A stretch of 64,000 nucleotides of DNA, taken from NCBI GenBank assembly GCA_964588385.1, contig CAZPPG010000016.1, forward strand, positions 1,060 through 65,059, given 5' to 3'. This document shows, one piece after another, positions 1 through 64,000 of the stretch (its first letter is position 1; each line of letters opens with the position of its first letter). The notes beneath the pieces were generated by a model. The model made no database searches. It was not told the DNA's origin and worked only from the letters and a program-made list of their open reading frames with translations. This stretch comes from an uncultured Phycisphaeraceae bacterium (GTDB lineage Bacteria; Planctomycetota; Phycisphaerae; Phycisphaerales; UBA1924). Made by a program: the position numbers and the translations under genes.

Positions 1-227
1 ATCGCGAACGAGTGGCGCTCGCGTGCGAGCGCCTCCAGGCCCTCGGGAACGATCGCGCCGACGATGCGCACGGCTCGCGACCATCGCTCCAGTGTTGTGT
101 TGACGCCGGTCCGGACGTCAAACGAAGCCCGCAGCTCGTTCAGCGGCGCGAGCAGCGCGGGCCCGGAAGTGCCGACTGGTGAGCCCTGAACCGCCACGTC
201 CGTATCAATCAGGATCGCGTGTCTCAT
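1..227 (-). CDS. hypothetical protein, N-terminal fragment (gene runs off left edge); possibly sugar-nucleotidyltransferase-like
   Basis: Own translation of the minus strand from ATG 227-225: MRHAILIDTDVAVQGSPVGTSGPALLAPLNELRASFDVRTGVNTTLERWSRAVRIVGAIVPEGLEALARERHSFA. It stays open to the window edge, so it is absent from the ORF track. The function guess rests only on weak resemblance. Confidence 0.4.
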   Translation of the reverse strand, partial: MRHAILIDTDVAVQGSPVGTSGPALLAPLNELRASFDVRTGVNTTLERWSRAVRIVGAIVPEGLEALARERHSFA

Positions 228-235
228 CGTGAGCA

Positions 236-973
236 GTGTACGGGATCCGGATGCTCTGCTGCCGCTACGCTTGGCCCGTGCGTGAACCCCCTCCATTGCG
301 GGCCGTGATCTTTGACTTCGACGGGACGCTCGTCGATTCCGAGCCGGTCCACGCCCTGGCCACGCGCGCGGGCCTCGCCGCGGCGGATATTGACCTGACG
401 GTCGAAGAGTTCCTGGCCCGCTGGGTGGGTTTGCCCGACATGGATTGTTACCTCCAGGTCGCCCGCGATCGCGCCCGCACGCTCGATCCTGACACGCTGA
501 ACCAAGTCCGCCGGGTCAAGAACGACACCTACGAGCGTCTGGTCCTTGAGGGCCATGTCCCGCTCTGCGCGGGCGCCCAAGCGTTGGTCCCGTCCCTTGC
601 GCAGGACCTCTCGCTCGCGGTCTGCAGCGCGGCCCGGCGCATCGAGATTGAGGCGGCTCTCGTCCACCACGGCCTCCGCCGCTTCTTTCAATCCATCATC
701 GCGGTTGAAGATGTCCGGAGCAGCAAGCCCCACCCCGAGGGCTACCTTCGGGCCGCGACACTGCTCAGCGCCGACCCGGCCACGTGTGTCGCGCTCGAGG
801 ACACGCCCCGGGGCATCGAGGCCGCGCTCGGCGCGGGAATGGCGGTGATAGGGATCGCGCAGACGGTTCCTGCCGAACGGCTCGATGCCGCGTCGATCGT
901 GGTCTCTCGGCTCTCCGAGGTCCGGCGCGAAACACTGCTGAGCGCGCTCGCGCGGCGCCGGGCCCAGTCGTGA
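236..973 (+). CDS. HAD-superfamily hydrolase (subfamily IA, beta-phosphoglucomutase/phosphatase-like)
   Basis: Motif I is VIFDFDGTLVDSE. A downstream SSKPHPEGY and ALEDTPRGIEAA fit HAD motifs III/IV. The track start 236 is GTG, only 9 nt from the divergent gene, so ATG 251 or GTG 278 is more likely. Confidence 0.85.
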   Translation: MYGIRMLCCRYAWPVREPPPLRAVIFDFDGTLVDSEPVHALATRAGLAAADIDLTVEEFLARWVGLPDMDCYLQVARDRARTLDPDTLNQVRRVKNDTYERLVLEGHVPLCAGAQALVPSLAQDLSLAVCSAARRIEIEAALVHHGLRRFFQSIIAVEDVRSSKPHPEGYLRAATLLSADPATCVALEDTPRGIEAALGAGMAVIGIAQTVPAERLDAASIVVSRLSEVRRETLLSALARRRAQS

Positions 974-985
974 GCATGCGTCTAC

Positions 986-1555
986 TCAGCCCCGCTTCAC
1001 ATAGCGGCGGGTGCCGGGCGTCTGCAATCCCATGAAGGGCGCGACGAAGAGGAGCCCCGGGGCCATCACCAGCCCGATCAGCCCGGTGTAGAGCGCGGAC
1101 GAGAGGCGGGCGAGCAACTGCGTCGTCGGGTCCCAGTTGATCGGTTCGGTATAGAAGGCGGTGTGCAGCGTGATGATCGCGACAACGACGACGTTGACCA
1201 CGATCGCCGCAGCTCCGGAGAGGAACGCCACGGTCAGCGGGTTGCGACGCATCATGATGCCGCGCAGCGTGAGGACCAGTTGCCCGGCGAGCAGGTACCC
1301 GAGGGCGTAGGGCCCGATCATGGTTGCGGCGCCGAAGTCGGTTCTCGGGATCTTCCAGGTCAGGTCGACCATGAGTCCCAGCAGCAGGCACGCCCAGAGT
1401 GAGGCCGATGACGAGGCGAACATCGCGACCACCACCGCGAGCGGCAGAACAAAGCTGGGCGCGATCGGTGTCGGCCCGAGTTGCAGCGCGGGCTTCAGGC
1501 CCGTCTCGAGCCCGAGCATCGCCCACGCCACAAGCGCGAACATCAGCCATCTCAT
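986..1555 (-). CDS. mreD: rod shape-determining protein MreD
   Basis: 189 aa, hydrophobic multi-TM protein. Its ATG overlaps the mreC stop (ATGA at 1552-1555). The call rests mainly on position in the mreB-mreC-mreD order and on size. Confidence 0.7.
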   Translation of the reverse strand: MRWLMFALVAWAMLGLETGLKPALQLGPTPIAPSFVLPLAVVVAMFASSSASLWACLLLGLMVDLTWKIPRTDFGAATMIGPYALGYLLAGQLVLTLRGIMMRRNPLTVAFLSGAAAIVVNVVVVAIITLHTAFYTEPINWDPTTQLLARLSSALYTGLIGLVMAPGLLFVAPFMGLQTPGTRRYVKRG

Positions 1556-2427
1556 GGGCGGCCCTCCCCGCCCGGCGACAACCGCAGCACGACCTCGCCC
1601 ACGCGGTCCAGTCGCAGCGTCGGCCTCACCGTCACCACTGTCCTCAGCGGCTGGTTGGGGGCCGGCTCGGCGGTTTCGACCACGCCGATCAGGAGCATCT
1701 GTGCCGCCCGGGGCCAGGCGGAATCCTGCAGGAGCACGCGCATGCCCGGCTCGATCGCCCGGCGCGGCACGATCCCGCTCATGTCCTCGACGGGTCCGCT
1801 GAGCGTTCCCGCGCCGGTCGGCTTCAGCAGGCAGGTGGGCCCGATGCTGGTGGCGTCCAGCAGGATCATCCCGGTGATCGATCCCGTTCCCGGATCGGTG
1901 ATGGGGAAGACATCACACAGGCGCTCGGCGACATCCTGGACGCGCCCGACAAGCTGCACGCCCGCCGTGGTCGCGATCGCGCCGCGGTCAACCCCCGACG
2001 CTCGTCCGGCGCGCACACGCAGCACCGTGCTGGAGCGGTCGCTGGACGACGCGATGACCGGTGCGACCAACTGCCTGACCTTTGCCTCGGGATAGAGCGC
2101 GGCGCCGGCCTGCAGGTCCGCGATCAGGCCGCGCAGGCGCGCGACCTCCTCCCGCTCAACCCGATAGAGGCGCAGGAGTTCTTCCCGCTCCTGCTCCAGT
2201 CGCCTGATCTGTTCGGGCTGGGCGCTGCGGGGCGTGGCCGGGGCGAGCCAACGCGCGATTCGGGCCGAGGGGTCGCTGACCGGGGCGACGAGTGTGGCGA
2301 GCAGGTCGCCGAACCATCCGGCCCACGCGGTCATGCGAAGGGGCAGAAGACCCATGACAAGCAGCACCAGGATCGACCCGGCGAGCAATCGCCTCGACGG
2401 CTTTGTCTGCTGCGTCATCTGCGCCAT
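1552..2427 (-). CDS. mreC: rod shape-determining protein MreC
   Basis: 291 aa. N-terminal TM helix (LLAGSILVLLVMGLLPL), coiled-coil stretch (IRRLEQEREELLRLYRVEREEVARLRGLIADL), then a beta-rich C-terminal region. Located between mreB and mreD. Confidence 0.8.
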   Translation of the reverse strand: MAQMTQQTKPSRRLLAGSILVLLVMGLLPLRMTAWAGWFGDLLATLVAPVSDPSARIARWLAPATPRSAQPEQIRRLEQEREELLRLYRVEREEVARLRGLIADLQAGAALYPEAKVRQLVAPVIASSSDRSSTVLRVRAGRASGVDRGAIATTAGVQLVGRVQDVAERLCDVFPITDPGTGSITGMILLDATSIGPTCLLKPTGAGTLSGPVEDMSGIVPRRAIEPGMRVLLQDSAWPRAAQMLLIGVVETAEPAPNQPLRTVVTVRPTLRLDRVGEVVLRLSPGGEGRP

Positions 2428-2479
2428 GGTGGGTCAGTTGCAAGAGCCGGAACCGCTGGCGGGCCGGGTCACCGAGTTC

Positions 2480-3568
2480 TCAGATTGAGACATCGTTCTC
2501 GAGCGTGTCCTTCCACTCCTCGAAGTTCTCCAGGAAGATGCACGTGCCCCTGGCCACGCACGTCAGGGGGTCGTCCGCGAGCCGCACGCCGAGTCCCGTG
2601 GCCTTCGACAACACCTTGTCGAGCCCGCGGAGCAGCGCGCCGCCGCCGGCCAGGGCGATGCCGTTCTCGACGAGGTCCGCCGAAAGCTCCGGCTCGGCCC
2701 GTTCGAGCGTCCGCGTGACGGCCTCGGTGATCGCGCCCACCGGTTCGCTGAGGGCCTCGCGCACCTCATCGGAGGTGATGACGGTCTTGCGGGGCAGGCC
2801 CGAGATCATGTCCCGGCCGCGGACCTCCATGGAGGCGGGCTCGCCGGCGGGCGCGGCGGATCCGATCTCGATCTTGATGCGCTCGGCCGACTGCTCGCCG
2901 ATCATCATGTTGTAAGCGCGCTTCATGTGGTTGATGATGGCTTCATCCAGGTCGTCGCCTGCGACGCGCACCGATTCGCAGACCGCGATGTCCGCCAGCG
3001 ACAGGATCGCCACCTCGGTGGTGCCGCCGCCGATGTCGACGATCATCGACGCCGTCGCCTCGGCGACAGGCAGCCCCGCACCGATCGCCGCGGCGAGCGG
3101 CTCTTCGATCAGGTAGGTCATCCGCGCTCCTGCCCGCATGGAGGAGTCAAAGACGGCCCGCTTCTCGACAGCCGTGATGCCCGACGGAATCGAGATCACC
3201 ACCCGCGGCCCGAAGATTCTCGACTTTCCGTTCACCTTATTGATGAAGTACTTGAGCATCGCCTCGGTGATCTCAAAGTCGGAGATCACGCCGTCCTTGA
3301 GCGGTCGGATGGCCGTGATGGAGCCGGGCGTCTTGCCCAGCATCTCCTTGGCCATCCAGCCCACGGCCTGGCCGTCCTTGAGCACCTGATTCGTGCCCTT
3401 CTTGACGGCCACCACCGATGGCTCATTGAGAACGATGCCCTGTCCCCGTACGGAGACGAGCGTGTTGCACGTGCCCAGGTCGATGCCCATATCGACACTG
3501 AACAGTCCCATGATCCGGTCCATCCACATGGGCTGATCTTCCAGTCGCCGGAGCATCGTCCGGTCCAA
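2480..3568 (-). CDS. mreB: rod shape-determining actin homolog MreB
   Basis: Actin-fold motifs DMGIDLGTCNTLV, IVDIGGGTTEVA and IALAGGGALLRGLD, with full-length MreB likeness. The track start 3568 is TTG. ATG codons at 3529, 3523 or 3511 (MGLFSVDMGIDLG) are more plausible starts. Confidence 0.95.
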   Translation of the reverse strand: MDRTMLRRLEDQPMWMDRIMGLFSVDMGIDLGTCNTLVSVRGQGIVLNEPSVVAVKKGTNQVLKDGQAVGWMAKEMLGKTPGSITAIRPLKDGVISDFEITEAMLKYFINKVNGKSRIFGPRVVISIPSGITAVEKRAVFDSSMRAGARMTYLIEEPLAAAIGAGLPVAEATASMIVDIGGGTTEVAILSLADIAVCESVRVAGDDLDEAIINHMKRAYNMMIGEQSAERIKIEIGSAAPAGEPASMEVRGRDMISGLPRKTVITSDEVREALSEPVGAITEAVTRTLERAEPELSADLVENGIALAGGGALLRGLDKVLSKATGLGVRLADDPLTCVARGTCIFLENFEEWKDTLENDVSI

Positions 3569-3730
3569 ATTCCCGCCGCGCAGTCGGGCAGCCGTCCTGC
3601 AACCCGATCCCGCCGGCCCACAGATTATCGGCCATTCGACCGTTTGACCACATTCCCCTTACTTATCCCTGAACTCCTTCCCTCTGAAACGGCCCGCTTC
3701 GACACCCCGGCCGACCCTCCATGCTCCACC

Positions 3731-3771
3731 AAGACGAAAGCCGCACGCGCCATCGGGGTGGCACGTGCGGC
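3731..3771 (-). terminator. candidate intrinsic terminator after the PspA-like gene
   Basis: 8-bp stem GCCGCACG/CGTGCGGC (3740-3747 with 3764-3771). On the minus strand it is followed by TTTCGTCTT. It lies about 55 nt downstream of the stop at 3827. Confidence 0.45.
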
Positions 3772-3826
3772 ACGCGGAGATTGGTTCTTCGCGGGGGCTG
3801 ACCGGCCGTTCTGAGCCGGGTCCCGC

Positions 3827-4768
3827 TCAGTCGGTGCGGGCGATCTGGTTGGGATCGACCTTGGCCGTCTTGGGCTCGGGGGTGATCTCCAGCACCGGGG
3901 GCTGGATTTCGATCTGCGTCGGCCGGATCAGGCCCGGACGCGCCGACTCGATATCCAACTGGTGCTTGGCGCGCTGCTCGTAGCTGGAAGCCCCGCCCGC
4001 GGTCGCCAGGCGCTGGAGTTCGGCCTCCTGGCGAGCCCTGATGTCCGCCATTTTGCCGGTGAGCTGGTCCAGCGACGCGACCTCGAAGCGGTCGATGCTG
4101 TCCAGCGTCTCCTGACGCTTGGACATGAGCTCGATCATGCGGTCGTTGCGGCTGATGGCGTCGACCTGGCGGTCCAGTGACCAGAGCTGCGACTGGAAGT
4201 CCGCGCGCTCGGTTTCGAGCTGCGTGAGCAGGGTCGAGAGGCGGTCGCGCTGCTGGGTGAGCAGGCCGAGGTCACGCTCGATGTCGGCCGCCCGGGCCGC
4301 GTAGGCGGAGCGCGACTGGCTGATGGTGTTGGCCTTGGAATAGGCCTCTTCCATGTCCATGGACTGGTTGTCGACGCGGACGCGGATGACGTGTCCGACG
4401 TTCTGGACGCGGGCTTCCTCGGCCTTGGCAAGGAGGCCCTGGACCTGGATGAGATCCTCGTCGGCAAGTGCGACGACGCGCTGGCTGACGGCCAGCTCAC
4501 GGTTCAACTGGGTGAACTGGGCCTCCAGTTCGGCCAGATCGCCTCGGACATCGGCGATCTTCTGGGGATACTGCCCCTCCAGCTCGCGGAGCTGGGCGCG
4601 AAGGGCGATGGGATCCTCAATGTGCTTGTCGATGCTTGAGTTGATCTTCTGCTTGGTCTGCTGGAAGACCGCCGCGACGCGCTGCGGACCCGCAACGGCG
4701 ACGGCCGCGCCCCCGACCAGGGCAACGATGAGAGCGCTACGAACAAGGCAACGGGTGATGCACGGCAT
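3827..4768 (-). CDS. membrane-anchored coiled-coil protein, PspA/IM30-like
   Basis: ATG 4768 has GGAGG 8 nt upstream and yields MPCITRCLVRSALIVALVGGAAVAVAG (anchor/signal). The rest is heptad-rich. IDKHIEDPIALRAQLRELEGQ resembles the N-terminal EDP helix of PspA. The longer track ORF (to 4963) looks like an artefactual extension. Confidence 0.6.
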   Translation of the reverse strand: MPCITRCLVRSALIVALVGGAAVAVAGPQRVAAVFQQTKQKINSSIDKHIEDPIALRAQLRELEGQYPQKIADVRGDLAELEAQFTQLNRELAVSQRVVALADEDLIQVQGLLAKAEEARVQNVGHVIRVRVDNQSMDMEEAYSKANTISQSRSAYAARAADIERDLGLLTQQRDRLSTLLTQLETERADFQSQLWSLDRQVDAISRNDRMIELMSKRQETLDSIDRFEVASLDQLTGKMADIRARQEAELQRLATAGGASSYEQRAKHQLDIESARPGLIRPTQIEIQPPVLEITPEPKTAKVDPNQIARTD

Positions 4769-5028
4769 GATGGGGCCTCCAATAGGACCCGTCCTTGCAG
4801 GGACGGGGGCGTGCGGTGTTTGGCCTGACGGGACGAGTAGTTGGGAGCGGCCCTCCCGCTCTTTCACGCCTTTCCGCGGGAACCGCCCATATCCTTTGGT
4901 TGTTCGGGGATTGGGGAAGTCTGGGGATCGAGCCGGGGCGAAACCCGGCCCGCGTCTCCCCAAACAAGGCGGCGATCGCGTGTCGATTCGGGGACGCTGT
5001 GCGTGCGCGATCGCGGAGGTGCTCGGGA

Positions 5029-5784
5029 ATGCTCAGTTCGCTCACGACCGGCTTCGTCGCCCGCCTTCGCGCCAACGACCAGGCCGCGTGGTTTGAGCTC
5101 TGGCAGACGTTCGGGCCCGTGATCCGCGCCCAGCTCTCCAAGTGGGGCAAGGGCCAGATCGGTTCGCAGACCGTGCAGGACCTGTCGCAGGAGACTCTGG
5201 CCGCGCTCTCGGATTCCATCGATCGCTTCGATCCCACGCGCGGCGCGAGGTTCTCCACCTGGCTCCTGGCCATCGCCAAGCACGTTCTGGGCGACGAGAT
5301 GGACCGGCGAAACGCTCAGAAACGCGGCGGCAACCGGCGCGCCGCCGAACTCGACGAACGCTGGATGGCCGGCAAGTTCGAGGGCGTGGACGAGGCGTAC
5401 GAGGCCGCCGTCTTCCGCGCCAAGGTTGAGGCCGCCATCCGCATGGTCGAGAGAGAATCAGACTTCACCGACTTTGCCATCTATCGCATGCGCGTCCTCG
5501 ACGGCGCGAGCGGCAAGGACGTGGCTTCCTCCCTGGGCCTCTCCGAGCCCACCATCAGCCGACGCCTGGCGAAGGTTCGCGACCTTCTGCGCAAGCGCGT
5601 CGCGCAGGTCGTCGCCACCTATTCCTTCACGGCGGAGGAGCTGGCCGAAGTTGAGCGAAACGGACTCGAACCCAATCCGACTAAGGCCGACGACGCCCTC
5701 TTTGACGAGAGCGTCGCCGAGATCTACCACCGCCAGATGGACCTCAGGCGACGCGACGAGGAAACAGCCCGCATGGGCGGCTGA
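5029..5784 (+). CDS. ECF-type RNA polymerase sigma-70 family factor with C-terminal extension
   Basis: From ATG 5029 (MLSSLTTGFVARL). Region 2 reads QETLAALSDSIDRFDPTRGARFSTWLLAIAKH. The region 4 HTH reads ASSLGLSEPTISRRLAKVRDLLRKR. About 70 extra C-terminal residues follow. Confidence 0.85.
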   Translation: MLSSLTTGFVARLRANDQAAWFELWQTFGPVIRAQLSKWGKGQIGSQTVQDLSQETLAALSDSIDRFDPTRGARFSTWLLAIAKHVLGDEMDRRNAQKRGGNRRAAELDERWMAGKFEGVDEAYEAAVFRAKVEAAIRMVERESDFTDFAIYRMRVLDGASGKDVASSLGLSEPTISRRLAKVRDLLRKRVAQVVATYSFTAEELAEVERNGLEPNPTKADDALFDESVAEIYHRQMDLRRRDEETARMGG

Positions 5785-5849
5785 GTGGGGGGAGGGCGGA
5801 CGGGCCCGCACGACTTCGCAAAGGTCGGGCCCGACCGGGAGCAGCAGCA

Positions 5850-8525
5850 ATGGGAAGCGCCGTCGGCATCATCTTCATCATCCTCGGCGTGCTGGTCGGT
5901 GTTGTCATCGCCGCCGTGCTCGTCATGTATCTCGTTGTGCCCCTCTTCAAGGCAATCGGCTGGATCTTCACCCGCATCTTCGGTTTCATCGGCGGCGAGA
6001 TCGCCGACCTTGCCCGGCTCATCGGCGCCCTTATCACATCCGTCATCTTTCTTCCGCTCATCCTCGGCACCGTCGTCATCGGACGCTGGTCCGCGTCCGC
6101 GCACTTCGGGCGCGCGTTCCAGCGCGAGCTGGCCACCATGGGCGGGTGTCTGTACCGCATGTTCCTCGGGCACCCAGCCCGACTCTTCGGCCTCGCGCCG
6201 CTTACCGAGGGGCTTGAGCACCGCATCCCGGAGGTTGTCCGTGCCGCGCCGGGCTCCGACAAGCCGGCAGGACGCGCCGGGCAGTTCGAGGGCTACAAGA
6301 TCATCGGCTCGCTCATGGGGGGCGGCTCCGGGGCGAAGCTCTATATCGCGGAGCCCGACGCCATCAAGCGCGCCACGTTCGAGCGCCAGGGCTTCGGCGA
6401 CGTCGGACGCGTGGTCATCAAGGTGTTCTCTATCCGTGACGGCAGCACGCTCCCGCAGATCGTGCGCGAGAGCCGCGCTCTGGATGCCGCTCGCAGGCTC
6501 GGCTTCGTCCTTGATCACGATCTGACGCCAGAACGCTTCTTCTACATCACGCGCTATGTTCCCGGCGAGTCGCTCGGACTTGTCACGCAGCAGTTGCACG
6601 CGTCGGGCTCCACCGGCTTGGGCGCGAAGGAGCTCTCGAAGGCGATGAAGTATGTCGCCGACCTCCTCGCCACGCTCGACGCCTACCACAGGGGCGGCCT
6701 CTGGCACAAGGACGTGAAGCCCGACAACATCATCGTGCACGACGACACGGCGCACCTGGTTGACCTCGGCCTCGTCACGCCCCTGCGTTCGGCGATGACG
6801 CTGACCACGCACGGGACGGAGTATTTCCGCGATCCGGAGATGGTCCGCATGGCGCTGAAGGGCGCGAAGGTCCACCAGGTGGACGGCGCCAAGTTCGATG
6901 TGTTCGCCGTCGGCGCGGTTCTCTACTCCGTCATTGAGAACTCGTTCCCTGCCCACGGTGGACTCAGCCAGATCACCAAGCGCTGCCCCGAGTCCCTCCG
7001 CTGGATCGTTCGTCGCGCCATGGCCGATTACGACAAGCGTTATCCCACGGCCAGCGACATGCTCGCGGATCTCGCCGCGCTCCGCGCCGCATCCGACCCC
7101 TTTGCGCTCAGGCCCGCGGACCTTCCCAGCGTTCGCGGCGGGAACGTCGAGCAGCCGCCCCTGCCCCACGCCGACGCCGCGCCCTTCGTCGATGCGGCAC
7201 GCGCTGCGCACGCAGCCTCCGCGGTTCCCCCCCACACGCCTCATGCCCCACATGCTCCCGCCGGTGCGGAGCCGGCCGCACCATCCGCGGCGCCTCCCCC
7301 CGCCTCAGCGCGCACGCGCACACGCCCGCAACTGGTCGTCACCGACTGGTTCAAGGGCCGGTACCGCGTCTCCGGCGAAGAAGCGGTCGCGGCGTCTCCC
7401 TCCGCCCCGAACCCGGGCGCGAGCGGCGCTCGGGCCGCCGCTGCCGCCGCGATGGCCAACGCCGCCGAAGCGATGAACCGCGCCGCCGAGCGATTCGGCT
7501 CCCCGCGAGGCGCTGCGGCGGCTGGTTCCGTTGACCCGCGCGTCGCTCGGGCCGGCTCCCCCGATCCCCACGCGGTCCCTCACGCGCCCTCTCCGGCCCG
7601 AACCCACGCACAGGCCCAACGCGTCCGCGCGATTCCCGATCCGGGCCGCCGCACCGCGCAGGAGCAGCTCCGCTCCGCCCGTGAGAGAGCCGCCGCGGCT
7701 CGCGAGCGAGCTCGCGCCCGCATGTCCGGCCGTCAGAACCCCCGTGCGCACCGGACCGCTCGCGTTGCAGGCGTCAACTCCGGCCTGTCGACCGCCGTCT
7801 TCGGCTTCATCGGCGTCTGCGTCCTCGTCGCGGGGGGCGTGGTGGTCGGCTCGCTTCTCCGGGGCACATCCATCACACCCCAGGGCCCGCGCCTGGTGAT
7901 CGGTGAGGATCCCGCGCTCCTGCCCAACCTCTCACAAAGTCTGTCGGAAGGTGATCCCGTGGCGATTCCTGCCGCTGCGAACTCCGACGACATCGTCAAC
8001 GCCCGGATCGCCGACGCCATGGAGACCGCATCCACTCGCATCATCGAGCTCCAGCAGGTCTTCCGCGAAGCCAGCGAGCTGGCCAGCGTCGCCGCTCAAT
8101 CCCCCGGCGGGACCGTCATCGTGCTCACCGATGTGCTGCCTCCCATGTCGCGCGGCGCCCGCGCTGCCATCGAAGCCGCGACCGCGCGCATGATGGCCTT
8201 CGGCTTCACCCTCGTCGGCAACGTCCCCGGCATTGATGTCGAGGGCGAAGAGATCGATCGCCAGAACGACATCCTCGCCCGCCTCCGCGCCGCCCGTGGC
8301 CAGGTCCCCCTGGGTTCCGACGACGCGACACGCATCTTCCAGCAGTTCCTGGCCGCGAATCCCGAGCATGGCGACGCCATCGTCTGGATCGCGCCCGGTG
8401 AGGATCGCGACGAACCGACCTTCTACCTCGTCGTCCGCAGCGAGACGGGTGAGAGCGGCGTCCGGGCCGATCGCATCCGGCGAACGCTCAGGACGGCCCT
8501 TGAGCACACCGCGCCCCAGTTCTAG
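5850..8525 (+). CDS. membrane Ser/Thr protein kinase (Hanks type) with long low-complexity linker and C-terminal extracytoplasmic domain
   Basis: N-terminal TM helices, then G-loop GSLMGGGSGAKLY, catalytic loop HKDVKPDNIIV, DLG, and GTEYFRDPE. An Ala/Pro-rich segment spans about 7110-7770, followed by a TM helix (AVFGFIGVCVLVAGGVVVGSLL) and a ~220-aa C-terminal domain. Confidence 0.9.
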   Translation: MGSAVGIIFIILGVLVGVVIAAVLVMYLVVPLFKAIGWIFTRIFGFIGGEIADLARLIGALITSVIFLPLILGTVVIGRWSASAHFGRAFQRELATMGGCLYRMFLGHPARLFGLAPLTEGLEHRIPEVVRAAPGSDKPAGRAGQFEGYKIIGSLMGGGSGAKLYIAEPDAIKRATFERQGFGDVGRVVIKVFSIRDGSTLPQIVRESRALDAARRLGFVLDHDLTPERFFYITRYVPGESLGLVTQQLHASGSTGLGAKELSKAMKYVADLLATLDAYHRGGLWHKDVKPDNIIVHDDTAHLVDLGLVTPLRSAMTLTTHGTEYFRDPEMVRMALKGAKVHQVDGAKFDVFAVGAVLYSVIENSFPAHGGLSQITKRCPESLRWIVRRAMADYDKRYPTASDMLADLAALRAASDPFALRPADLPSVRGGNVEQPPLPHADAAPFVDAARAAHAASAVPPHTPHAPHAPAGAEPAAPSAAPPPASARTRTRPQLVVTDWFKGRYRVSGEEAVAASPSAPNPGASGARAAAAAAMANAAEAMNRAAERFGSPRGAAAAGSVDPRVARAGSPDPHAVPHAPSPARTHAQAQRVRAIPDPGRRTAQEQLRSARERAAAARERARARMSGRQNPRAHRTARVAGVNSGLSTAVFGFIGVCVLVAGGVVVGSLLRGTSITPQGPRLVIGEDPALLPNLSQSLSEGDPVAIPAAANSDDIVNARIADAMETASTRIIELQQVFREASELASVAAQSPGGTVIVLTDVLPPMSRGARAAIEAATARMMAFGFTLVGNVPGIDVEGEEIDRQNDILARLRAARGQVPLGSDDATRIFQQFLAANPEHGDAIVWIAPGEDRDEPTFYLVVRSETGESGVRADRIRRTLRTALEHTAPQF

Positions 8526-8546
8526 ATTCACGCTCGTGCGCGAGAT

Positions 8547-9578
8547 TCACGATGCCCGCGACACGCGCACCAGCGACTCCAGCGTACTCGCGGCCGCACC
8601 GGAATCAATCGCGTCGCAGGCGCGCTCCACGCCCTCCCGCATCGTCCCCGCCACACCCGCAACCATGAGCGCGGCCGCCGCGTTCAATGCCGTCGCCTCC
8701 CGGGGCCCGCCCCTCTTCCCCTCGAGCACGGCGCGGAACATGGCCCCGGCCTCGTCCAGCGTCGCCGCCTGAATATCCGCGATCGGGCGCCGGTCCAGCC
8801 CCGCATCCTCGGGTGTTATCGTCGCTTCGCGGATCGTGCCGCCCTCGACAATCGCCACCGCCGTCGGTGCGCACGGGGAGATCTCATCAAGCCCGTCCTC
8901 TGAATGCACCACCATCGCCCGCGTTGAGCCAAGCCGCGCCAGCGCCGACGCGATCGGACGGACGAGTTCGCGCCGGTACACACCCATCAACTGGTGCGTG
9001 GCTCCGGCGGGATTCGTCAGTGGGCCCAGCACGTTGAAGAGCGTCGGAACACCGAGCGAGGCCCGCGTCGCCGCCGCGTGTCTCATCGCCGGATGGTGGT
9101 GAATCGCGAAACAGAAGCAGACGCCTGCCTCGCGCAGGCATCGCGCCTGTCCCTGCACCGATGCGTCCACGTTTACACCCAGGTGCGAGAGCGCCTCGGC
9201 CGACCCTCTCCCGGATCGGCTGCGATTGCCGTGTTTCGCCACCACCACGCGCCCCGCGCCTGCGCTTCCCGCAACGATCGCCGCCGCCGTTGAGATGTTG
9301 AACGTTTTGGCCGTGCCGCCGGTGCCGCACGTGTCCAGCACCACCGTGCCCGGCGCCAATCCCTCCACGGGCACGCGCGTGACGTGGCGCCTCATCGCCC
9401 GGGCCGCGCCCACGATCTCATCGACGCTCGCGCCCCGCGACTGGATGAGCGCGAGAATCGCCGCCAGTTGCGCCGCATCCACCTCCCCGTGCAGCACCCG
9501 CTCAAACAGCCCGTCCGTCTCATGTTCCGAGAGCGAAGCGCCCGAGATCAAGCTCGCGATCACCACCCGTGCGTCCAT
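8547..9578 (-). CDS. trpD: anthranilate phosphoribosyltransferase
   Basis: 343 aa. Contains DTCGTGGTAKTFNISTAAAIV and VAKHGNRSRSGRGSAEAL. Full-length TrpD likeness. Confidence 0.95.
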   Translation of the reverse strand: MDARVVIASLISGASLSEHETDGLFERVLHGEVDAAQLAAILALIQSRGASVDEIVGAARAMRRHVTRVPVEGLAPGTVVLDTCGTGGTAKTFNISTAAAIVAGSAGAGRVVVAKHGNRSRSGRGSAEALSHLGVNVDASVQGQARCLREAGVCFCFAIHHHPAMRHAAATRASLGVPTLFNVLGPLTNPAGATHQLMGVYRRELVRPIASALARLGSTRAMVVHSEDGLDEISPCAPTAVAIVEGGTIREATITPEDAGLDRRPIADIQAATLDEAGAMFRAVLEGKRGGPREATALNAAAALMVAGVAGTMREGVERACDAIDSGAAASTLESLVRVSRAS

Positions 9579-9626
9579 GCCCCCACGATAGCGTCCGCGC
9601 CGGCCGCGGGTTCACTAGGATTGAGC

Positions 9627-12227
9627 ATGGTCTCCACGGTCACATCCGATCGGCCCGTCGCCCCCGCGATGCCGGAGACGCACCGCCTCATCGCGAGCAT
9701 CCGTTCGCTCGTCGCCCTCCGGTCCACGCTCATCCTTGGGGGCCGGGCCCTCCTGGTCGCGTCCGCGATCTCGGTTGTCGCCGTGTTGCTCGGGAAGTTC
9801 TTCGCGTTGCCATGGGCCCGGTCGATCCTCGTCGCGTGGCCGATCCTCACCGCCCTTGCGTTGCTCGCCCTTTTCGTTGGCATCGTCCTCGGGCTCCTGC
9901 GCACACCCCGTCCGCTGGCCGCGGCCTCGATGGCCGATCGCTTCGCCGGCCCGACTGATCACCTTCGCGCCGCGCTCGAACTCTCTCAGCGCACCCCCCA
10001 GGACCCCTTTGTCGGCATCCTCCTTGCCGATGCCGAGCGTGCCGCCCGTGCGTGCCCCCCGGCCAAGGTCGTCCCCATGCGATTCGGCCGCGCGTGGCCG
10101 ATCGCCGCCCTCCTGCTCGCCGGCGCGGTCGCCGCAGCGGTGTGGGTTCCCACACGCACCCTTGATCCGCGTCGCGCCGCCCGCACCCCAGACCCGGGCG
10201 CGCCGGCCCTCGCCTCCGAGGTCGCGCGCGTCGCTCAGGAGGTCCGGGCCGCCTCTGAGTCCGTCGGTCCCGCAATCTCTCCGCGCGATGCCGAACGACT
10301 GGCGGAACTGGAACGCGAACTCCTTGACGGCTCCATCCGCACGGACGACGCACGGGCCGAGGCGGCCGCCTCCGCCGCGTCACTCGCCGATCGTGCCGAA
10401 CGCGAAGCAGAGCAGAATCGAATCGCCGCCGATCGGCTCAGAGAACTCGCCTCCGCCGCTTCGGGGCGTGCCGCGGCGAATCCGGCACCAGACGATCCTT
10501 CCGCCGATGCAACGGCGCCCGCGCCCGGTTTCGATCCATCCGAGGCCGCAGAAGCTGGAACCCCGAGCAATCCAAAGCCAGAGTCGCCCACAACACGGTC
10601 GATGCCCGATCCAAACGTCAATGAGTTGATGAACGCCCTTTCCGAGGGCGATCTGGCCCGCGCGGCCGAGGCCGCTCGGCAACTCTCCGAGCAGGCCGAA
10701 TCGCTCTCGCTCGAAGAGCGTGCCCGCATCGCTGAGCAGCTCGACGCGCTGGCCGAGGCGATGGACCAGCAGATTCCGCCTCCCGAACCCTCGTCCTCTG
10801 AGGCCACGCCACCGGCGGAGTCGAAGCCTCCTCAATCCGACCCCAGCCCGTCCCCTTCTTCCGCGCCGTCTCCCACACAGCCTCCCTCACAACCCGCCGC
10901 ACCAGCGCCCGCACAACCCCAGCCGGCACCGACCCCCGGCACAGCGCCTGAGCCATCCGAGGCGCCAGAGGATCCGATCGAGGCGCAGGCAGATGCCCAG
11001 GAGTCCGCGGCTCGTGACCGTGCTGAGTCAATCAAGCAGCAGGCGGAGCGATCCGCGGAGCGCGATGCTCGCTCCATCGCGGACGCGGCACGGGACGCCG
11101 CGGACGAGATGCGTCGGCCACCACAGCCGCCCGCTCCGTCAGATCAGGCGCAGGACGCACCCCAGGACCGGCCGGGCGAGCAGCAGGCGCGTCCCGAACA
11201 GCAGCAGGGCGTCGAGCAGCGAGGCGCCGAGCCGCAGAAGACAGGTCAAGAGCAGCGGGGCGATCAGCAGCGTCAGGGCTCTGGGCAACGAGGTGCTGAC
11301 CAGCAAGGCACTGAACAGCAGCAAGGATCCGAGGAGCGGGGCGCCGCGCGGCAGCAGACCGGCAAAGAGCAACAAGGCGAACGGCAGCAGCAGGGGTCTG
11401 AACAGCAAGGCGCGGAACAGCAACAAGGCGCAAAGCCAGAACAAGCTTCCGAGCAACAGCAGGACGCTCCACAACAGCAAGGAACCGAGCAGCAGCAAGG
11501 CGACCGGCCGCAACCGGGGTCGGAACAGCAGGGTTCCGAGCAACAGCAGAGCTCTGAACAGCGAGGCTCCGAGCAGCCAGATTCGGATCAACCCGGTTCG
11601 GAAGGTCCGGGTTCGGAGCAACCAGGCGCGCAGCCGCAGCCCCGCCCCGGCTCTGGGCTTGAGCGTCTGCAGCGCACGCTTCGGGAGGCCTCGGAGCGCA
11701 ACGCCGACGCGCGCCGCCAGCAGCAGGCCGCGGAGCGTCTGCGCGAGCTCTCTGAAGACCTCGCCGCGGGACCCGAAACGCTCCCTGAGCCCGGTTCTCA
11801 ACCGGCACCCGATAAGCGCGAAGGGGACAACGGCCTGGCGCGTGAACGCGGCACCGACAGTCCCTCCGGCGGCTCCGGTCCGCTCGACTCGCCACTCACC
11901 CCCGGCCCGCGTCCCTCGCTTGATCGTCCTCGCACACCCGGCGAGGCTCCGACATCCATCGAGAACGTGCCGGGCCCGAAGCCCAGCACACCCATCGGGT
12001 CCGGGCGGGCAGGTGGCGAACGTCCATCCGATCGCCCCGCGCCAACCGAGATCGCGCCCATCACCCCGAGCACGCTCCGCGAAGCGGCTTCGGGTGTCGA
12101 GCGCGCCATCGAGCAGCAGTCCGTCCCCGATCGACGGAGCGACCTCGTCCGTCGCGTTTTCCAGCGTTACCGCGATCGCGCCGAGTCCGCTTCATCCGGC
12201 TCGACCAACCCACCGGATCGCCCATGA
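9627..12227 (+). CDS. membrane protein with very long acidic/Pro/Gln-rich low-complexity region (DUF4175-like partner of BatA/VWA proteins)
   Basis: ATG 9627 (MVSTVTSDRP). Two or three N-terminal TM helices, then Ala/Glu/Pro/Gln-rich sequence. The C-terminal DLVRRVFQRYRD resembles the conserved tail of such proteins. Stop overlaps the next start (ATGA at 12224-12227). Confidence 0.7.
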   Translation: MVSTVTSDRPVAPAMPETHRLIASIRSLVALRSTLILGGRALLVASAISVVAVLLGKFFALPWARSILVAWPILTALALLALFVGIVLGLLRTPRPLAAASMADRFAGPTDHLRAALELSQRTPQDPFVGILLADAERAARACPPAKVVPMRFGRAWPIAALLLAGAVAAAVWVPTRTLDPRRAARTPDPGAPALASEVARVAQEVRAASESVGPAISPRDAERLAELERELLDGSIRTDDARAEAAASAASLADRAEREAEQNRIAADRLRELASAASGRAAANPAPDDPSADATAPAPGFDPSEAAEAGTPSNPKPESPTTRSMPDPNVNELMNALSEGDLARAAEAARQLSEQAESLSLEERARIAEQLDALAEAMDQQIPPPEPSSSEATPPAESKPPQSDPSPSPSSAPSPTQPPSQPAAPAPAQPQPAPTPGTAPEPSEAPEDPIEAQADAQESAARDRAESIKQQAERSAERDARSIADAARDAADEMRRPPQPPAPSDQAQDAPQDRPGEQQARPEQQQGVEQRGAEPQKTGQEQRGDQQRQGSGQRGADQQGTEQQQGSEERGAARQQTGKEQQGERQQQGSEQQGAEQQQGAKPEQASEQQQDAPQQQGTEQQQGDRPQPGSEQQGSEQQQSSEQRGSEQPDSDQPGSEGPGSEQPGAQPQPRPGSGLERLQRTLREASERNADARRQQQAAERLRELSEDLAAGPETLPEPGSQPAPDKREGDNGLARERGTDSPSGGSGPLDSPLTPGPRPSLDRPRTPGEAPTSIENVPGPKPSTPIGSGRAGGERPSDRPAPTEIAPITPSTLREAASGVERAIEQQSVPDRRSDLVRRVFQRYRDRAESASSGSTNPPDRP
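11160..11650 (+). repeat. degenerate in-frame tandem repeat encoding G-x-E-Q-Q-type units
   Basis: Translation reads QDRPGEQQARPEQQQGVEQRGAEPQKTGQEQRGDQQRQGSGQRGADQQGTEQQQGSEERG...GSEQQGSEQQQSSEQRGSEQPDSDQPGSEGPGSEQPG. At DNA level, gaacagcag/caagg units recur. Confidence 0.6.
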
Positions 12228-15200
12228 TCGCGCCGGAGCTCGCATCCCCGTCGTCTTCGCTCCCTCTTCACTTCGAGGAGCCCTCGTGGCTCTTCCTCCT
12301 TCTGCTCATCATCCCCATCGCGTGGACCGGCCTCCGCTGGCTCTCCACCATGAGCCCGGCGCGCCGCGTGTCCGCCGTCCTGGCCCGCTCCGCGCTTCTC
12401 CTGCTCATCGCGCTCGCGCTTTCGGGCGCCAGCATCGTCGGCCGCTCCGATCGCCTCGCGCTCGTCGTCGCCGTGGATGTCTCCGGCTCCGTCGCCACCC
12501 GTTCCGACGACGCCGATGCGCCGCTCACCGCCGTCCGCGCCGCGATCGAGCGCCTCGATCTCTCCCGCGGCCCGGACGACCTCCTTGGCGTCGTCCTCTT
12601 CGACGGTCGCGCCACCGCCCTCGCCACGCCCACCCTCGGCAAACTCGGCGAACGCTCCTGGGATCTCGCACCCGCCGACGGAACCGACATCGAGTCCGCG
12701 CTGCGCCTCGCCGGCGCCCTCATCCCTCCCGATGCCGATGGACGCATCCTGCTGGCCACCGACGGCAACCAGACCTCCGGCGACGCTGTGGCCGCGGCCG
12801 CTGATCTCGGCGCGCGATCCATTCCCGTCGACGTTGTCCCGCTCGCGCCCCCCGCCGGAGGCGAGACGCTCATCGAGCGTGTAGATGTCCCGCCCCGGGC
12901 CGCCTCCGGCTCGACCATCGCAGCGCGAGTTCACATCCGATCCACCGAGGGCTCCCGGGGCACGCTGCGCATCCTGCTCGACGGCCAGCCCGTCGCGCTC
13001 GACTCTCGCGGCGAAACCTCACGCGCCCTTGATATTCCCGCGGGCACATCCATCCACCTCGCCGAGTTCCCGCTCGGCCAGGGGCGCGTCCATTCAATCC
13101 AGGCCCTCTTCGAACCCGATCGCGATGAGCAGAACGCGCCCCTCGGCGACAGCATGGCAGCCAACAACATCGGCCGCGCCGAAGTTCTCACACCCGGCAC
13201 CGGCGCGGTGCTCATCGTCGACGGCCTCGGCAACGCCGATCCCTCCTCCTCCGGCGCGGCGCTCGTCGCGCCCCTCACCCGCGCCGGGCTCGACGTCCGC
13301 ATGATCGTCCCCGAGGCCATGCCCGCCGACCTCATCGGGCTCGAGCCATTCGACCTGGTCATCCTCCAGAACATTCCCGCCTCCGCAATCACCGAGGAAT
13401 CGCAACTGGCCGTCGTCGCGTATGTCCGCGATCTGGGTGGGGGACTTGCCATGCTCGGGGGTCACGCCTCATTCGGCGCGGGCGGCTGGAAGGGCAGCCA
13501 CCTCGAGCCCATCCTCCCCGTTCTGCTCGACCTTCCCGATCGGATGGTCATCCCCGAAGCCGCCATCGTCTTCGTCCTGGACTGCTCCGGCTCCATGCGC
13601 CGGCGGGTGCTGGGCTCTTCACGCACGCAGCAGCAGGTCGCCAACGAGGCCGCCGCCATCGCCATCCGTTCCCTCGATCGCTCCGACCTCATCGGCGTCA
13701 TCAAGTTCAGCAACACTGCCGATGTGGTCATCCCCCTCGGCCCCAACACCGATCCGGACGCCTCGAGCCTGCGTGTCCTGGGCATCGATCCCGACGGCGG
13801 CACCGACGCCCGAGCCGGCCTGCTCGAAGCGGGCCGCCAACTGGAGAACGCTGACGCCAAAGTCAAGCACATCGTGCTCGTCTCCGACGGCCAGAGCATG
13901 GGCGCGGACGTGCTCCCGCAGATGGCCGCCGATCTGGCGGCAAAGGGCATCAAGATCACCACCATCGCCGTGGGCGACGATGCGGATGTCGGCACGATGC
14001 AGCAGATGGCTGACCTCGGCCAGGGCGTCTTCCACAACGTCATCAATCCGTCTCGCCTCCCGCGCGTCTTTCTCAAGGTTGTCGAGCTCGTGCGCAGCCC
14101 GCTGGTCCGCGAGGGCCGCTTTACGCCGCGCGTCCTGCCCACGGGCTCGCCGATTGTGCAGGATCTGCCCCAGCCTCCTGACCTCCTGGGCCTGGTCCTC
14201 ACGCGTCCGCGCGTCGATCCGCTTGTCACGCTCGCGATGACCGCGCCTGAGGGAGAGCCGGTTCTGGCCCACTGGCCTGTGGATCTCGGGCGCGTCGTGG
14301 CGTTCACATCCGATGCCCACGACTGGGCTGCCGAGTGGCTCCCGTGGGAGGGATACGCCCCCTTCTGGACGCGCATCGCTCGCGTCATCGGTCGCTCCAC
14401 GACCGGGGGCCCGATCGAACTCTCCGCGCGCGTCGATGGTTCGCGCATGCTGCTTGCGCTCGACGCGGCCTCCTCCGACGGGGAGCCCCTCGATGCGGTC
14501 GACGCGCGGGTCACCATCTACCGGCGCGACGCCGGCGAAGCGCCGCGTGAGGTCACACTCCGTCAGATCGGCCCTGGTCGCTACGAGGGCTCGACTGCGG
14601 CGTCGCCCGGGGCGTCCTATGTCGCGCTTGCACGCGCCCGGCAGACATTCCGGGCTGCCGATGGACGCGTGACCGAGCGTTCGCTCGCGCCCGCGCTCGC
14701 CGTCACCGTCTCGCCCCCGGGCGCGGAGTTCACACCCGGTCCGAACCCGACGCCCTTCCTGGCTCGCATCGCCGAGGTCTCCGGCGGCTCGCTCCGCGCA
14801 GACGCAGCGATCACCACGCGCGAGGCCTACGACCGCTCGACGCTCGCGCCTCGTCGCGTCATGCGCCCCCTCTGGCGTTCACTCCTCCCGTGGATCCTTG
14901 CGGTGCTGCTCATGGACATTGCCACGCGCCGCATCGCCTGGGACCGCCTCGTCAGCGATCGCTTCGGCGACGGGCTCGGCCGGCGCGCCCGAGACGCCAC
15001 GCGCCAGCGCGCCGACGAATCCGCCCGCACGCTCGGCTCCCTCCGCGCCTCGCGCACCCCGGGCCCGTCGCAGCCGATGGTCACGCTCAGCCCTCAGGAT
15101 GCCGAGCATCTCAGCCGCAGGCAGGCCTCCGATCGCCTCGCCTCGAGAATCGCCGAGGCCCGCGCCCGTATCACCAGCGCGCCCGATCCGCTCGGCCGTT

Positions 15201-15346
15201 CCGTCTCATCCGGGTCGTCGCGTCCGAGCGCCGAGACTGCTCCGCGCGACGCACCGCCCGGCGATGGGCCCGAAGAGTCCGGCCTCATGGCCGCCAAGCG
15301 CCGTGCCCGCGAGCGCATGGATCGCGACCGCGATGCCAACCCCTGA
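12224..15346 (+). CDS. BatA-domain / double VWA-domain membrane protein
   Basis: 1040 aa. The N-terminus (LHFEEPSWLFLLLLIIPIAWTGLRW plus a second TM) is the aerotolerance-regulator N-terminal type. VWA MIDAS-like motifs are VAVDVSGSV and VFVLDCSGSM...DGGTD...LVSDGQ. There is a C-terminal TM helix (LLPWILAVLLMDIATRRIAW). Confidence 0.85.
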   Translation: MIAPELASPSSSLPLHFEEPSWLFLLLLIIPIAWTGLRWLSTMSPARRVSAVLARSALLLLIALALSGASIVGRSDRLALVVAVDVSGSVATRSDDADAPLTAVRAAIERLDLSRGPDDLLGVVLFDGRATALATPTLGKLGERSWDLAPADGTDIESALRLAGALIPPDADGRILLATDGNQTSGDAVAAAADLGARSIPVDVVPLAPPAGGETLIERVDVPPRAASGSTIAARVHIRSTEGSRGTLRILLDGQPVALDSRGETSRALDIPAGTSIHLAEFPLGQGRVHSIQALFEPDRDEQNAPLGDSMAANNIGRAEVLTPGTGAVLIVDGLGNADPSSSGAALVAPLTRAGLDVRMIVPEAMPADLIGLEPFDLVILQNIPASAITEESQLAVVAYVRDLGGGLAMLGGHASFGAGGWKGSHLEPILPVLLDLPDRMVIPEAAIVFVLDCSGSMRRRVLGSSRTQQQVANEAAAIAIRSLDRSDLIGVIKFSNTADVVIPLGPNTDPDASSLRVLGIDPDGGTDARAGLLEAGRQLENADAKVKHIVLVSDGQSMGADVLPQMAADLAAKGIKITTIAVGDDADVGTMQQMADLGQGVFHNVINPSRLPRVFLKVVELVRSPLVREGRFTPRVLPTGSPIVQDLPQPPDLLGLVLTRPRVDPLVTLAMTAPEGEPVLAHWPVDLGRVVAFTSDAHDWAAEWLPWEGYAPFWTRIARVIGRSTTGGPIELSARVDGSRMLLALDAASSDGEPLDAVDARVTIYRRDAGEAPREVTLRQIGPGRYEGSTAASPGASYVALARARQTFRAADGRVTERSLAPALAVTVSPPGAEFTPGPNPTPFLARIAEVSGGSLRADAAITTREAYDRSTLAPRRVMRPLWRSLLPWILAVLLMDIATRRIAWDRLVSDRFGDGLGRRARDATRQRADESARTLGSLRASRTPGPSQPMVTLSPQDAEHLSRRQASDRLASRIAEARARITSAPDPLGRSVSSGSSRPSAETAPRDAPPGDGPEESGLMAAKRRARERMDRDRDANP

Positions 15347-15438
15347 CCAGGGGTCGAACTTCTCGCCACCTCCGCCGCCCCGTTCTGTACACTCCGGCCC
15401 TGCCGTGCGCACCACGCGCCACGCATCGGAGATTCCTC

Positions 15439-17295
15439 ATGCCTCACCCGTCTCGACTCTCGATCCTCGGCGGCACGCTGCTCGGCCTCGTTCTCCTCAC
15501 CGGCTGCTCCATCGAACGCTCCGGAGGCACGCGCTCGCGTTCGTCGGTCCCCGTCAAGTGGCCCGCGCTCGAGCCAGTCGATCCCGCGAAGAAGCACTCC
15601 CTCCGCGTCGACTATGGCGTCATGGTTCCCATGCGCGACGGCGTGATGCTCTCCGCGGACGTCTATCGCCCGGAAGCATCCGGCCAGTACCCCGTCATCC
15701 TCTCACGCACGCCCTACAACAAGGCCGGCGCCAGCAAGGCCTCCGTCGACCGCTATCGCTCATACGTCGAACGCGGCTACATCGTTGTGATCCAGGACGT
15801 CCGCGGCCGAGGCGATTCCCACGGCGACTTTCGCCCGTGGTTCCAGGAGGGCAACGACGGCTATGACACCGTCGAGTGGTGCGGCACACAGCCATGGTCC
15901 ACCGGCAAGGTCGGCATGATCGGCGGCTCCTACGGCGGCTACACGCAATGGGCCGCCGCCGTTCGCAAGCCCCCGCACCTGGCGGCGATCGTTCCAACTG
16001 TGGCCTGCCCCGATCCCTTTGTCGACGGTCTCATCAACGGGCCCACCGGCCTTCCCTCGCCCATCTGCGTCAGTTGGTACTTCTACACGTCCGGTCGACT
16101 GAACCAGCAGTCACACGCCGTGGAGTGGGCCAAGGTCTTTGACCACCTGCCGCTCATCGAACTCGACGATCGCGCCGGCCGCCCCATGCCCATCTGGGAT
16201 GAGATCGTCACCAACAGCCGCCTGAGCCCATTTTGGGACGACGCACGCTACCAGAACCAGCTCAATCAGGTCACCATCCCCACGCTGAACATCTCCGGCT
16301 GGTACGACGACGAGCAGATCAGCACCATCACCAACTTCGCGGGCGCCATCGCAGACGGCAACCCCGGCTCTGACGGCGCGCACCACGCCCTGCTCATGGG
16401 CCCGTGGCCCCACAACGCCAACAGCGGCACGAAAGTGGGGGAGATCGAGTTTGGTCCCACCGCCAAGATCGACATGGATGCGTATGTACTGCGCTGGTTC
16501 GATCGCTGGCTGAAGGGAATCGAGAACGGCGTGGAGTCAGAGCCCCCCGTGCGCTACTTCACGATGGGCGACAACCAGTGGCGCGACGCTTCGACCTGGC
16601 CCATCCCCGGCACCACCTTCACGCCGTACTACGTTCGCAGCAACGGTGACGCCAACTCGCGCGAGGGCGACGGCACGCTCTCCACCCACCCGCCCGGACC
16701 CGCCGAACCCGCCGACGAGTACACCTACGACCCCGCCGACGCCACGCCCTTCATCACCGACCCGATGTTCAGTCAGGTCGGCGGCCCGGACGACTACTCG
16801 ACAATCGAACTGCGCGAAGACATGCTTGTGTTCACAACGCCAACGCTCACCTCGTCGGTCGAGATCTGCGGTCCGATCAAGGCCACGCTCTGGGCCTCCT
16901 CGGATGCTCCCGACACCGACTTCATGGTCCGCGTCCTCAACGTCCACCCCAGCGGCTTCTCCCAGCGGCTCTGCGACGGTGTCGTCCGCGCCCGCTTCCG
17001 GGACGGCATGGAGAATCCCACCCTCATCACGCCCGGCCAGGTCTACCAGTACGAGATCGACGTCTGGACCACCTGCCAGACCTTCCTCCCCGGCCACTCG
17101 ATTCGCATCGAGATCATGTCCGCGAGCTTCCCGCAATGGGACCGTAACCCCAATACGGGCAGAGACTTAGGCATAACGACCGAGTCCCGGCCCGCGCGTC
17201 AGACGATCTACCACGACGCCGCCCGTCCCTCTCACGTCTTGCTGCCCGTTGTGACGCGCTCTTCCGACACGCCCGTGGGCGCCGACCCATCCTGA
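15439..17295 (+). CDS. CocE/NonD family hydrolase (X-Pro dipeptidyl-peptidase S15-like) lipoprotein
   Basis: ATG 15439. Lipobox LLTGC. Contains YPVILSRTPYNKAG, VIQDVRGRGDSHGDF, and MIGGSYGGYTQW (nucleophile elbow GxSYxG). A C-terminal beta-sandwich region is present. Confidence 0.9.
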   Translation: MPHPSRLSILGGTLLGLVLLTGCSIERSGGTRSRSSVPVKWPALEPVDPAKKHSLRVDYGVMVPMRDGVMLSADVYRPEASGQYPVILSRTPYNKAGASKASVDRYRSYVERGYIVVIQDVRGRGDSHGDFRPWFQEGNDGYDTVEWCGTQPWSTGKVGMIGGSYGGYTQWAAAVRKPPHLAAIVPTVACPDPFVDGLINGPTGLPSPICVSWYFYTSGRLNQQSHAVEWAKVFDHLPLIELDDRAGRPMPIWDEIVTNSRLSPFWDDARYQNQLNQVTIPTLNISGWYDDEQISTITNFAGAIADGNPGSDGAHHALLMGPWPHNANSGTKVGEIEFGPTAKIDMDAYVLRWFDRWLKGIENGVESEPPVRYFTMGDNQWRDASTWPIPGTTFTPYYVRSNGDANSREGDGTLSTHPPGPAEPADEYTYDPADATPFITDPMFSQVGGPDDYSTIELREDMLVFTTPTLTSSVEICGPIKATLWASSDAPDTDFMVRVLNVHPSGFSQRLCDGVVRARFRDGMENPTLITPGQVYQYEIDVWTTCQTFLPGHSIRIEIMSASFPQWDRNPNTGRDLGITTESRPARQTIYHDAARPSHVLLPVVTRSSDTPVGADPS

Positions 17296-17394
17296 TCGGC
17301 GCCTCCCGTGCAGTCGGGCCCTCCCGCTGCTAATCTGAAGCCCACCGGATCAGATCTGACGCGCCATTCCGCTCAACCCGGAGTTCCATTCGCA

Positions 17395-19179
17395 ATGTTC
17401 AACGACATCATCGGCTTCATCAACGCGATCAACGGTGTCCTGTGGCATGACTATGTGCTCTACGGGGTGCTGAGCGTCGGCGTCCTCTTCACGATCTGGT
17501 CCGGCTTCAGCCAGTACCGCTCCCTCACGCACGGCGTCGCCGTCGTCCGCGGCAAGTACGACGACAAGAAAGACGCCGGCGCCATCAACCACTTCCAGGC
17601 GCTCTCCACCGCCCTCTCCGGCACGGTCGGGCTGGGCAACATCGCCGGCGTCGCCGTGGCCGTCGCGCTCGGCGGGCCGGGCGCCATCTTCTGGATGTGG
17701 ATCGTCGGACTCGTGGGCATGGCCCTGAAACTGACCGAAGTGACGCAGGCCATGCTCTTCCGCAACACCGATGATCCCGAGAACCCCCAAGGCGGAGCCA
17801 TGTGGGTATGCAAGAAGGGCTTCGCCAAGATGCACCCCGCCCTTGCTCCTTTGGGAATGGTCGTCGGCTTCATCTTCTGCATCACCGTGATCATCTCCAC
17901 CCTGACCGGCGGCAACATGTTCCAGTCCTGGTCGGTCGGACAGATCACGAAGACCTACTTCCCGTCGTTTCCCGAGGTCGGCGCAGGCGTCATCCTCGCC
18001 ATCCTCGCGGGCATGGTCATCATCGGCGGCATCAAGCGCATCGGCGCCGTCACCGGCCGCCTTGTTCCCGTCATGTGCGGCTTCTATATCCTCGGCGCGC
18101 TGGTCGTTCTGGTGATGAACGTCACTAAGATCCCCGACGCGCTCCGCCTCATCGTCGTCAGCGCCCTCCCGCCCGCGCTCGGCGGTGAATCTGCCAACCC
18201 CGTCGGCGCCTTCCTCGGCGGCACGTGGGGCTATGCCCTGTACTGGGGCATGAAGCGGGCGCTCTTCTCCAACGAGGCCGGCCAGGGCTCCAGCCCCATG
18301 GCGCACTCGGCCGCAAAGACCAATGAGCCTGTCCGCGAGGGCGTCGTTGCAGGGCTCGAGCCCTTCATCGACACCATTGTCGTGTGCACCATCACCGCGC
18401 TGGTCGTCCTCATCAGCGGCGCGTGGAACCGCGAGCCGGGCGCCACGTACGACACACCCTCCCCCATCGTTCAGGCGGTCGATGCTTCAGGTGCGCCCAT
18501 TCCCAACCATTGGGTTCCCGCCCGTACGGATGTGCCGCCCAAGAGCGAGGCGGAAGCCAAGATCAGCAACGTCTGGCGTGCCGGCGACGGCGTGTTCATG
18601 CTCGTCCGCGCCGAGGCCGATGCACGCACCGGCCGAGACGTGCATCAGTTGGCCGGACGGATTGTGTCGGGAGCCGACGGCGCCCTTCGTGTGGAATGGA
18701 ATCACTATGAGTCGGCCGTCGCGCCCACTGCGTACGACAACGGCATTCACATGAATCTCGCCGGCCCCGCTCTGACGGGCTACGCCTTCGATCGCAACGT
18801 CCCCGGCATGGGCATGCTCATCGTCACCATCGCCGCGTGGCTCTTCGCCCTCTCCACCATCATTTCGTGGGCCTACTACGGCGAGCAGGCCGTCGTGTTC
18901 ATGTTCGGCAAGTGGGCCGTCATGCCCTATAAGCTGCTGTATTGCGGCGCGTGCATCGTCTCGACCATGGGTTTCATCACCACCGATGCGGAGCTCGACG
19001 CCTTCGCCAGTCTCGGCACCGGCGTCATGCTCTGGGCCAACATCCCCATCATGCTCATCTTCGGGCCCACGGCGATGAAGGCCTATCGCGAGTACAACAA
19101 CAAGCTCAAGCGCGGCGAGTTCAAGGGCCACGCTTACCCCTCCATCGCCGACGTGGCGGAGGGCAAGGACGTTCAATAA
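17395..19179 (+). CDS. alanine/glycine:cation symporter (AGCS family)
   Basis: ATG 17395. Contains INHFQALSTALSGTVGLGNIAGVAVAVALGGPGAIFWMW and SNEAGQGSSPMAHSAAKT. Multi-TM throughout. Confidence 0.9.
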   Translation: MFNDIIGFINAINGVLWHDYVLYGVLSVGVLFTIWSGFSQYRSLTHGVAVVRGKYDDKKDAGAINHFQALSTALSGTVGLGNIAGVAVAVALGGPGAIFWMWIVGLVGMALKLTEVTQAMLFRNTDDPENPQGGAMWVCKKGFAKMHPALAPLGMVVGFIFCITVIISTLTGGNMFQSWSVGQITKTYFPSFPEVGAGVILAILAGMVIIGGIKRIGAVTGRLVPVMCGFYILGALVVLVMNVTKIPDALRLIVVSALPPALGGESANPVGAFLGGTWGYALYWGMKRALFSNEAGQGSSPMAHSAAKTNEPVREGVVAGLEPFIDTIVVCTITALVVLISGAWNREPGATYDTPSPIVQAVDASGAPIPNHWVPARTDVPPKSEAEAKISNVWRAGDGVFMLVRAEADARTGRDVHQLAGRIVSGADGALRVEWNHYESAVAPTAYDNGIHMNLAGPALTGYAFDRNVPGMGMLIVTIAAWLFALSTIISWAYYGEQAVVFMFGKWAVMPYKLLYCGACIVSTMGFITTDAELDAFASLGTGVMLWANIPIMLIFGPTAMKAYREYNNKLKRGEFKGHAYPSIADVAEGKDVQ

Positions 19180-19260
19180 CGACCGTTGAGCGTCCGGACC
19201 TTTAGGGGCCGCCATCACACCCCAAACGCTCTCGCCCGCGCGGGCGGGGCCTTTGCGCGC

Positions 19261-20556
19261 TCACCCCTCATATCGCATCACGATCAGCGTCTGGTCGTCC
19301 GTCGATGGCTCTCCGCGGCTGAACGCTCCCGTCTCGCGCACGATCCGTTCGGCGATCTCGTGCGCCGACGCACCCCGCGACTCGACCAGCAACCGATCCA
19401 GCCGTCCCTCCCCATACAGCTCGCGCGATCCATTCGCATCCTTTGGCGCCATCGACTCCGTGATCCCGTCCGTGTACAGCACCAGCACGTCCCCGGGCTC
19501 CAACTCCACCGCCGCATCCTCAAACGTCGCGTCCGGCATGATCCCCAGCGGGATCGACGCGTTCTCATCCAGCGTGATCACGCGCTCTCCCCGCACCAGG
19601 CGCGGCGGGTTGTGCCCCGCGCTCGAATACACCACCCGACGTGACCGGGGCTCGATCGCCGCATAGAACGCCGTCACAAACGTCCCTGATGTGGTGTACG
19701 ACCGCGCCAGGTGATGATTGATGTGCAGAAGCACCTCGCGTGGCGGCTGCGGTGCCCCGGGCCTCGTGTGCGCGATCGCGTGCGTCACCGCCATCAGCAC
19801 CGCCGCCGGCGTTCCGTGGCCGGAAACATCCGCGATGAACACGCCCCACCCTCGCTCGCCCAGCGGGAAGAAGTCGTAGTAGTCTCCGCCCGCTCGCGCG
19901 CTGGTCGCATAATGCGTCGCCACGTCAAAGCCCGGAATCGTCGGCAACTCCGGCGGCAGGAGCGAGCGCTGGATCTGCCCGACCACCTGCAGCTCTCGAT
20001 CCAGGGCCGCCATCGCCTCGGTCAACTGATTCCGCAGCACCAGGTTCTGCGTTCCCCGCCCGAACAGCGACGACTGCCAGTGCATCATCGGCACCATGGT
20101 CCGGTCGAACTCGACCCCCGGCTTGAAAAGCGTCATCCCGACGTTGATCCCCTTGCCGCCCTCGTAGTTCGGCAGCGCAATCAACGACTGAAACCCATCC
20201 AGATAAAAGTGTGCCGGATCGTCTGCCTTCAGGCGCGACGGTATGTCCTCGATCACAAGCGGTTTGTCCGCGAACGCGATCTCACCCAAGAGCCCGCCTC
20301 TCATCCGAGGAAGACGGTGACGCTCTTTCCACGGGTTGAACTGCTCGGGAAACCGCGAGGAGCGCGTGATGAGAAACTCCGGCGGCTCAATCCCCCGCCT
20401 CGACACCGCCAGGAAGTCCTCCATGGGAAAGAACTCGTGTACGCCCGCCCAATAGACGCTCACCATCTCCTCCGGATCCGTGAGGTCCGAGACGCTCTTC
20501 ATCACCCGGTCGATGATCTCCAGTTCCTCGGTCCAGTGGCGTCTGGATGTGGTCAT
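19261..20556 (-). CDS. PP2C-family (SpoIIE/RsbU-like) serine phosphatase with N-terminal sensory domain
   Basis: ATG 20556 has GGAGGA about 10 nt upstream. Contains GGDYYDFF, DVSGHGTPAAVLMA and VLVLYTDGITE. Confidence 0.85.
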   Translation of the reverse strand: MTTSRRHWTEELEIIDRVMKSVSDLTDPEEMVSVYWAGVHEFFPMEDFLAVSRRGIEPPEFLITRSSRFPEQFNPWKERHRLPRMRGGLLGEIAFADKPLVIEDIPSRLKADDPAHFYLDGFQSLIALPNYEGGKGINVGMTLFKPGVEFDRTMVPMMHWQSSLFGRGTQNLVLRNQLTEAMAALDRELQVVGQIQRSLLPPELPTIPGFDVATHYATSARAGGDYYDFFPLGERGWGVFIADVSGHGTPAAVLMAVTHAIAHTRPGAPQPPREVLLHINHHLARSYTTSGTFVTAFYAAIEPRSRRVVYSSAGHNPPRLVRGERVITLDENASIPLGIMPDATFEDAAVELEPGDVLVLYTDGITESMAPKDANGSRELYGEGRLDRLLVESRGASAHEIAERIVRETGAFSRGEPSTDDQTLIVMRYEG

Positions 20557-20735
20557 GGCGTGGCATTCCTCCGTGTTCCGCGTTCCGCAAGCGTATGGGC
20601 ACGGCGCGAGCAGGCTCTCCGCGAAGGTCCGCCGCGATCGAGGTCGCTCCGCTCCTGAACCGTCTATTCTTGTTCGCTCGCTCACCATCCGATCAACGCC
20701 CGGCAACCCAGCACTCTCCCGCGGAGCCTCGCCCC

Positions 20736-21398
20736 ATGCCTCTCAATCGCGACCAGATCACCATCCGTGCCGCTCGCGAACTCAAGGACGGCTACATCGT
20801 CAACCTCGGCATCGGCATGCCCACGCTCGTGGCAAACCACATTCCTCAGGGCATGGACGTCTGGCTGCAATCCGAGAACGGCCTGCTTGGCATCGGCCCC
20901 TTTCCCACGGAGTCCGATGTCGATCCCGATCTCATCAACGCGGGCAAGCAGACCATCACCGCCCGCCTCGGCGCGTCCTACTTCTCCTCCGCCGACTCCT
21001 TCGCCATGATCCGTGGCGGCCACATCGACATGTGCATCCTGGGCGCGATGCAGGTGTCCGAAGAGGGCGACATCGCCAACTGGATGATCCCCGGCAAAAT
21101 GGTCAAAGGGATGGGCGGCGCGATGGACCTCGTTGCCGGTGTCAAGCGCGTGGTCGTCACCATGGAGCACAACGCCAAGGACGGCACGCCCAAGCTCGTC
21201 AAGGCCTGCTCGCTCCCCCTCACCGGTCAGCGCTGCATCGACATGGTGATCACCGACCTCTGCGTGCTTGAGATGGACCACGCGAAGCGCCGCTTCGTCT
21301 TGAAGGAAGTCGCTCCCGGCGTCACCCCGGACGAGGTCCGCGCCAAGACCGAGGCAGAGATCATCATCCCCGCGCAGGTCGCCACGGTCGCCGCCTGA
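20736..21398 (+). CDS. 3-oxoacid CoA-transferase, subunit B
   Basis: ATG 20736. Contains YIVNLGIGMPTLVAN, the catalytic-Glu motif QSENGLLGIGP, and MVKGMGGAMDLV. Confidence 0.9.
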   Translation: MPLNRDQITIRAARELKDGYIVNLGIGMPTLVANHIPQGMDVWLQSENGLLGIGPFPTESDVDPDLINAGKQTITARLGASYFSSADSFAMIRGGHIDMCILGAMQVSEEGDIANWMIPGKMVKGMGGAMDLVAGVKRVVVTMEHNAKDGTPKLVKACSLPLTGQRCIDMVITDLCVLEMDHAKRRFVLKEVAPGVTPDEVRAKTEAEIIIPAQVATVAA

Positions 21399-21418
21399 GA
21401 GGTCCCGCCTCGCTCCGC

Positions 21419-21820
21419 TTACTTCTTCGCGATCTTGCGGAAGATAGAGATCACCCGCTCCTTGATCGTGAACTCCGCAAGGTCCTGCAACTCCCCCCGG
21501 TCCAGCAGAATCCCGCTGCACTTGCCGCACGTGTGCATCTCCACGTGCTGCTGCTGCGGATCCATCACATGGATCAGTGGCGACTTATCGCGCGGGCAGC
21601 ACAGCTCGCCCGTGATCCACGTGTGTCGCCCGGGCGTGTCGACCTTCCGGTCCACCAGCTCCACCGCGCCTTCGAGCTTCACGACGCGTTCGATCTCGTG
21701 GGCATCGAACCACATGCTGCCGCACGCCGCGCACCGATCCACGTACAGGTTCCCCTGCAGGCAGATCTTTTCCATGACCTGCCCATCATGGGGACAACTG
21801 ATCTTGGGGTCTTCCTTCAC
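21419..21820 (-). CDS. double zf-TFIIB-like zinc-ribbon protein
   Basis: 133 aa with two repeats: CPHDGQ...VDRCAACGSMWFDAHEIERV and CPRDKS...MHTCGKCSGILLDRGELQDL. Confidence 0.8.
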   Translation of the reverse strand: MKEDPKISCPHDGQVMEKICLQGNLYVDRCAACGSMWFDAHEIERVVKLEGAVELVDRKVDTPGRHTWITGELCCPRDKSPLIHVMDPQQQHVEMHTCGKCSGILLDRGELQDLAEFTIKERVISIFRKIAKK

Positions 21821-21895
21821 CTCGAAACCTCCCAGAGTACCCTTCCGACGCGGGATGCGGCGCGATGCACTATCGGTCAGTCGCCGCCCTCATGC

Positions 21896-22303
21896 TCAGC
21901 CGAACATCGTACGAAGCCGCTCGAGCAGGTTGAACTCCGCGAGGTCCTGGAGCTCACCGCCGTCCAGGAAGACGCCTCCGCACACCGTGCACTTCTCATA
22001 CCGAACGTGCAACTGCCGGGGATCGCTCATGGCGATCAACGGGCTCTTGTCCCGTGGGCACGCGATCTGGCGCCGCCCGTCCATGCGGTCGGAGACCGTC
22101 GTCGGCCCCTTGTCGATCTTCTCCGCCTGGCCCGCCACGGCGATCACCCGCTCCAACTCCAGCGCATCCAGCCAAAGCCCTCCGCACGCCCCGCATCGGT
22201 CAACGCTCAGATCACCGGTGGTGAGGCGCGTCATTCGTCCGCGGCACTTGGGGCACTCGATCAGACGGCCCTTGATGTCCTCACCATGCTGGGAATCGCT
22301 CAT
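21896..22303 (-). CDS. double zf-TFIIB-like zinc-ribbon protein (paralog of 21419..21820)
   Basis: 135 aa. Contains CPKCRGRM...VDRCGACGGLWLDALELERV and CPRDKSPL...YEKCTVCGGVFLDGGELQDLAEF. Collinear with the neighbouring paralog. Confidence 0.8.
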   Translation of the reverse strand: MSDSQHGEDIKGRLIECPKCRGRMTRLTTGDLSVDRCGACGGLWLDALELERVIAVAGQAEKIDKGPTTVSDRMDGRRQIACPRDKSPLIAMSDPRQLHVRYEKCTVCGGVFLDGGELQDLAEFNLLERLRTMFG

Positions 22304-22366
22304 GCCCGCAGTATACAGGCGCCGTCGCCCTCTTCACGCCCCGTTTCACGCCCGGTACCATGGCCC

Positions 22367-23503
22367 ATGCCCACGCCCCTTCCGGACGCTCGGCCAGCCG
22401 CCGACCCACCCCTGAGATGGCGAACCTGGTTCGATGCCCATCTCGACCTGGCTTGCCTCGCCGAGTGCGGCCGCGACCTCTCAAAGCCGCCCCTCGAAGG
22501 CGCCGGCCCGTTCCAGCCCGCGGCGCTCTCTTTCCCAACCATGCGCTCCGGTAACGTCCGCGCCTGTCTCGGCACCATCTTCACCGAGGCCGATGGCACC
22601 GACGAGGTCGGTTACCCCGCCGCCGACGCCGAAGCCGCCCATCGCCGGGGCGTCGCCCAGCTCGACCGCTACCGCGCGTGGCATCGGACCGGCATCTTCC
22701 AGCTTCAGGACATGCGCCCCCGCCGCGGCGCGCCGCCCTTCGCACGCATGGACCTCCCCGCACCCAACGCCGCGCCCATGCGGCTCGGCATCCTCATGGA
22801 GTGTGCCGATCCCATCCGGTCTCCGGAAGAACTCCCCTGGTGGGTCGCGCGCGGCGTCTCCGTCATCGGCATGGCCTGGGGCCGCGGCTCCCGCTACACC
22901 GCTGGCAACATGACCACTGGCCCGACCGGTCTGCCCGGCATCGCCCCCATCGGCCGCGAACTCGTCAAAGCCATGGACGCGCTCGGAGTGGTCCACGATG
23001 CCTCACACCTCGCTTGGCAGGCCATGGACGACCTCTTCTCCATGACCGACGCGCTCGTCATCGCCTCGCACTCCAACTGTTCCGCGCTCCTGGAGTGGCC
23101 CGCGCGTGGCGCGACACAAGGCGCCAAGCCCAACGAACGCCATCTGCGCGATGACCACATCAAGGAGATCGGCCGACGTGGCGGTGTCATCGGCCTGAAC
23201 CTCGTCCGCAACTTCATCCGCTCCGGCCTCAATCGCGAAGATCCGAACGATCGCCCGTCGATCGACGATGCAGCCGACCACGTTGAGCACATCTGTTCGG
23301 TCATGGGCCATCGCCGTGGCGTGGGCCTCGGCTCCGACCTCGACGGGGGCATCACCCGCAACGAGATCCCCGCAGGGCTGAACTCCCACGACGACATGCA
23401 CCTCATCAGCGACGCCCTCAGATGCCGGGGCTGGAGCGACGCCGACATCCGCGGCTTTGAATGGGACAACTGGGCACGGGTGCTCGGAGTGAGTGGGGGC
23501 TGA
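22367..23503 (+). CDS. membrane dipeptidase (peptidase M19-like)
   Basis: ATG 22367 (MPTPLPDA). Contains FDAHLDL, VIASHSNCSAL, RHLRDDHIKEIGRRGGVIGLNL and DHVEHICSVMGHRRGVGLGSDLDGG. The upstream part of the 656-aa track ORF is antisense to the zinc-ribbon genes. Confidence 0.8.
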   Translation: MPTPLPDARPAADPPLRWRTWFDAHLDLACLAECGRDLSKPPLEGAGPFQPAALSFPTMRSGNVRACLGTIFTEADGTDEVGYPAADAEAAHRRGVAQLDRYRAWHRTGIFQLQDMRPRRGAPPFARMDLPAPNAAPMRLGILMECADPIRSPEELPWWVARGVSVIGMAWGRGSRYTAGNMTTGPTGLPGIAPIGRELVKAMDALGVVHDASHLAWQAMDDLFSMTDALVIASHSNCSALLEWPARGATQGAKPNERHLRDDHIKEIGRRGGVIGLNLVRNFIRSGLNREDPNDRPSIDDAADHVEHICSVMGHRRGVGLGSDLDGGITRNEIPAGLNSHDDMHLISDALRCRGWSDADIRGFEWDNWARVLGVSGG

Positions 23504-23514
23504 GACCAGTGGCG

Positions 23515-24114
23515 ATGCTCGTCCATCTCATCGATGATCGGAGCCGCGCGTCGATCCTGCGATCCGGCATTCGCGGTGCGGCCGCAACAATCAGATCCAC
23601 CGGTGCCCACGTGGATCTCGCTCGTGCCGTGTACGCGATGCCCGTGCTTCCAAACTACTTCGTGACCCACCAATGGCTTCGAGAACTCAAGCGCGAAGGA
23701 ATGCGCACAGTCTCCGGTGTCTACTTTCGGCTTCGCTCGGACTGTCTGGTTTGGGTCGGTCGGTACAACGGAGACCACCGGCTGGTACCGCTTGGACATG
23801 CGATCGCGCTGATCATGAGCGAGCAGGATCCGCGCGGGTGGCAACTGGTGGTGCCGGGCACGGTTCCCGCAAAGGCGATTCACGCCGTGCGTCCCGTCCC
23901 ACAGGTTGTGGGTTGGAGATACCACCCGGAGAGCCACGTCACGGGCCCGTGGAAGTGTCTCTGCGCATTCTGTCTCGAATCGCAGAAGGGCGGCATCAAG
24001 TCGATGCGCCTGTGCAGGGCGCTTCTGAAGTCTGAAGGGGTCGAAGCTCTGAACATCGAGGACGACCTCCGACGAGTCGTGCGACCAAAGCGCGCCTCGG
24101 CAAGTGGCGGGTGA
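23515..24114 (+). CDS. hypothetical protein, possible divergent ADP-ribosyltransferase fold (DarT/DUF4433-like motifs)
   Basis: ATG 23515 (MLVHLIDDRSRASILRSGIRG). Also contains VLPNYF and WQLVVPGTVPAKAI. GC is visibly lower (33 of 60 G+C at 23641-23700). The function is a motif-memory hypothesis only. Confidence 0.55.
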   Translation: MLVHLIDDRSRASILRSGIRGAAATIRSTGAHVDLARAVYAMPVLPNYFVTHQWLRELKREGMRTVSGVYFRLRSDCLVWVGRYNGDHRLVPLGHAIALIMSEQDPRGWQLVVPGTVPAKAIHAVRPVPQVVGWRYHPESHVTGPWKCLCAFCLESQKGGIKSMRLCRALLKSEGVEALNIEDDLRRVVRPKRASASGG

Positions 24115-24415
24115 GCGGGCTCCCTCCACGACCCGTTTCATCCCACGAACGGGCCATGCGCCGCGCGCAGGTTTGTGATCCCTTCCGCTCCTGAGCGCCC
24201 AATCCTCCGTCGAAGCTCTGAGCCCAAAACAAGATCGTTCGCAAAGCTCAGCCGCACTTCACCGCTGCCTCACGCACGCGCGGCATCATTCATCCATGTC
24301 TGCCGGCGCCAGAAGCACCAACGTCCATGCCGCAGATCGAATGAACTCGTGTGTCGGGCCGCCGCGATCAACCTTGTCCTGTGCGGCTCACACACCTAGC
24401 GAAAGGGAATAAGCC

Positions 24416-26083
24416 ATGAAGAACCTCACTCCAGCCAAGCTGCTCTCGGCCGCGGCTGTCACGAGCGCCGCGTTCATGGGGGCGTGCCATGATCGCGACC
24501 GCGACAACAGCAGCCTCAGCCGTTCCGACGCCGAGCCCGTTGTCCGTGACGGAGCGGTCGTGACGCCCCAATCCGGTCTGACAAGCAGCCGCGACGAGGT
24601 CGCTACGTCGCCCGCAACCTCGCGAGATCGCGCCGCTTCCCCGCGCACCACAGATACGAGTGTGCGTATCGCCGGCGCGGAAAGTCCGGATCCTCCGACC
24701 CCCGCCGAACCCGTACGCGACCAGTTCATCTTCGATGACGCCGGCAATTCGGAAGCCCGCTACGCCCGCACGGACGCGCCCAGCGCCCGTGAGAGCGCCA
24801 CGCCCGGCGAGGACTCGCCGCCGGATCGTTACGCGCGAGACAACGGCGGCGCCAGCGCGGATCGCCGGCAGTCCACGCCCTGGCAGGATGATCGCGATCT
24901 CGCGGACTCCGAAAGCGCTCGCGAGATGACCATGGGCCCGAACCCCACTCGCCCTACAGAGGTCACCGGCGACGCCGGATACGCCCACGCACCTCTGACG
25001 AACGAGCAGGGCACCGGTATCAACGGGGACCGCAACGCGGATCGCGTCGCCTCCGCCCGGCCCGCCGTCGCGCCTGTGGCCGGGCCCTCCGTCGCGTCCT
25101 CATCCAAGGCAACTGACGCGTCGAAGGCGCCCAATCCCCCGACCGCAGCCACGCCCACGCGTGACTCGTTCCAGTTTGAATCTGCCGACGCTCAGTGGAC
25201 GTCCTCCACACGCCCCAACGCGATGCCCGACGCCGAGAACGACCTCTGGGAGCCCGTGGACGCGCCGCACACGGGCACCGATCAGACACGGAAGTCGGAT
25301 TCTGAGCGTGATCGCGCCACCGATCGCGACGCTTACGCCTCCAGAGATCGGAAGCCCGACAGCCCAAAGGCACCCGACTCACCCACCGCCGCGACTCCAA
25401 GGTCCGAGGAGTTTGATTTCTCAGGTGGCACGGCCGACTCGGTCGCCGCGGACCCAAGCCGCACGACACCCGCCGCGCCCGTTCGCGTCGAAGAGCGGGC
25501 TCGCATCGGCGAGCTCCCACGTGACAGCGATGCAGACCGCGCCCACACGAACCGCTCCACGCGCGTCGACGATGCCGGCGATGAGCCCGCGCTCTACGAG
25601 TCCGGGGGGCAGGTCTACCCCGTCTCCCCCGAGTCCCGCATCCTCGCCATCCTCCACGCCAAGAACGTGGATGAGATTGCCCTCGGTCGCCTCGCCCTGG
25701 AGCGTTCCTCTTCACAGCAGGTGCAGAACTATGCCCGTGAACTCATCGCCGAGCATGAACTTGCCGACCAGCGCGTGCGCGAGCTCGCCGCCGAGAAGGG
25801 CTATGCGCTCGCCGAGCCCAAACTCGTCAATCGGATGCTCGCACGCGAGCAGGCCGAACGCGCGGCCCCCTCAGCCCTCGACCACCTCAAGGGTCTCGAA
25901 GGACAGGCATTCGACGATGCCTTCGTGGACCACATGACGCAGGGCCACGCCGAGCTCATCACCCTCATGCGGCACGCTCGCCCCAGTATCCAGGACGACG
26001 ACGTCTACGCACTCATCGAAGAGCTGATCCCCACCATTGAGGACCATCAGACCGCGGCCTATCAGCTCACCGCACGGTTCTAG
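24416..26083 (+). CDS. lipoprotein with long disordered region and C-terminal DUF4142 domain
   Basis: Signal/lipobox AAFMGAC. About 400 aa of D/R/S/P/A-rich sequence. The C-terminus (ILAILHAKNVDEIALGRLA...VQNYARELIAEHELA...FDDAFVDHMTQGHAELI...EDHQTAAYQL) is typical of DUF4142. Confidence 0.8.
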   Translation: MKNLTPAKLLSAAAVTSAAFMGACHDRDRDNSSLSRSDAEPVVRDGAVVTPQSGLTSSRDEVATSPATSRDRAASPRTTDTSVRIAGAESPDPPTPAEPVRDQFIFDDAGNSEARYARTDAPSARESATPGEDSPPDRYARDNGGASADRRQSTPWQDDRDLADSESAREMTMGPNPTRPTEVTGDAGYAHAPLTNEQGTGINGDRNADRVASARPAVAPVAGPSVASSSKATDASKAPNPPTAATPTRDSFQFESADAQWTSSTRPNAMPDAENDLWEPVDAPHTGTDQTRKSDSERDRATDRDAYASRDRKPDSPKAPDSPTAATPRSEEFDFSGGTADSVAADPSRTTPAAPVRVEERARIGELPRDSDADRAHTNRSTRVDDAGDEPALYESGGQVYPVSPESRILAILHAKNVDEIALGRLALERSSSQQVQNYARELIAEHELADQRVRELAAEKGYALAEPKLVNRMLAREQAERAAPSALDHLKGLEGQAFDDAFVDHMTQGHAELITLMRHARPSIQDDDVYALIEELIPTIEDHQTAAYQLTARF

Positions 26084-26150
26084 ATCCGCACGCCGCCCGC
26101 GCGTCAGATGAACGCACACGGGCGATCCCAAACTCGCTTCATCTCATCTC

Positions 26151-26190
26151 GCGTTGCCGCGTTCCTTGGAGGAGCGCGGCAATGCTTTCG
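26151..26190 (+). terminator. candidate intrinsic terminator after the DUF4142 gene
   Basis: Stem GCGTTGCCGCG (26151-26161) pairs with CGCGGCAATGC (26175-26185), including one G.U pair. It is followed by TTTCG. Confidence 0.45.
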
Positions 26191-26208
26191 TGCGCGATCG
26201 ATTCCGCG

Positions 26209-27291
26209 TCACGGGCCCGCGCTCGGGTCGGGCATTCTTCCCGCACAGTGGGCACAGAACCCTCCCCCATCGTGCAGCGCGCTCGCGTTGATCATCAATC
26301 TCCCGCCCTGCATCCGCGGCGCACCCTGCCCCGCCGCCCGCGAGGCGCCGCCCAGTGTGGCCCGCATCTGGCCGGACATCGCGCCCGCGGCCGCCAGAGC
26401 CGTCGCTTCGCTCTGGCTCCGCGCCGCCGCCAGCTTGTCCAGGAACTGGGCCTTATACCGTTCCGCATAGAGCTTGTAATCGGGGTTGTTCTGCGTGTAT
26501 GCGTACTCGCCCTTCAGCATCTCGTTGATCGCGGAGATCCGCGACTCGGGATATGGATGCGTTGACAGAAACTCTGGCTGGCTTCCCTTCCCGCCCTCGC
26601 GCGCCAGAACCTCCTGAACCATCCGGGCTCCCAAGGGGTCGTATCCGATCTTCACCATGTACCGCACGCCCAACGCATCCGCCTCAAGCTCCTGCGAGCG
26701 GTTGAACTTCAGCAGATACCCGCCCCCGCCCGCGCCGACCAGCAGCGGCACGCCCGCCTTGATCAGGTCGTTGTCAGACTGCCCGGCAGCGACGCCCGCG
26801 CCGATCACAATCCCGCTCACCACCATGCTCTGGCTCACCCGCTGGCCGGAGTGCCGAGCGGTCACGTGGCCGACCTCATGCCCAAGCACGGCTGCCAGCT
26901 CCGCCTCCGTCGTCAGCTTCTCCGCCAAGCCCCGCGACATGAAGACCTTGCCGCCCGGCAGCGCGAACGCGTTGATCACGTCTGAATCAAGGAGCGTGAA
27001 CTCCCATGGCAGGTTCGGATAATCCGCCTCTGTCTGAGCCGCCAGCGCCCGGCCGATCTGGGCCACATACTCATTCAACTGCGGATTCTGAACCGAGCCC
27101 CCGTACTCCTGCGTCAGCGAGGCCTTCGCCTCCTCACCCATCGCAACCTCTTCATCCAGCGACAGCACGTTGAACTGACTCCGACCCGTCGTCGGATTCA
27201 CCGAGCAACCGGCCAGCATCGCTGCCGCCGCGATCACGCCCATAAGCCGCATGGCCTTCGTGCGTCGAGAACGTTCCACCTTGCAATCCAT
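26209..27291 (-). CDS. M48-family zinc metallopeptidase lipoprotein
   Basis: ATG 27291 is preceded by GAGGAGG. Lipobox MLAGC. Zinc motif LGHEVGHVTARH, with a downstream ELEAD. Confidence 0.85.
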   Translation of the reverse strand: MDCKVERSRRTKAMRLMGVIAAAAMLAGCSVNPTTGRSQFNVLSLDEEVAMGEEAKASLTQEYGGSVQNPQLNEYVAQIGRALAAQTEADYPNLPWEFTLLDSDVINAFALPGGKVFMSRGLAEKLTTEAELAAVLGHEVGHVTARHSGQRVSQSMVVSGIVIGAGVAAGQSDNDLIKAGVPLLVGAGGGGYLLKFNRSQELEADALGVRYMVKIGYDPLGARMVQEVLAREGGKGSQPEFLSTHPYPESRISAINEMLKGEYAYTQNNPDYKLYAERYKAQFLDKLAAARSQSEATALAAAGAMSGQMRATLGGASRAAGQGAPRMQGGRLMINASALHDGGGFCAHCAGRMPDPSAGP

Positions 27292-27345
27292 GATGTCCTC
27301 CTCACTCAGGTCCGATCCGCGCCGCCCTACCATCCGCCACCCACC

Positions 27346-28236
27346 ATGCCCGCGACCAGATCAGACGTGCCCGACCGCCAAAAGAGTATCAGCTCGGCCC
27401 ACCCTGCGCCAGCCCCCAACCAGGAACTCTGGGGCGCCCGCGAACTGGCCGATCCCCACGCGCGCACGGACAAGCCCGAACGTGTCAAGGGGATGTTTGC
27501 CGCCATCGCACGCTCCTACGACCTGAACAACCGGCTTCACTCCTTCGGCATCGACCAATCATGGCGCAAACGCACGGTCCGACTCGCGCAGATCAAACCT
27601 GGCGACGAAGTCCTCGACATGGCGTGCGGCACCGGCGACCTCACCGCCCTCTTCGCCCAGACACCCGCGTCCAAGGTCGTCGGGGGTGATTTCACGCCCC
27701 AGATGCTCGACATCGCCCGTCGCAAGCAGCCCGCCCTCGGCCCTCAATCCTGCAAGGTCACCTACGTCGAAGCCGACGCCATGGCCCTGCCGTTCCCTGA
27801 CGCCTCCTTTGACGTTCTCTCGATCGCCTTCGGCATTCGTAATGTCGCCTCGCCGGCCAAGGCGCTCGCCGAGTTCCGCCGCGTCCTTCGCCCCGGCGCC
27901 CGGCTTGTCGTGCTGGAGTTTGATCGCCCCCGTAATCCTCTCATCCGCGCCGCCAACAACTTCTACACGCAGCGGATCATGCCCTGGACAGCCACGCTCA
28001 TCTCGCGCGACCGCTCCGGTGCGTATCGATACCTCCCCCGTTCTGTCGGAACGTTTATGCAGCGCGACGAAATGCTCGATGCCATTCGCGCTGCGGGGTT
28101 CTCGGACGTGAGCGCAACCCCGCTCACATTCGGTGTCGCCGTCTGTTATCGGGGCTTCATCTCCGCCGCCGATGCCCCGATCGGGGCATCGCCCGCGCAA
28201 GAAACGGTCGAGACCGGCTCGCGCGCCAGTTCCTGA
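27346..28236 (+). CDS. ubiE: demethylmenaquinone/ubiquinone C-methyltransferase
   Basis: Contains VKGMFAAIARSYDLNNRLHSFGIDQSWRK, SAM motif VLDMACGTGDL, and FGIRNV. Confidence 0.9.
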   Translation: MPATRSDVPDRQKSISSAHPAPAPNQELWGARELADPHARTDKPERVKGMFAAIARSYDLNNRLHSFGIDQSWRKRTVRLAQIKPGDEVLDMACGTGDLTALFAQTPASKVVGGDFTPQMLDIARRKQPALGPQSCKVTYVEADAMALPFPDASFDVLSIAFGIRNVASPAKALAEFRRVLRPGARLVVLEFDRPRNPLIRAANNFYTQRIMPWTATLISRDRSGAYRYLPRSVGTFMQRDEMLDAIRAAGFSDVSATPLTFGVAVCYRGFISAADAPIGASPAQETVETGSRASS

Positions 28237-28478
28237 CGCGTGAAATACGCCCGAGAATGCCCGGAACTCGGTCCCATAATGCATGCCTCCTCACCCCGCG
28301 CAACCTTGGCCTGAGAGGCGCGTGAATCCGCATTCAGGTGTGGTTCACGCTCGCGTGCTCTCGATAGGAGTCTCGCGTGTTGCGTGCCACGCCGGCTTGC
28401 GGGGACTCCAAGCCGACCCTCCATATCTGAACGGGTGAGCGCGGGCCGGAGTCCCGAGCAAGCCGGAGCAGGCGAGCT

Positions 28479-29189
28479 ATGAACAATCAGGAAGTCCTCA
28501 TCGAGCGGTTCTTCGAGTGTCTCATCAACGGTGACCGACCCGCGGCCCGCGCCCTCGTCACCGAGGCCGGAAAGGGCGGCGTCTCCGCACAGACTCTCAT
28601 CACCGATCTCTTCTGGCCAACATACGAGATGGTCGAGCGCCTCCACCGCAGCGACCAGCTCACCCATCTCGCATACCACTTCGCCACACGTCTCCTCCGC
28701 GTTCTCACCGACCAGACCGCTCAGAAACTCCGTCTCGTCGGCCAGAACGCCGGACGCACTGTCCTGGCCCTCAGCGGCCCCTCAGATGCCGATGACCTCG
28801 GTGCACAGATGGCAGTCGACCTCCTGGAAGCCGCCGGCTTCCAGGTCACGTTCGCCGGTGGGGGCGTCCCCACCGACGAGGTCATGGCGTTTGTCAACAA
28901 CAACCAGCCCGACGTCCTCCTCATGTTCGCCAGCGCGCCCTCGGATCTCCCAGAGGTCCGCGCCATCATCGATGCACTCGAAGAAATCGGCGCCGCACGC
29001 CAGACCCAGATTGTCGTCGGCGGCGGCGTCTTCAACCGCGCCGATGGCCTGGCTGAAGAAATCGGTGCCGACCTCTGGGCCAGCAACCCCCTCGATCTGG
29101 TCGATTCGCTCATCCACGACGCGGATCGCCGCGCCATCCCCGAGCAGCGCACTGTCGGACAGAAGAAGAAGCTGCGCGAAGCGGCTTGA
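28479..29189 (+). CDS. cobalamin-binding-domain-like protein (helical cap plus Rossmann-like B12-binding domain), His ligand absent
   Basis: 236 aa. An N-terminal helical bundle is followed by VLALSGPSDADDLGAQMAVDLLEAAGFQV...VLLMFASAP...VVGGGVF. The DxHxxG position reads D-A-D-D-L-G (28785-28802). Confidence 0.75.
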   Translation: MNNQEVLIERFFECLINGDRPAARALVTEAGKGGVSAQTLITDLFWPTYEMVERLHRSDQLTHLAYHFATRLLRVLTDQTAQKLRLVGQNAGRTVLALSGPSDADDLGAQMAVDLLEAAGFQVTFAGGGVPTDEVMAFVNNNQPDVLLMFASAPSDLPEVRAIIDALEEIGAARQTQIVVGGGVFNRADGLAEEIGADLWASNPLDLVDSLIHDADRRAIPEQRTVGQKKKLREAA

Positions 29190-29215
29190 TCCCGTCTCCC
29201 TCGCTCTCACTCCAG

Positions 29216-29250
29216 GCCGGTGTCGCAATCTGTTGCGCCACCGGCTTTTA
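29216..29250 (+). terminator. intrinsic terminator after the B12-binding-like gene
   Basis: GCCGGTG (29216-29222) pairs with CACCGGC (29239-29245). There is an inner GCAA/TTGC stem, followed directly by TTTT (29246-29249). Confidence 0.75.
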
Positions 29251-29414
29251 TGATTGCTCGTGTCTCATCGATTTGCCTCTGCGCGCTATGTACCAATCTG
29301 TCTCATTCTGTATTTGGTGTTTGTTTGTATTGTCAACTCCCTGTCACATCCTGCACCCGCCGGCAACGCTTTCCCGAATGAACCTGTAGACTCTTTCGCG
29401 GAAGGACCACGCGC
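29251..29414 (+). promoter_or_regulatory. AT-rich leader/promoter region upstream of the second ECF sigma gene
   Basis: Strikingly T/G-rich, low-GC stretch (ctgtctcattctgtatttggtgtttgtttgtattgtcaac). It has a TGTCA direct repeat (tgtcaactccctgtcaca) and a GAAC-containing element (aatgaacc) about 30 nt before the start codon. No clear ECF -10 (CGTC) was found. Confidence 0.3.
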
Positions 29415-30002
29415 ATGACACGAGCAGAGGAACTGCGGCTGATCCAACAGGCGGCGGCCGGTGACCGAGAGGCCGCGGGTGTCTTCATCAAGGCACACCA
29501 GCCAGCCCTGTTTGCGTATCTCCTCCGCATGTCGGGCCGACCCGATGTCGCCGAGGATATCGTGCAGGAGGCCTTCGTTCGCGTGCTCGCGAACCTCGAC
29601 AGGTTCGACAGCCGCTTCCGCTTCTCCACCTGGCTCTTCACCATCGCGCGTCGACTGTACCTCAACGCGTGCATGAAGCACAAGCCGACCTACGACACCG
29701 ACGTCGTGGGCGCGATCCACGCCGGTCGCGAGCTTCCGGAAGCGAGTGTCATCGGCGGCGAGGTGCACGACAACGCCAAAGACGCCCTCCAGGCCGCCCT
29801 TCTTGAGCTCTCGCCCGAACAGCGCGAAGTCCTCGTGCTGTTCCACCAGCTCGACTGGCCGATCTCCATCATCGCCCAGCACCTCAAGATGCCCGAGGGC
29901 ACCGTCAAGAGCCATCTGCACCGCGGCCGGCGCCGTATGCGCGAACTCCTCGAGCGCACCGAGCAGGGCCGCCAGTCCGTCGCGGAGGTATGGGTGTCGT
30001 GA
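29415..30002 (+). CDS. ECF-type RNA polymerase sigma-70 family factor
   Basis: 195 aa. Region 2 reads DVAEDIVQEAFVRVLANLDRFDSRFRFSTWLFTIARR. Region 4 reads SIIAQHLKMPEGTVKSHLHRGRRRMRELL. Confidence 0.9.
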   Translation: MTRAEELRLIQQAAAGDREAAGVFIKAHQPALFAYLLRMSGRPDVAEDIVQEAFVRVLANLDRFDSRFRFSTWLFTIARRLYLNACMKHKPTYDTDVVGAIHAGRELPEASVIGGEVHDNAKDALQAALLELSPEQREVLVLFHQLDWPISIIAQHLKMPEGTVKSHLHRGRRRMRELLERTEQGRQSVAEVWVS

Positions 30003-30760
30003 TGGACGCGGACCACACCAATCCGCTCCCGCCCGAGCCCCCTGAAGGCCCCATCCCCGATGAACTCGTGGATCGCTTCTTCGATCGAGAACTCGACGAC
30101 ACCGGTCGTGCCCGATTCATGCGTCGTCTGGACGACGATGCCCGAGTCTGCGAGCACGTCGCCAGGACCAACCGCTTGCTCACCCTCCTCAAGAGAGGTG
30201 TCCGCGCCCCGGATCTCACCGATTCCATCCTCGACCGCGTCGATCATCTCCGCGGCTTCGTCCCCCCGAAAGAACGCAAGCTCATCCGTTTCGGCCGCCT
30301 CGCCGTCGCCGCCATGCTCTTCGGTGTGATCGCCGGCGCGGTGGTCGTGCAGCGCCGCGCGCCGGAGGTCGTCGAACTGGCTGGCATGCCCACGCCGGTC
30401 CGCGACGTCGCCCGGGCCGCCGCCAAAGAGGCCGACACGCTCTTCCGCAGCGCCTCGCCCGCCCAGCTTGCCCAACGCGTTCCATCCGATGAAGCCGCCG
30501 CCGAACTGGACATGTGGGGCCCGCGCCACCTGGACGCCCAGGCACAGGCCGTGGTCTCCTGGTCGCTCTCGCCCGTCGCCGCATGCCGCACCGAAGAGAC
30601 CGAAGTCACCCACGCACTCGTCTTGATCGGCAATCGCGTCATCGTGATCGGCGACACTGCGGACTTCAGATCCCAGCGCGCCTCTCTCGCGCCCATCACC
30701 TTCGGCGCCCGCGTGCCGCTCCCGAGCGTGCGCTCGAGCGGATTCCGCGATCTGCCGTGA
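30002..30760 (+). CDS. putative anti-sigma factor (single-pass membrane protein)
   Basis: ATG 30002 shares one nt with the sigma stop (TGATG). GTG 29999 or ATG 29990 are alternatives. The N-terminal helical region (FDRELDDTGRARFMRRLDDDARVCEHV) is followed by one TM helix (LAVAAMLFGVIAGAVVV). The call also rests on position downstream of the sigma gene. Confidence 0.65.
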   Translation: MDADHTNPLPPEPPEGPIPDELVDRFFDRELDDTGRARFMRRLDDDARVCEHVARTNRLLTLLKRGVRAPDLTDSILDRVDHLRGFVPPKERKLIRFGRLAVAAMLFGVIAGAVVVQRRAPEVVELAGMPTPVRDVARAAAKEADTLFRSASPAQLAQRVPSDEAAAELDMWGPRHLDAQAQAVVSWSLSPVAACRTEETEVTHALVLIGNRVIVIGDTADFRSQRASLAPITFGARVPLPSVRSSGFRDLP

Positions 30761-32517
30761 TCCTTTCCCGTTTCTCCAACTCGCCTTTGCGTCGCGCCCT
30801 GCCGCTCATCCTCGCGGCTCTGGCGGTCCATATCTTCCCGCTCTCCCCGTTCACTCCTCCGGCCGCCGCGATGCGCAGCGAGGACGCGGCCTGTACCGCC
30901 ACGGCCCCCGGAGCCGCCGCAGCGCTCGCGCCCGCGTCGGCCGATGTCGTCATCGTCATCGACCGCGCGGCGGATATCGCCGCCGCCCCAAGGGGCCGCG
31001 CCGCCCTTCGCGTCCTGCAGGAGTTCGGACTCTTCGCCGACTCGGCGATCGCATGGAACGAACTCGCCGCCGCGCTCGGCATGAACCCTGACGAGGCGCT
31101 CCGTACTGTCGCTGGCGAGCGCGTGATGCTCATCATCCGCGGCGAGACGGCCGAAAGCCCCAGCGCGTGGGCTCTCATCACGCACGTCGCGCCCCAGACC
31201 GAGCGACTCATCCGCGAGCGACTCAAGCCCGTTCCCAAGCACATCGCCCACGGCCAGCCCGTGCTCATGCTCGAGAACGGCCGGTTCCTGCTTGCCACCC
31301 GCGCCGATCGCGCTTCGCGAGATCGTGGAGGACAGGCCGCGCTGCTCATCGCCTCCTCACACGCGTCGGATCTGTTTGAGTCCTGTCTCCCGATTCTCTC
31401 CGGCAAGCCCGCCGCCAACCCCCTCTCGGCCGATCCCCTCGCATCGCTCGCCTGTGGGCCCCTTCCGCCCAACCAAGCCCAACCCCAACCCGACCCCGCT
31501 CGCGAGCCCGACGCCTTCATTCTGTACCGCCCGCGACTGACCGTTGAGCCAGACGCGCCCCGCACGCTCCTCACCATCACCTGCTCCAGCGCACCCGACT
31601 TCGCCGAGGGATGGATCGCCACCGTCGCCTGTGCGCCCAACTTCCTCGGTGATCCCGCATCGGTCGCGCAACCCGGCACGCCGGAACCCCTCTTCCGCGC
31701 CGCAGCCGAGCACGCCGTCCTCGCGTTCGCCGCTCCGGTCTCCAGCAATCGCGATGTAGGCTCCGGCTTCGCCCGCATCCTCTACCGTTTCATGTCCGAT
31801 GTCGCGCCACTCTTTAAGGGCCAGGGGCTGGTCTCACTCCGCGAGCGCCCAACAGGCGCCCACACCCCCCCGGCACTCGAACTGCTCATCGGTTCCGCTC
31901 TCCAGCCCGCACCCGACGTCAAGGCCGATTTCGACGGTGGCATGTCGTCCCTTATCAATCGACTCGCCCGCGCCGACATCGCGCTCGTCGAGGCCCACGA
32001 TTTCGAGGGCCGATTTCCCGCTGCCGTCAGGGAGGCCGACCTTTCCCCGCGCTCGCTCTCACTGCTCGGCCCCATGATCGGTGCCGCCCCGGTGGCTCGC
32101 TGGTGCTTCGCCGATCCCGACCGCGACGAGGATCCGACCTGGTGGCTCGCCCAGATCGCCGCCCGTGTTCCCGGCTCCGACGGCTCCGCCCTTCGCGCTG
32201 TCGCCGCCACGCTCACGCCCGATCCCGAAGGCGTCGTTGGGGCGCCGCCCATCGCCCGCTTCACGACCATCGGGCTTATCCGACCCGATGCCATGCACCG
32301 GCTCTTCCCCCCCGTCATCCGCACCGTCGCGCCCGTGCTCGCTCCTCTCCGCTGGACCCAGTCCATCGAGTGGCGAGCCACCCTTCACGACGACGGCCTC
32401 GTGCGAGGCGCCGCCTCCATTCGCTTCCTCCCGGAAGCCGCCGAGCCGTCGCTCCCGCCGGCCAACTCATCCGCGCGACCCGCCGACGCGCCCGCAGGTC
32501 GTATAAACTCGCGCTGA
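30757..32517 (+). CDS. hypothetical secreted/membrane-anchored protein
   Basis: GTG 30757 overlaps the anti-sigma stop (GTGA) and gives a signal-like VILSRFSNSPLRRALPLILAALAVHIFPL. About 586 aa with ordinary globular composition and no motif I recognise. The competing antisense ORF (30696..31778) is S/R/A junk. Confidence 0.65.
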   Translation: MILSRFSNSPLRRALPLILAALAVHIFPLSPFTPPAAAMRSEDAACTATAPGAAAALAPASADVVIVIDRAADIAAAPRGRAALRVLQEFGLFADSAIAWNELAAALGMNPDEALRTVAGERVMLIIRGETAESPSAWALITHVAPQTERLIRERLKPVPKHIAHGQPVLMLENGRFLLATRADRASRDRGGQAALLIASSHASDLFESCLPILSGKPAANPLSADPLASLACGPLPPNQAQPQPDPAREPDAFILYRPRLTVEPDAPRTLLTITCSSAPDFAEGWIATVACAPNFLGDPASVAQPGTPEPLFRAAAEHAVLAFAAPVSSNRDVGSGFARILYRFMSDVAPLFKGQGLVSLRERPTGAHTPPALELLIGSALQPAPDVKADFDGGMSSLINRLARADIALVEAHDFEGRFPAAVREADLSPRSLSLLGPMIGAAPVARWCFADPDRDEDPTWWLAQIAARVPGSDGSALRAVAATLTPDPEGVVGAPPIARFTTIGLIRPDAMHRLFPPVIRTVAPVLAPLRWTQSIEWRATLHDDGLVRGAASIRFLPEAAEPSLPPANSSARPADAPAGRINSR

Positions 32518-34085
32518 TGGCTCTCCTCGGCATCGACGTCGGCACATCCTCGCTCAAGGTCGTCATCGCCTCCGAGCGTGGCGACATCCTCGCCGTCGCG
32601 TCCGCCGACTATGCCGTCTCCCGTCCGCACCCCGGCTGGTCCGAGCAGGATCCCGAACTCTGGTGGCAGGCCGTCCGCATCGCAATCCCCGCCGCACTCG
32701 CCGCCGCCCCGATCGACGCTCGCGACATCCGTGCGATCGGACTCAGCGGCCAGATGCACGGCTCCGTCATCCTCGACGAGCGCACCGTTTCCTCCCGCGG
32801 CTCACTCGGCCGGGCCATCCGCCCCGCCCTCCTCTGGAACGATCAGCGCACCGCCACCGAATGCGCTCGCATCGAGTCCCGCGCCGGCGGCCGCCGCGAG
32901 CTCGTCGATCTCGTCGGCAACGCCGCCCTCACCGGCTTCTCACTCCCCAAGCTCCTCTGGCTCCAATCTCACGAACCCGAGCATGCCGCGCGGATCGCCT
33001 CCTTCATGCTTCCCAAAGACTACATCGGCTTCCGATTGACCGGACTCTGCGCCACCGATGTCGGCGACGCCTCGGGTACACTGCTCATCGACCCCGACAC
33101 CCGCGCATGGAGCAGCCGCGCCTGCGCCCTCTTCGGCATTGACCCCGCCATTCTCCCGTCGCTCCACGAATCCGGCAGCATCGTCGGCACGGTCACCGAT
33201 TGGGCCGCAAACGAACTCGGCCTCACGTCCGGCACACCCGTCATCGCTGGCTCCGGCGACAACCAGGCCGGCGCCATCGGCGCGGGTATCGTCGGACCAG
33301 GACAGGTCCTCGCCACGCTCGGCACCAGCGGCGTCATCTATGCACACGCCGACCAGCCCCGCCGCGACATCGGACATTCGCTTGAGACCTCCGGCCGACT
33401 CCACACCATGTGCGCCGCCGACGGCACACCCAACTCCCGCGGCCATTGGTCCCTCACCGGGTGCACACTCTCCGCCGCCGGCGCGCTCCAGTGGGCACGC
33501 GACACCATCGCACCGGACACTCCCTACGACACGCTGATCGAAGAAGCCGCACGCGTCGAGCCCGGAGCTCGCGGCCTGCTCTTCATGCCGCATCTCACCG
33601 GCGAGCGCTGCCCTTACCCCGATCCCGAAGCCCGCGGCGCGTGGATCGGCCTCACCGCACGCCACACCCGCGCGCACCTCATCCGCGCCGTCATCGAGGG
33701 CGTCACATTCACGATGGCTCAGATTCTCGATCTCGTCCGCGCCGCCGGTGTCGAGGTCCGCTCCGTTCGTCTCGGCGGTGGGGGGGCTCGCTCGCGCTTC
33801 TGGAGGCAACTCCAGGCCGATCTCTACAACGCCCCCGTCGCCACCACGAACACCGAGCAGGGGCCCGCATTCGGCGCGGCTCTGCTCGCCGGCGTCGGCA
33901 TCGGCGTCTGGGCACATGTCACCGAGGCCGCGGGCGCCTGCGTCCACGAGACCGAACGCATCGAGCCGGATCCGAAGCGGGCGCAAAGTTACAGCCCGGC
34001 GCGGGAGGCGTTCGCCGGGCTGCACGCGGGATTGCAATCAACCTTCAAGTCGCTCGGCGCCATCGATCGTGCGGCTGACTCTTGA
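32517..34085 (+). CDS. xylB: xylulokinase
   Basis: ATG 32517 (MALLGIDVGTSSLKVV). Contains RPHPGWSEQDPELWWQA, GLSGQMHG, LLWNDQR, LPKDYIGFRLTG, AGSGDNQAGAIG and GGGARS. Collinear with E. coli XylB. Confidence 0.9.
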   Translation: MALLGIDVGTSSLKVVIASERGDILAVASADYAVSRPHPGWSEQDPELWWQAVRIAIPAALAAAPIDARDIRAIGLSGQMHGSVILDERTVSSRGSLGRAIRPALLWNDQRTATECARIESRAGGRRELVDLVGNAALTGFSLPKLLWLQSHEPEHAARIASFMLPKDYIGFRLTGLCATDVGDASGTLLIDPDTRAWSSRACALFGIDPAILPSLHESGSIVGTVTDWAANELGLTSGTPVIAGSGDNQAGAIGAGIVGPGQVLATLGTSGVIYAHADQPRRDIGHSLETSGRLHTMCAADGTPNSRGHWSLTGCTLSAAGALQWARDTIAPDTPYDTLIEEAARVEPGARGLLFMPHLTGERCPYPDPEARGAWIGLTARHTRAHLIRAVIEGVTFTMAQILDLVRAAGVEVRSVRLGGGGARSRFWRQLQADLYNAPVATTNTEQGPAFGAALLAGVGIGVWAHVTEAAGACVHETERIEPDPKRAQSYSPAREAFAGLHAGLQSTFKSLGAIDRAADS

Positions 34086-34226
34086 ACAGCTTCGCCTGAC
34101 CGTCCAACCCGATCGACTCCGCATGAAGTATGCGATCTATCCGTGATCACACCAGCCATTCACGTGTCCACCGGACATCCCGGGCCAGTCTGTGCCGCGT
34201 GTGACGCCTATGCCGCGCAAGTCGCG

Positions 34227-34255
34227 CGGGAGCCCCCATCAAGCAGGGGCTCCCG
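34227..34255. terminator. perfect 10-bp hairpin between convergent genes (possible bidirectional terminator, no U-tract)
   Basis: CGGGAGCCCC (34227-34236) pairs with GGGGCTCCCG (34246-34255), with a 9-nt loop. It lies between xylB (+) and the PEP-CTERM gene (-). Confidence 0.4.
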
Positions 34256-34300
34256 GCGCGGGGACAAGGGGCATGTTGATTCAATCGCCTGTCTGAGTAT

Positions 34301-35026
34301 TCAGCGGCGACGACGCCCGAGCATCGCCACGCCGCCCATCGCAAGGGCAAGAGGACCCGGCGCGGGGACCACCGTCGTCGAGATACGCACGTTGTCAATG
34401 CCCCACGACTCATCGCTCATTGTCTGAAGGTTCACGCCCGCGAAGTCGAACCACATCCACCTCGTGCCCTGGGCCAGCGTGAAGTCGATCGAGATGTTCC
34501 GATAGATCGCGTCCTTCCAGGCCGGCGAGTAGCCCAGGTGAACCGGGCCCACATCCGCAACCCGGAAGGACTGTGTAAGCCCATCGCCGGTCGCGAACGT
34601 CTCGCTGAGCTTGAGTGCGTCATTCACATAGACGCGGAAGAAATCGGGGCCCTGCGGACCATTACCGTCCCAGGAGTCGATCGTGTAAAGGTCAAAGGTC
34701 AGGTTGTAGACGCGGTACGAGGCCCCACCTCCGCCGCCGCCACCTCCGCCGCCACCTCCACCACCGTTGTCATCGTTGGTGCCAGTCCCCGCCGTGCGAT
34801 ACTCCGGCGGAATCGGAAGCACGAGTCGGACCGGCTCATTCGTCTTGCGGCCCATGAACTTCGTGAATGTCGTGTTCGTCGCGTCGATCCGCGCACTCGC
34901 CGACCATTCCGTACCAAGCGTCCCGCTCTCGAACGTGTTCGTGTAGAGCACGTCCGCGTGAGCAACCGTGCCAAGAAGAAGCGACGCAGACATAGCCGAC
35001 GCAAAGACGCGAAGTCCCGAGCCCAT
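34301..35026 (-). CDS. PEP-CTERM sorting-domain secreted protein
   Basis: Signal peptide MGSGLRVFASAMSASLLLGTVAHA. C-terminal VPAPGPLALAMGGVAMLGRRRR (PEP-like motif, TM helix, basic tail). An internal run of 14 Gly is present. Confidence 0.85.
   Translation of the reverse strand: MGSGLRVFASAMSASLLLGTVAHADVLYTNTFESGTLGTEWSASARIDATNTTFTKFMGRKTNEPVRLVLPIPPEYRTAGTGTNDDNGGGGGGGGGGGGGGASYRVYNLTFDLYTIDSWDGNGPQGPDFFRVYVNDALKLSETFATGDGLTQSFRVADVGPVHLGYSPAWKDAIYRNISIDFTLAQGTRWMWFDFAGVNLQTMSDESWGIDNVRISTTVVPAPGPLALAMGGVAMLGRRRR
34724..34765 (-). repeat. 14-codon GGN (poly-glycine) tract
   Basis: The plus strand reads cccacctccgccgccgccacctccgccgccacctccaccacc, which is 14 consecutive Gly codons on the minus strand. 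Confidence 0.9.
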
Positions 35027-35275
35027 ACATCACCTCTTGAGTTGTGCGGGCCAGTTTCCTCGCGGCGATCCCGCCGGGGCCCCTGAGACTGGTTGGCTCC
35101 GCTCCGGAGCCGCGGGCAATCGCCCGGCTCCAGACAGCATGCCACACACCAGTGAGATGACCAGCATGGGGGCGTCGCGCCAGGGGTCGGGGTCCCGGCC
35201 GTGAGGCGCAGGCAAGCTGGAGAATCAAGATCCAGCCAATCGAAGCGGTTACCGGGCTGCGGAACGATCAGGAAC

Positions 35276-37000
35276 TCAGCGCGTCGTGAACTCGCCCCGC
35301 AGCACCAGCTTGTCCGCGCTCGTCACCCGCACCGGCACGATACGTCCGATCATCCCCGCTGCCGCCGCGCCCGGTGACTCGACGAACACGATCAGATCTC
35401 CATCCGTGCGCCCCGCGAGCTGCACCATCTCTTCTGCACTGCCGGCTTCCGATGCGTCAGCCGCGCTGCCTGTCCCGTCCGCGCCATGCACGTGGCTGCA
35501 CCCGTTGCCGCACGCGCCATCCGCATCGTCCGCCCCCACACCCTTGCCTCCGACGGTCAGCGTCACCGCGCCCGCCTTGCGGATTTGCCCCTGTGTCACG
35601 CCCTGCCGCTTCAACTGCTGCTTGCTCACACCCTCGATCATCACCTCGAACGTCCGCCCCACCTGCTCGCGAGCGATCGCGTCGCTGATCTGGTTCTGCA
35701 CGGCCAGCAACGCGTTGTTCCGCCGCCGCTTCACATCCTCCGGCACATCATCCGGGATCTTGTCGAACGCGACCGTGCCCGGGCGCGGCGAGTACTTGAA
35801 GATGAACGAGTTCTTGTACCGCGCGCGTCGCACGAGGTCGACGGTTGCTTCAAAGTCCGCTTCCGTCTCTGTCGGGAAGCCGACGATGAAGTCCCCTGAC
35901 ACCATGAGCGGCCGCCCGATCTCCGGCTGGTCCAGAAACGTTCGGGCCCGATCCAGAAACTCGAGGTACTCCGACACCGAGTACCCGCGATTCATCATCT
36001 TCAGCATGCGATCCGAGCCCGACTGCGCCGGCACGTGCAGGTACCTGCAGATCCGCGGATGATCGCGGATCACCTGCAGGACATCGTCGCCGAAATCTCT
36101 GGGATAGCTGGTCACAAACCGCAGCCGCCGAATTCCCGGCACTTCTTCGTGGATGCGGGCGAGCAGGTCCGCGAACGTGGTCACGCCCGCGCCGCGAAAG
36201 GGATCGGCCCGGTGGCCGCCGGTGTACGCGCGGCCCTTCTGGGGCTGCGTCACGCCGTTCACGGCGACGGCGGCTCCGTGCTCGAAGCGATAGTGGTTCA
36301 CCGTCTGCCCGAGGAGCGTGACCTCGATCACGCCCGCGTCGGCCAGACGCTTGCACTCGTCGATGATGTGCTCGGGCGGCCTGTGAATCTCCGCCCCGCG
36401 CGTGAACGGCACCACGCAGTACGTGCAGAACTTGTTGCAACCACGCGTGATCCGCACGTAGGCGGTGCCGCCGTGGTCGGTGGGGGAGACCGAACGCGAG
36501 AGGTCGAGCAGCTCCAGCGAATCCTCCGCCGCGGCGAGCGTCGCCGACCGCCGGCTGGTGTTCCCCTGGAGCGCGACTTGCTTCGCCGACGTCGGCTCTT
36601 TCTTCTTCTCCGTCCGCTCAGGCTGCTCGCCGAGTTTCGTCCTCACCGCGTTGTCCAGGAGCGACGGCAGCTTGTCCAGCTCTCCCGGCCCGCACATCAC
36701 ATCCACCACGGGCATCCGCTTGATCAGATCAACCCCGTCCCGCTCCGCCAGACACCCAAGCACCCCGACCACCAGCCCCGGCTGCTCCAACTTCCGGCTC
36801 TTGAGTTCGCCCAAGCGGCTCCACACCTTCTGCTCCGCCTGCTCACGCACCGAGCAGGTGTTGTACAGCACCACATCCGCGCCCGCGGCATTGGTCGTAA
36901 ACGCATACCCCAGGGCGCGCAGCTGCCCCGCCACGAGCTCCGAGTCGAGCTCGTTCATCTGGCAGCCGAAGGTCTCGAGATAGACGGTGCGTTGGGCCAT
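35276..37000 (-). CDS. miaB: tRNA-2-methylthio-N6-dimethylallyladenosine synthase
   Basis: Begins VYLETFGCQMNELDSE. Radical-SAM cluster GCNKFCTYCVVP. A C-terminal TRAM region carries an insertion. Confidence 0.95.
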   Translation of the reverse strand: MAQRTVYLETFGCQMNELDSELVAGQLRALGYAFTTNAAGADVVLYNTCSVREQAEQKVWSRLGELKSRKLEQPGLVVGVLGCLAERDGVDLIKRMPVVDVMCGPGELDKLPSLLDNAVRTKLGEQPERTEKKKEPTSAKQVALQGNTSRRSATLAAAEDSLELLDLSRSVSPTDHGGTAYVRITRGCNKFCTYCVVPFTRGAEIHRPPEHIIDECKRLADAGVIEVTLLGQTVNHYRFEHGAAVAVNGVTQPQKGRAYTGGHRADPFRGAGVTTFADLLARIHEEVPGIRRLRFVTSYPRDFGDDVLQVIRDHPRICRYLHVPAQSGSDRMLKMMNRGYSVSEYLEFLDRARTFLDQPEIGRPLMVSGDFIVGFPTETEADFEATVDLVRRARYKNSFIFKYSPRPGTVAFDKIPDDVPEDVKRRRNNALLAVQNQISDAIAREQVGRTFEVMIEGVSKQQLKRQGVTQGQIRKAGAVTLTVGGKGVGADDADGACGNGCSHVHGADGTGSAADASEAGSAEEMVQLAGRTDGDLIVFVESPGAAAAGMIGRIVPVRVTSADKLVLRGEFTTR

Positions 37001-37043
37001 GAGCCGGAAGTTTATGCCTCCGTCGCGTCACGCACGTCGATCG

Positions 37044-38813
37044 TCAGAGCCCCTGCGGAAAGTACATGATCGTGATCTCGGGGTCGGAATAGAAGAGGTC
37101 GTTGAGGTCGTTCAGGGTGTTGTGAAGCAGGCGGAGCTTGTAGGAGCGCGTTCCTCCGCCAGTAGCGAAAGAGTGCTCGAGTGTGACGTCTCCGGCCCAG
37201 CCCATTCCGCTTGCGGAGGGCTGCCCGTCTCCGATGGAGATCGTGGAGTCCTTGACCGTGACCTCGCTGCCAGTGGTCTCCTTCAGTTCCAGCGTCGCGG
37301 CGGTGTTTTTGAAGTCGTAGGCACGCAGATTGACATAGCACCGCGCCGTGATCCGCAGGTATCCGGAGGCGGGCACGTTTACAGCGATGTTCTCGATCAG
37401 CGTCACGGAGTTGTTGTGGAAACTGCCCGACGCGGTCGATGAAGCAAACTTGATCGCCGGCATGTTGTTGGCCGCGATGTTCCCCTGGAAGCTCGCGTTG
37501 CCGCTCCCATCGTCGATGGTGTTACGCCAGGTCGGCGACCCGCTCGTGTTCGTCAGCGTTCCGACTCGTCCGGTGTTCTGCACACCGAACATCGAGCGCG
37601 TGCCGGCCGCCGGCACCGCACCCCAAGCGCTCGCCGTCGGGTTGTACATACCGAGCTGGAGCGTGGAGAACGTGTTCTGCACAAAGCCGCCGCCCGGGTC
37701 GTTCGAGTTCCGCACGCGCACGGCGGCATCCGCCGCAGAGACTTCCAATCGAGATCCCGGCGTCGTCGTGCCGATGCCCACGTTGCCCGTCGAGCGGCTG
37801 ATCGCAAGCCGGTCTCCGCCGTTCTCAACCCGCCACTGGCCCCCCGGCTCCACGTATGTCCATGCGGAGACCCCATTGACGCTGTACCCATAGAACGGCC
37901 GTCCGCCGCTCGAATCGGTGTTGCTGATGTACATTCCGCCGTAGCCGGTTCCGCCGGCCGCGTTCTGAAGGCCGAATACCTCATTGGGTGTGATGGGCGT
38001 GCCGCGATTCACGCCGGTAAAGGCGCTGAAAACATTGGTGCCCGTAAACGTGTTGGCCGACCCCACGCGCGGAACCGAAGACGGGATCCGCGCGTCGGCC
38101 AGAACCCCTGAAACGATCGCGCCCGCATCGTGATTGTGGGCCGCCGCGGCGAACGCGCCGCTGTCGAGCCCGTCGAACAGATCAGCGTTGAGCCCGGTGA
38201 CCTTGGTCGTGCTGCTGACCGCGAACGGGGCCCCTGCCGATGCGAAGACCGGCGAGGCATTGAAGGTCTTCACGCCGCTGAACGCCTGCGCCCCTGACAG
38301 GAGCGACACGTTCGTGCTCAATCGCGCATCGGCCAGCGTGCCCGTCAGGTTCGTCGCGTTCGTGTAGAACGACGGCAACTGGCCGTTCAGCGTCACCGCG
38401 TTCTGTGCGCTTCCCGCGGCCAGCGCATACGAGGCGTAGGGAGTCGACGTGATCTTCTGGCGTGGCGACAGAACCGTGAAGCCCGTCCCGCTCGCGCATG
38501 TCAACCCCGTGTCCGCGCGGACATCAATTTCCATGTAACGGCTCGTCCCGCCAAACACGCCGCCGAAGTCCAGCTCCACCGAGAACTTGCCATCCGCGAC
38601 CGCGACATTGTCTACGCACACCAGCGGCCCAACCTGAGCGCCCCCCGCGAGGGCGTCGTACAGCCGGAAGCGAAGGTCATAGATGCCATCGGCCACCACA
38701 CCGCCGTCCCGCAACTCACCCTGATAGGTGAACGCGTTGCTGACCGGCTGAGCCAGCGAGGGCCCGGAAAGCGACACACCCAGAAGCACCCAGAGCGAAC
38801 AACGCAACAGCAT
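37044..38813 (-). CDS. secreted tail-fibre-like repeat protein
   Basis: ATG 38813 is preceded by GGAGA. Signal MLLRCSLWVLLGVSLSGPSLAQP. The N-terminus reads FTYQGELRDGGVVADGIYDLRFRLYDA...LSPRQKITSTPYA. Later come LFDGLDSGAFAAAAHNHD and GNVGIGTTTPGSRLEV, motifs I associate with phage tail-fibre-like proteins. Confidence 0.75.
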   Translation of the reverse strand: MLLRCSLWVLLGVSLSGPSLAQPVSNAFTYQGELRDGGVVADGIYDLRFRLYDALAGGAQVGPLVCVDNVAVADGKFSVELDFGGVFGGTSRYMEIDVRADTGLTCASGTGFTVLSPRQKITSTPYASYALAAGSAQNAVTLNGQLPSFYTNATNLTGTLADARLSTNVSLLSGAQAFSGVKTFNASPVFASAGAPFAVSSTTKVTGLNADLFDGLDSGAFAAAAHNHDAGAIVSGVLADARIPSSVPRVGSANTFTGTNVFSAFTGVNRGTPITPNEVFGLQNAAGGTGYGGMYISNTDSSGGRPFYGYSVNGVSAWTYVEPGGQWRVENGGDRLAISRSTGNVGIGTTTPGSRLEVSAADAAVRVRNSNDPGGGFVQNTFSTLQLGMYNPTASAWGAVPAAGTRSMFGVQNTGRVGTLTNTSGSPTWRNTIDDGSGNASFQGNIAANNMPAIKFASSTASGSFHNNSVTLIENIAVNVPASGYLRITARCYVNLRAYDFKNTAATLELKETTGSEVTVKDSTISIGDGQPSASGMGWAGDVTLEHSFATGGGTRSYKLRLLHNTLNDLNDLFYSDPEITIMYFPQGL

Positions 38814-39008
38814 GCCTGATCTCCAGTGCAAGCGAACGTGCACGAACCCATGAATCCAGAGATCACCAGTCTATTTCGCGAGCGTTCGAGACACAACAAG
38901 GCGTGACCGCCCCGGCCGGCCTCCCGCGTGGAAAGGCCGAAAGTGGCACCGATAACACATGCTCGACCCCGCTTGAACCGCACCCGCGAAAGACGGATGG
39001 CAGCCCCC

Positions 39009-39566
39009 TCACGGCTGGGCGGCGATACCGTCGTTCCACGGCGCCCAGGCCAGCCGCGTCGCGTCACGCTCTCTGGACATCACACCTGCCGCGATCTTCC
39101 ATTCCACCCCCAACTCGCTCATCATCTCGCCCACGCGATCCGTCGCCCACGCCTTGTACTCGGCCTTCTGCTTCTTCCCGAACCCCAGGGCGATCACCAA
39201 CTCCGACGTCTCGTCCGGCAGCGGCTGCACCACCAGCGACACCCACTCCTCGACCCCATCATCCCGGGTCCATTTGGCGTCGAACGCCCGCTCCGGCTGG
39301 CTCTCAACGAGGATCCGGATGTTCGGGTGCGAACGCTTCAGCAGCCCAACCAGCTCGTTGTAAAGCTCACGCGGCTCTTTTTCGGCCTTCACGGTCAACT
39401 TGTACCCATAAGGGGTCAGCATCCGCACCACGACCACCGTCGTGACCACCGCCGCCGTCGCGACGCACCCCGACAGCCCCACGGACACGCCGAGCGCGGC
39501 GATCCCCAGCACGCACGTTGCGCCGATGCGTCCCGACCGCCTCACTTGTTCACCGCGCCGTTCCAC
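39009..39566 (-). CDS. lipoprotein, DUF3568-like
   Basis: Lipobox GLSGC. The body (YKLTVKAEKEPRELYNELVGLLKR...SELVIALGFGKK...) resembles DUF3568 lipoproteins. The start is uncertain and would overlap the upstream gene by 25 nt. Confidence 0.55.
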   Translation of the reverse strand: MERRGEQVRRSGRIGATCVLGIAALGVSVGLSGCVATAAVVTTVVVVRMLTPYGYKLTVKAEKEPRELYNELVGLLKRSHPNIRILVESQPERAFDAKWTRDDGVEEWVSLVVQPLPDETSELVIALGFGKKQKAEYKAWATDRVGEMMSELGVEWKIAAGVMSRERDATRLAWAPWNDGIAAQP

Positions 39567-39814
39567 TCCTCACGCGTGATCTTCTGCACCGCGGAGTTCT
39601 GCAGCGTCACCTTCGCCTTTGTCCGTGCGTCCGTGAACATGATCGTCCCGCCGCGCTTGGACTTGTAGCTCTGCGTGTAATAAGTGTTGTCGGTGTTCGC
39701 CGTGTCTCGTACGCGGTAGTAGTTCTTTCCGCAACCCGTCGCGGCCAGCGCGATCGCGCACGCCGCCGCGGTGATGATGATCCGGCCCGGCTTCCTGCTC
39801 TGACGTGGCCTCAT
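39542..39814 (-). CDS. small lipoprotein (YgdI/YgdR, DUF903-like)
   Basis: ATG 39814 is preceded by GAGGAG. MRPRQSRKPGRIIITAAACAIALAATGC lipobox. About 60-aa mature part. Confidence 0.65.
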   Translation of the reverse strand: MRPRQSRKPGRIIITAAACAIALAATGCGKNYYRVRDTANTDNTYYTQSYKSKRGGTIMFTDARTKAKVTLQNSAVQKITREEWNGAVNK

Positions 39815-39972
39815 GTGTGGACTCCTCGATAGGGACTGCCCCGCAACTGTACACGTGCGGTCCGGCCCTTCCCACGCTGCGCTTGGCGCCCATCCCACGT
39901 TCCCGACATGGACGAGCCTCCCCGACGGCGGCTCGGCAACAGCCCCCGCGCCGCCCAACATAGACTCCTTCC

Positions 39973-41607
39973 ATGTGGCGCGGCATCTCTTTGGCCAACA
40001 AGTGTCTGCTCATGTTCGGCGGGGCTATCGTGCTTATCGTCGTCATGGCTTTGGCGGTGCCCTTCTTCCGCATGCACGCGCTCGTCAGGCAGGGCGAGCT
40101 GGATATCTCGCGACTGACGGTGGACGCGTACGAGCGTCTGCACGTTGCGGGGCGGACGAACGCCGCGGAGCTTGCACGCCTGGGCGTGCGCCGGTTGACG
40201 CCGGAGGATGCGGATCGCCTTGGAGCGACGGATCCGTTTCTGGCCTCATCGATCCAGTGGTTTCGAGAGCACCCTGAGCATCAGGAGCGGTGGGCCTCGG
40301 CCTGGGACGGCGGCACGCGGGTCTTTCGCTTTGCGCGGGCGGAGCGCACCCCGGAGGCAGACGACGCGCCCGAGGCGATCGCCGCCGTGTACGCGCTGCA
40401 ACGCCGCTCCGACGGCGCGGCATGGCTGATCCTCATCAACAGCGTGTACCTGCTCTCGGCGGGGTGTCTGGTGCTCGGACTGGCCGTCCTCGTCTTCTAC
40501 CTGATCACGCACAAGATCATCCTCGGCCCGGTGCGTGCGCTGAAGGAGACGGCCGAGCGCGTCCGCGATGGGGACCTGTCGATCCGGTCCGACATCTCAA
40601 CGGGCGATGAGTTCGAGGAACTCGCGGAGACTTTCAACCTCATGGTCGGCGAGGTCCAGCGCTCGCAGGAGCAGCTCCGCTCGATCAACGCCGCCCTCGA
40701 CCTGAAACTCAACGAGCTGGCGGCGAGCAACACGGCCCTGTTTGAGGCCGCCCGCGTGAAGGGAGAGTTCCTCGCGAGCGTGAGCCACGAGCTGCGTACG
40801 CCACTGAACTCGATCATCGGGTTCGCGGAGCTGTTGCTGGACATCGCGCGGGCCGAGAGCGAGGCCGCGGCACGCGAGGGGAAGCCGGACGCCAAGGTCG
40901 CCAAGCGTCTGCGATACCTCGAGAACATCTATTCCAGCGGGCGAAACCTGCTGGAAATGATTAACACCCTTCTTGAGATGGCCAAGATCGAGGCCGGAAA
41001 GTCCGACCTGCGGATCGACCAGGTGGCGCTGGGCCCGACGTGCGAGGCGCTCCTGGGCCTCGTGTCTCCTCTGGCGGACAAGAAGGGAATCGCGCTGAAG
41101 CTGGATGTGGGCGCGGATGTTCCGCACATCGAGACGGATGGTCAGAAGCTGCACCAGATCATCTTCAACTTCCTGTCAAACGCCGTGAAGTTCATCGAGC
41201 CGGAATCGCGCACCGGGCGCCCGGGATTGATCGTGCTCCGCGTCGAGCGCCTCCCGGCCGTGGACACCCACGGCGACAGCGAAGCGAGGGTTGAGGATCG
41301 CGTGCGACTGAGCGTGATCGACAACGGCCCCGGCATCCCCCGCGAGGACCAGGACCGCATCTTCGATAAGTTCATCCAGCTCGACGGAAGCCACACCCGC
41401 GGCCACACCGGCACCGGGCTCGGGCTCGCGATCTGCAAGGAACTGGCAGACCTGCTGCAGGGCGAGGTGCACGTGGACAGCGAGGTGGGAAAGGGCTCCA
41501 TGTTCAGCATCATCCTGCCCCTGCGGATTGACGCGGGCAAAGCATCGGAGCAGCGACTGGAAGCTGCGCTCCGCGGAACGCTCGCTGGGCGGCGCGACTG
41601 GCAGTAG
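39973..41607 (+). CDS. sensor histidine kinase (TM-sensor-TM-HAMP-HisKA-HATPase)
   Basis: HAMP region GPVRALKETAERVRDGDLSIRSDISTGDEFEELAETFNLMV. H-box FLASVSHELRTPLNSI. Also contains DNGPGIP and GTGLGLAICKELADLL. No response regulator is adjacent. Confidence 0.9.
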   Translation: MWRGISLANKCLLMFGGAIVLIVVMALAVPFFRMHALVRQGELDISRLTVDAYERLHVAGRTNAAELARLGVRRLTPEDADRLGATDPFLASSIQWFREHPEHQERWASAWDGGTRVFRFARAERTPEADDAPEAIAAVYALQRRSDGAAWLILINSVYLLSAGCLVLGLAVLVFYLITHKIILGPVRALKETAERVRDGDLSIRSDISTGDEFEELAETFNLMVGEVQRSQEQLRSINAALDLKLNELAASNTALFEAARVKGEFLASVSHELRTPLNSIIGFAELLLDIARAESEAAAREGKPDAKVAKRLRYLENIYSSGRNLLEMINTLLEMAKIEAGKSDLRIDQVALGPTCEALLGLVSPLADKKGIALKLDVGADVPHIETDGQKLHQIIFNFLSNAVKFIEPESRTGRPGLIVLRVERLPAVDTHGDSEARVEDRVRLSVIDNGPGIPREDQDRIFDKFIQLDGSHTRGHTGTGLGLAICKELADLLQGEVHVDSEVGKGSMFSIILPLRIDAGKASEQRLEAALRGTLAGRRDWQ

Positions 41608-41610
41608 TGT

Positions 41611-42090
41611 CTATGCCGTGTCGGGCGTGATGCGGACCAGCCCTTCGTGGTGGCGGATGACAGGGCGCGAAGAGCCGCTGTCATCAATGCGCTCGACCGC
41701 CACGACGTCGACCCGAACAGGCCGATCGCGCCAGCCGTTGGCGGCGCGCAGCAGCCGGGCCATGGATGTCAGGCGCCGCGCCTTCTGGCGATTGATGGCG
41801 CGCTCGGGCCGGTAGAGACCCGCTTCGTCCGCGACCAAGCGGGCCTTCACCTCCACGATGATCATGGTTCTTCCGTCGGGCCCGCGGCAGACCAGATCCG
41901 CCTCGCCCGAGGCGGTGACCATGTTGCGGCCCACGATCGCGTAGCCCTTGGACTTCAGATGCTTCTCGGCCTCGCGCTCGCCCCATGCCCCGACCTCCGC
42001 GGCGTGCCCGGTACGCCGGGACGGTCCGCCCTTGTTCGAGCGCACAACGCCAAGGCGTTGCAGCAACGCGGTGAGCGGCGAGCGGAGCAT
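41611..42090 (-). CDS. YraN-family endonuclease (UPF0102)
   Basis: Contains GEREAEKHLKSKGYAIVGRNM...GEADLVC...IVEVKAR. The start shares one nt with the upstream stop (TGATG). Confidence 0.85.
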   Translation of the reverse strand: MLRSPLTALLQRLGVVRSNKGGPSRRTGHAAEVGAWGEREAEKHLKSKGYAIVGRNMVTASGEADLVCRGPDGRTMIIVEVKARLVADEAGLYRPERAINRQKARRLTSMARLLRAANGWRDRPVRVDVVAVERIDDSGSSRPVIRHHEGLVRITPDTA

Positions 42091-43358
42091 CAGGGCTGCT
42101 GCGGCAGGTAGCGCTGGGCCGCGATCGCCATGAGCCGGTTGGTCATGTCTTCAACGCTGGTGAAGCTGGCGCGCTCCGCGAGACGGTTGATGTAGCGTTC
42201 ACGCTCACGTCTCGATCGCTGCTGCTGGAGCGCGTTATAGATCACAAGCTGATTGTCGTCGAGGGTGCGACGCTCTTCGACGACGTTCTCCAGAAGAACC
42301 CAGTAGAGCGAGGCGCGGCCGCCCTGGCCCTCCACGCGAATTGGCCCGGTCCATGCTCCCTTGGCCAGACCGCGGGCCGCGTCGTCGAGGGGGGCCAGAT
42401 CGAAGAACGTGGCCTGGCCGAACGCGGTGCGGAACTCGCGGCGCTGCAGGCCGCCCTCCGGCAGCGGGTTGACGTCATCCTCCGCGACCTCGGCGAAGGG
42501 TGTGCCGCCGGAGAGCATCGAGGAGACCCTGGTCGTTGCCGCTTCGTCGTCGGCGTCGACGACGATCAGGCGGAAGGCGGCGAAGGAGGGCGGGTCGTAG
42601 AGGTCGGGGCGCCGTTCGTACTCGAGTTCGATATCGCGAGGGCTGATGACGACGCCCTTCTCGATCGACGCGAGCTCGCGCCGGATCAGCAGGGTTTGTT
42701 CCTGCTCACGCTTGTAGTCGTTGACGCTACGGCCGCCGAGCGCCTCCTCGGCAAGGGAGCGGCTGCCGCGATTCTCGCTCACGAGGTCGTTCTGCAGCTT
42801 CTCAACGAAGTACCGAAGCCCTTGGCGTTGCTCCTCCGTGAGCTTCGAGCGGGCCTCGGCTTCCAGCAGTTCGTCGACGACGAAGCCCTGCAGGGCCTGA
42901 TTGATCTGCTCGCGGGCGAACGCGACCCACTCGCGCGGCGGGAGCGACTTGGCTTCAGCGGCGAGTCGCGGCCCGAGGGGCGGAGCGGTGGGCGTGCCCC
43001 GGTCGAAGAATGAGGACGCGAAGACGGGACGTCCGTTGACGTCGCCGATCTTGGCGTCAATGAACTCCGGGTCGCCGACGATGTCCGCCTCGGGCAGCAT
43101 GACCGGTTCGTCGGGAGTCGCGACGATGTCGAGGCCCTGGCTTGCGGAGACGGGGCCGGTGACGGTGGCGCGGGCAAGCAGCGGATCGGGCACGGTCGGC
43201 TCGGTCGGAACGGGGACGCCGGGGCGGGCAAACTCCGCAGGCGTGATGACTTTGCGAGCGGAGACGGATGCGTCCTTGGATTGGCGATTGCACCCGGGCG
43301 CGGCCGCGAGGCCGCAAAGGAGAATCGCGCCGATCGCCATCGTCCGTGATCGTGTCAT
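42090..43358 (-). CDS. SurA/PrsA-like peptidyl-prolyl isomerase chaperone lipoprotein
   Basis: ATG 43358. Lipobox AAAPGC. SurA-N-like helical region, then a parvulin-like segment (FRLIVVDADDEAA...GGTPFAEVAEDD). The upstream part of the 551-aa track ORF is rejected. Confidence 0.65.
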   Translation of the reverse strand: MTRSRTMAIGAILLCGLAAAPGCNRQSKDASVSARKVITPAEFARPGVPVPTEPTVPDPLLARATVTGPVSASQGLDIVATPDEPVMLPEADIVGDPEFIDAKIGDVNGRPVFASSFFDRGTPTAPPLGPRLAAEAKSLPPREWVAFAREQINQALQGFVVDELLEAEARSKLTEEQRQGLRYFVEKLQNDLVSENRGSRSLAEEALGGRSVNDYKREQEQTLLIRRELASIEKGVVISPRDIELEYERRPDLYDPPSFAAFRLIVVDADDEAATTRVSSMLSGGTPFAEVAEDDVNPLPEGGLQRREFRTAFGQATFFDLAPLDDAARGLAKGAWTGPIRVEGQGGRASLYWVLLENVVEERRTLDDNQLVIYNALQQQRSRRERERYINRLAERASFTSVEDMTNRLMAIAAQRYLPQQP

Positions 43359-43434
43359 CCACCGACTCCCTTGCTCGGGCGTCCCAGAGCGGGCCGCCGT
43401 CGCGCTAGACTTGCCCGACCGACAGGAGCACCCC

Positions 43435-43950
43435 ATGGCGGACGAGCAGCCCAAGATTATCGTGGATAGCGACTGGAAGGCGCAAGCCCAGGCCGAGAAG
43501 GAGCGCTTGGCGGCCAAAGAGGCGTCGGCCAAGCCCCAGCCCGCGGGAGCAGGGGCTCCCGGCGCTGAGGGACCAGAGGGCGAGCCAACGCTTTTCGAGG
43601 AACTGATGCGGATGCTGGCCACGCAGGCCCTCTTGTACATGGGGGCGTTTCCCGACCCCTCGACAGGGCAGGCTGTTCTCTCCCCTGAAATGGCGAAGCT
43701 GCACATCGACATGCTCGGTGAGCTTGAGGCCAAGACGAAGGGCAACCTGAGCGATCAGGAGTCCAAGACGCTGGCGTCGTACCTGTACGAGCTGCGGATG
43801 CAGTATGTCGAGGTCAGTCGCGAGATTGCGCGTCTCATCAAGGAAGGCAAGATTCGTCCGAATGGAGCGGGCGGGATGGGGCCGGCGGTCGGCCCGGGAG
43901 GGGGGATGTCGGGACCCGGTATTGTCTCGCCGGGTCAGCCCACGATGTGA
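43435..43950 (+). CDS. DUF1844 domain protein
   Basis: ATG 43435 with AGGAG upstream. Contains FEELMRMLATQALLYMGAFPDPSTGQAV...AKLHIDMLGELEAKTKGNLSDQE...LYELRMQY. Confidence 0.8.
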   Translation: MADEQPKIIVDSDWKAQAQAEKERLAAKEASAKPQPAGAGAPGAEGPEGEPTLFEELMRMLATQALLYMGAFPDPSTGQAVLSPEMAKLHIDMLGELEAKTKGNLSDQESKTLASYLYELRMQYVEVSREIARLIKEGKIRPNGAGGMGPAVGPGGGMSGPGIVSPGQPTM

Positions 43951-44096
43951 TTCGCGGGGACGGTAAGTGTCATTGCCGGCAATCGTTGCTGTCAAACAAG
44001 AATCTGTCCCGCCACAAGCTACGATGACAAATCTGTTCCGGCTGGACCCCTCCCCACGCGCCGGCCGTCCGGACGTGACCGCACGGAGCCCATCAC

Positions 44097-44930
44097 GTGG
44101 CGTCCAACTCATTGCTTGAACGGCATCACTTCCTGTTGCGTCGGCTGCACTCCTTGACTGGGGTCGCGCCGATCGGCATTTTCCTGCTTGTCCACCTGAC
44201 GACGAACTCCTCGATCGTCTGGGGGTTGCTGGATGCGCGCAAGGCCGAATACGGTCACGCGGGTGTCGCGACATTCCAGCACGAGGTCGACTTCATCCAC
44301 GCGATCCCGTTTCTCCTGCTGGTTGAGGTGTTCGGGCTGTGGCTCCCGATCGCGTTCCACTCCATTCTCGGGATTTATTACGCGCGCACGGGCAGGTCGA
44401 ACACCGCGGCCTACGCGTACCAGGCCAACTGGCGGTACAAGCTGCAGCGTCTGAGCGGGTATGTGGGCGTGCTGTTCATCTTCTATCACGTCGCGACGCT
44501 GCGGTGGGGGTGGACGTTCCTGGTGCCGGGTGGGGCCCGCTGGAGCGCAGAGGCGGCGGCCTCAACCCTTGCGCTCGCGCTCAAGGGTTCGGAGACGGGA
44601 TTCACAACGGCGGGGCTGATCGTGTCGCTCGCCTACATGCTGGGGGCGTCGCTGCTGGTGTTCCACTTCGCGAACGGGCTGTGGACGGCGGCGATCACGT
44701 GGGGTGTGACCGTTTCGGCGGCGGCACAGCGACGCTGGGGCTATGTGTGTGCGGGGCTGGGCGCGGCGATGATGGTCATGGCCTGGTCGGCGGTGATCGG
44801 CTTTGCAACGCTGGATGTAAAGGAGGCGCGGGGGACGGAGCAGAGCATGCAGTCCGGGCACGCGCCAGCGCCGCAGGTTGCAGAGGCATTCCCGGGTTCC
44901 ATCACGACCCCGACGGACGGGGGGCACTGA
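44097..44930 (+). CDS. sdhC: succinate dehydrogenase cytochrome b558 subunit
   Basis: GTG start. Contains HFLLRRLHSLTGVAPIGIFLLVHLTTNS. Five TM helices. First gene of the sdhCAB order. Confidence 0.85.
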   Translation: MASNSLLERHHFLLRRLHSLTGVAPIGIFLLVHLTTNSSIVWGLLDARKAEYGHAGVATFQHEVDFIHAIPFLLLVEVFGLWLPIAFHSILGIYYARTGRSNTAAYAYQANWRYKLQRLSGYVGVLFIFYHVATLRWGWTFLVPGGARWSAEAAASTLALALKGSETGFTTAGLIVSLAYMLGASLLVFHFANGLWTAAITWGVTVSAAAQRRWGYVCAGLGAAMMVMAWSAVIGFATLDVKEARGTEQSMQSGHAPAPQVAEAFPGSITTPTDGGH

Positions 44931-44933
44931 ATC

Positions 44934-46919
44934 ATGTCACAGCATCGCGTCATTGTCGTCGGCGGCGGTCTTGCTGGTCTTGCGGCGAGTGTGCGTGTCG
45001 CGGAAGCGGGGCTTGCGGTCGATCTGTTCTCATTGGTCCCCGTGAAGCGTTCGCACAGCGTGTGCGCGCAGGGCGGGATCAACGCGTGCAACGAGGTGGC
45101 CCGTCAGCAGGGCTATTCCGAGTACGAGCACTTCGACGAGACGATCTACGGAGGAGACTTCCTGGCCGATCAGCACCCGGTGCTGGAGATGGCCAACTGG
45201 GCTCCGAAAGTCATCGACCTTCTGGACCGCATGGGCGTGCCGTTCAATCGCACGGCGGAGGGGCGCCGGGATCTGCGGCTGTTCGGCGGCTCGCTCTTTA
45301 AACGGACGCACTTTGCCGGCGCGACGACCGGCCAGCAGCTGATCTATGCGCTGGACGAGCAGACGCGCCGGTACGAGGCCGAGGGCAAGGTCACCAAGTA
45401 CGAATACTGGGAGTTCCTGTGGCCGGTGATTGAAGATGGGCGGTGCGTTGGAATCGTGGCACAGGACATGCGGACCATGCAGGTTCGTGCGTTCAGGGCC
45501 GACGCGGTCATCATGGCAACGGGCGGGTGCGGGCTGGTGTTCGGCAAGAGCACGAACTCGATCATCTGCAACGGTGCGGCGGCGGCACGCTGCTATCAGG
45601 CGGGCGTCTGGTACGGCAATCCCGAGATGATCCAGGTCCACCCGACGGCGATTCCGGGTGCGGACAAGCTGCGGCTGATGTCGGAGTCGGCACGCGGCGA
45701 GGGCGGGCGGGTGTGGGTGCCTCGGAAGAAGGGGGACGCGCGTGCGCCCAAGGACATTCCCGAGTCGGAGCGGTTCTACTTTCTTGAGGAGAAGTATCCG
45801 GCGTACGGGAACATCGTGCCGCGTGATATCGCGACGCGCGAGATCTTTGACATCTGCGTCAACCAGGGAATGGGCGTCTCCGGTGAGAATCAGGTCTATC
45901 TGGACCTGTCGCACAAGGATCCCGAGTATCTGACGAAGAAGCTCGGCGGGATCCTGGAGATCTATGAGAAGTTTGTTGGCGTCGATCCGCGGTTCGAGCC
46001 CATGAAGATCTTTCCCGCGGTGCACTACAGCATGGGTGGGCTGTGGACGCAGTTCACGAAGGGAAGCTACAACCCGGCTGAGCCGCGGACGAAGCACAAG
46101 TCCGGCTCGCCCGCGCCGATCGGGTCGGAGATCGGCCAGGGGATGCAGCTTGGCGCGCTGAACAACATGATGACGAACGTGCAGGGGCTGTACGCGTTCG
46201 GCGAGGTAAACTTCGCGTATCACGGGGCGAATCGCCTGGGCGCCAACGCGCTGCTTTCCTGCATCTTTGACGGGCTGTTCTGCGGCGTGTCTGTTGTGAA
46301 CTATGTGCGGAACGATGCGCCGTCGAAGAGCCCGGCGAGCGATTTGCCGGCATTGGCCTTTGAGCGCGTGGTGGAGCAGGAGAACCTGAAGGGCAAGCGA
46401 CTGCTCGACACCGTCAGCAAGGGGAGCACGGACGCCGCGACAAACCCCTACATGATCGGCAAGGAGCTGGGAGACGAGATGACGGCCGCATGCACGGTGG
46501 TGCGGACGGAGCAGCGCCTGGAGCAGTGCCTGCGGAAGCTGGGCGAACTGAAGGAACGCTACGCGAGGCTGAAGCTGGCGGACGATTCGCCATGGAGCAA
46601 TCAGTCGTTCACGTACGCGCGAGCGGTGGGCGACATGCTGGCGATCGCGGACGCGGTCGCGCTGGGAGCCAAGGGACGGAAGGAGTCGCGCGGCGCACAC
46701 TATCGCACGGACTTCACGGAGCGCGACGACGCGAACTTCATGCGGACGAGCGTTGCAAGGTTCGACGCGGGCGCGAGGACGACGAGCGTTTCGTTCGAGC
46801 CGATTGATGCCTCGCTGATCCTGCCGACGGCGCGGACGTATGGAAAGAAGGATGATTCCAAGAAGCCGACCGATCCCGGGCTCAAGCGGGAACCGGAGAG
46901 AGTGCCCGCCTCGACCTGA
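44934..46919 (+). CDS. sdhA: succinate dehydrogenase flavoprotein subunit
   Basis: Contains VIVVGGGLAGLAA, RSHSVCAQGGINA, HPTAIPG and ESRGAHYR. Confidence 0.95.
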   Translation: MSQHRVIVVGGGLAGLAASVRVAEAGLAVDLFSLVPVKRSHSVCAQGGINACNEVARQQGYSEYEHFDETIYGGDFLADQHPVLEMANWAPKVIDLLDRMGVPFNRTAEGRRDLRLFGGSLFKRTHFAGATTGQQLIYALDEQTRRYEAEGKVTKYEYWEFLWPVIEDGRCVGIVAQDMRTMQVRAFRADAVIMATGGCGLVFGKSTNSIICNGAAAARCYQAGVWYGNPEMIQVHPTAIPGADKLRLMSESARGEGGRVWVPRKKGDARAPKDIPESERFYFLEEKYPAYGNIVPRDIATREIFDICVNQGMGVSGENQVYLDLSHKDPEYLTKKLGGILEIYEKFVGVDPRFEPMKIFPAVHYSMGGLWTQFTKGSYNPAEPRTKHKSGSPAPIGSEIGQGMQLGALNNMMTNVQGLYAFGEVNFAYHGANRLGANALLSCIFDGLFCGVSVVNYVRNDAPSKSPASDLPALAFERVVEQENLKGKRLLDTVSKGSTDAATNPYMIGKELGDEMTAACTVVRTEQRLEQCLRKLGELKERYARLKLADDSPWSNQSFTYARAVGDMLAIADAVALGAKGRKESRGAHYRTDFTERDDANFMRTSVARFDAGARTTSVSFEPIDASLILPTARTYGKKDDSKKPTDPGLKREPERVPAST

Positions 46920-47008
46920 TCTCGGAACCATTCACCCGCGACGCAAAGGATCCCACGGGTCGGGCACACCTCAAACTCACCGCCTGCGTTCTGAAAGAGA
47001 TTCGCATC

Positions 47009-47863
47009 ATGACGACGACACTTCCGAAGCATGCCTCCGACGCCGCCCGTGTCTCTGCCGCGAACAGGGCCCGCGCGGTTCCCGGGCGGAAGGTGTTCGT
47101 GAAGGTCCTGCGGTGCGAGGGGCCGGGAAAGGGCTCGCGCTGGGAGACGTTCCAAGTGACGGTTGAGCGCGGCTCGAACGTCATCTCGATGCTGCAGCAG
47201 ATCGCGGCGAACCCCGTCACAACGGACGGGCAGAAGTCGACGCCCGTGGTGTGGGACTCGGGGTGTCTTGAGGAAGTGTGCGGCGCGTGCACGATGGTGA
47301 TCAACGGGAAGGTGCGCCAGTCGTGCTCATGTCTGATCGATGACTATGCGCCGGCAGAGGGCGACACGATCACCCTGGAGCCGATGAGCAAGTTCCCCGT
47401 CGTGCGGGACCTCTGGGTCGATCGCTCGCGTCTGTTTGACGGGCTCAAGCGAGTGCGGGCGTGGGTGCCGATCGACGGCACGTACGCGCTCGGGCCGGGA
47501 CCGACGGAGGGCCCGGAAGACTCGGAGCGGCGCTATGTCATGTCCACGTGCATGTCGTGCGGCTGCTGCCTGGAGGCGTGTCCCCAGTACAACGTCGAGC
47601 CGGATGCGAAAGCGTGGCCTACGTCGTTTGTCGGCGCGCACGCACTGAACCAGGCGCGGCTCTTCAACGAGCATGAGACAGGGAAGCGCCTGAAGAGCGA
47701 GCGGCTGGATGCGCTCATGGGCCCGGGCGGCGTCAACGACTGCGGCAATGCCCAGAACTGCGTCAAGGTCTGCCCCAAGCTGATTCCATTGACCGAGTCG
47801 ATCGCCGTGATCGGCCGTTCGGTGACGATCCACGCGTTTGCGAAGTGGTTCGGCGGACGTTGA
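47009..47863 (+). CDS. sdhB: succinate dehydrogenase iron-sulfur subunit
   Basis: Cys clusters CLEEVCGACTMVINGK, CMSCGCCLEACP and CGNAQNCVKVCP. Confidence 0.95.
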   Translation: MTTTLPKHASDAARVSAANRARAVPGRKVFVKVLRCEGPGKGSRWETFQVTVERGSNVISMLQQIAANPVTTDGQKSTPVVWDSGCLEEVCGACTMVINGKVRQSCSCLIDDYAPAEGDTITLEPMSKFPVVRDLWVDRSRLFDGLKRVRAWVPIDGTYALGPGPTEGPEDSERRYVMSTCMSCGCCLEACPQYNVEPDAKAWPTSFVGAHALNQARLFNEHETGKRLKSERLDALMGPGGVNDCGNAQNCVKVCPKLIPLTESIAVIGRSVTIHAFAKWFGGR

Positions 47864-47927
47864 ACCTCACCGCGTACGGTCACGGGTGGCGATTGCGGGT
47901 TCGGGGCGCTGAGAGGACAATCCCGGC

Positions 47928-49601
47928 ATGACCCGCGCAGCGTTTGCACTGCTCCTCACCCTTGTGCTCGCGGCATCAGCGGCGGTGGCCCTGGTTCACG
48001 CCACAGCGGATCGTGCACTTGAAACGCACGAGATCTTCGTGGCGCAGAGCACGCGCGAGATGTTTGAGTTTCACGAGCCCCTCGTGCCGTCGTTCGGTGA
48101 GGTTCCGCGGCTGAAGAAGCCGCCCCTGATGTACTGGGTGGTGGGGGCGATTGCGATGGTTGCCGGGCGCGAGGACGTCCCGGAGTGGGTGGCACGGTTG
48201 CCGTCTGCGTTTGCCGCGATCGGCCTGGCCGCGATCGCGGGAGCGATGGGCAGAGTGGTGTACGGCCGGGCGGAGGGGGTTCTGGCGGCGGGAATGACGG
48301 GGCTCTCGCTGGGAGTCTTTGAGTATGCGGCGAGTGCGCGGCCGGAGATGTTGTACGCGGCCACGAGCGCGCTGTCGATCCTGCTGTTCCTGATCGCGTG
48401 GGAGCGCCGCGGCAGTGCGGAAGATGGGGCGGAACGCACACGCGACACCTCCGGGCGATGGGCGATGGGGGCGTGGCTGATGGTGGGGGTCGCGACGCTG
48501 GTGAAGGGGCCGCAATTGCCGCTGCTGGTGCTCATCGGGATGAGCGCGTGGGCGATTCGCGAGAGTGGATGGCGCCAATGGGCACGGACGTTCAGGCCAC
48601 TGACGGGGATGCTGGCGGCGACGGCGGTTGTTGCGCCGTGGTTCATTGCGGTGATGGCGAGGGTCGATGGGGCGGCGCAGATCTGGCTCGATGAGCTGAT
48701 CGGCCAGCGATTCGGAGAGAAGGACGGGACAACGGCGACCTTCGCGGAGTGGCTGCGTTCGGTGGCGACTCCCGATTATCTGGTGCACGCGATCACGCTG
48801 CTGGCGCCGTGGGGGCTGCTGCTGCCTCTGGCGGCGATTGTGCCGTGGATGCGGACGCGAGCCGAGAACGAACGCGGCCGCATGCTCTTCATGGGGATCG
48901 CAGCGGCAGTTGTGGGCTTGTCGCTGGTGCGTCACTCGAGAGATTACTACATCCTGCCTCTGGCGCCGATGATCGCGGTGCTGCTGGCGCGGGCCGCGCT
49001 TGGGATGTATGAGCAGGGTCGAGCGCGAGTCTCAACGCGACGGATCGCAGTCGGGCTGATGGCGCTGCTCGGCGGCGGCGGCGTGGGGCTGATGGTGTAC
49101 GCGGTGGCCCGCGGCGGCGTGCAGCCCAAGGACGTCCTGGTGGTGTCCTGTGCCGCGGGCGCGGTGGCGGCGTGCGCGCTGCTCCTGCTCTATCGGTTCA
49201 AGAAGGATCGCTCGCACGCGACGGTTGCGGCGGCTCTGGCGGCGTGGGGGTGTGCGCTGGTGTCGCTGGGGACCGTGACCCCGGAGCCGGGTGCCCGGCG
49301 CGAGCGGCTGGATGATGTGGCTCGTGCGGCAGCGGCGCTCGCCGGCACGGAGCTGCCGGTAATCGCCATCGAGTTTGATCCGAGCAACCTGATGTACCGC
49401 GTGGATGATCCGCCGATCGCCTTTCAGCCGGATGCGTCGAACGAGGACGTGCTGGCGAGGTTGCCGGCCGTTCTGGTCGCGCCGCCGGAGTGGGCGGACC
49501 GCATCGACGCGATCGAGAGAATCCACGTGCGGCACAGCGCGCCGATCGACATCAAGGCGGGACGGTCAATTGAGGTTGTGCTGATCACGCGCGAGCCGTG
49601 A
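47928..49601 (+). CDS. GT39-type (ArnT/PMT-like) membrane glycosyltransferase
   Basis: Multi-TM. Contains ETHEIFVAQSTREMFEF and KKPPLMYWVVGAI, typical of the first periplasmic loop of ArnT-like enzymes. Confidence 0.8.
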   Translation: MTRAAFALLLTLVLAASAAVALVHATADRALETHEIFVAQSTREMFEFHEPLVPSFGEVPRLKKPPLMYWVVGAIAMVAGREDVPEWVARLPSAFAAIGLAAIAGAMGRVVYGRAEGVLAAGMTGLSLGVFEYAASARPEMLYAATSALSILLFLIAWERRGSAEDGAERTRDTSGRWAMGAWLMVGVATLVKGPQLPLLVLIGMSAWAIRESGWRQWARTFRPLTGMLAATAVVAPWFIAVMARVDGAAQIWLDELIGQRFGEKDGTTATFAEWLRSVATPDYLVHAITLLAPWGLLLPLAAIVPWMRTRAENERGRMLFMGIAAAVVGLSLVRHSRDYYILPLAPMIAVLLARAALGMYEQGRARVSTRRIAVGLMALLGGGGVGLMVYAVARGGVQPKDVLVVSCAAGAVAACALLLLYRFKKDRSHATVAAALAAWGCALVSLGTVTPEPGARRERLDDVARAAAALAGTELPVIAIEFDPSNLMYRVDDPPIAFQPDASNEDVLARLPAVLVAPPEWADRIDAIERIHVRHSAPIDIKAGRSIEVVLITREP

Positions 49602-51211
49602 GCGTGCCTCCGGGGCGGAAGTGGCCGGACCAGGGAGTGTCCACGGGCCGGATCTTCCGGCGTGTGCCCGATAACTGTGCGGAGCGGCACGGCGGCGTGA
49701 ATGCTCGCGCAGGGTTGGGACGCCCGCTCAACGGGCGGACGCGGCTCGCCGATCGATACCGCACGATGCCACAGCAGCCAGAGTCGTTCGGTGATTCCCG
49801 CGGTCACGCTTCCGTCGCCGTGTCTCAATGGTCGGCGGTTCCGACACTGCTGGGCGCGTGCTCGCTTGTGGCAACGGCGTATCTCCTGGGCGCGTCGTGG
49901 CTGTCGGTCCCCACGCTGGGTGTGCCCGTCGGATTGTGGTTGATTGTGGTCGCTGTGGGCGTCTTTCGGCTGGATGCAAGGCGTGTGGCGAGGCGGTTGG
50001 CTGGCGTCTCGGCGAGCAGCGATCCGAGCGCGAGCGTCTGGGCGATCGCTGGCGCGCTCTGCCGCGGGTTTGAAGCGTTGACGCGGTGGAGCAAACCGCT
50101 GCGTGACCGCTTCGACGTGCTGAGCGGATCGGGTGAGAAGGCGGCCAGTCGCCTGTCGGCATGGCATGATCGAGCCGCGTGGCCGGAGCGGCCGCTGCGT
50201 GTCGGGCTGGCTGTCGGACCGGAGGTTGCCGATGCGCTGCGTGCCGCGCCGGGGTCTTCGTTGGTGCAGTGGGTGCATGTGTCGGGCGGAGTTGGCCCTC
50301 TGGGCGCGTGCAAGTCGCTCGCGTTGGACGCGGTGCTGCACGGTGAGCCGGGCGAGGGGCTGCGGGTGACGACGCTGGAGAGATCAGGACGTGACGCGGC
50401 GTGGCACGATTGGGCGTTGCCCCGGCCGCTGACGTACGCGTCGGTGTTTCCGTTCCTGGTTGATCCCACGCACGCGACCCTGGGGATCCGATCCGTGGCG
50501 ACCGGGCCGGAGGCGGAGCTGGTGCGGGCGATGATCGAGGCCGCTGCTGTACTGTCGCGATCGTCACACAGGATCGGGCTTGCGGATCGGCTGATTGGCC
50601 GTCGTCCGACGGATGGAACAAGGGTGCAGCCGGGTGAGATCGCGCGGATAGACCGGGCCATGCTGCGTCTGGCTCGGGTGTTTGAGGGGACGGCGGAGCG
50701 TGTGGATTCGATGCTGGCGCGGGTGTGCGCTCGTGTTCTCAGCGCCGATCTGTGCGCGGGTGCGGGGCGGACGTGGGCGTCGGCGGACCTTTGGGATCTG
50801 ATCGCGCGGGTCGGGGGAGATGAGGCGGAGATTGCCTTGCGGGAGGCGGCGTCACGGTTCGTGCTGCTCGAAGATTCGGGCGGGCTGGCGGCGCTGGCGC
50901 GGGCGGATGCGTCGCTGCGGCTCCGGGACAACCCGGAACAGATCGATCACACCGCGCTTCTGGAGTGGGAGCTCGAGCACGGGGCGTCGAGCGATCAGGC
51001 GATCGGGCGGCTCGCGGCGGGCATCTGCCTCGCCTGCGCGACGCGGGATGCCCACGCCATTGCCTGCGTTCGGGATGATCTGCTCGACGACATGCGCCAT
51101 AGCGCGTGGCTGGTCGATCGCGAGCAGGACCAGGCCCTGATCCTGGATGTGTTCAGACACATCGAACGACTGCGCCGGAGCCAGGAGATCGGCATCGCGG
51201 CGGCGGCGTGA
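49598..51211 (+). CDS. hypothetical membrane protein (2 TM plus a ~400-aa unknown domain)
   Basis: GTG 49598 overlaps the GT39 stop (GTGA). ATG 49766 (MPQQPESF) is an alternative start. TM helices LLGACSLVATAYLLGASWL and VGLWLIVVAVGVF. No known motif seen. Confidence 0.6.
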   Translation: MSVPPGRKWPDQGVSTGRIFRRVPDNCAERHGGVNARAGLGRPLNGRTRLADRYRTMPQQPESFGDSRGHASVAVSQWSAVPTLLGACSLVATAYLLGASWLSVPTLGVPVGLWLIVVAVGVFRLDARRVARRLAGVSASSDPSASVWAIAGALCRGFEALTRWSKPLRDRFDVLSGSGEKAASRLSAWHDRAAWPERPLRVGLAVGPEVADALRAAPGSSLVQWVHVSGGVGPLGACKSLALDAVLHGEPGEGLRVTTLERSGRDAAWHDWALPRPLTYASVFPFLVDPTHATLGIRSVATGPEAELVRAMIEAAAVLSRSSHRIGLADRLIGRRPTDGTRVQPGEIARIDRAMLRLARVFEGTAERVDSMLARVCARVLSADLCAGAGRTWASADLWDLIARVGGDEAEIALREAASRFVLLEDSGGLAALARADASLRLRDNPEQIDHTALLEWELEHGASSDQAIGRLAAGICLACATRDAHAIACVRDDLLDDMRHSAWLVDREQDQALILDVFRHIERLRRSQEIGIAAAA

Positions 51212-51217
51212 AGGTCA

Positions 51218-51547
51218 TCAGCCCTTGATGTCGATGCTCGGGGCAGTGCCCTCCCGGCGGCCGACCCCAGAGGCGTCGTACGCGTGGGTATTGCGAGGGT
51301 CGCGGCTGCCGCGCTCGCCTGGCTGTTCGCGGCGTTCGTGCTGCTGATGGCCCTCGACCGCGTCGATGCTCTCCACTTCGGTCACATGCCGCTCGAACTC
51401 ATCCTTTCCGGCGCGGGTGGCGCGGGGACGATGTTCCTTGGCTTTCTCGGCATCGCGAGCCGCAACGCGTTCCGCTTGGGCGGAGCCGGCCAGAGACTGC
51501 GCGACGTTTGATCCGAGGATGCTCATTGCTTTGGCTTGAGTCGGCAT
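51218..51547 (-). CDS. small charged hypothetical protein
   Basis: 109 aa (MPTQAKAMSILGSNVAQSLAGSAQAERVAARDAEKAKE...). It is the only sensible ORF in this gap. No motif recognised. Confidence 0.45.
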   Translation of the reverse strand: MPTQAKAMSILGSNVAQSLAGSAQAERVAARDAEKAKEHRPRATRAGKDEFERHVTEVESIDAVEGHQQHERREQPGERGSRDPRNTHAYDASGVGRREGTAPSIDIKG

Positions 51548-51673
51548 GTTCGGGGGCAGGTGCTTGAGAAAGTTCGTGCAGATCTCCCCCCGATCGGGGC
51601 AAGGCCGGGGTGGACGTGTGGCGATGGCACGTCCACCGCGGTTATCGGCCAGAGGGGCGCGCGACGGTGGGGT

Positions 51674-52459
51674 TCAGACGCCGATCGTGCTCACGCCGCA
51701 GTCGACGTAGATGGTCTCGCCGGTCACGCCCGCAGAGAGGTCGCTGGCGAGGTAGACCGCGGTGTTGCCGACGTCGGCTCCGTCGACGGCACGCCGGAGC
51801 GGCGAGCGCTGGGCGGAACGCTCCTCCATGCTGTCGGTGCCTCCAACGGCGGAGGAGGCGAGGGTGCGGAGATAGCCGCCGGAGATGGAGTTGACGCGGA
51901 TGTTGTCGGCGCCCATCTCAAGGGCCATGTAGCGAGCGGTGCACTCGAGGGCGGCCTTGGCGACGCCCATGACGTTGTAACCGGGGACGACCTTCTCCGC
52001 GCCGTAGTAGGACATGCACATGATGGAGCCGCCGCCGGACTTGGCCATGAGGGGCTTGGCGCGTCGGCCCATGGCGAGCAGGGTGTACGCGGAGATGTCG
52101 ATCGCGGAGAGGTAGGCCTGACGGGGCGTGTCGCAGAACTTGCCCACTTGCAGCCAGTCGCGGTCGGCGAAGGCGATCGAGTGGACGAGGAAGTGCATCT
52201 TGTCGTAGGACTCGGCGTACTGGGCGAACACAGCGTCGATGTCCTCGTCCTTACCGGCGTCGAGGGGGCGGAGCCAGGGGTTGGTCAGGCCGAGGGCCTC
52301 AACGGCCTTCTGCGTGCGGCGTTCGTTCTTCTCGCCGGGGAGATGGGTAAAGACGCAGGTGCCGCCGTGCTCAATGATCGACTTGGCGATGTGCCACGCG
52401 TAGGAACGGTCGTTGGCGATGCCGACGATGAGGCCGAACTTGCCTGTCATGATGCCCAT
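51674..52459 (-). CDS. fabI: enoyl-[acyl-carrier-protein] reductase (NADH)
   Basis: ATG 52459 (MGIMTGKFGLIVGIANDRSYAW). Contains SYYGAEKVVPGYNVMGVAKAALE (Y-x6-K) and RVNSISGG. Confidence 0.9.
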   Translation of the reverse strand: MGIMTGKFGLIVGIANDRSYAWHIAKSIIEHGGTCVFTHLPGEKNERRTQKAVEALGLTNPWLRPLDAGKDEDIDAVFAQYAESYDKMHFLVHSIAFADRDWLQVGKFCDTPRQAYLSAIDISAYTLLAMGRRAKPLMAKSGGGSIMCMSYYGAEKVVPGYNVMGVAKAALECTARYMALEMGADNIRVNSISGGYLRTLASSAVGGTDSMEERSAQRSPLRRAVDGADVGNTAVYLASDLSAGVTGETIYVDCGVSTIGV

Positions 52460-52570
52460 GGGGGAGTGTCTCCAGGAGCGCGGCGGGAGGCCGCGAGCGT
52501 GTGCGAGTTTAGCCCTGGCGCGGACCGGGGCGGACCCCTGGATGCCGCGGGCGGCGGGTACGATCCGGTG

Positions 52571-53536
52571 ATGGCACAGACGCGGCCCGGTGGCCCCAAA
52601 TCTATCGATCTCAATGCCTTGGCGCTGCACGAGCTCTCGGATGTCTTGTGCGATTCAGGGCTGGTGGGGCGTCTGCTGGCGTTAGCACGAGATGAGGATC
52701 TCGGGGCCGCGGGCGACATCACGAGCACGGTGGCGATCCCCGAGGGGCATCGCTCAACGTTTCATGTCGTCGCGAGGAACGCGGGCGTGGCGGCGGGACT
52801 GATACCGCTCTATGAGCTGACGAATCTGTATCCGGAAGTTGCGTACGCGCCGACGGTACGGGATGGGGAGCTGGTTGCGCCGGGGCAGACGGTGGCGCGG
52901 ATCGCGGGGCCGACGCGGGAGATTCTCGGTATCGAGCGGGTGTACCTGAATCTCCTCGGGCGGCTCTCGGGGATCGCGGCGCGCACGAGGCAGTTCGTCG
53001 AGGCAATGGGGACGGGGCATCGGGCGCATCTGTATGACACGCGGAAGACGACGCCGGGCTTGCGCGTGCTGGAGAAGTACGCGGTGCGCTGCGGCGGGGG
53101 ACGCAGCCACCGATTCGGCCTCCACGATGCGGTGCTGCTGAAGGACAACCACATCGCGCACGTGCCGATTGGCGAACTGGGGGCGTTCGTTGCGGAGGTC
53201 TCGCGAAAGGCCCGCGCGATCTGGGCGAGCGGGCCCGCGCCCTTGCTCAAGCCGTTCGTCGAGGTCGAGGTGGACACGCTCGATCAGTTTGCCGAGATCC
53301 TGGGGGTTGAGACGGGGCTGGTGGACATCGTGCTGCTGGACAACATGGGGACGGAGAAACTGGAGAGGGCCGTGGCGATGCGAGATGGGGCGGGATCAAA
53401 GATCGAGCTCGAGGCCTCGGGCGGCGTGACGCTGGACACAATCCGTGCGATCGCGATAACGGGTGTGGAGCGGATCAGCGTGGGCTCCATCACGCACGGG
53501 GCAACGGTGCTGGACTTCGGGTTGGATGCGTTGTGA
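52571..53536 (+). CDS. nadC: nicotinate-nucleotide pyrophosphorylase (carboxylating)
   Basis: ATG 52571. Contains ERVYLNLLGRLSGIAARTR, YDTRKTTPGLRVLEKYAVRCGGGRSHRFGLHDAVLLKDNHI and LDNM. Confidence 0.9.
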   Translation: MAQTRPGGPKSIDLNALALHELSDVLCDSGLVGRLLALARDEDLGAAGDITSTVAIPEGHRSTFHVVARNAGVAAGLIPLYELTNLYPEVAYAPTVRDGELVAPGQTVARIAGPTREILGIERVYLNLLGRLSGIAARTRQFVEAMGTGHRAHLYDTRKTTPGLRVLEKYAVRCGGGRSHRFGLHDAVLLKDNHIAHVPIGELGAFVAEVSRKARAIWASGPAPLLKPFVEVEVDTLDQFAEILGVETGLVDIVLLDNMGTEKLERAVAMRDGAGSKIELEASGGVTLDTIRAIAITGVERISVGSITHGATVLDFGLDAL

Positions 53537-54432
53537 CCATGGGACGCGAGAGAGAGGCCGACATTCGCGATGATCGAGCCGCCGGGGCGGATGGCGATGC
53601 GCCGCTGCACACGTGGGCTCCGCGGATCGAGAGGATGATTGCCGCGCGCGAGATCACGCTGATCGATCGCGTGCAGGTGATCGCGAGCACGGGCTCGACC
53701 CAGGACGCGGCCCGTCAGCTCGTCGCGGGACAGGCGAAGAAGGGGCCGGGCGTCTGCGTGCTCGCGGGTGTGCAGACATCCGGACGCGGGCGGCTGGGGC
53801 GGGCGTGGGCGGACGAGAAGGGTCTGGGCCTGGCGATGACCTTGGCGATCGATCCGGGCTGGCTGGCGAACGCGGCATCGGAGACGCTGCCCCTTGCGAT
53901 CGGGCTCGCGGCGTGCCGCGCGTGCGAGGGGGTGATGGGAAGGAAGCACACGCTGGGCCTCCGCTGGCCGAACGATGTGGTCGAGCGGGCCAGAACCGGG
54001 CGGAAGGTCGCGGGCGTTTTGATCGAACGCGGGGGCGCTGATGGGGATGGAGCGGGCGCCGAGATGATGCTGATCGGCATCGGCATCAACGTGCTGCAAC
54101 AGAAGAGCGAGTTCCCGGCCGAGCTGCGTGATCGCGCGGCATCCCTGCGGATGCTCGGCGCGGAGGGCGGGGAGATCCCGACGCGACTCGACGTGGCGTG
54201 CGCGGTGCTGGTCGAGATCGAGCGGGCCCTTGCGCTCGAGACCGATGATCTTCGACGCGCATGGATGAAGCGCGATGTGCTGGTTGGGACGCGCCGGACG
54301 TTCATTTACAACGGCAAGCCCGTGAGCGGCACGGTCGAGGGGATCGATCCCATGAGCCGCATCCTTGTGCGGACGAACCTGGGAAACGTGGTCTCACTGC
54401 CCGCGCTCAGCACTTCAATGGTTCACGAGTGA
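53533..54432 (+). CDS. birA: biotin--[acetyl-CoA-carboxylase] ligase
   Basis: GTG overlaps the nadC stop (GTGA). Contains STGSTQD, GRGRLGRAW, LRWPNDV and KVAGVLIE. Confidence 0.85.
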   Translation: MTMGREREADIRDDRAAGADGDAPLHTWAPRIERMIAAREITLIDRVQVIASTGSTQDAARQLVAGQAKKGPGVCVLAGVQTSGRGRLGRAWADEKGLGLAMTLAIDPGWLANAASETLPLAIGLAACRACEGVMGRKHTLGLRWPNDVVERARTGRKVAGVLIERGGADGDGAGAEMMLIGIGINVLQQKSEFPAELRDRAASLRMLGAEGGEIPTRLDVACAVLVEIERALALETDDLRRAWMKRDVLVGTRRTFIYNGKPVSGTVEGIDPMSRILVRTNLGNVVSLPALSTSMVHE

Positions 54433-54438
54433 GCGCGT

Positions 54439-55620
54439 TCAGTACCCCGCAGCAACATCCACGCAGTTGAGCAGCGGCTCGCCCGCGCCGAAGCGGCGCA
54501 GATTCTCCTTGTAGAGGGCCCACCAGCGCTGGTCGGTCAGCTCGCCATCCGCGGCGACGTGCGGCGTGATGAGCACGTTCGGCGCGCTCCAGAGCGCGTG
54601 GCCCGCGGGCAGTGGCTCGGGATCCGTGACATCGAGGGCCGCGCCCGCGATCCGGCCCTCGTTCAACGCCGCGATGAGGGCGTCGGTGTTGATGATGCGA
54701 CCCCGTGCGATGTTGATGACGTACGCGCCGGGCTTCATCCGGCGGATCATCGCATCGTCGAAAAGGCTTTCTGTCTCGGGAGTGAGCGGCACGCAGATCG
54801 CGACGACATCGGCCTCCGGGAGCATGGCCGCAAGGTCTTGGGGTTTGCCAACCCGTTCGACGTAGTCGGGCGCGGGCGTGTCGCTGCGTCGCGTGGCGAT
54901 GATGCGCATGCCGAAGGCGTGGGCCCGCTGCGCGATCTCGGATCCGATGCCGCCGATGCCGACGATGAGCATGGTGCGGCCCTGCAGCGCAATGGCCTCG
55001 GCCTTCGGGGCCTCTCGCGACCACTCGCCCCGTTCCTGGGCATCGTGGTAGTGGGGGAGTTGGCGCGTGAGGGAGAGCAGCATGCCCATGGCGTGGTCGG
55101 CGATGGCGGGTCCGTGAACGCCCTTGGCATTCGTCACGACCAGATCGGCACGCTCTCGCACGCCGGGGAGCCCGACGAGCCGCTCGACGCCCGCGCTCGG
55201 CGAGTGGACCCAACGGAGGTGCGACGCCGTGGCCAGAAACTCCGGCGTGATCAGGCGCCCGTCCGCGCCATCCGCTTCCGCTGCGTGCTCGAGCGCCTGC
55301 TCGCGGCTGGACACTTGCACAATCCGGACATTGGGCGCGACAGCGCGAGCCTCGGCGATGTGCTCATCACTCAGGCCCATCGCGAGGAATGTGAGCGTGA
55401 CCCTCTCGCGCTCCGCTGCGTCCGCCGGAAGAGGGCGCGCGATGCTCGCACCCTTGAGCGAGCCGGGAAGCTCGGGCTGGGCCGCGGGCGCAGTTGCAGA
55501 TTGGGCCCCACGCTGAACCCCAGGTTGGCCGGATGCTGACTGGCTAAGCGCGGGCGGCGTAACCAGACAGGTCAGCGCGAGGCCCGCGCCGAGGATCGCA
55601 ATGGCGAAGCGGGTTCTCAT
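54439..55620 (-). CDS. D-isomer-specific 2-hydroxyacid dehydrogenase with N-terminal signal-like extension
   Basis: NAD motif GRTMLIVGIGGIGSEIA. Also NIARG and ITPHVA. The N-terminus MRTRFAIAILGAGLALTCLVTPPALSQ looks like a Sec signal. Confidence 0.85.
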   Translation of the reverse strand: MRTRFAIAILGAGLALTCLVTPPALSQSASGQPGVQRGAQSATAPAAQPELPGSLKGASIARPLPADAAERERVTLTFLAMGLSDEHIAEARAVAPNVRIVQVSSREQALEHAAEADGADGRLITPEFLATASHLRWVHSPSAGVERLVGLPGVRERADLVVTNAKGVHGPAIADHAMGMLLSLTRQLPHYHDAQERGEWSREAPKAEAIALQGRTMLIVGIGGIGSEIAQRAHAFGMRIIATRRSDTPAPDYVERVGKPQDLAAMLPEADVVAICVPLTPETESLFDDAMIRRMKPGAYVINIARGRIINTDALIAALNEGRIAGAALDVTDPEPLPAGHALWSAPNVLITPHVAADGELTDQRWWALYKENLRRFGAGEPLLNCVDVAAGY

Positions 55621-55627
55621 CTGTGCA

Positions 55628-56236
55628 TTACTCCTTCACCGGTGTGAGGTCGGTGCCCATGAACTGGACCCAGGTTGTGCCGCCGTCGCGCGACCACTCG
55701 CCGATCTCCAGCCAGCGATCCTCGGTGAGCTCGAGGGTGAAGCGGACGGCGTTGGCCTGCGGGCCGCCGGGAGTCCACCGGATCTTGCCCGTGCCCTCTT
55801 CGATCGTGAGCGTGTTCCGCGTGAAGTCCGCGCCGTTGCGCCGGGCCAGGAAACTGATGCCGCCGGTGCGGGCGTCGTGCTCGATGATGCCCATGGCATC
55901 GTGGCTGACGGTGATCTCACCGCTCGCGGCGTCGGTGGTGTAGCCGTACCCCTCGACAATCAAGGCCGTCCCCGCGAGGTTCCAGTGGATGCGCTCGACG
56001 GCCTCGCCCTCGTGACGCTCGCCGACGGGCGTCATGATCCACGATGTGCCGCGCCACTCGCCGACCATCTTCGCCAGTGCCGTGTCGGCCAGCGGACTGG
56101 TGACTCTGTGGGCGGGTTGGAGGGAGAGCGAGGACGAAGTGTGACCCGACCCCGCGCCGAGCGATACGTTGGTCAAGGTGAACGTGACGCACGTGAACGT
56201 GAGACAGGCAATGGCGATCCGACGAGCATTCTGCAT
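55628..56236 (-). CDS. secreted hypothetical protein (DUF1579/lipocalin-like?)
   Basis: ATG 56236 is preceded by AAGGAG. Signal MQNARRIAIACLTFTCVTFTLTNVSLGAG. Beta-rich body (MVGEWRGTSWIMTP...). The remaining 281 aa of the track ORF is rejected. Confidence 0.65.
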   Translation of the reverse strand: MQNARRIAIACLTFTCVTFTLTNVSLGAGSGHTSSSLSLQPAHRVTSPLADTALAKMVGEWRGTSWIMTPVGERHEGEAVERIHWNLAGTALIVEGYGYTTDAASGEITVSHDAMGIIEHDARTGGISFLARRNGADFTRNTLTIEEGTGKIRWTPGGPQANAVRFTLELTEDRWLEIGEWSRDGGTTWVQFMGTDLTPVKE

Positions 56237-56371
56237 GACGGGCTCCTTGGGGAGGCCCCAGTCTACATGATTGTGGAGGGAGGTCAGCGGTGGGCCTCGG
56301 TGGGCGGCACGGTTCAGGGGCCGAAACCGGCGTCGATTGGATACGCTTGGCAAGTTCAAAGGAGCCCGAGG

Positions 56372-57076
56372 ATGGCGATTGAGGTGATCGGTGCGGGATA
56401 TGGACGGACGGGGACGGCATCGCTGAAGCTGGCGCTTGAGCGGCTCGGCTTTGGACCGTGCCATCACATGGCCGAGGTGCTGCCCAACGTGGAGCGGGTC
56501 GCGCTCTGGGAAGAGATCGGGCGGAGCGCGGAGAGCGGGAAGGGCGTGCCGGGCGCGTTGTGGGATCGGGCGTTCGATGGGTACGGCTCGACGGTGGACT
56601 GGCCGGCGTGCACGCACTGGCGCGCGCTGATGGCGCACGCCCCCAAGGCCAAGGTCATCTTGTCGAAGCGCGACGCCGGCAAGTGGTTTGAGTCGGTGAA
56701 CGCGACGATCCTGAACCCCCAGGGTGTGGAGGGGATGCGGGCCTCGCCGATGGGCGAGATGCTTGAGCGCAACATCTGGCGGCTCTTCGGCGGGCGGCTT
56801 GCGGATCGCGAGCACATGATCGCGTGCTACGAGCGACACAACGAGGAGGTGGCGCGCGGCGTGCCCCGTGAGCGGCTGCTGGTGTTTGATCCGAAGGAGG
56901 GGTGGGAGCCGCTGTGCGCGTTTTTGGGGAGGGATGTGCCGCGTGAGCCGTTTCCGCACGTGAACACGAAGGAGGCGATGGTCGAGTTGATGGCGGAGTT
57001 CGGGGCGATGCTCAGCCGCGGGGAGACGGGTGAGGAGTCGATCCGTACGTTTGCGCGGGGGATGTTCAAGAAGTAA
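56372..57076 (+). CDS. sulfotransferase-family protein
   Basis: ATG 56372 is preceded by AGGAG. Contains a PAPS-loop-like GAGYGRTGTASLKLALERLGFGPCHHM. Also VILSKRD and YERHNEEV. Confidence 0.8.
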   Translation: MAIEVIGAGYGRTGTASLKLALERLGFGPCHHMAEVLPNVERVALWEEIGRSAESGKGVPGALWDRAFDGYGSTVDWPACTHWRALMAHAPKAKVILSKRDAGKWFESVNATILNPQGVEGMRASPMGEMLERNIWRLFGGRLADREHMIACYERHNEEVARGVPRERLLVFDPKEGWEPLCAFLGRDVPREPFPHVNTKEAMVELMAEFGAMLSRGETGEESIRTFARGMFKK

Positions 57077-57166
57077 CACGTGCTGGCGGCCTTCGCGTGG
57101 GATGCTGGGAACCGGAGGACGCCGCGCCGCTCACGAATTAGACGGCATTCTGGCTGAGACTTTGCA

Positions 57167-57706
57167 ATGAAGTACCGGATGCGAGTGATAGCCCCCGCCT
57201 CATCCAAGCGAAACGCACCGCTTGCTCGGGGCGTCTTTGCCTACTCATTCGGCAACGATTGCTGGCGATGGGGCGCCGTTGCTTGCGAATATCCGTGGTT
57301 TGGGCCCGGCGTTGACGGCTACTTGGTCCATTTCTACGACGTCGTGAGTCGCGCAGGCGATGCCGTCCCGGACCTTAGCGCTGGCGGGCTTGTGATTCCG
57401 CCGTGCATCACCAACGCGATGCCATGGAGGCGAGGACTGTTTCGGAACGAGTCGTCGGTCGTGCCGCGAGACGGCCGGAGCATGCCGCGGCATTGCCTTT
57501 GGTCGCCTGAAGACAACTTGTATCGCGATGAGCACGACACAGTGCTCCCGAGCGCATTTGAACCCTGCGGACTTAGGATGCTGGCGGGTATCCAGGCCAT
57601 CGAAGAGCTCTTGCTCTCCGCATCTCTGATGGGCTGCTGGGATGGACGCGGCATCTGGCGACTCTGGCCGCCCCGAGATTGGCGGGGCGTGAGCCGGGCT
57701 CGATGA
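57167..57706 (+). CDS. hypothetical protein (islet ORF-A; faint immunity-protein-like pattern)
   Basis: 179 aa with ordinary-looking composition and no homolog recognised. First ORF of the compositionally atypical islet. Confidence 0.5.
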   Translation: MKYRMRVIAPASSKRNAPLARGVFAYSFGNDCWRWGAVACEYPWFGPGVDGYLVHFYDVVSRAGDAVPDLSAGGLVIPPCITNAMPWRRGLFRNESSVVPRDGRSMPRHCLWSPEDNLYRDEHDTVLPSAFEPCGLRMLAGIQAIEELLLSASLMGCWDGRGIWRLWPPRDWRGVSRAR

Positions 57707-57752
57707 TCATGATGTGACCGCACCAAAGGCCGGGCGTCCGCTTTGCAGGCGA

Positions 57753-57949
57753 GAGCCGGGGGCGTCCGCCCCGCTCCACCAAGGATGCGCCCTTCGGGCG
57801 GTGTGGAGGTCGCTGCGCGGCGGGTTTACCGGGGGTAGCGTTCGCCCCCCCCACACACACCGCTCCCTTGACCCCCGGCTGTCAACTTTCAGCCCTGTCG
57901 GGCTGAAGAGCACCGAGCTTGGCCCAACGCGGCCAATCTGCGGTGGCAC
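57753..57949 (+). repeat. copy 1 of a structured GC-rich element (candidate ncRNA or cassette boundary)
   Basis: Block 1 (57753-57787) is gagccgggggcgtccgccccgctccaccaaggatg. Block 2 (57810-57833) is tcgctgcgcggcgggtttaccggg. A hairpin lies at 57890-57905. Block 3 (57906-57949) is aagagcaccgagcttggcccaacgcggccaatctgcggtggcac. All blocks are shared with copy 2. Confidence 0.7.
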
Positions 57950-58021
57950 GGGGGATGAGCAAGGAATCTTGGTGCGACCTGCGACAATCTGAGGTGGTCG
58001 GCAATCGATAAAGTAGATTCC

Positions 58022-58366
58022 ATGAGCGACACCGCCAATCTCGGAGACTCAGTTTTCTTTGCGGCCCGTTCGGCAACGTTTCGTACGGTGTTTCGTTGCT
58101 TGCGAGCGAGCACTCTAACGAACGCCGAGATTCGCGCACTGCTCAATCGGGAAGAAGAGTTTGATGCGATCGGCGGTTGGGACTTCAGCTCCCTCTCTTT
58201 ACATTCCCTCCGTGTGCTGCAAGAGGTGCTGGCCAAGATTGCAGAGGATCCGGTCGCGGCGTCTTCGCATTGGAACCCGGAGCGGCGACCCATATTCGTG
58301 AGCGACATCGAGAAGTGTCGCAGAAATCTGGACGACCGCATTCGGTGGAGTGAGGGTCGGTCGTGA
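58022..58366 (+). CDS. hypothetical protein (islet ORF-B)
   Basis: 114 aa with helical-looking sequence. No SD-like sequence upstream. Flanked on both sides by the repeated element. Coding status is uncertain. Confidence 0.45.
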   Translation: MSDTANLGDSVFFAARSATFRTVFRCLRASTLTNAEIRALLNREEEFDAIGGWDFSSLSLHSLRVLQEVLAKIAEDPVAASSHWNPERRPIFVSDIEKCRRNLDDRIRWSEGRS

Positions 58367-58410
58367 TCGCTGACTTTGTCCATCGTAAGATGCAGTAGAC
58401 GTAGCGTGAC

Positions 58411-58592
58411 GAGCCGGGGGCGTACGCCTCGCTCCACGAAGGATGTCGCTGCACGACGGGTTTACCGGGCGGCGTTGCCCTCGCGTGGGGGCGGGGCTGC
58501 ATTGCCCCGGGCTCCATTCATGCATCCCGTTGGGATGCTCAGAGTGGAGAAGAGCACCGAGATTGCCGCAGAGCCGGCAACTTCGGTGGCAC
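58411..58592 (+). repeat. copy 2 of the structured GC-rich element
   Basis: Block 1 at 58411-58445, block 2 at 58446-58469, hairpin at 58523-58537, block 3 at 58550-58592. Same order and orientation as copy 1, 658 nt downstream. Confidence 0.7.
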
Positions 58593-58676
58593 TCTCAAGG
58601 AAGGTCGGGGCCACCTGCCTGTCCGTTCCTTGGTTCGCAAGGCCCGAGTAGAGGATGGAGTTCTACATCGATCTGC

Positions 58677-59732
58677 TTACCTGCGCACGGCTGTGAATGT
58701 AAAGAGTTTGTCAAGAAACTCCTTTTCTTCCATTGGCCGCGCAAATATTGAGAGTAGTTCGTCAGAACGAAGAATGCGGTTATATAACGACGTTAGCAGC
58801 CTAGTTGCGCATGAGCCTGCATCTCGAAGTCTGCTTACGTACTTGCTACCACTTGGATATTGATATGGAGGTTCGTTACCATGTACAAATTTGTTTCTCC
58901 AATCATAAATGGTTCGTACCCAATTGAGTACATCCCGAGGGTCATGCGTGTCGTGTAGCAATATCGCAGATACAAGTGCTACTGTCGATTGGTTCATTGC
59001 TTTAGCTGCAAACAGGGCCTCGATTGCAATATGCATGCGAAAAGCAATATCCTGTTGGTAGAGCGGTTGCATTGCACATCCGAACATATAGAGCGAACAC
59101 TCTAGGCGAGAGCCATGTGCTTCGAGTTTCTCGCTTGATGTGAGGCGAGCGAGATTGGCAAAGCGTTCGGCCTGCACTTCATATAGGCGCGAAAAAAGCA
59201 GTGGAAAAGAAGACAAGTCTGATGGCTTCTGGTGTGGCGCGAACCCGGTGCCATGTTCGAGTCTTGGCATGAAGCGGTTTGGTCTGTCGTAAAAAGAGAA
59301 CGTCCTGCCCAGCGCGTCGACTCTTGCTGTGTAGAGGTAGTTCGCGTGACCTGGAAGTGGGCCAATTACTTGCAACGTCGAGACAATCACCTTTGCGACA
59401 GCCTCGGACCAGTGCCACCACTTCAGGTGATCGCCCCAAGGGGCGTCATATTCATATCGGAATAGCAGCCGAACATGATCGGCCTCGATGAAACCACGTT
59501 GCTTACCGATATGCGCCTGCCAGAGAGCTAGATCTCTCTTCGATGGCTTTCCGTAGGAGAGTACGCCGCGATACCGGTCTGGCTTTAGTATACGACGTCG
59601 CGATGAGACGTTCAATGCGCCGACGTAGAGCACGCCGACGAGGAGACATATCTTCGCAGAATACTCTTTATCATGTTCAACAATCAGTGGCTTACGTGAA
59701 TTGCGCGACTTGGGGGCCACTTTAATCCTCAC
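58677..59732 (-). CDS. HEPN-motif protein (Apea/Abi-like architecture), candidate RNase toxin or defence effector
   Basis: 351 aa. The C-terminal helical region carries YDWRNKFVHGNE, an R-x4-H motif at 58881-58898. Very low GC (22 of 60 G+C at 58861-58920). GTG start at 59732 overlaps lepA by 11 nt; the alternative GTG 59720 lies 1 nt after the lepA TAA. Confidence 0.7.
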   Translation of the reverse strand: MRIKVAPKSRNSRKPLIVEHDKEYSAKICLLVGVLYVGALNVSSRRRILKPDRYRGVLSYGKPSKRDLALWQAHIGKQRGFIEADHVRLLFRYEYDAPWGDHLKWWHWSEAVAKVIVSTLQVIGPLPGHANYLYTARVDALGRTFSFYDRPNRFMPRLEHGTGFAPHQKPSDLSSFPLLFSRLYEVQAERFANLARLTSSEKLEAHGSRLECSLYMFGCAMQPLYQQDIAFRMHIAIEALFAAKAMNQSTVALVSAILLHDTHDPRDVLNWVRTIYDWRNKFVHGNEPPYQYPSGSKYVSRLRDAGSCATRLLTSLYNRILRSDELLSIFARPMEEKEFLDKLFTFTAVRR

Positions 59733-61641
59733 TCGTATCCAGCACCGCCATGAACGCCTCCTGGGGGATGTTCACGGAGCCGACGTTCTTCATCCGCTTC
59801 TTGCCTTCCTTCTGCTTCTCGAGCAGCTTGCGCTTACGAGAGACGTCGCCGCCGTAGCACTTGGCGGTGACGTCCTTGCGGAAGGCCTTGATGGTTTCGC
59901 GGGCGATGATCTTGCCGCCGATGGCGGCCTGGAGCGGGATCTCGAACTGGTGGCGGGGGATCTGGCCGCGGAGCTTTGAGAGGATCTGGCGGCCGCGCTG
60001 CTCGGACTTGTCCTTGTGCGTGATGAGCGCGAGGGCCTGCACCGGGTCGCCGTTGATGAGGATGTCAACCTTGACGAGTCGGTCGGGCTCGTAGCCGATG
60101 ATCTCGTAGTCCATGGTGCCATAGCCGCTGGTGATGCCCTTCAACTTGTCGTAGAAGTCGTAGATGATCTCGGCGAGCGGGATGTGGAAGGAGAGCATCT
60201 CGCGCGTGTCGGAGACGAAGGTCTGCGACTTGTAGATGCCGCGGCGTTCCATGCAGAGCTTCATGATGTCGCCGATCTTGTCCTTGGGCAGGATCAGATC
60301 CACGCGGCAGATCGGCTCCTTGATCTCCTCGATCACGCCCGCATCCGGAAGGTCCGCCGGGTTGTGAATCTCTTCCTCGACAAGCTCGCCTCCCTTGCCC
60401 TTCGTTGTCACGATGTAGGACACCGTGGGTGCGGTCTGCACGACCTGCACGCCGCCCTCGCGCTCGAGGCGTTCCTGCACGATGTCCATGTGGAGCAGGC
60501 CGAGGAAGCCGCAGCGGAAGCCGAAGCCGAGCGCCTCGGAGTGCACGGCCTGAAACGTGAACGCCGAGTCGTTGAGCGAGAGCTTCTCGATCGCTTCGCG
60601 GAGTTCCTCGAAGGAGTTGCCGCGTTGTTCTTCATCCGTCGCGGGGTAGAAGTCGCAGAAGACCATCTGGCGCGGCGGCTGGTAGCCCTCGAGGGGCTCG
60701 GCGGCGGGATGGATGTCGAGCGTGATGGTGTCGCCGACGCGGACATCGGCGAGGGTGCGGATGGCGGCGACCATGTAGCCGGTCTCGCCCGCGCTGAGCG
60801 AGGGGACGCGATTGGGCTTGGGTGTGTACTTGCCGAGATCGGTGATCTGGAACGTGCGGCCGAGGCCCATCATGCGGATCTTGTCGCCGACCTTGATGGA
60901 GCCGTCGAACATTCGGATGTAGACGATGACGCCGCGGTAGTCGTCGTAGACCGCGTCGAAGATGAGGGCGCGGGCCTGCGTGATCTCGCTTGGGCGCGGC
61001 GCGGGGAGCTTGTCGCAGATCGCAGCGAGCAGCTCGGGGAGGCCCTGGCCGGTCTTTGCGGAGACGTAGATGCACTCTTCGGCGGGGAAGCCGAGGACTT
61101 GTTCCAGTTCCTGCGCGACCTTGTCGGGCTGGGCCGAGGGGAGGTCGATCTTGTTGATGACGGGGATGATCGTGAGGTTCTCGTTGATCGCGAGGTAGGC
61201 GTTGACGACGGTCTGTGCCTGCACGCCCTGCGTGGAGTCGACGACGAGCAGCGCGCCCTCGCACGCCTTCAACGCGCGCGAGACCTCGTACGTGAAGTCC
61301 ACGTGCCCGGGCGTGTCGATGAAGTTGAGCATGTAGAGCTCGCCGTGGGTGTCGGCTTTGTCCGCGGCGTTCTTGGTCTTGTGCGTGCCCGCCTCGTCGA
61401 CGGGGGCTTCGTAGTCGGTCTCGAGTTCGTCAGCGGTCGCGCCGGGCTTGTGGCGGTGCATGACGGTGACGGCGGAGGCCTTGATGGTGATGCCGCGTTC
61501 GCGCTCGAGGTCCATGGAGTCCAGGAGCTGGTCGCGCGCTTCGCGGGCCGAGACGGCGTTGGTCGCCTGGAGGAGGCGGTCGGCGAGGGTGGACTTGCCG
61601 TGGTCGATGTGGGCGATGATGGAGAAGTTGCGGATGTTCAT
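59722..61641 (-). CDS. lepA: translation elongation factor 4
   Basis: ATG 61641 ([24 protein letters not shown]). Contains [11 protein letters not shown] and NKIDL. Full-length LepA likeness apart from one insertion. Confidence 0.95.
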   Translation of the reverse strand: [639 protein letters not shown]

Positions 61642-61803
61642 GGGAGGGTGAAGGTCGGGCGGGCGGACGTAACCGCTGGCCGGAAAGGGGCTTGCGAATC
61701 GTGCGTGGTGCGGCGACAGCGAGGCCGTCCCGCGTGGGCAGGATGGTATGCGAGGGAATACGAGCACACCGCTCTGGAGAGCGGTGCCGCCGTGAAGCGA
61801 GCG

Positions 61804-62658
61804 TCAGCCCGGCTTCTGCCCAATCACATCGAAGACGGGCGGGAGGAGCATGAACGAGTTGGGGTCGTTGGAGGCCTCGGTCCAGCACGCGAAGAAGTCG
61901 TCGGCATCGCGCTGGGTGATCTCGTTCATCTCAACCAGCCGCGGCACGAAGGACTTCCAGAACGTGGTCGGCCAGTTCCAGTCGGTGCTGCCCGGGCGGG
62001 CCATGCGGTTGTGAGAATCGAGGTGGGTGACCTTCAAGCCCGCGCGGGCCATGATGCCGGGGAGGTTACCGACGAGGTCGGGGTTGCCGCCTCGGGCGCG
62101 CCAGGACCGGGCGACGGCGTCGATGACCTTGGAGAACTCGCGGCGTCTTGGGGCGAGGGTCATGTGCTCGTAGTCGAAGTAGTCCTGCACGACGAAGCGG
62201 CCGTCGGGCTTGAGCAGGCGGGCCACGGCGCGGACGACGGCCTCGGGATCCTTGACGAAGCAGAGGACCCAGCGGGCATAGGCGAGGTCAAAGGAGGCGA
62301 GGGGACTGGGCTGGCTTGCTGCCGCGGCGGCGCGGGCAAGGACTTCGTCGATCTGCTGCACATCGCCGACGTGGGCGGTGATGGTTGGGACGTTGCGGGC
62401 GCGTGCCGCGGCGTTGAGGTCGTTGATGAAGGGCGCGGACTCATCGACGCCGACAAGGCGCCCGGTCGGCCCGGCGATGTGCGCGAGATCGAAGGCGGCG
62501 TAGCCGGGGCCGCAGCCGACATCGAGGATCGACTGGCCGGGCGCGATGCGGGCCTTGGCCCATGCCTCGTGAGCCGCGGCGGACCACAGCCGGTGCTGGA
62601 AACCAAGGCGCCAATGTTCGGCGGCGTCGGTGCCGAGGACGTATTCAGAAGAAGACAT
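61804..62658 (-). CDS. class I SAM-dependent methyltransferase
   Basis: ATG 62658 (MSSSEYVLGTD). SAM motif ILDVGCGPGYAAFDLA, then LVGVDES. Confidence 0.8.
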   Translation of the reverse strand: MSSSEYVLGTDAAEHWRLGFQHRLWSAAAHEAWAKARIAPGQSILDVGCGPGYAAFDLAHIAGPTGRLVGVDESAPFINDLNAAARARNVPTITAHVGDVQQIDEVLARAAAAASQPSPLASFDLAYARWVLCFVKDPEAVVRAVARLLKPDGRFVVQDYFDYEHMTLAPRRREFSKVIDAVARSWRARGGNPDLVGNLPGIMARAGLKVTHLDSHNRMARPGSTDWNWPTTFWKSFVPRLVEMNEITQRDADDFFACWTEASNDPNSFMLLPPVFDVIGQKPG

Positions 62659-62843
62659 GGAGCGGAGGGTAGGGAGGGAAGAGAAATCGCACGTGGCAAA
62701 TGGCCGGACGGCAAATGAAGAGAGGAAGCGGGATGAGGAGACACTCCGCGGCTTGTCCGGGGTGATCGGGGCGTCAACGCTTGGACGTGGCGGCAAGCGG
62801 CACGGATGACACGGACGGGAATGGGTTGGCGGCACGGACGCCG

Positions 62844-64000
62844 ATGCGGCTCCTGGTGCGGGCGCTGGGGTCGTTTCATCCGCGGAGCATGCCGCGGATG
62901 GCGCGGGCGAACTACATCAAGGAGATCACGGCGACGTCGATGCTGCCGTTCCTGCTTGCGCCGGTGGAGGGCGGGATCGCGGGCGTCCTGGTGCGCACGG
63001 GGTTTGAGGGCGTGGTGGAGCCGGTGCTGCTGAACTACATCGTGGCAATGGTGACGGCCGCGCCGGCGTTCGCGAACATCACGAGCTTCGTGTGGGTGCG
63101 GGCGAGCCATGGCAGGGACAAGGTGCGGTTCCTGACGGCGGCGCTGACGACGATGGCGCTGCTCGTGATCCTGATCGGATTGATGCCGCGGAGCGCCATG
63201 GGCTTGTACCTGACGGCGGGGGCGACGGTGCTGGCGCGGGTGTGCTGGGCGGGATTCCTGACGATGCGCTCGACGGTGTGGGGACGAAACTACCCGCGCG
63301 CGGAGCGCGGCAGGGTGACAGGGAAGTTGTCAACGGTGCAGGTGACGATCATCGCCGCGCTCGGGCTCGGCCTCGGCGCGATGATGGAGTGGGATCCGGA
63401 CTCGCGGCATGTGCTGCTGCCCTTGGGCGCGGTGATCGGGTGCGGCGGGATCTACATGTGGTCGCGGGTGCGGGTGCGCGGGCGCGAGGCGTTCAAGCGG
63501 GTGGAGCGGATGGACACGGGGAAGGATCGGCCGAGCTTCAACCCGATGAGCGTGGTGCAGGTGCTGCGTGGCGATCGGAAGTTCGCGTGGTTCATGCTGT
63601 GCATGTTCCTGCTGGGGATCGGGAACCTGATGGTGGATGCGCCGCTGGTAATCGCGGTGCGCGAGGAGTTCGGGGGCGGGTACGCGGCGGGGATCCTGGT
63701 GATGGCGACGCTGCCGCAGATGATGATGCCGCTGGCGATCCCGTTCTGGGCGCGGCTGCTGGACAAGGGTCACGTCGTGAAGTTCCGCTCGATCCACGCG
63801 TGGTTCTTCGTGGCGGCGACGATTTGCCTGGTGGTGGCGTTTCGGTTCCATTACTGGCCGCTGGTGGTGGTGGGCGTGCTGATCGAGGGGATTGCGTTCG
63901 GTGGCGGCGTGCTGGCTTGGAACCTCGGGCACCTGGACTTCGCGCCGGCGCACAAGGTGGCGCAGTACATGGGTGTGCACGTGACGCTGACGGGCGTGCG
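62844..64000 (+). CDS. MFS-type transporter (partial, runs off right edge)
   Basis: Own translation from ATG 62844: MRLLVRALGSFHPRSMPRMARANYIKEITATSMLPFLLAPVEGG...ARVCWAGFLTMRSTVWGRNYP...FMLCMFLLGIGNLMVDAP... It is a multi-TM reading frame open to the window end, so it is absent from the ORF track. The exact start is uncertain. Confidence 0.7.
   Translation, partial: MRLLVRALGSFHPRSMPRMARANYIKEITATSMLPFLLAPVEGGIAGVLVRTGFEGVVEPVLLNYIVAMVTAAPAFANITSFVWVRASHGRDKVRFLTAALTTMALLVILIGLMPRSAMGLYLTAGATVLARVCWAGFLTMRSTVWGRNYPRAERGRVTGKLSTVQVTIIAALGLGLGAMMEWDPDSRHVLLPLGAVIGCGGIYMWSRVRVRGREAFKRVERMDTGKDRPSFNPMSVVQVLRGDRKFAWFMLCMFLLGIGNLMVDAPLVIAVREEFGGGYAAGILVMATLPQMMMPLAIPFWARLLDKGHVVKFRSIHAWFFVAATICLVVAFRFHYWPLVVVGVLIEGIAFGGGVLAWNLGHLDFAPAHKVAQYMGVHVTLTGV

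Follow-up and report, generated by a model that had tools for sequence, protein, structure and literature searches.

In type I toxin-antitoxin loci such as txpA/RatA and bsrG/SR4, a convergent antisense RNA overlaps the 3' end of the toxin gene, and the toxins are small membrane peptides. In the type III system ToxIN, toxN is preceded on its own strand by ToxI, which consists of 36-nt repeats in tandem, and a terminator separates the two. REP/REPIN-RAYT elements are palindromes of 20 to 40 nt that mostly come as inverted pairs in genomes also carrying a RAYT gene. Hallmarks of the HEPN superfamily are an Rx4-6H motif in which a polar residue follows the arginine, an all-alpha four-helix core, and metal-independent endoribonuclease activity. 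The only sequence relative that we found in the PDB for the protein described here is ApeA (HEPN_Apea), a single-protein anti-phage system represented by structure 9hxb and related entries and for which R502A is a catalytic mutant (10.64898/2026.01.26.701840). HEPN proteins also occur in integron cassettes (Anantharaman et al. 2013, PMC3710099, Table 1).

We compared these systems with a locus lying between a sulfotransferase gene and lepA in a 64-kb stretch of DNA (the window). With a probability of roughly 0.5, we propose that the slot behind lepA is hypervariable and encodes an ApeA-like HEPN RNase that acts alone, accompanied by a structured element, E. The three ORFs of the initial annotation (179, 114, and 351 aa) were all found where it had placed them, and the features of the region are as follows.

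56372-57076, sulfotransferase gene; the 491-aa ORF there is an over-extension
57167..57706 (+), ORF-A, 179 aa, function unassigned (ORF list)
57745..57993 (+), E copy 1, between ORF-A and ORF-B; covariance model R2, 203 bits; carries an extra CGCCC-UUCG-GGGCG hairpin
58022..58366 (+), ORF-B, 114 aa, an orphan small ORF that is called as a gene in the related contig L277
58402..58630 (+), E copy 2, antisense to the HEPN-family gene, its 3' end 47 nt from the HEPN stop; covariance model R2, 229 bits
58677..59720 (-), HEPN-family gene, 347 aa from GTG 59720 (NCBI protein P0001, 347 aa), G+C 0.50
58689..59207 (-), C-terminal all-helical HEPN-like domain, residues ~176-348 (AF2 and profile search)
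58878..58898 (-), putative catalytic HEPN motif R279-N-K-F-V-H284-G285 (RNKFVHG; translation)
59283..59663 (-), N-terminal alpha/beta domain, residues ~24-150 in 351-aa numbering (AF2 secondary structure)
59726-59730 (-), GAGGA box in the last lepA codons AGT GAG GAT, 5 nt ahead of the HEPN start
59732 (-), alternative GTG start of the HEPN-family gene, giving 351 aa and overlapping lepA
59722..61767 (-), lepA (EF4), the upstream, co-directional housekeeping gene (Pfam)

The HEPN-family protein and its likeness to ApeA

The 347/351-aa product is very probably a HEPN-type protein, as the initial annotation had it, judging from its sequence and a structural model. Its family is very small, with 9 matches among 1.84 billion representatives. 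Across seven aligned members sharing 24 to 56% identity, the RNxxxHG and ExLF motifs are invariant apart from an N-to-D change in one of them, and R279, H284, and G285 are the same in all seven. The window protein fits the Rx4-6H pattern of the superfamily, with a polar N behind the R. The AF2 model reached a pLDDT of 83.2 and a pTM of 0.86 with an input of 7 sequences (an input of 2 gave a pLDDT of 51), and its C-terminal domain is all-helical at high confidence. When a profile of this domain was searched against the PDB, the top matches were Ec2ApeA (E 0.017, 18 bits, which is borderline) and Ec3ApeA (E 0.51), making the ApeA HEPN domain the only coherent sequence match. The alignment covers the HEPN helices of ApeA, pairing the two proteins at the IAxExL helix and at the catalytic helix with RNxxVH(G/T), and placing R279 on the catalytic R502 (RNLIVH of Ec2ApeA).

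Curated models recognized none of this. Pfam, NCBIfam, PADLOC, and PHROG assigned neither a model nor a function to the protein, which bears out its first description as an undescribed module; the HEPN models of Pfam and NCBIfam did not match it, and the ApeA models of PADLOC and Pfam had zero matches at E<=1 in all seven family members. Foldseek searches of the PDB and BFVD returned nothing significant (E<=0.001) for the whole chain and no known relative of the N-terminal domain; the best HEPN structure for the whole chain was Csm6, at rank 12 with a probability of 0.23. A literature search found no earlier description of lepA-coupled HEPN genes.

By analogy, the protein would share with ApeA the logic of a stand-alone HEPN RNase that carries N-terminal noncatalytic domains and has no antitoxin gene. 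The two differ in size (347 aa versus ~590 aa) and in architecture: the N-terminal domain of the window protein is a beta-rich alpha/beta fold and a candidate sensor or regulatory domain, whereas ApeA has alpha-helical N-terminal and Mid domains and a split HEPN. The window protein also lacks the ApeA insertion (residues ~417-481) between the two aligned segments, and neither the ApeA models nor Foldseek connects the two proteins. The initial annotation had argued that a HEPN protein must have a neutralizing partner, an expectation contradicted by ApeA, which is a single-protein system. Stand-alone action is suggested because the family member linked to polA, on contig L278, has neither an extra ORF nor E beside it and because ApeA needs no partner.

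No relatives of the protein were found by tblastn in phage and plasmid collections or in an IMG/VR scan, so that a phage or plasmid origin is without support. Recognized defense genes were likewise absent near the HEPN-family gene. Since nearby defense genes and phage or plasmid relatives are both lacking, a defense role is proposed by analogy.

Junctions, composition, and variation among relatives

The likely start of the HEPN-family gene is GTG 59720, 1 nt past the lepA TAA. Stop-to-start spacing after lepA is similarly short on two related contigs (2 nt in L001 and 5 nt in L283), and elsewhere the family follows other host genes, 8 nt behind polA in L278 and with a GTGA overlap to fumC in L285; in L280 a member lies next to purD. 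With a start 1 nt past the lepA stop and a GAGGA box inside the last lepA codons, the gene has no room for its own promoter, and we therefore consider it probably cotranscribed and translationally coupled with lepA. The gene had been called convergent, which is correct relative to ORF-A and ORF-B but not relative to lepA, with which it shares its direction.

The polA-linked locus contains a trace of how such a junction may have formed. L278 has two copies of the final 68 nt of polA, one on each side of the HEPN gene, and low G+C begins inside polA. This arrangement indicates that the polA-linked gene came with its own polA tail, which replaced the native one, and points to insertion. There is a likeness to genomic islands that insert at the 3' end of a conserved gene and make it whole again with a copy of their own: here, too, lepA, polA, and fumC are entered at their 3' ends, and the low-GC insert of L278 carries a substitute polA tail while the native tail is left as a 68-nt direct repeat. 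The differences are that the unit here spans ~1.3 kb, holds one gene, and lacks a recombinase, and that no duplicated lepA tail was detected in the window by a search past the 3' end of the HEPN gene. The 64-kb window has zero tRNA genes, and no integrase was noticed at the locus in a non-systematic look.

The HEPN gene is the center of a compositional anomaly. The G+C counts that had led to the description of a low-GC islet (22/60 at 58861-58920 versus 39/60 at 60001-60060) were reproduced exactly at the same coordinates. A 1044-nt span over the HEPN gene has a G+C of 0.498, compared to 0.670 +/- 0.024 for spans outside the region, a departure of ~7 standard deviations, and its GC3 is 0.50 against 0.83-0.91 in lepA, the sulfotransferase gene, and their neighbors. 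GC3 across the family genes is 0.38-0.55, again set against 0.83-0.91 in host genes. The low-GC label thus fits the HEPN gene and, mildly, ORF-B (0.57), but not ORF-A, which at 0.63 is not really low in G+C.

Relatives of the locus are short metagenomic contigs, and over the last 93 nt of lepA, the span that the comparison covers for L001 and L283, these two are 98.9% and 93.5% identical in DNA to the window. Their HEPN proteins are 56% and 25% identical to that of the window. The slot behind lepA is most likely a hypervariable locus that holds highly diverged alleles in three genomes. A recently acquired islet of unclear origin, as first suggested, does not agree with the occurrence of such alleles in the same post-lepA slot of all three.

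Element E and the small ORFs

Both repeat copies reported in the initial annotation were confirmed as structured, with coordinates as given in the list above, and shuffled sequences yield no chance matches to them. E is ~220-250 nt long, with conserved blocks split by indels that are not multiples of three, and forms at least 5 separate helices. Within these helices 87% of cells are paired and 10 of 29 pairs are changed on both sides, a number reached in 0 of 500 shuffles and compared to 0-3 in slid controls; folding z-scores are -2.7 and -3.5. Helices P5-outer and P6 both carry GGUG. E most likely works at the locus as structured RNA, possibly instead as folded single-stranded DNA. With covarying helices and no match in Rfam 15 at E<=1 on either strand of 55000-62000, it is a promising candidate for an as yet undescribed family of structured RNAs in Phycisphaeraceae. 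Wobble pairs (9 G-U versus 6 A-C) do not decide its strand, and the UUCG-loop insertions alone favor the plus strand; a scan of 56900-59900 for sigma-70 promoters and intrinsic terminators gave nothing above shuffle expectation near E.

No further copies of E occur in the other 63 kb of the window, where a weak covariance-model match at 2684-2787(-) falls inside the mreB coding sequence and was dismissed as chance. Four of the seven family loci have E right next to the HEPN stop and antisense to the gene: the window, L001, L283, and, in a diverged form, L285. HEPN genes without E are found in L278, L280, and L281. Of the matches listed by pattern scans for E in genome, metagenome, and viral contigs, nearly all were due to chance. 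A BLAST search of all 276 loci added a single true E copy among the matches listed, in L008, which has E without a HEPN gene; an ORF there at 3508-4407(-) was considered as a hidden HEPN homolog but showed no similarity and proved to be a junk frame. In the window, L001, and L283, E separates every islet gene and keeps one constant orientation. Its copies are 70-78% identical in nucleotides between genomes, far above the flanking genes.

ORF-A is a real gene, as seen from its substitutions relative to L277, which number 4, 5, and 14 at the three codon positions. It has one match only among 5.8e9 proteins, and its homolog in L001 (34% identical, E 1e-26) is reversed relative to E, so that ORF-A occurs in two of the three lepA loci in differing orientations. 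ORF-B has only 3 substitutions relative to L277, matches no family, and has no homolog in the related loci; that it is coding is plausible but weakly supported. The initial annotation had named both as candidate partners of the HEPN protein, a proposal that fails on their distribution: ORF-B lacks homologs, ORF-A recurs in one other locus and is inverted there, and the family members linked to polA and fumC have neither. Its statement that no known antitoxin is visible holds up: neither ORF-A or ORF-B nor the small ORFs of related loci contain an MNT/NTP-transferase, Xre, or other antitoxin domain. A HEPN-MNT (type II/VII) toxin-antitoxin pair was rejected, as no minimal nucleotidyltransferase gene is adjacent in the window or among the related small ORFs.

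Competing readings of the locus

One alternative is a toxin-antitoxin module in which an E RNA of type I- or type III-like kind, or else ORF-A or ORF-B, neutralizes a HEPN toxin. The placement of E makes this attractive: in the four diverged loci with both, E comes right after the 3' end of the HEPN gene and is always antisense, a structured, RNA-like element beside a putative toxin gene that points at its 3' end like RatA and SR4. The conservation of E far above its flanking genes and its covarying helices add to the case; a convergent E transcript could pair with the HEPN mRNA or be bound by the mRNA or the protein, and the shared GGUG is compatible with a switch. We nevertheless judge such a module unlikely. 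Three family loci have no E and L008 has E alone, and the HEPN junction is not the only one with E, which is found behind ORF-A and ORF-B too. E also accompanies other genes and is missing from some HEPN loci, and the HEPN gene itself encodes a 347-aa putative RNase and not a small membrane peptide. A ToxIN-like type III arrangement was rejected: instead of short tandem repeats ahead of the toxin gene, there are non-tandem E copies of 220-250 nt that follow the HEPN gene on the opposite strand. As protein antitoxins, ORF-B is not conserved, ORF-A appears in two of three lepA loci in either orientation, and MNT, Xre, and other antitoxin domains are absent.

E could also be a lineage-specific intergenic repeat in a recombination hotspot with no functional tie to the HEPN gene, whether REP/MITE-like DNA, a cassette-boundary site, or a generic terminator or mRNA stabilizer, and this we regard as possible, if on the improbable side. 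Its presence between all islet genes of three genomes in a single orientation is as expected, the 3' end of each gene faces E as a terminator or stabilizer would predict, and the genes between E copies vary by genome, which together with the inverted ORF-A of L001 looks like cassette shuffling. Such a HEPN gene among small orphan ORFs, with structured repeats between them in one orientation and content that varies between relatives, resembles an integron cassette array. The resemblance stops at the details: an attC site is one imperfect hairpin, 57-141 nt long and bearing R''/R' (GTTRRRY) cores, whereas E is a multihelix element of 220-250 nt in which inspection found no GTTRRRY/RYYYAAC cores, so E was rejected as an attC site; in addition, the HEPN gene is joined to the lepA operon with no attI/Pc ahead of it, and ORF-A is found in both orientations. 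A REP/RAYT identity was rejected as well, since E is no short palindrome and the window has no RAYT-like ORF. In L008, E does lie beside a weak REP-associated tyrosine-transposase-like ORF (NCBIfam E 6.7e-6, below the cutoff) and a weak transposase-HTH ORF, but the RAYT-like ORF has its own palindromes, which differ from E. E copies within a genome are as diverged as those between genomes while their helices are kept by compensatory changes, which argues for selection on structure and not for recent transposition. Terminal inverted repeats and target duplications are absent, and E has 2 copies only in 64 kb, both inside the islet. A third alternative, in which the protein serves as a housekeeping RNase of its lineage or as a translation-associated factor tied to LepA, outside toxin or defense functions, we consider highly improbable. 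Tight coupling to lepA in three genomes and the absence of recognized defense genes nearby would suit it, yet other members are coupled to polA, to fumC, or to nothing, the family is extremely rare, proteins 25-56% identical sit beside lepA tails 94-99% identical, a GC3 of 0.5 is foreign-like, and the tail replacement at polA indicates insertion.

Our preferred reading remains a stand-alone, ApeA-like HEPN RNase. The protein would be a new and very rare two-domain type that joins a novel alpha/beta domain at the N terminus to an ApeA-like HEPN domain at the C terminus, and it would act alone as a self-restrained ribonuclease of the abortive-infection/defense or selfish-toxin kind. By analogy with ApeA, the N-terminal domain may keep the HEPN dimer switched off in the absence of a signal. 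Expression would come through the lepA transcript and translational coupling via the GAGGA box. Behind nearly identical lepA tails, the slot would be filled by alleles 25-56% identical with foreign-like codon usage and, beyond them, variable orphan ORFs, with an E copy marking each junction in constant orientation. E itself may give rise to a convergent RNA that regulates the HEPN mRNA or protein or acts on it like an antitoxin, or it may be a recombination or insulation module between cassettes. A bolder version, which we hold to be quite doubtful, is that of a new minimal selfish or defense cassette: one HEPN RNase gene that installs itself at the exact 3' ends of essential genes (lepA, polA, fumC), with at least one tail replacement, hijacks host transcription and translation, is checked, guided, or exchanged via the antisense RNA E, and swaps alleles rapidly between close relatives.

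If confirmed, the family would add a compact HEPN effector, ~60% of the size of ApeA and with an unrelated, possibly new sensor fold, to the single-protein immune or toxin RNases. Its genome lifestyle is unusual, combining coupling to essential gene tails, extreme allelic turnover at a fixed slot, and non-host codon usage, and bears on how defense or toxin genes can be expressed at low levels and exchanged without recognizable mobile-element machinery. Because E keeps the same position relative to the HEPN gene, a regulatory or antitoxin-like function can be tested directly. The assembly on which the locus is drawn is backed by two contigs from other sequencing runs, L277 (97.6% identical) and L286 (100% identical).

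Layout of the region and a rare HEPN family

Behind lepA, the order of features is sulfotransferase, ORF-A, repeat copy 1, ORF-B, repeat copy 2, the HEPN gene and lepA, so that the HEPN gene is convergent with ORF-A and ORF-B and co-directional with lepA. An ORF listing confirmed the three ORFs of the initial annotation, and the features are as follows.

55628-56236, minus strand, 202-aa gene of unknown function (gene calls in the near-identical contig L277)
56372-57076, plus strand, sulfotransferase, 234 aa (gene calls in L277)
57167-57706, plus strand, ORF-A, 179 aa
57745-57993, plus strand, first copy of the structured repeat, element E
58022-58366, plus strand, ORF-B, 114 aa
58402-58630, plus strand, second copy of element E
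58677-59720, minus strand, HEPN gene, 347 aa (351 aa if extended to 59732)
minus strand, lepA

A 491-aa plus-strand ORF (55601-57076) is an over-extension, as the L277 gene calls give a shorter sulfotransferase and a separate minus-strand gene.

The HEPN protein belongs to a rare two-domain family with an unvarying HEPN motif. Among 5.8 billion proteins, a word-indexed search returned only the protein itself and one relative (P0002, 56% identity). When 1.84 billion cluster representatives were scanned in full with HMMER, nine matched, six of them clear family members. Unvarying residues in the family alignment (seven sequences, 24-56% identity) include E238, L240 and F241 of an ExLF helix and R279, H284 and G285 of RNxxxHG, the HEPN signature, at coordinates that were checked. 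An AlphaFold model from this alignment was confident (pLDDT 83.2, pTM 0.86); its N-domain (residues ~24-150) is alpha/beta, and its C-domain (176-348) is entirely helical. Foldseek of the model against the PDB and BFVD gave no significant match. The HEPN protein, ORF-A and ORF-B had no match in Pfam, NCBIfam, PADLOC, PHROGs of known function or PDB sequences.

When a profile of the C-domain alone was searched against the PDB, the best match was Ec2ApeA, an anti-phage protein (E 0.017), with Ec3ApeA at E 0.51. The profile aligned on ApeA residues 345-416 and 482-514, placing R279 on R502, the residue mutated in a catalytically dead ApeA structure (10.64898/2026.01.26.701840). Very probably, the C-domain is a HEPN domain similar to that of ApeA, the closest known system, which has the HEPN active-site helices and single-gene logic in common. 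The protein is nevertheless not an ApeA: it has 347 rather than ~590 aa, a different N-terminal architecture and no counterpart of the ApeA HEPN insertion, and ApeA models matched no family member. Integron-cassette HEPNs, convergent type I antisense systems and ToxIN each resemble part of the layout but differ in their defining features. HEPN toxin or defense effectors are a known kind; attachment to the tails of housekeeping genes together with extreme allelic turnover may be new, as may element E.

Physical coupling to lepA, polA and fumC

Contigs recovered for all family members revealed tight physical coupling of HEPN genes to the stop codons of housekeeping genes. Those adjacent to lepA, in the window, in L001 (P0002) and in L283/L284 (P0006), start 1, 2 and 5 nt from the lepA stop, respectively, while P0008 in L278/L279 starts 8 nt past polA, and the GTG of the L285 gene overlaps the fumC stop as GTGA. 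The public call for the latter, P0007, is limited to the C-terminal 149 aa of a full-length ORF (9260-10450, ~396 aa). At the window junction, ...AGT GAG GAT TAA A GTG..., the likely start is GTG 59720, one base past the lepA stop and 5 nt after a GAGGA box built from the last lepA codons. This start gives a product of 347 aa, as long as the NCBI protein P0001. The HEPN gene is probably co-transcribed and translationally coupled with lepA.

At polA, the tail of the housekeeping gene has been replaced. In L278 (GCA_028281485.1, JANQJT010000116.1, 6800-8206), the last 68 nt of polA occur twice, at 6920-6987 and 8139-8206, flanking the HEPN gene with 72% nucleotide identity (as protein, 38 aa, 45% identity, E 4e-7). 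The G+C drop begins about 190 nt within polA. The upstream tail, which is functional, is foreign in its low G+C, and a native high-GC remnant precedes a trpB-like gene; the insert therefore supplied a polA tail of its own, and the native tail stayed behind. This case resembles islands that rebuild the 3' end of their target gene, except that such islands have recombinases and the polA insert has none. The polA locus is an example of how such a gene can arrive; no lepA-tail remnant was detectable in the window, the 64 kb hold no tRNA genes, and phage, plasmid and IMG/VR collections contained no relatives of the HEPN protein.

Codon usage of the HEPN genes is persistently foreign-like. Their G+C lies below the surroundings in every locus, with GC3 of 0.38-0.55 except in L280 (0.72). 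In the window (66.6% G+C overall), a 1044-nt interval on the HEPN gene has G+C of 0.498 against a mean of 0.670 +/- 0.024 for intervals outside the region, and GC3 is 0.50 for the HEPN gene, 0.64 for ORF-B and 0.70 for ORF-A, compared to 0.83-0.91 for lepA, the sulfotransferase, the 2-hydroxyacid dehydrogenase and the 202-aa neighbor. Earlier counts of 22 G+C in 58861-58920 and 39 in 60001-60060 were exact. Downstream of the P0005 member, a called 198-aa ORF (L281, 11191-11787) is strongly biased, Arg/Cys/Thr-rich and repetitive, its DNA holds many GTGCACAC/CCGGGCGG-like repeats, and it may be a repeat region instead of a gene.

Allelic turnover and the small ORFs

Divergence breaks sharply at the lepA stop. 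Over its final 93 nt, the window lepA is 98.9% identical to that of L001 and 93.5% identical to that of L283; past the stop, identity of the HEPN proteins drops to only 56% and 25%, respectively. L277 matches 53014-58480 gap-free at 97.6% identity, including ORF-A, repeat copy 1, ORF-B and the beginning of copy 2, and stops just short of the HEPN gene; L286, from a separate sequencing run, is 100% identical to 57797-58769. The locus is therefore not a one-off recent acquisition. In place of the acquired islet of the initial annotation there is a fixed slot behind lepA, whose alleles are highly diverged and retain a codon usage unlike that of the host. Divergence from L277 is itself very uneven (birA 0.2%, 2-hydroxyacid dehydrogenase 4.8%, sulfotransferase 1.1%, ORF-A 4.3%, ORF-B 0.9%; uneven stretch at 53533-55620), suggesting mosaic recombination among close strains around here.

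ORF-A is a genuine gene. Relative to L277 it has 23 substitutions, distributed 4/5/14 over the three codon positions (1/3/21 for the 202-aa gene), and L001 has a homolog (34% identity, E 1e-26) oriented oppositely relative to the repeats. ORF-B encodes a plausible-looking protein but is weakly supported as coding; it differs from L277 by just three substitutions, and the related loci lack a homolog. The counterpart positions contain an unrelated 127-aa membrane-anchored ORF in L001 and an unrelated 123-aa ORF in L283, and next to the polA-linked member there is no extra ORF at all. ORF-A and ORF-B are therefore not conserved HEPN partners, contrary to the suggestion that the small proteins may neutralize the toxin.

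Element E and competing explanations

Element E is a structured, covarying, undescribed repeat concentrated in this locus. The window has two copies only. Between the conserved blocks common to both lie indels of 22, 12, 7, 2 and 1 nt, sizes that mark the element as non-coding, and Rfam gave no match. L001 has three or four copies, L283 two, the Phycisphaeraceae MAG contig L008 one with internally duplicated 5' blocks, and L285 one diverged copy of the 3' domain only. In a five-helix model of 11 copies, whose alignment was itself fitted to the structure, 87% of cells pair and 10 of 29 pairs change on both sides, a count reached by 0 of 500 shuffles; slid partners gave 0-3 two-sided pairs. Compensatory changes include GGGGC/GCCCC to GCGGC/GCCGC, CCGGGGG/CCCCCGG to CCACGGG/CCCGTGG, TTGGCC/GGCCAA to TTGCCG/CGGCAA and, in L285, CACCG/CGGTG to CACGA/TCGTG. 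Folding z-scores were -2.7 and -3.5. Several copies contain additional or variable hairpins with UUCG loops, which favors an RNA read from the plus strand of the window; wobble-pair counts leave the strand undecided. Within the 3' domain (57908-57990, 58552-58626), the outer helix CACCG/CGGUG and the terminal hairpin GGUGGCAC/GUGCCACC have GGUG in common, so both cannot fully form together, and this overlap may be a structural switch. CAAGGAA is conserved in the terminal loop; AAGGA recurs after the 5' hairpin, where L277 has AUGGA instead.

Our preferred explanation, to which we give a probability of about 0.5, is a composite in which the HEPN protein would act alone, as ApeA does, as an RNase toxin or defense effector with the N-domain as sensor or inhibitor, and E would be an RNA acting on the locus. 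The low GC3 would result either from selection favoring weak expression or from an unseen donor pool that supplied repeated replacements. A housekeeping role for the protein is highly improbable. A toxin-antitoxin pair with E as RNA antitoxin is unlikely: in the window, L001, L283 and L285, E does run antisense to the HEPN gene in every case, its 3' end about 8-50 nt from the stop codon of that gene, and every gene junction of the three lepA loci has a copy in constant orientation, but L008 has E among unrelated ORFs with no HEPN gene, and no E was detectable at the HEPN loci L278, L280 and L281, which counts against a strict functional link.

It is slightly more probable, though still unlikely, that E is an unrelated repeat or recombination module. 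At the L008 locus (Phycisphaeraceae bacterium ACE_PLA1, JAHBWV010000001.1, 3150-4291), the minus-strand ORF next to E (3566-4291) has a weak, below-cutoff match to REP-associated tyrosine transposase (E 6.7e-6), and another minus-strand ORF (2043-2918) has a weak transposase-HTH match. Palindromes GAACCCAGGGACT..AGTCCCTGGGTTC lie just past the stop of the former (3557-3590) and within its 5' end (4210-4245).

Follow-up and report, generated by a model that had tools for sequence, protein, structure and literature searches.

Integrons and, more recently, the rAID arrays are the main models for the way in which bacteria store and reshuffle small genes of adaptive value. Each of them needs a tyrosine recombinase of its own, and integrons depend in addition on attC sites with invariant core triplets. 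The BIME/REP elements of enterobacteria and the BOX elements of pneumococci are dispersed genome-wide in hundreds of copies, and the MMEs of Neisseria and the module boundaries of lambdoid phages rely on flanking genes or short linkers. Clusters of attC sites lacking an integrase are called CALIN (Cury et al. 2016, PMC4889954). The locus described here, which lies in a window of 64,000 nucleotides (the whole stretch of DNA analysed), has an integron-like outward anatomy in an uncultured high-GC lineage, but with a longer, multi-hairpin element and no adjacent recombinase. We tentatively read its two element copies as modular and hairpin-rich, serving as junctions or linkers in a cassette array of integron-like or rAID-like type. 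They may well belong to a lineage-restricted family of elements that separate orphan genes, acquired horizontally and arranged in a hypervariable array. The features of the locus are:

57077..59721, no strand assigned: strain-variable island, from the stop of the sulfotransferase gene to the stop of lepA, with ORF1, copy 1, ORF2, copy 2 and ORF3 in this order
57167..57706, + strand: ORF1, 179 aa, orphan cassette gene
57753..57983, + strand: element copy 1, c1-type, with a duplicated unit and a C-rich centre (nhmmer E = 3e-53)
57753..57787, + strand: B1 of copy 1, hairpin GAGC-C-GGGGC gtcc GCCCC-GCTC and then CCACCAAGGATG; sharp 5' end of the element
57788..57809, + strand: 22-nt extra unit in copy 1 (CGCCCTTCGGGCGGTGTGGAGG), which duplicates the B2 start
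57810..57840, + strand: B2 of copy 1 (TCGCTGCGCGGCGGGTTTACCGGGGGTAGCG), a local hairpin
57888..57907, + strand: hairpin P3 of copy 1, TTCAGCCC tgtc GGGCTGAA
57911..57945, + strand: hairpin P4 of copy 1, CACCGAG-c-TTGGCC caacgc GGCCAA-tctg-CGGTG
57941..57983, + strand: 3' unit of copy 1, made up of CGGTGGCAC, a run rich in purines and TGGTGCGACCTGCG; 3' end of the element
58022..58366, + strand: ORF2, 114 aa, cassette gene that recurs in six or more distinct array contexts
58411..58619, + strand: element copy 2, c2-type, with a G-rich centre (nhmmer E = 1e-55)
58411..58445, + strand: B1 of copy 2
58446..58474, + strand: B2 of copy 2
58522..58538, + strand: hairpin P3 of copy 2, GCATCCC gtt GGGATGC
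58555..58588, + strand: hairpin P4 of copy 2, CACCGAG-a-TTGCCG cagagc CGGCAA-c-TTCGGTG
58584..58619, + strand: 3' unit of copy 2, CGGTGGCAC, then tctcaaggaaggt, then CGGGGCCACCTGCC
58677..59720, - strand: ORF3, an orphan gene of low GC (347-351 aa) immediately downstream of lepA; the last gene of the array, inverted

The window sequence itself is confirmed by an independent assembly, contig L001, which is 100% identical over 973 nt, and by a further one, L098, in which the layout is unchanged at 96.6% identity. An earlier note, made from the letters of this DNA, had described three ordered blocks shared by two direct copies, and these are real by pairwise alignment, where the blocks and the 22-nt insertion of copy 1 are visible, by shuffling, since block 1, with 3 mismatches allowed, has exactly two occurrences in the 64 kb against 0 of 100 shuffles, and by the family profile, which in an nhmmer search of the 64 kb matches only at 57751-57987 and 58409-58621, with the next match at E = 8. 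The 2.6-kb island thus holds two copies and the remaining 61 kb of the window none, the two island copies being the only nhmmer matches with E < 1; a candidate third copy at 35107 is merely the GC-rich hairpin that scored E = 8. The hairpins that the note quoted are correct in sequence and position (CAGCCC/GGGCTG versus CATCCC/GGGATG, and TTGGCC/GGCCAA versus TTGCCG/CGGCAA inside CACCG/CGGTG), and so is the change of a G-C to a G.U pair in the first hairpin. The copies start where it had placed them, but they end about 30-35 nt further on, at the motif CGGTGCCACCTGCC, which occupies 58606-58619 in copy 2 and is represented in copy 1 by its degenerate form TGGTGCGACCTGCG at 57970-57983. Likewise, the extra 22-nt segment of copy 1 is present, but it duplicates, in tandem, the beginning of block 2; in contig L107, block 2 is replaced by this unit. 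The absence of a common reading frame also holds, with the blocks in different frames between the copies and gaps that are not multiples of three, and a coding element is ruled out by these same frames and indels. No Rfam family was found, again as claimed: there were 0 matches at the gathering score in the window, only chance snoRNA matches (E 2.4-9.8) over 57000-59900, and 0 matches at E <= 1 in eight related loci.

The element as a whole is about 210-240 nt long and has sharp ends, GAGCCGGGGGCG... on the 5' side and ...CGGTGCCACCTGCC on the 3' side. Its conserved linker blocks are B1, the sequences GAGCACCGAG and CGGTGGCAC that flank hairpin P4, and the 3' motif, while the middles are variable. 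The part of B1 that is conserved across copies is its 3' half, CGCCCCGCTCCACnAAGGATG, and the single-stranded blocks CCACnAAGGATG and CGGTGCCACCTGCC are kept as sequence.

The island is flanked by sequence conserved in the related contigs, with 74-99% nucleotide identity in the sulfotransferase gene and 96-99% in the 3' end of lepA; further upstream neighbours are genes for a 202-aa secreted protein and a 2-hydroxyacid dehydrogenase. The GC profile dips at the island, the GC3 of its ORFs is 0.70, 0.64 and 0.50 versus 0.8-0.9 in host genes, and the GC skew of the + strand is positive throughout. ORF1 has no match in Pfam, PADLOC or NCBIfam; its homologs are one at 96% identity in L098 and, at 35%, a 175-aa ORF that in L101 and L155 is inverted relative to the elements. 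ORF2 has a homolog (57% identity) that begins 4 nt after the toxin gene for a TSP3-repeat and PT-HINT protein in L099 and L100, and therefore, judged by gene order, sits where the immunity gene of a PT-HINT polymorphic toxin would be expected. The structural model of ORF2 (pLDDT 81) gave no fold match in the PDB. Its conserved leader is only about 18 nt long, and read-through transcription is therefore probably needed for its expression. The other cassette proteins have no Pfam or NCBIfam assignment, the Pfam immunity families matched none of the cassette proteins, and a tblastn search of the PT-HINT toxin against the arrays was empty, so the elements are not relics of the toxin gene. ORF3 is at most a putative HEPN gene: the label has its sole basis in an RNKFVH (Rx4H) motif, there was no match in Pfam, PADLOC, NCBIfam or PDB sequences, and the AlphaFold model has a pLDDT of 50. 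No recombinase or transposase was found in the 57 kb upstream and 4 kb downstream, where the ORF translations were read and a subset was searched with Pfam.

The comparison set consists of about ten short metagenome contigs found via ORF2, and they add about 20 copies or fragments of the element, with up to four co-oriented copies per array. Every copy found lies in an island of low-GC3 orphan genes between the sulfotransferase gene and lepA, a constancy that is partly ascertainment because the contigs were reached through this one gene. With E for the element, the gene orders are:

window: ORF1-E-ORF2-E-ORF3
L150: ORF2-441aa-E-313aa, with two genes adjoining without an element
L154: ORF2-E-129aa-155aa-E-382aa
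L101: E-175aa-E-127aa-E-ORF3'
L155: E-310aa-E-175aa-E-ORF2-E

All 21 significant element matches in the non-redundant loci are on the strand that runs from the sulfotransferase gene to lepA, while the flanking ORFs, including those of the ORF1 family, occur in both orientations, the inverted ones being ORF3, the 175-aa gene and the 310-aa gene. Since the orientation of the element is fixed even beside inverted genes, it is not a 3'-UTR feature of the adjoining ORF. Block 1 starts 4-50 nt after stop codons, and the CGGTGCCACCTGCC motif is found upstream of every gene, in L150 also of the one that comes first behind the sulfotransferase gene. The contigs are mosaics of one another, and their breakpoints fall inside conserved blocks. 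L101 and L155 hardly differ across the 175-aa gene and into B1 as far as AAGGATG, where the subtype switches; L101 and L102 share 59 identical nt up to GGTGGC and then diverge; L102 and L155 have as their sole difference a swapped inner stem of P4; and the spacer 3' of ORF2 in L155 equals that of L150 up to the first base of B1. Modules are also found apart in the related contigs, with B1 alone, P3-P4 without blocks 1 and 2, and the 3' unit in one to three copies. Elsewhere, exact-pattern scans gave 6 matches for block 2 in GTDB genomes, 41 for block 1 in JGI metagenomes, and 1, 89 and 0 for blocks 1, 2 and 3 in IMG/VR, all of them chance matches in coding DNA, and a plasmid BLAST of the whole two-copy region had no match.

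Two of the hairpins are upheld by compensatory changes across a dozen copies. In P4, 93% of the pairs are formed over 14 positions, three of which have changed on both sides, a level reached by only 2 of 1000 column shuffles, and with the register slid the figure is 26-48%; these statistics come from an alignment registered by hand, because a covariance-model alignment matched the near-palindromic hairpin in both the forward and the reverse direction. P3 shows two compensatory pairs between the two subfamilies. The compensation seen in the earlier note stands for P3 and P4. The 5' half of B1 loses its pairing without compensation while the 3' half keeps its sequence, and a global fold is not supported: RNAalifold on seven full copies returned a covariation term of +1.64, which is positive and hence penalising. 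The fold of copy 2 is better than that of its shuffles (z = -4.1), with copy 1 at z = -1.5. As to the strand that folds, the hairpin energies are about equal on both strands, and the mismatches in P4 (6 G.U versus 2 A.C) are too few to tell, with B1 showing the reverse; judged from the letters, P3/P4 pairing would fit RNA and single-stranded DNA alike.

The existence of the family, its modularity, the covariation of its hairpins, its fixed orientation, its restriction to the island and the mosaic breakpoints inside conserved blocks are the observations from which we start. From them we infer that recombination at the blocks is the function of the elements, and what is said here of its mode, homologous or site-specific, and of the enzyme that acts is of the same conditional kind. 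The arrays would recombine at the conserved blocks, and genes and element middles would therefore be swapped as modules between strains and positions. P3 and P4 would be kept by selection on single-strand pairing, either of DNA in replication or recombination or of the transcript, and may act as a recognition or insulating structure. The breakpoints fall at several blocks and not at one crossover, which is more in keeping with gene conversion or ordinary homologous recombination than with a site-specific system of its own. As points in favour of junction elements we counted one site with differing content, the fixed orientation, the island-only copies, the breakpoints in blocks, CGGTGCCACCTGCC before genes, the covariation of P3 and P4, the low-GC3 orphans and the ORF2 homolog behind a PT-HINT toxin gene; counted against them were the missing recombinase, the scattered breakpoints, the element-less gene pair of L150, the ORF2-based sampling and the pattern scans, which gave no further copies. 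If the elements do mediate exchange, the known ways of building cassette arrays would be broadened and a sequence handle for finding more would be at hand; if they do not, they are a clean example of a lineage-specific modular repeat with hairpins under selection.

Among described systems, integron attC sites and CALIN share with this locus co-oriented repeats less than 4 kb apart, short, mostly promoterless orphan genes of atypical GC, and conserved ends around a variable middle in which structure is kept above sequence; moreover, a CALIN needs no adjacent integrase. As in a CALIN, which has at least two same-strand sites less than 4 kb apart flanking short ORFs, the two copies lie on the + strand at a distance of 658 nt. 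In contrast, the element has 210-240 nt and at least four separate hairpins, where an attC site is one imperfect hairpin of 57-141 nt, its breakpoints fall at several blocks, and its 5' and 3' blocks are not complementary, whereas attC ends pair. P4 alone (34-38 nt) does combine outer and inner stems with a mismatch, but it lacks the attC sequence boxes, and a canonical attC site is ruled out by a regular-expression search for R''/R' pairs (RYYYAAC...GTTRRRY, 45-220 nt apart), which found none in the island of the window or in L101, L102, L107, L150, L154 and L155. The locus also differs from a complete integron, with no intI tyrosine recombinase and attI, and with an array bounded by the sulfotransferase gene and lepA. 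The rAID arrays of Bacteroidales, by their description, are alike in their short orphan genes, skewed GC and conserved intergenic motifs. At least some rAID genes are homologous to toxin-immunity genes, for which ORF2 is the one candidate among the cassette genes here. No XerD-like recombinase heads this array as in rAID-1, its neighbours being lepA and the sulfotransferase gene; rAID-1 genes are co-directional, whereas here some are inverted, and the host is a high-GC genome of another lineage. MMEs and phage module boundaries likewise place alternative cassettes between conserved flanking genes and exchange them at conserved sequences, but without a 200-nt multi-hairpin element repeated between the genes.

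Against the reading as junction elements we weighed, first, a module acting at the RNA level, intercistronic or in a 3'-UTR, in which B1, P3 and P4 would fold in the array transcript; this is doubtful, although compensatory and G.U changes keep P3/P4 paired on the + strand, the one that codes for ORF1 and ORF2. Such a module might serve as a terminator lacking a U-tract, a cassette insulator, an RNase processing site or a block to 3'-exonucleases, with the copies alike through duplication along with the cassettes, roles that we hold to be equally doubtful. The spacing of block 1 past stop codons, the short ORF2 leader and the position of copy 2 between the convergent ORF2 and ORF3 all speak for it. 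However, no hairpin-plus-U-tract terminator was predicted within either copy, the behaviour of the two halves of B1 does not fit, CCACnAAGGATG and CGGTGCCACCTGCC are single-stranded yet conserved, the energies are about equal on both strands, and an element kept in one orientation beside inverted genes would be antisense for those genes.

A bolder form of the cassette reading is that the array belongs to an unrecognised gene-capture system, a functional analogue of the integron in which multi-hairpin elements of about 230 nt replace the attC sites. We think this unlikely. Its agent would be a recombinase, unlinked or unknown, or else a pathway of replication or repair working on folded single strands, and immunity or defence genes would be assembled and shuffled at a fixed site beside lepA.

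The elements are still less likely to be a non-autonomous mobile repeat of the MITE, PATE or REP-BIME/BOX type, moved in trans by a transposase whose gene is elsewhere, for instance an HUH enzyme acting on single-stranded hairpins, and inserted time and again between the island genes. Sharp ends that are not inverted repeats (GAGCCGG... and ...CACCTGCC), subterminal hairpins, a single chromosomal orientation and the positive + strand GC skew would suit such a repeat, and L155 and L150 differ by the presence or absence of the element exactly at the first base of B1. The mosaic of hairpin modules with a variable number of 3' units recalls BIME/REP and BOX elements, which are also intergenic and non-coding, form stable stem-loops and can affect mRNA stability and termination, but those are dispersed and these copies have so far been found only inside the cassette array, with none in the rest of the 64 kb or in about 8 kb of flank in L149. 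Furthermore, the ten junctions inspected have no conserved flanking target or duplication and no PATE-like conserved left flank (…gcga, …tgac, …acgt, …aaca, …agca, …tgga), there is no nearby transposase, and no pair of loci was found that has the same neighbours with and without the element.

Finally, a discrete structured ncRNA gene or cis-regulator of about 190 nt, possibly counteracting a HEPN-like protein, is very improbable, since its non-coding, GC-rich character, conserved blocks, two covarying hairpins, lack of an Rfam match and the z-score of copy 2 are set against the z-score of copy 1, the lack of a global consensus fold, modules that assort independently and are truncated or duplicated, a scan that found no sigma-70-like promoter in the element, its presence in arrays without an ORF3 homolog, and a copy number of up to four per array. 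The earlier note's single structured RNA therefore survives as non-coding sequence with two covarying hairpins, but not as one conserved architecture of about 190 nt, and the element as a HEPN antitoxin is without support because some arrays that carry it have, next to lepA, a gene unrelated to ORF3. A type III toxin-antitoxin system (ToxI-like) would likewise place a repeated non-coding sequence beside a possible RNase-type toxin gene, but ToxI consists of short units repeated in tandem, which lie immediately upstream of the toxin gene and share its transcript, whereas the two copies here are well apart with ORF2 between them, lie on the strand opposite to ORF3 and also occur without ORF3 homologs. 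The lesson is that compensatory changes between two copies alone do not identify an RNA gene. As a separate observation on transcription signals, the sole terminator-like site of the region is on the opposite strand, within ORF1.

The two modular, hairpin-rich repeat copies of the window are best supported as junction or linker elements of a gene-cassette array, and they alternate with three small-island genes, ORF1 to ORF3, between the sulfotransferase gene and lepA, as follows:

ending at 57076, plus strand: sulfotransferase gene
57167-57706, plus strand: ORF1, 179 aa
57753-57983, plus strand: copy 1
58022-58366, plus strand: ORF2, 114 aa
58411-58619, plus strand: copy 2
58677-59720, minus strand: ORF3, 347-351 aa
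59722-61767, minus strand: lepA

ORF1, ORF2 and ORF3 found no match in Pfam, PADLOC or NCBIfam, and they look horizontally acquired, given that their GC3 values (0.70, 0.64 and 0.50, respectively) compare with 0.8-0.9 in the surrounding genes. Housekeeping genes, e.g., mreBCD, sdhABC, miaB, nadC, fabI and birA, make up the remainder of the window, and no integrase or transposase was seen in the window by reading the ORF translations, with Pfam searches on a subset of them.

It was in an earlier note, made from the sequence alone, that the copies were placed at 57753 and 58411, and both starts were right, while the ends proposed there fell ~30-35 nt before the sharp 3′ edge. Pairwise alignment showed its three blocks to be common to both copies in identical order, the hairpins that it quoted were correct together with their coordinates, and the absence of a common reading frame was upheld, with the blocks in different frames and gap lengths that are not multiples of three. 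Block 1, of 35 nt, is identical between the copies at 32/35 positions, and at ≤3 mismatches it occurs in 64 kb only in these two places (0/100 shuffles); a third copy in the window was found neither by sensitive BLAST nor by the family profile. The sequence of the copies is confirmed by two independent assemblies, L001 being 100% identical to the window and L098, in which the genes follow in the same order, 96.6%. A candidate third copy at 35107-35141 was rejected as a chance resemblance (74% identity to block 1, no other module, nhmmer E = 8); this intergenic GC-rich hairpin (GGAGCCGCGGGCAATCGCCCGGCTCC) is probably an ordinary terminator-like hairpin unrelated to the element. Also unrelated to it are three tandem copies of a ~111-117-nt unit at 11196-11579 (61-76% identity), a repetitive low-complexity region in a long Q/E/G/P-rich ORF (9384-12227).

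From ~20 copies and fragments, the following module scheme was drawn:

B1: hairpin, then CCACnAAGGATG, with a sharp 5′ edge at GAGCCGG
B2: hairpin around GGGTTTACC
centre: variable segment, C-rich in the copy 1-like and G-rich in the copy 2-like subfamily
P3: hairpin
GAAGAGCACCGAG: conserved segment leading into P4
P4: hairpin of 13-15 bp
3′ units, 1-3 per element: CGGTGGCAC, a purine-rich stretch, then CGGTGCCACCTGCC, which forms the sharp 3′ edge

The 22-nt insertion of copy 1, which had been read as an extra hairpin, is real in the pairwise alignment with copy 2, but it is a tandem duplicate of the B2 start and is also present in the relatives of copy 1. These modules occur independently of one another in related metagenome contigs, with B1 alone or accompanied only by a small hairpin (L106, L154), P3-P4-3′ unit without B1 and B2 (L102, L104), 3′ units doubled or tripled (L101, L155), and pieces or single arms of a ~300-nt palindrome spliced into element copies (L106, L150, L155). 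This imperfect palindrome lies between two B1 modules at L106:760-1070 (= L154:835-1150), has a fold z of -4.4 and perfect arms of 13-14 bp (e.g., GTAGCCGCGGGTG/CACCCGCGGCTAC), recurs as fragments at L150:2660-2720 and L155:60-140, and could be one more module or, alternatively, a nested MITE-like insertion. In the window, a 13-nt perfect inverted repeat made of the words of the P4 arms brackets copy 1, its left arm (CCGAGATTGGCGG, 57673-57685) within the 13 codons that end ORF1, for which the 175-aa homologs have no counterpart, and its right arm (CCGCCAATCTCGG, 58032-58044) within the conserved ORF2 N-terminus.

The compensatory changes first described from the two copies are real and general, as follows from the pairing statistics of P4 and P3. 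P4 forms in 13/14 copies, and in an alignment of 12 copies registered by hand standard pairs occupy 156/168 cells (93%), with double-sided changes at three positions (A-T/G-C, G-C/C-G and C-G/G-C). The observed pairing was matched by 2/1000 column shuffles and the covariation score by 4/1000, and pairing fell to 26-48% when the partner strand was slid, while P3 shows two compensatory pairs between subfamilies besides G.U intermediates. A single global fold is disfavoured, because the covariation term of RNAalifold on seven full copies was positive and no global fold found support, the 5′ half of B1 gathers A.C mismatches without compensation (its 3′ half is kept as sequence), and copy 1 as a whole folds no better than shuffles (z = -1.5); for copy 2, z was -4.1. 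Hairpin energies are alike on both strands, and the G.U versus A.C counts are too small to tell the folding strand.

The family is rare, given that searching GTDB genomes, JGI metagenomes and IMG/VR for exact patterns gave only chance matches in coding DNA and that the plasmid collection gave no match. Relatives were reached via a few homologs of ORF1, ORF2 and ORF3 and their contigs, several of which span the same site with different gene content between the flanks, and within the available sequence the element is restricted to this island (identities are to the window):

L098: sulfotransferase 99%
L150: sulfotransferase 89%, lepA 3′ end 98%; ORF2, 441-aa gene, element, 313-aa gene (minus)
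L154: sulfotransferase 77%, lepA 3′ end 96%; ORF2, B1 + long palindrome + B1, two lipoprotein genes, element, 382-aa gene (minus)
L101: lepA 3′ end 99%; element, 175-aa gene (minus), element, 127-aa gene, element fragments, ORF3 homolog
L102: lepA 3′ end 99%
L155: element, 310-aa gene (minus), element, 175-aa gene (minus), element, ORF2, element

At L154:1240-1275 (= L106:1164-1199), a near-consensus sigma-70-type promoter (TTGACG, 17 nt, TATGCT) is predicted between a B1 module, which it follows closely, and the two lipoprotein genes downstream, and thus at least some cassettes would carry their own promoter. At L104:798-1030, the element behind the first ORF2 is joined, directly at the end of its 3′ motif, to a second, 5′-truncated ORF2 copy (L106 type), which is either a recombination-made pseudo-cassette or a chimeric low-coverage assembly.

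The 21 significant profile matches in non-redundant loci are all (21/21) on the strand that runs from the sulfotransferase gene to lepA, assigned taking into account that the L101 record is inverted. The genes between elements lie in both orientations, ORF1 being on the plus strand in the window and its 175-aa homolog (35% identical) inverted in L101 and L155. The CGGTGCCACCTGCC motif precedes every gene, even the first after the sulfotransferase in L150, and B1 follows most genes. The arrays are mosaics whose breakpoints fall within conserved blocks: after AAGGATG (L101 vs. L155), at GGTGGC (L101 vs. L102), on either side of the inner stem of P4 (L102 vs. L155), where the 3′ motif begins (L150 vs. 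L102) and at the first B1 base (L155 vs. L150). As read from the sequences, this is the pattern that recombination at shared linkers would produce, and its spread over several blocks in pairwise comparisons, with no single crossover point, is more in line with homologous exchange than with a dedicated site-specific system. We infer recombination as the selected function of the elements, and likewise its route: the conserved blocks would be the substrates where genes and element middles get exchanged, and P3 and P4 would be kept through a need for single-strand folding. An RNA-level role as insulator or terminator could coexist with this junction role. With ~ten short metagenome contigs and no recombination enzyme found, the evidence for a new element that shuffles cassettes is suggestive.

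The locus is similar in architecture to integron CALIN arrays, or attC clusters without integrase (PMC4889954). However, RYYYAAC/GTTRRRY boxes were not found in the present arrays, attC tests failed, and the element, ~2x the usual attC length, is not one hairpin with pairing ends. The locus is also like the rAID arrays of Bacteroidales toxin-immunity genes, but without their defining XerD-like recombinase and gene co-orientation. BIME and BOX elements combine a modular build with a dispersed distribution; the present element is likewise modular, but not dispersed, and a dispersed mobile repeat is a possible reading. Because of these differences, we file the locus as a repeat-punctuated gene-cassette array belonging to none of the CALIN, rAID, BIME or BOX families.

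Least supported are the readings as a structured RNA standing on its own or as an ORF3 antitoxin: of the earlier structured-RNA reading, structure, non-coding nature and novelty of sequence stand but the single RNA gene does not, and the specific tie to a neighbouring "HEPN" gene fails because the lepA-proximal gene differs between strains. ORF3 does have the RNKFVH (Rx4H) motif, but nothing else links it to HEPN, and its AlphaFold model is unreliable (pLDDT 50). The homology of relatives to the window stops exactly at the lepA stop codon, and related strains carry unrelated orphans in the lepA-proximal place, either the ORF3 family (347-351 aa, Rx4H motif), a family of 313/319 aa whose N-terminus bears a GAGxS...P motif, or a protein of 382 aa:

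window 58677-59720, minus strand: lepA-proximal gene
L102:644-1603, minus strand: lepA-proximal gene
L150:5133-6074, minus strand: lepA-proximal gene
L154:2286-3434, minus strand: lepA-proximal gene

All cassette proteins are orphans in Pfam and NCBIfam, and the confident ORF2 structure model (pLDDT 81) found no match among solved folds. A 57% homolog of ORF2 in L099 (2-3862) and L100 (2-922), beside which the family profile found no element copies, begins 4 nt beyond the stop codon of a gene whose product, >1173 aa long, carries TSP3 repeats and a PT-HINT (pretoxin-HINT) domain. In polymorphic toxin loci, the gene directly after the toxin gene is the cognate immunity gene, and by this position the ORF2 homolog would be an immunity gene.
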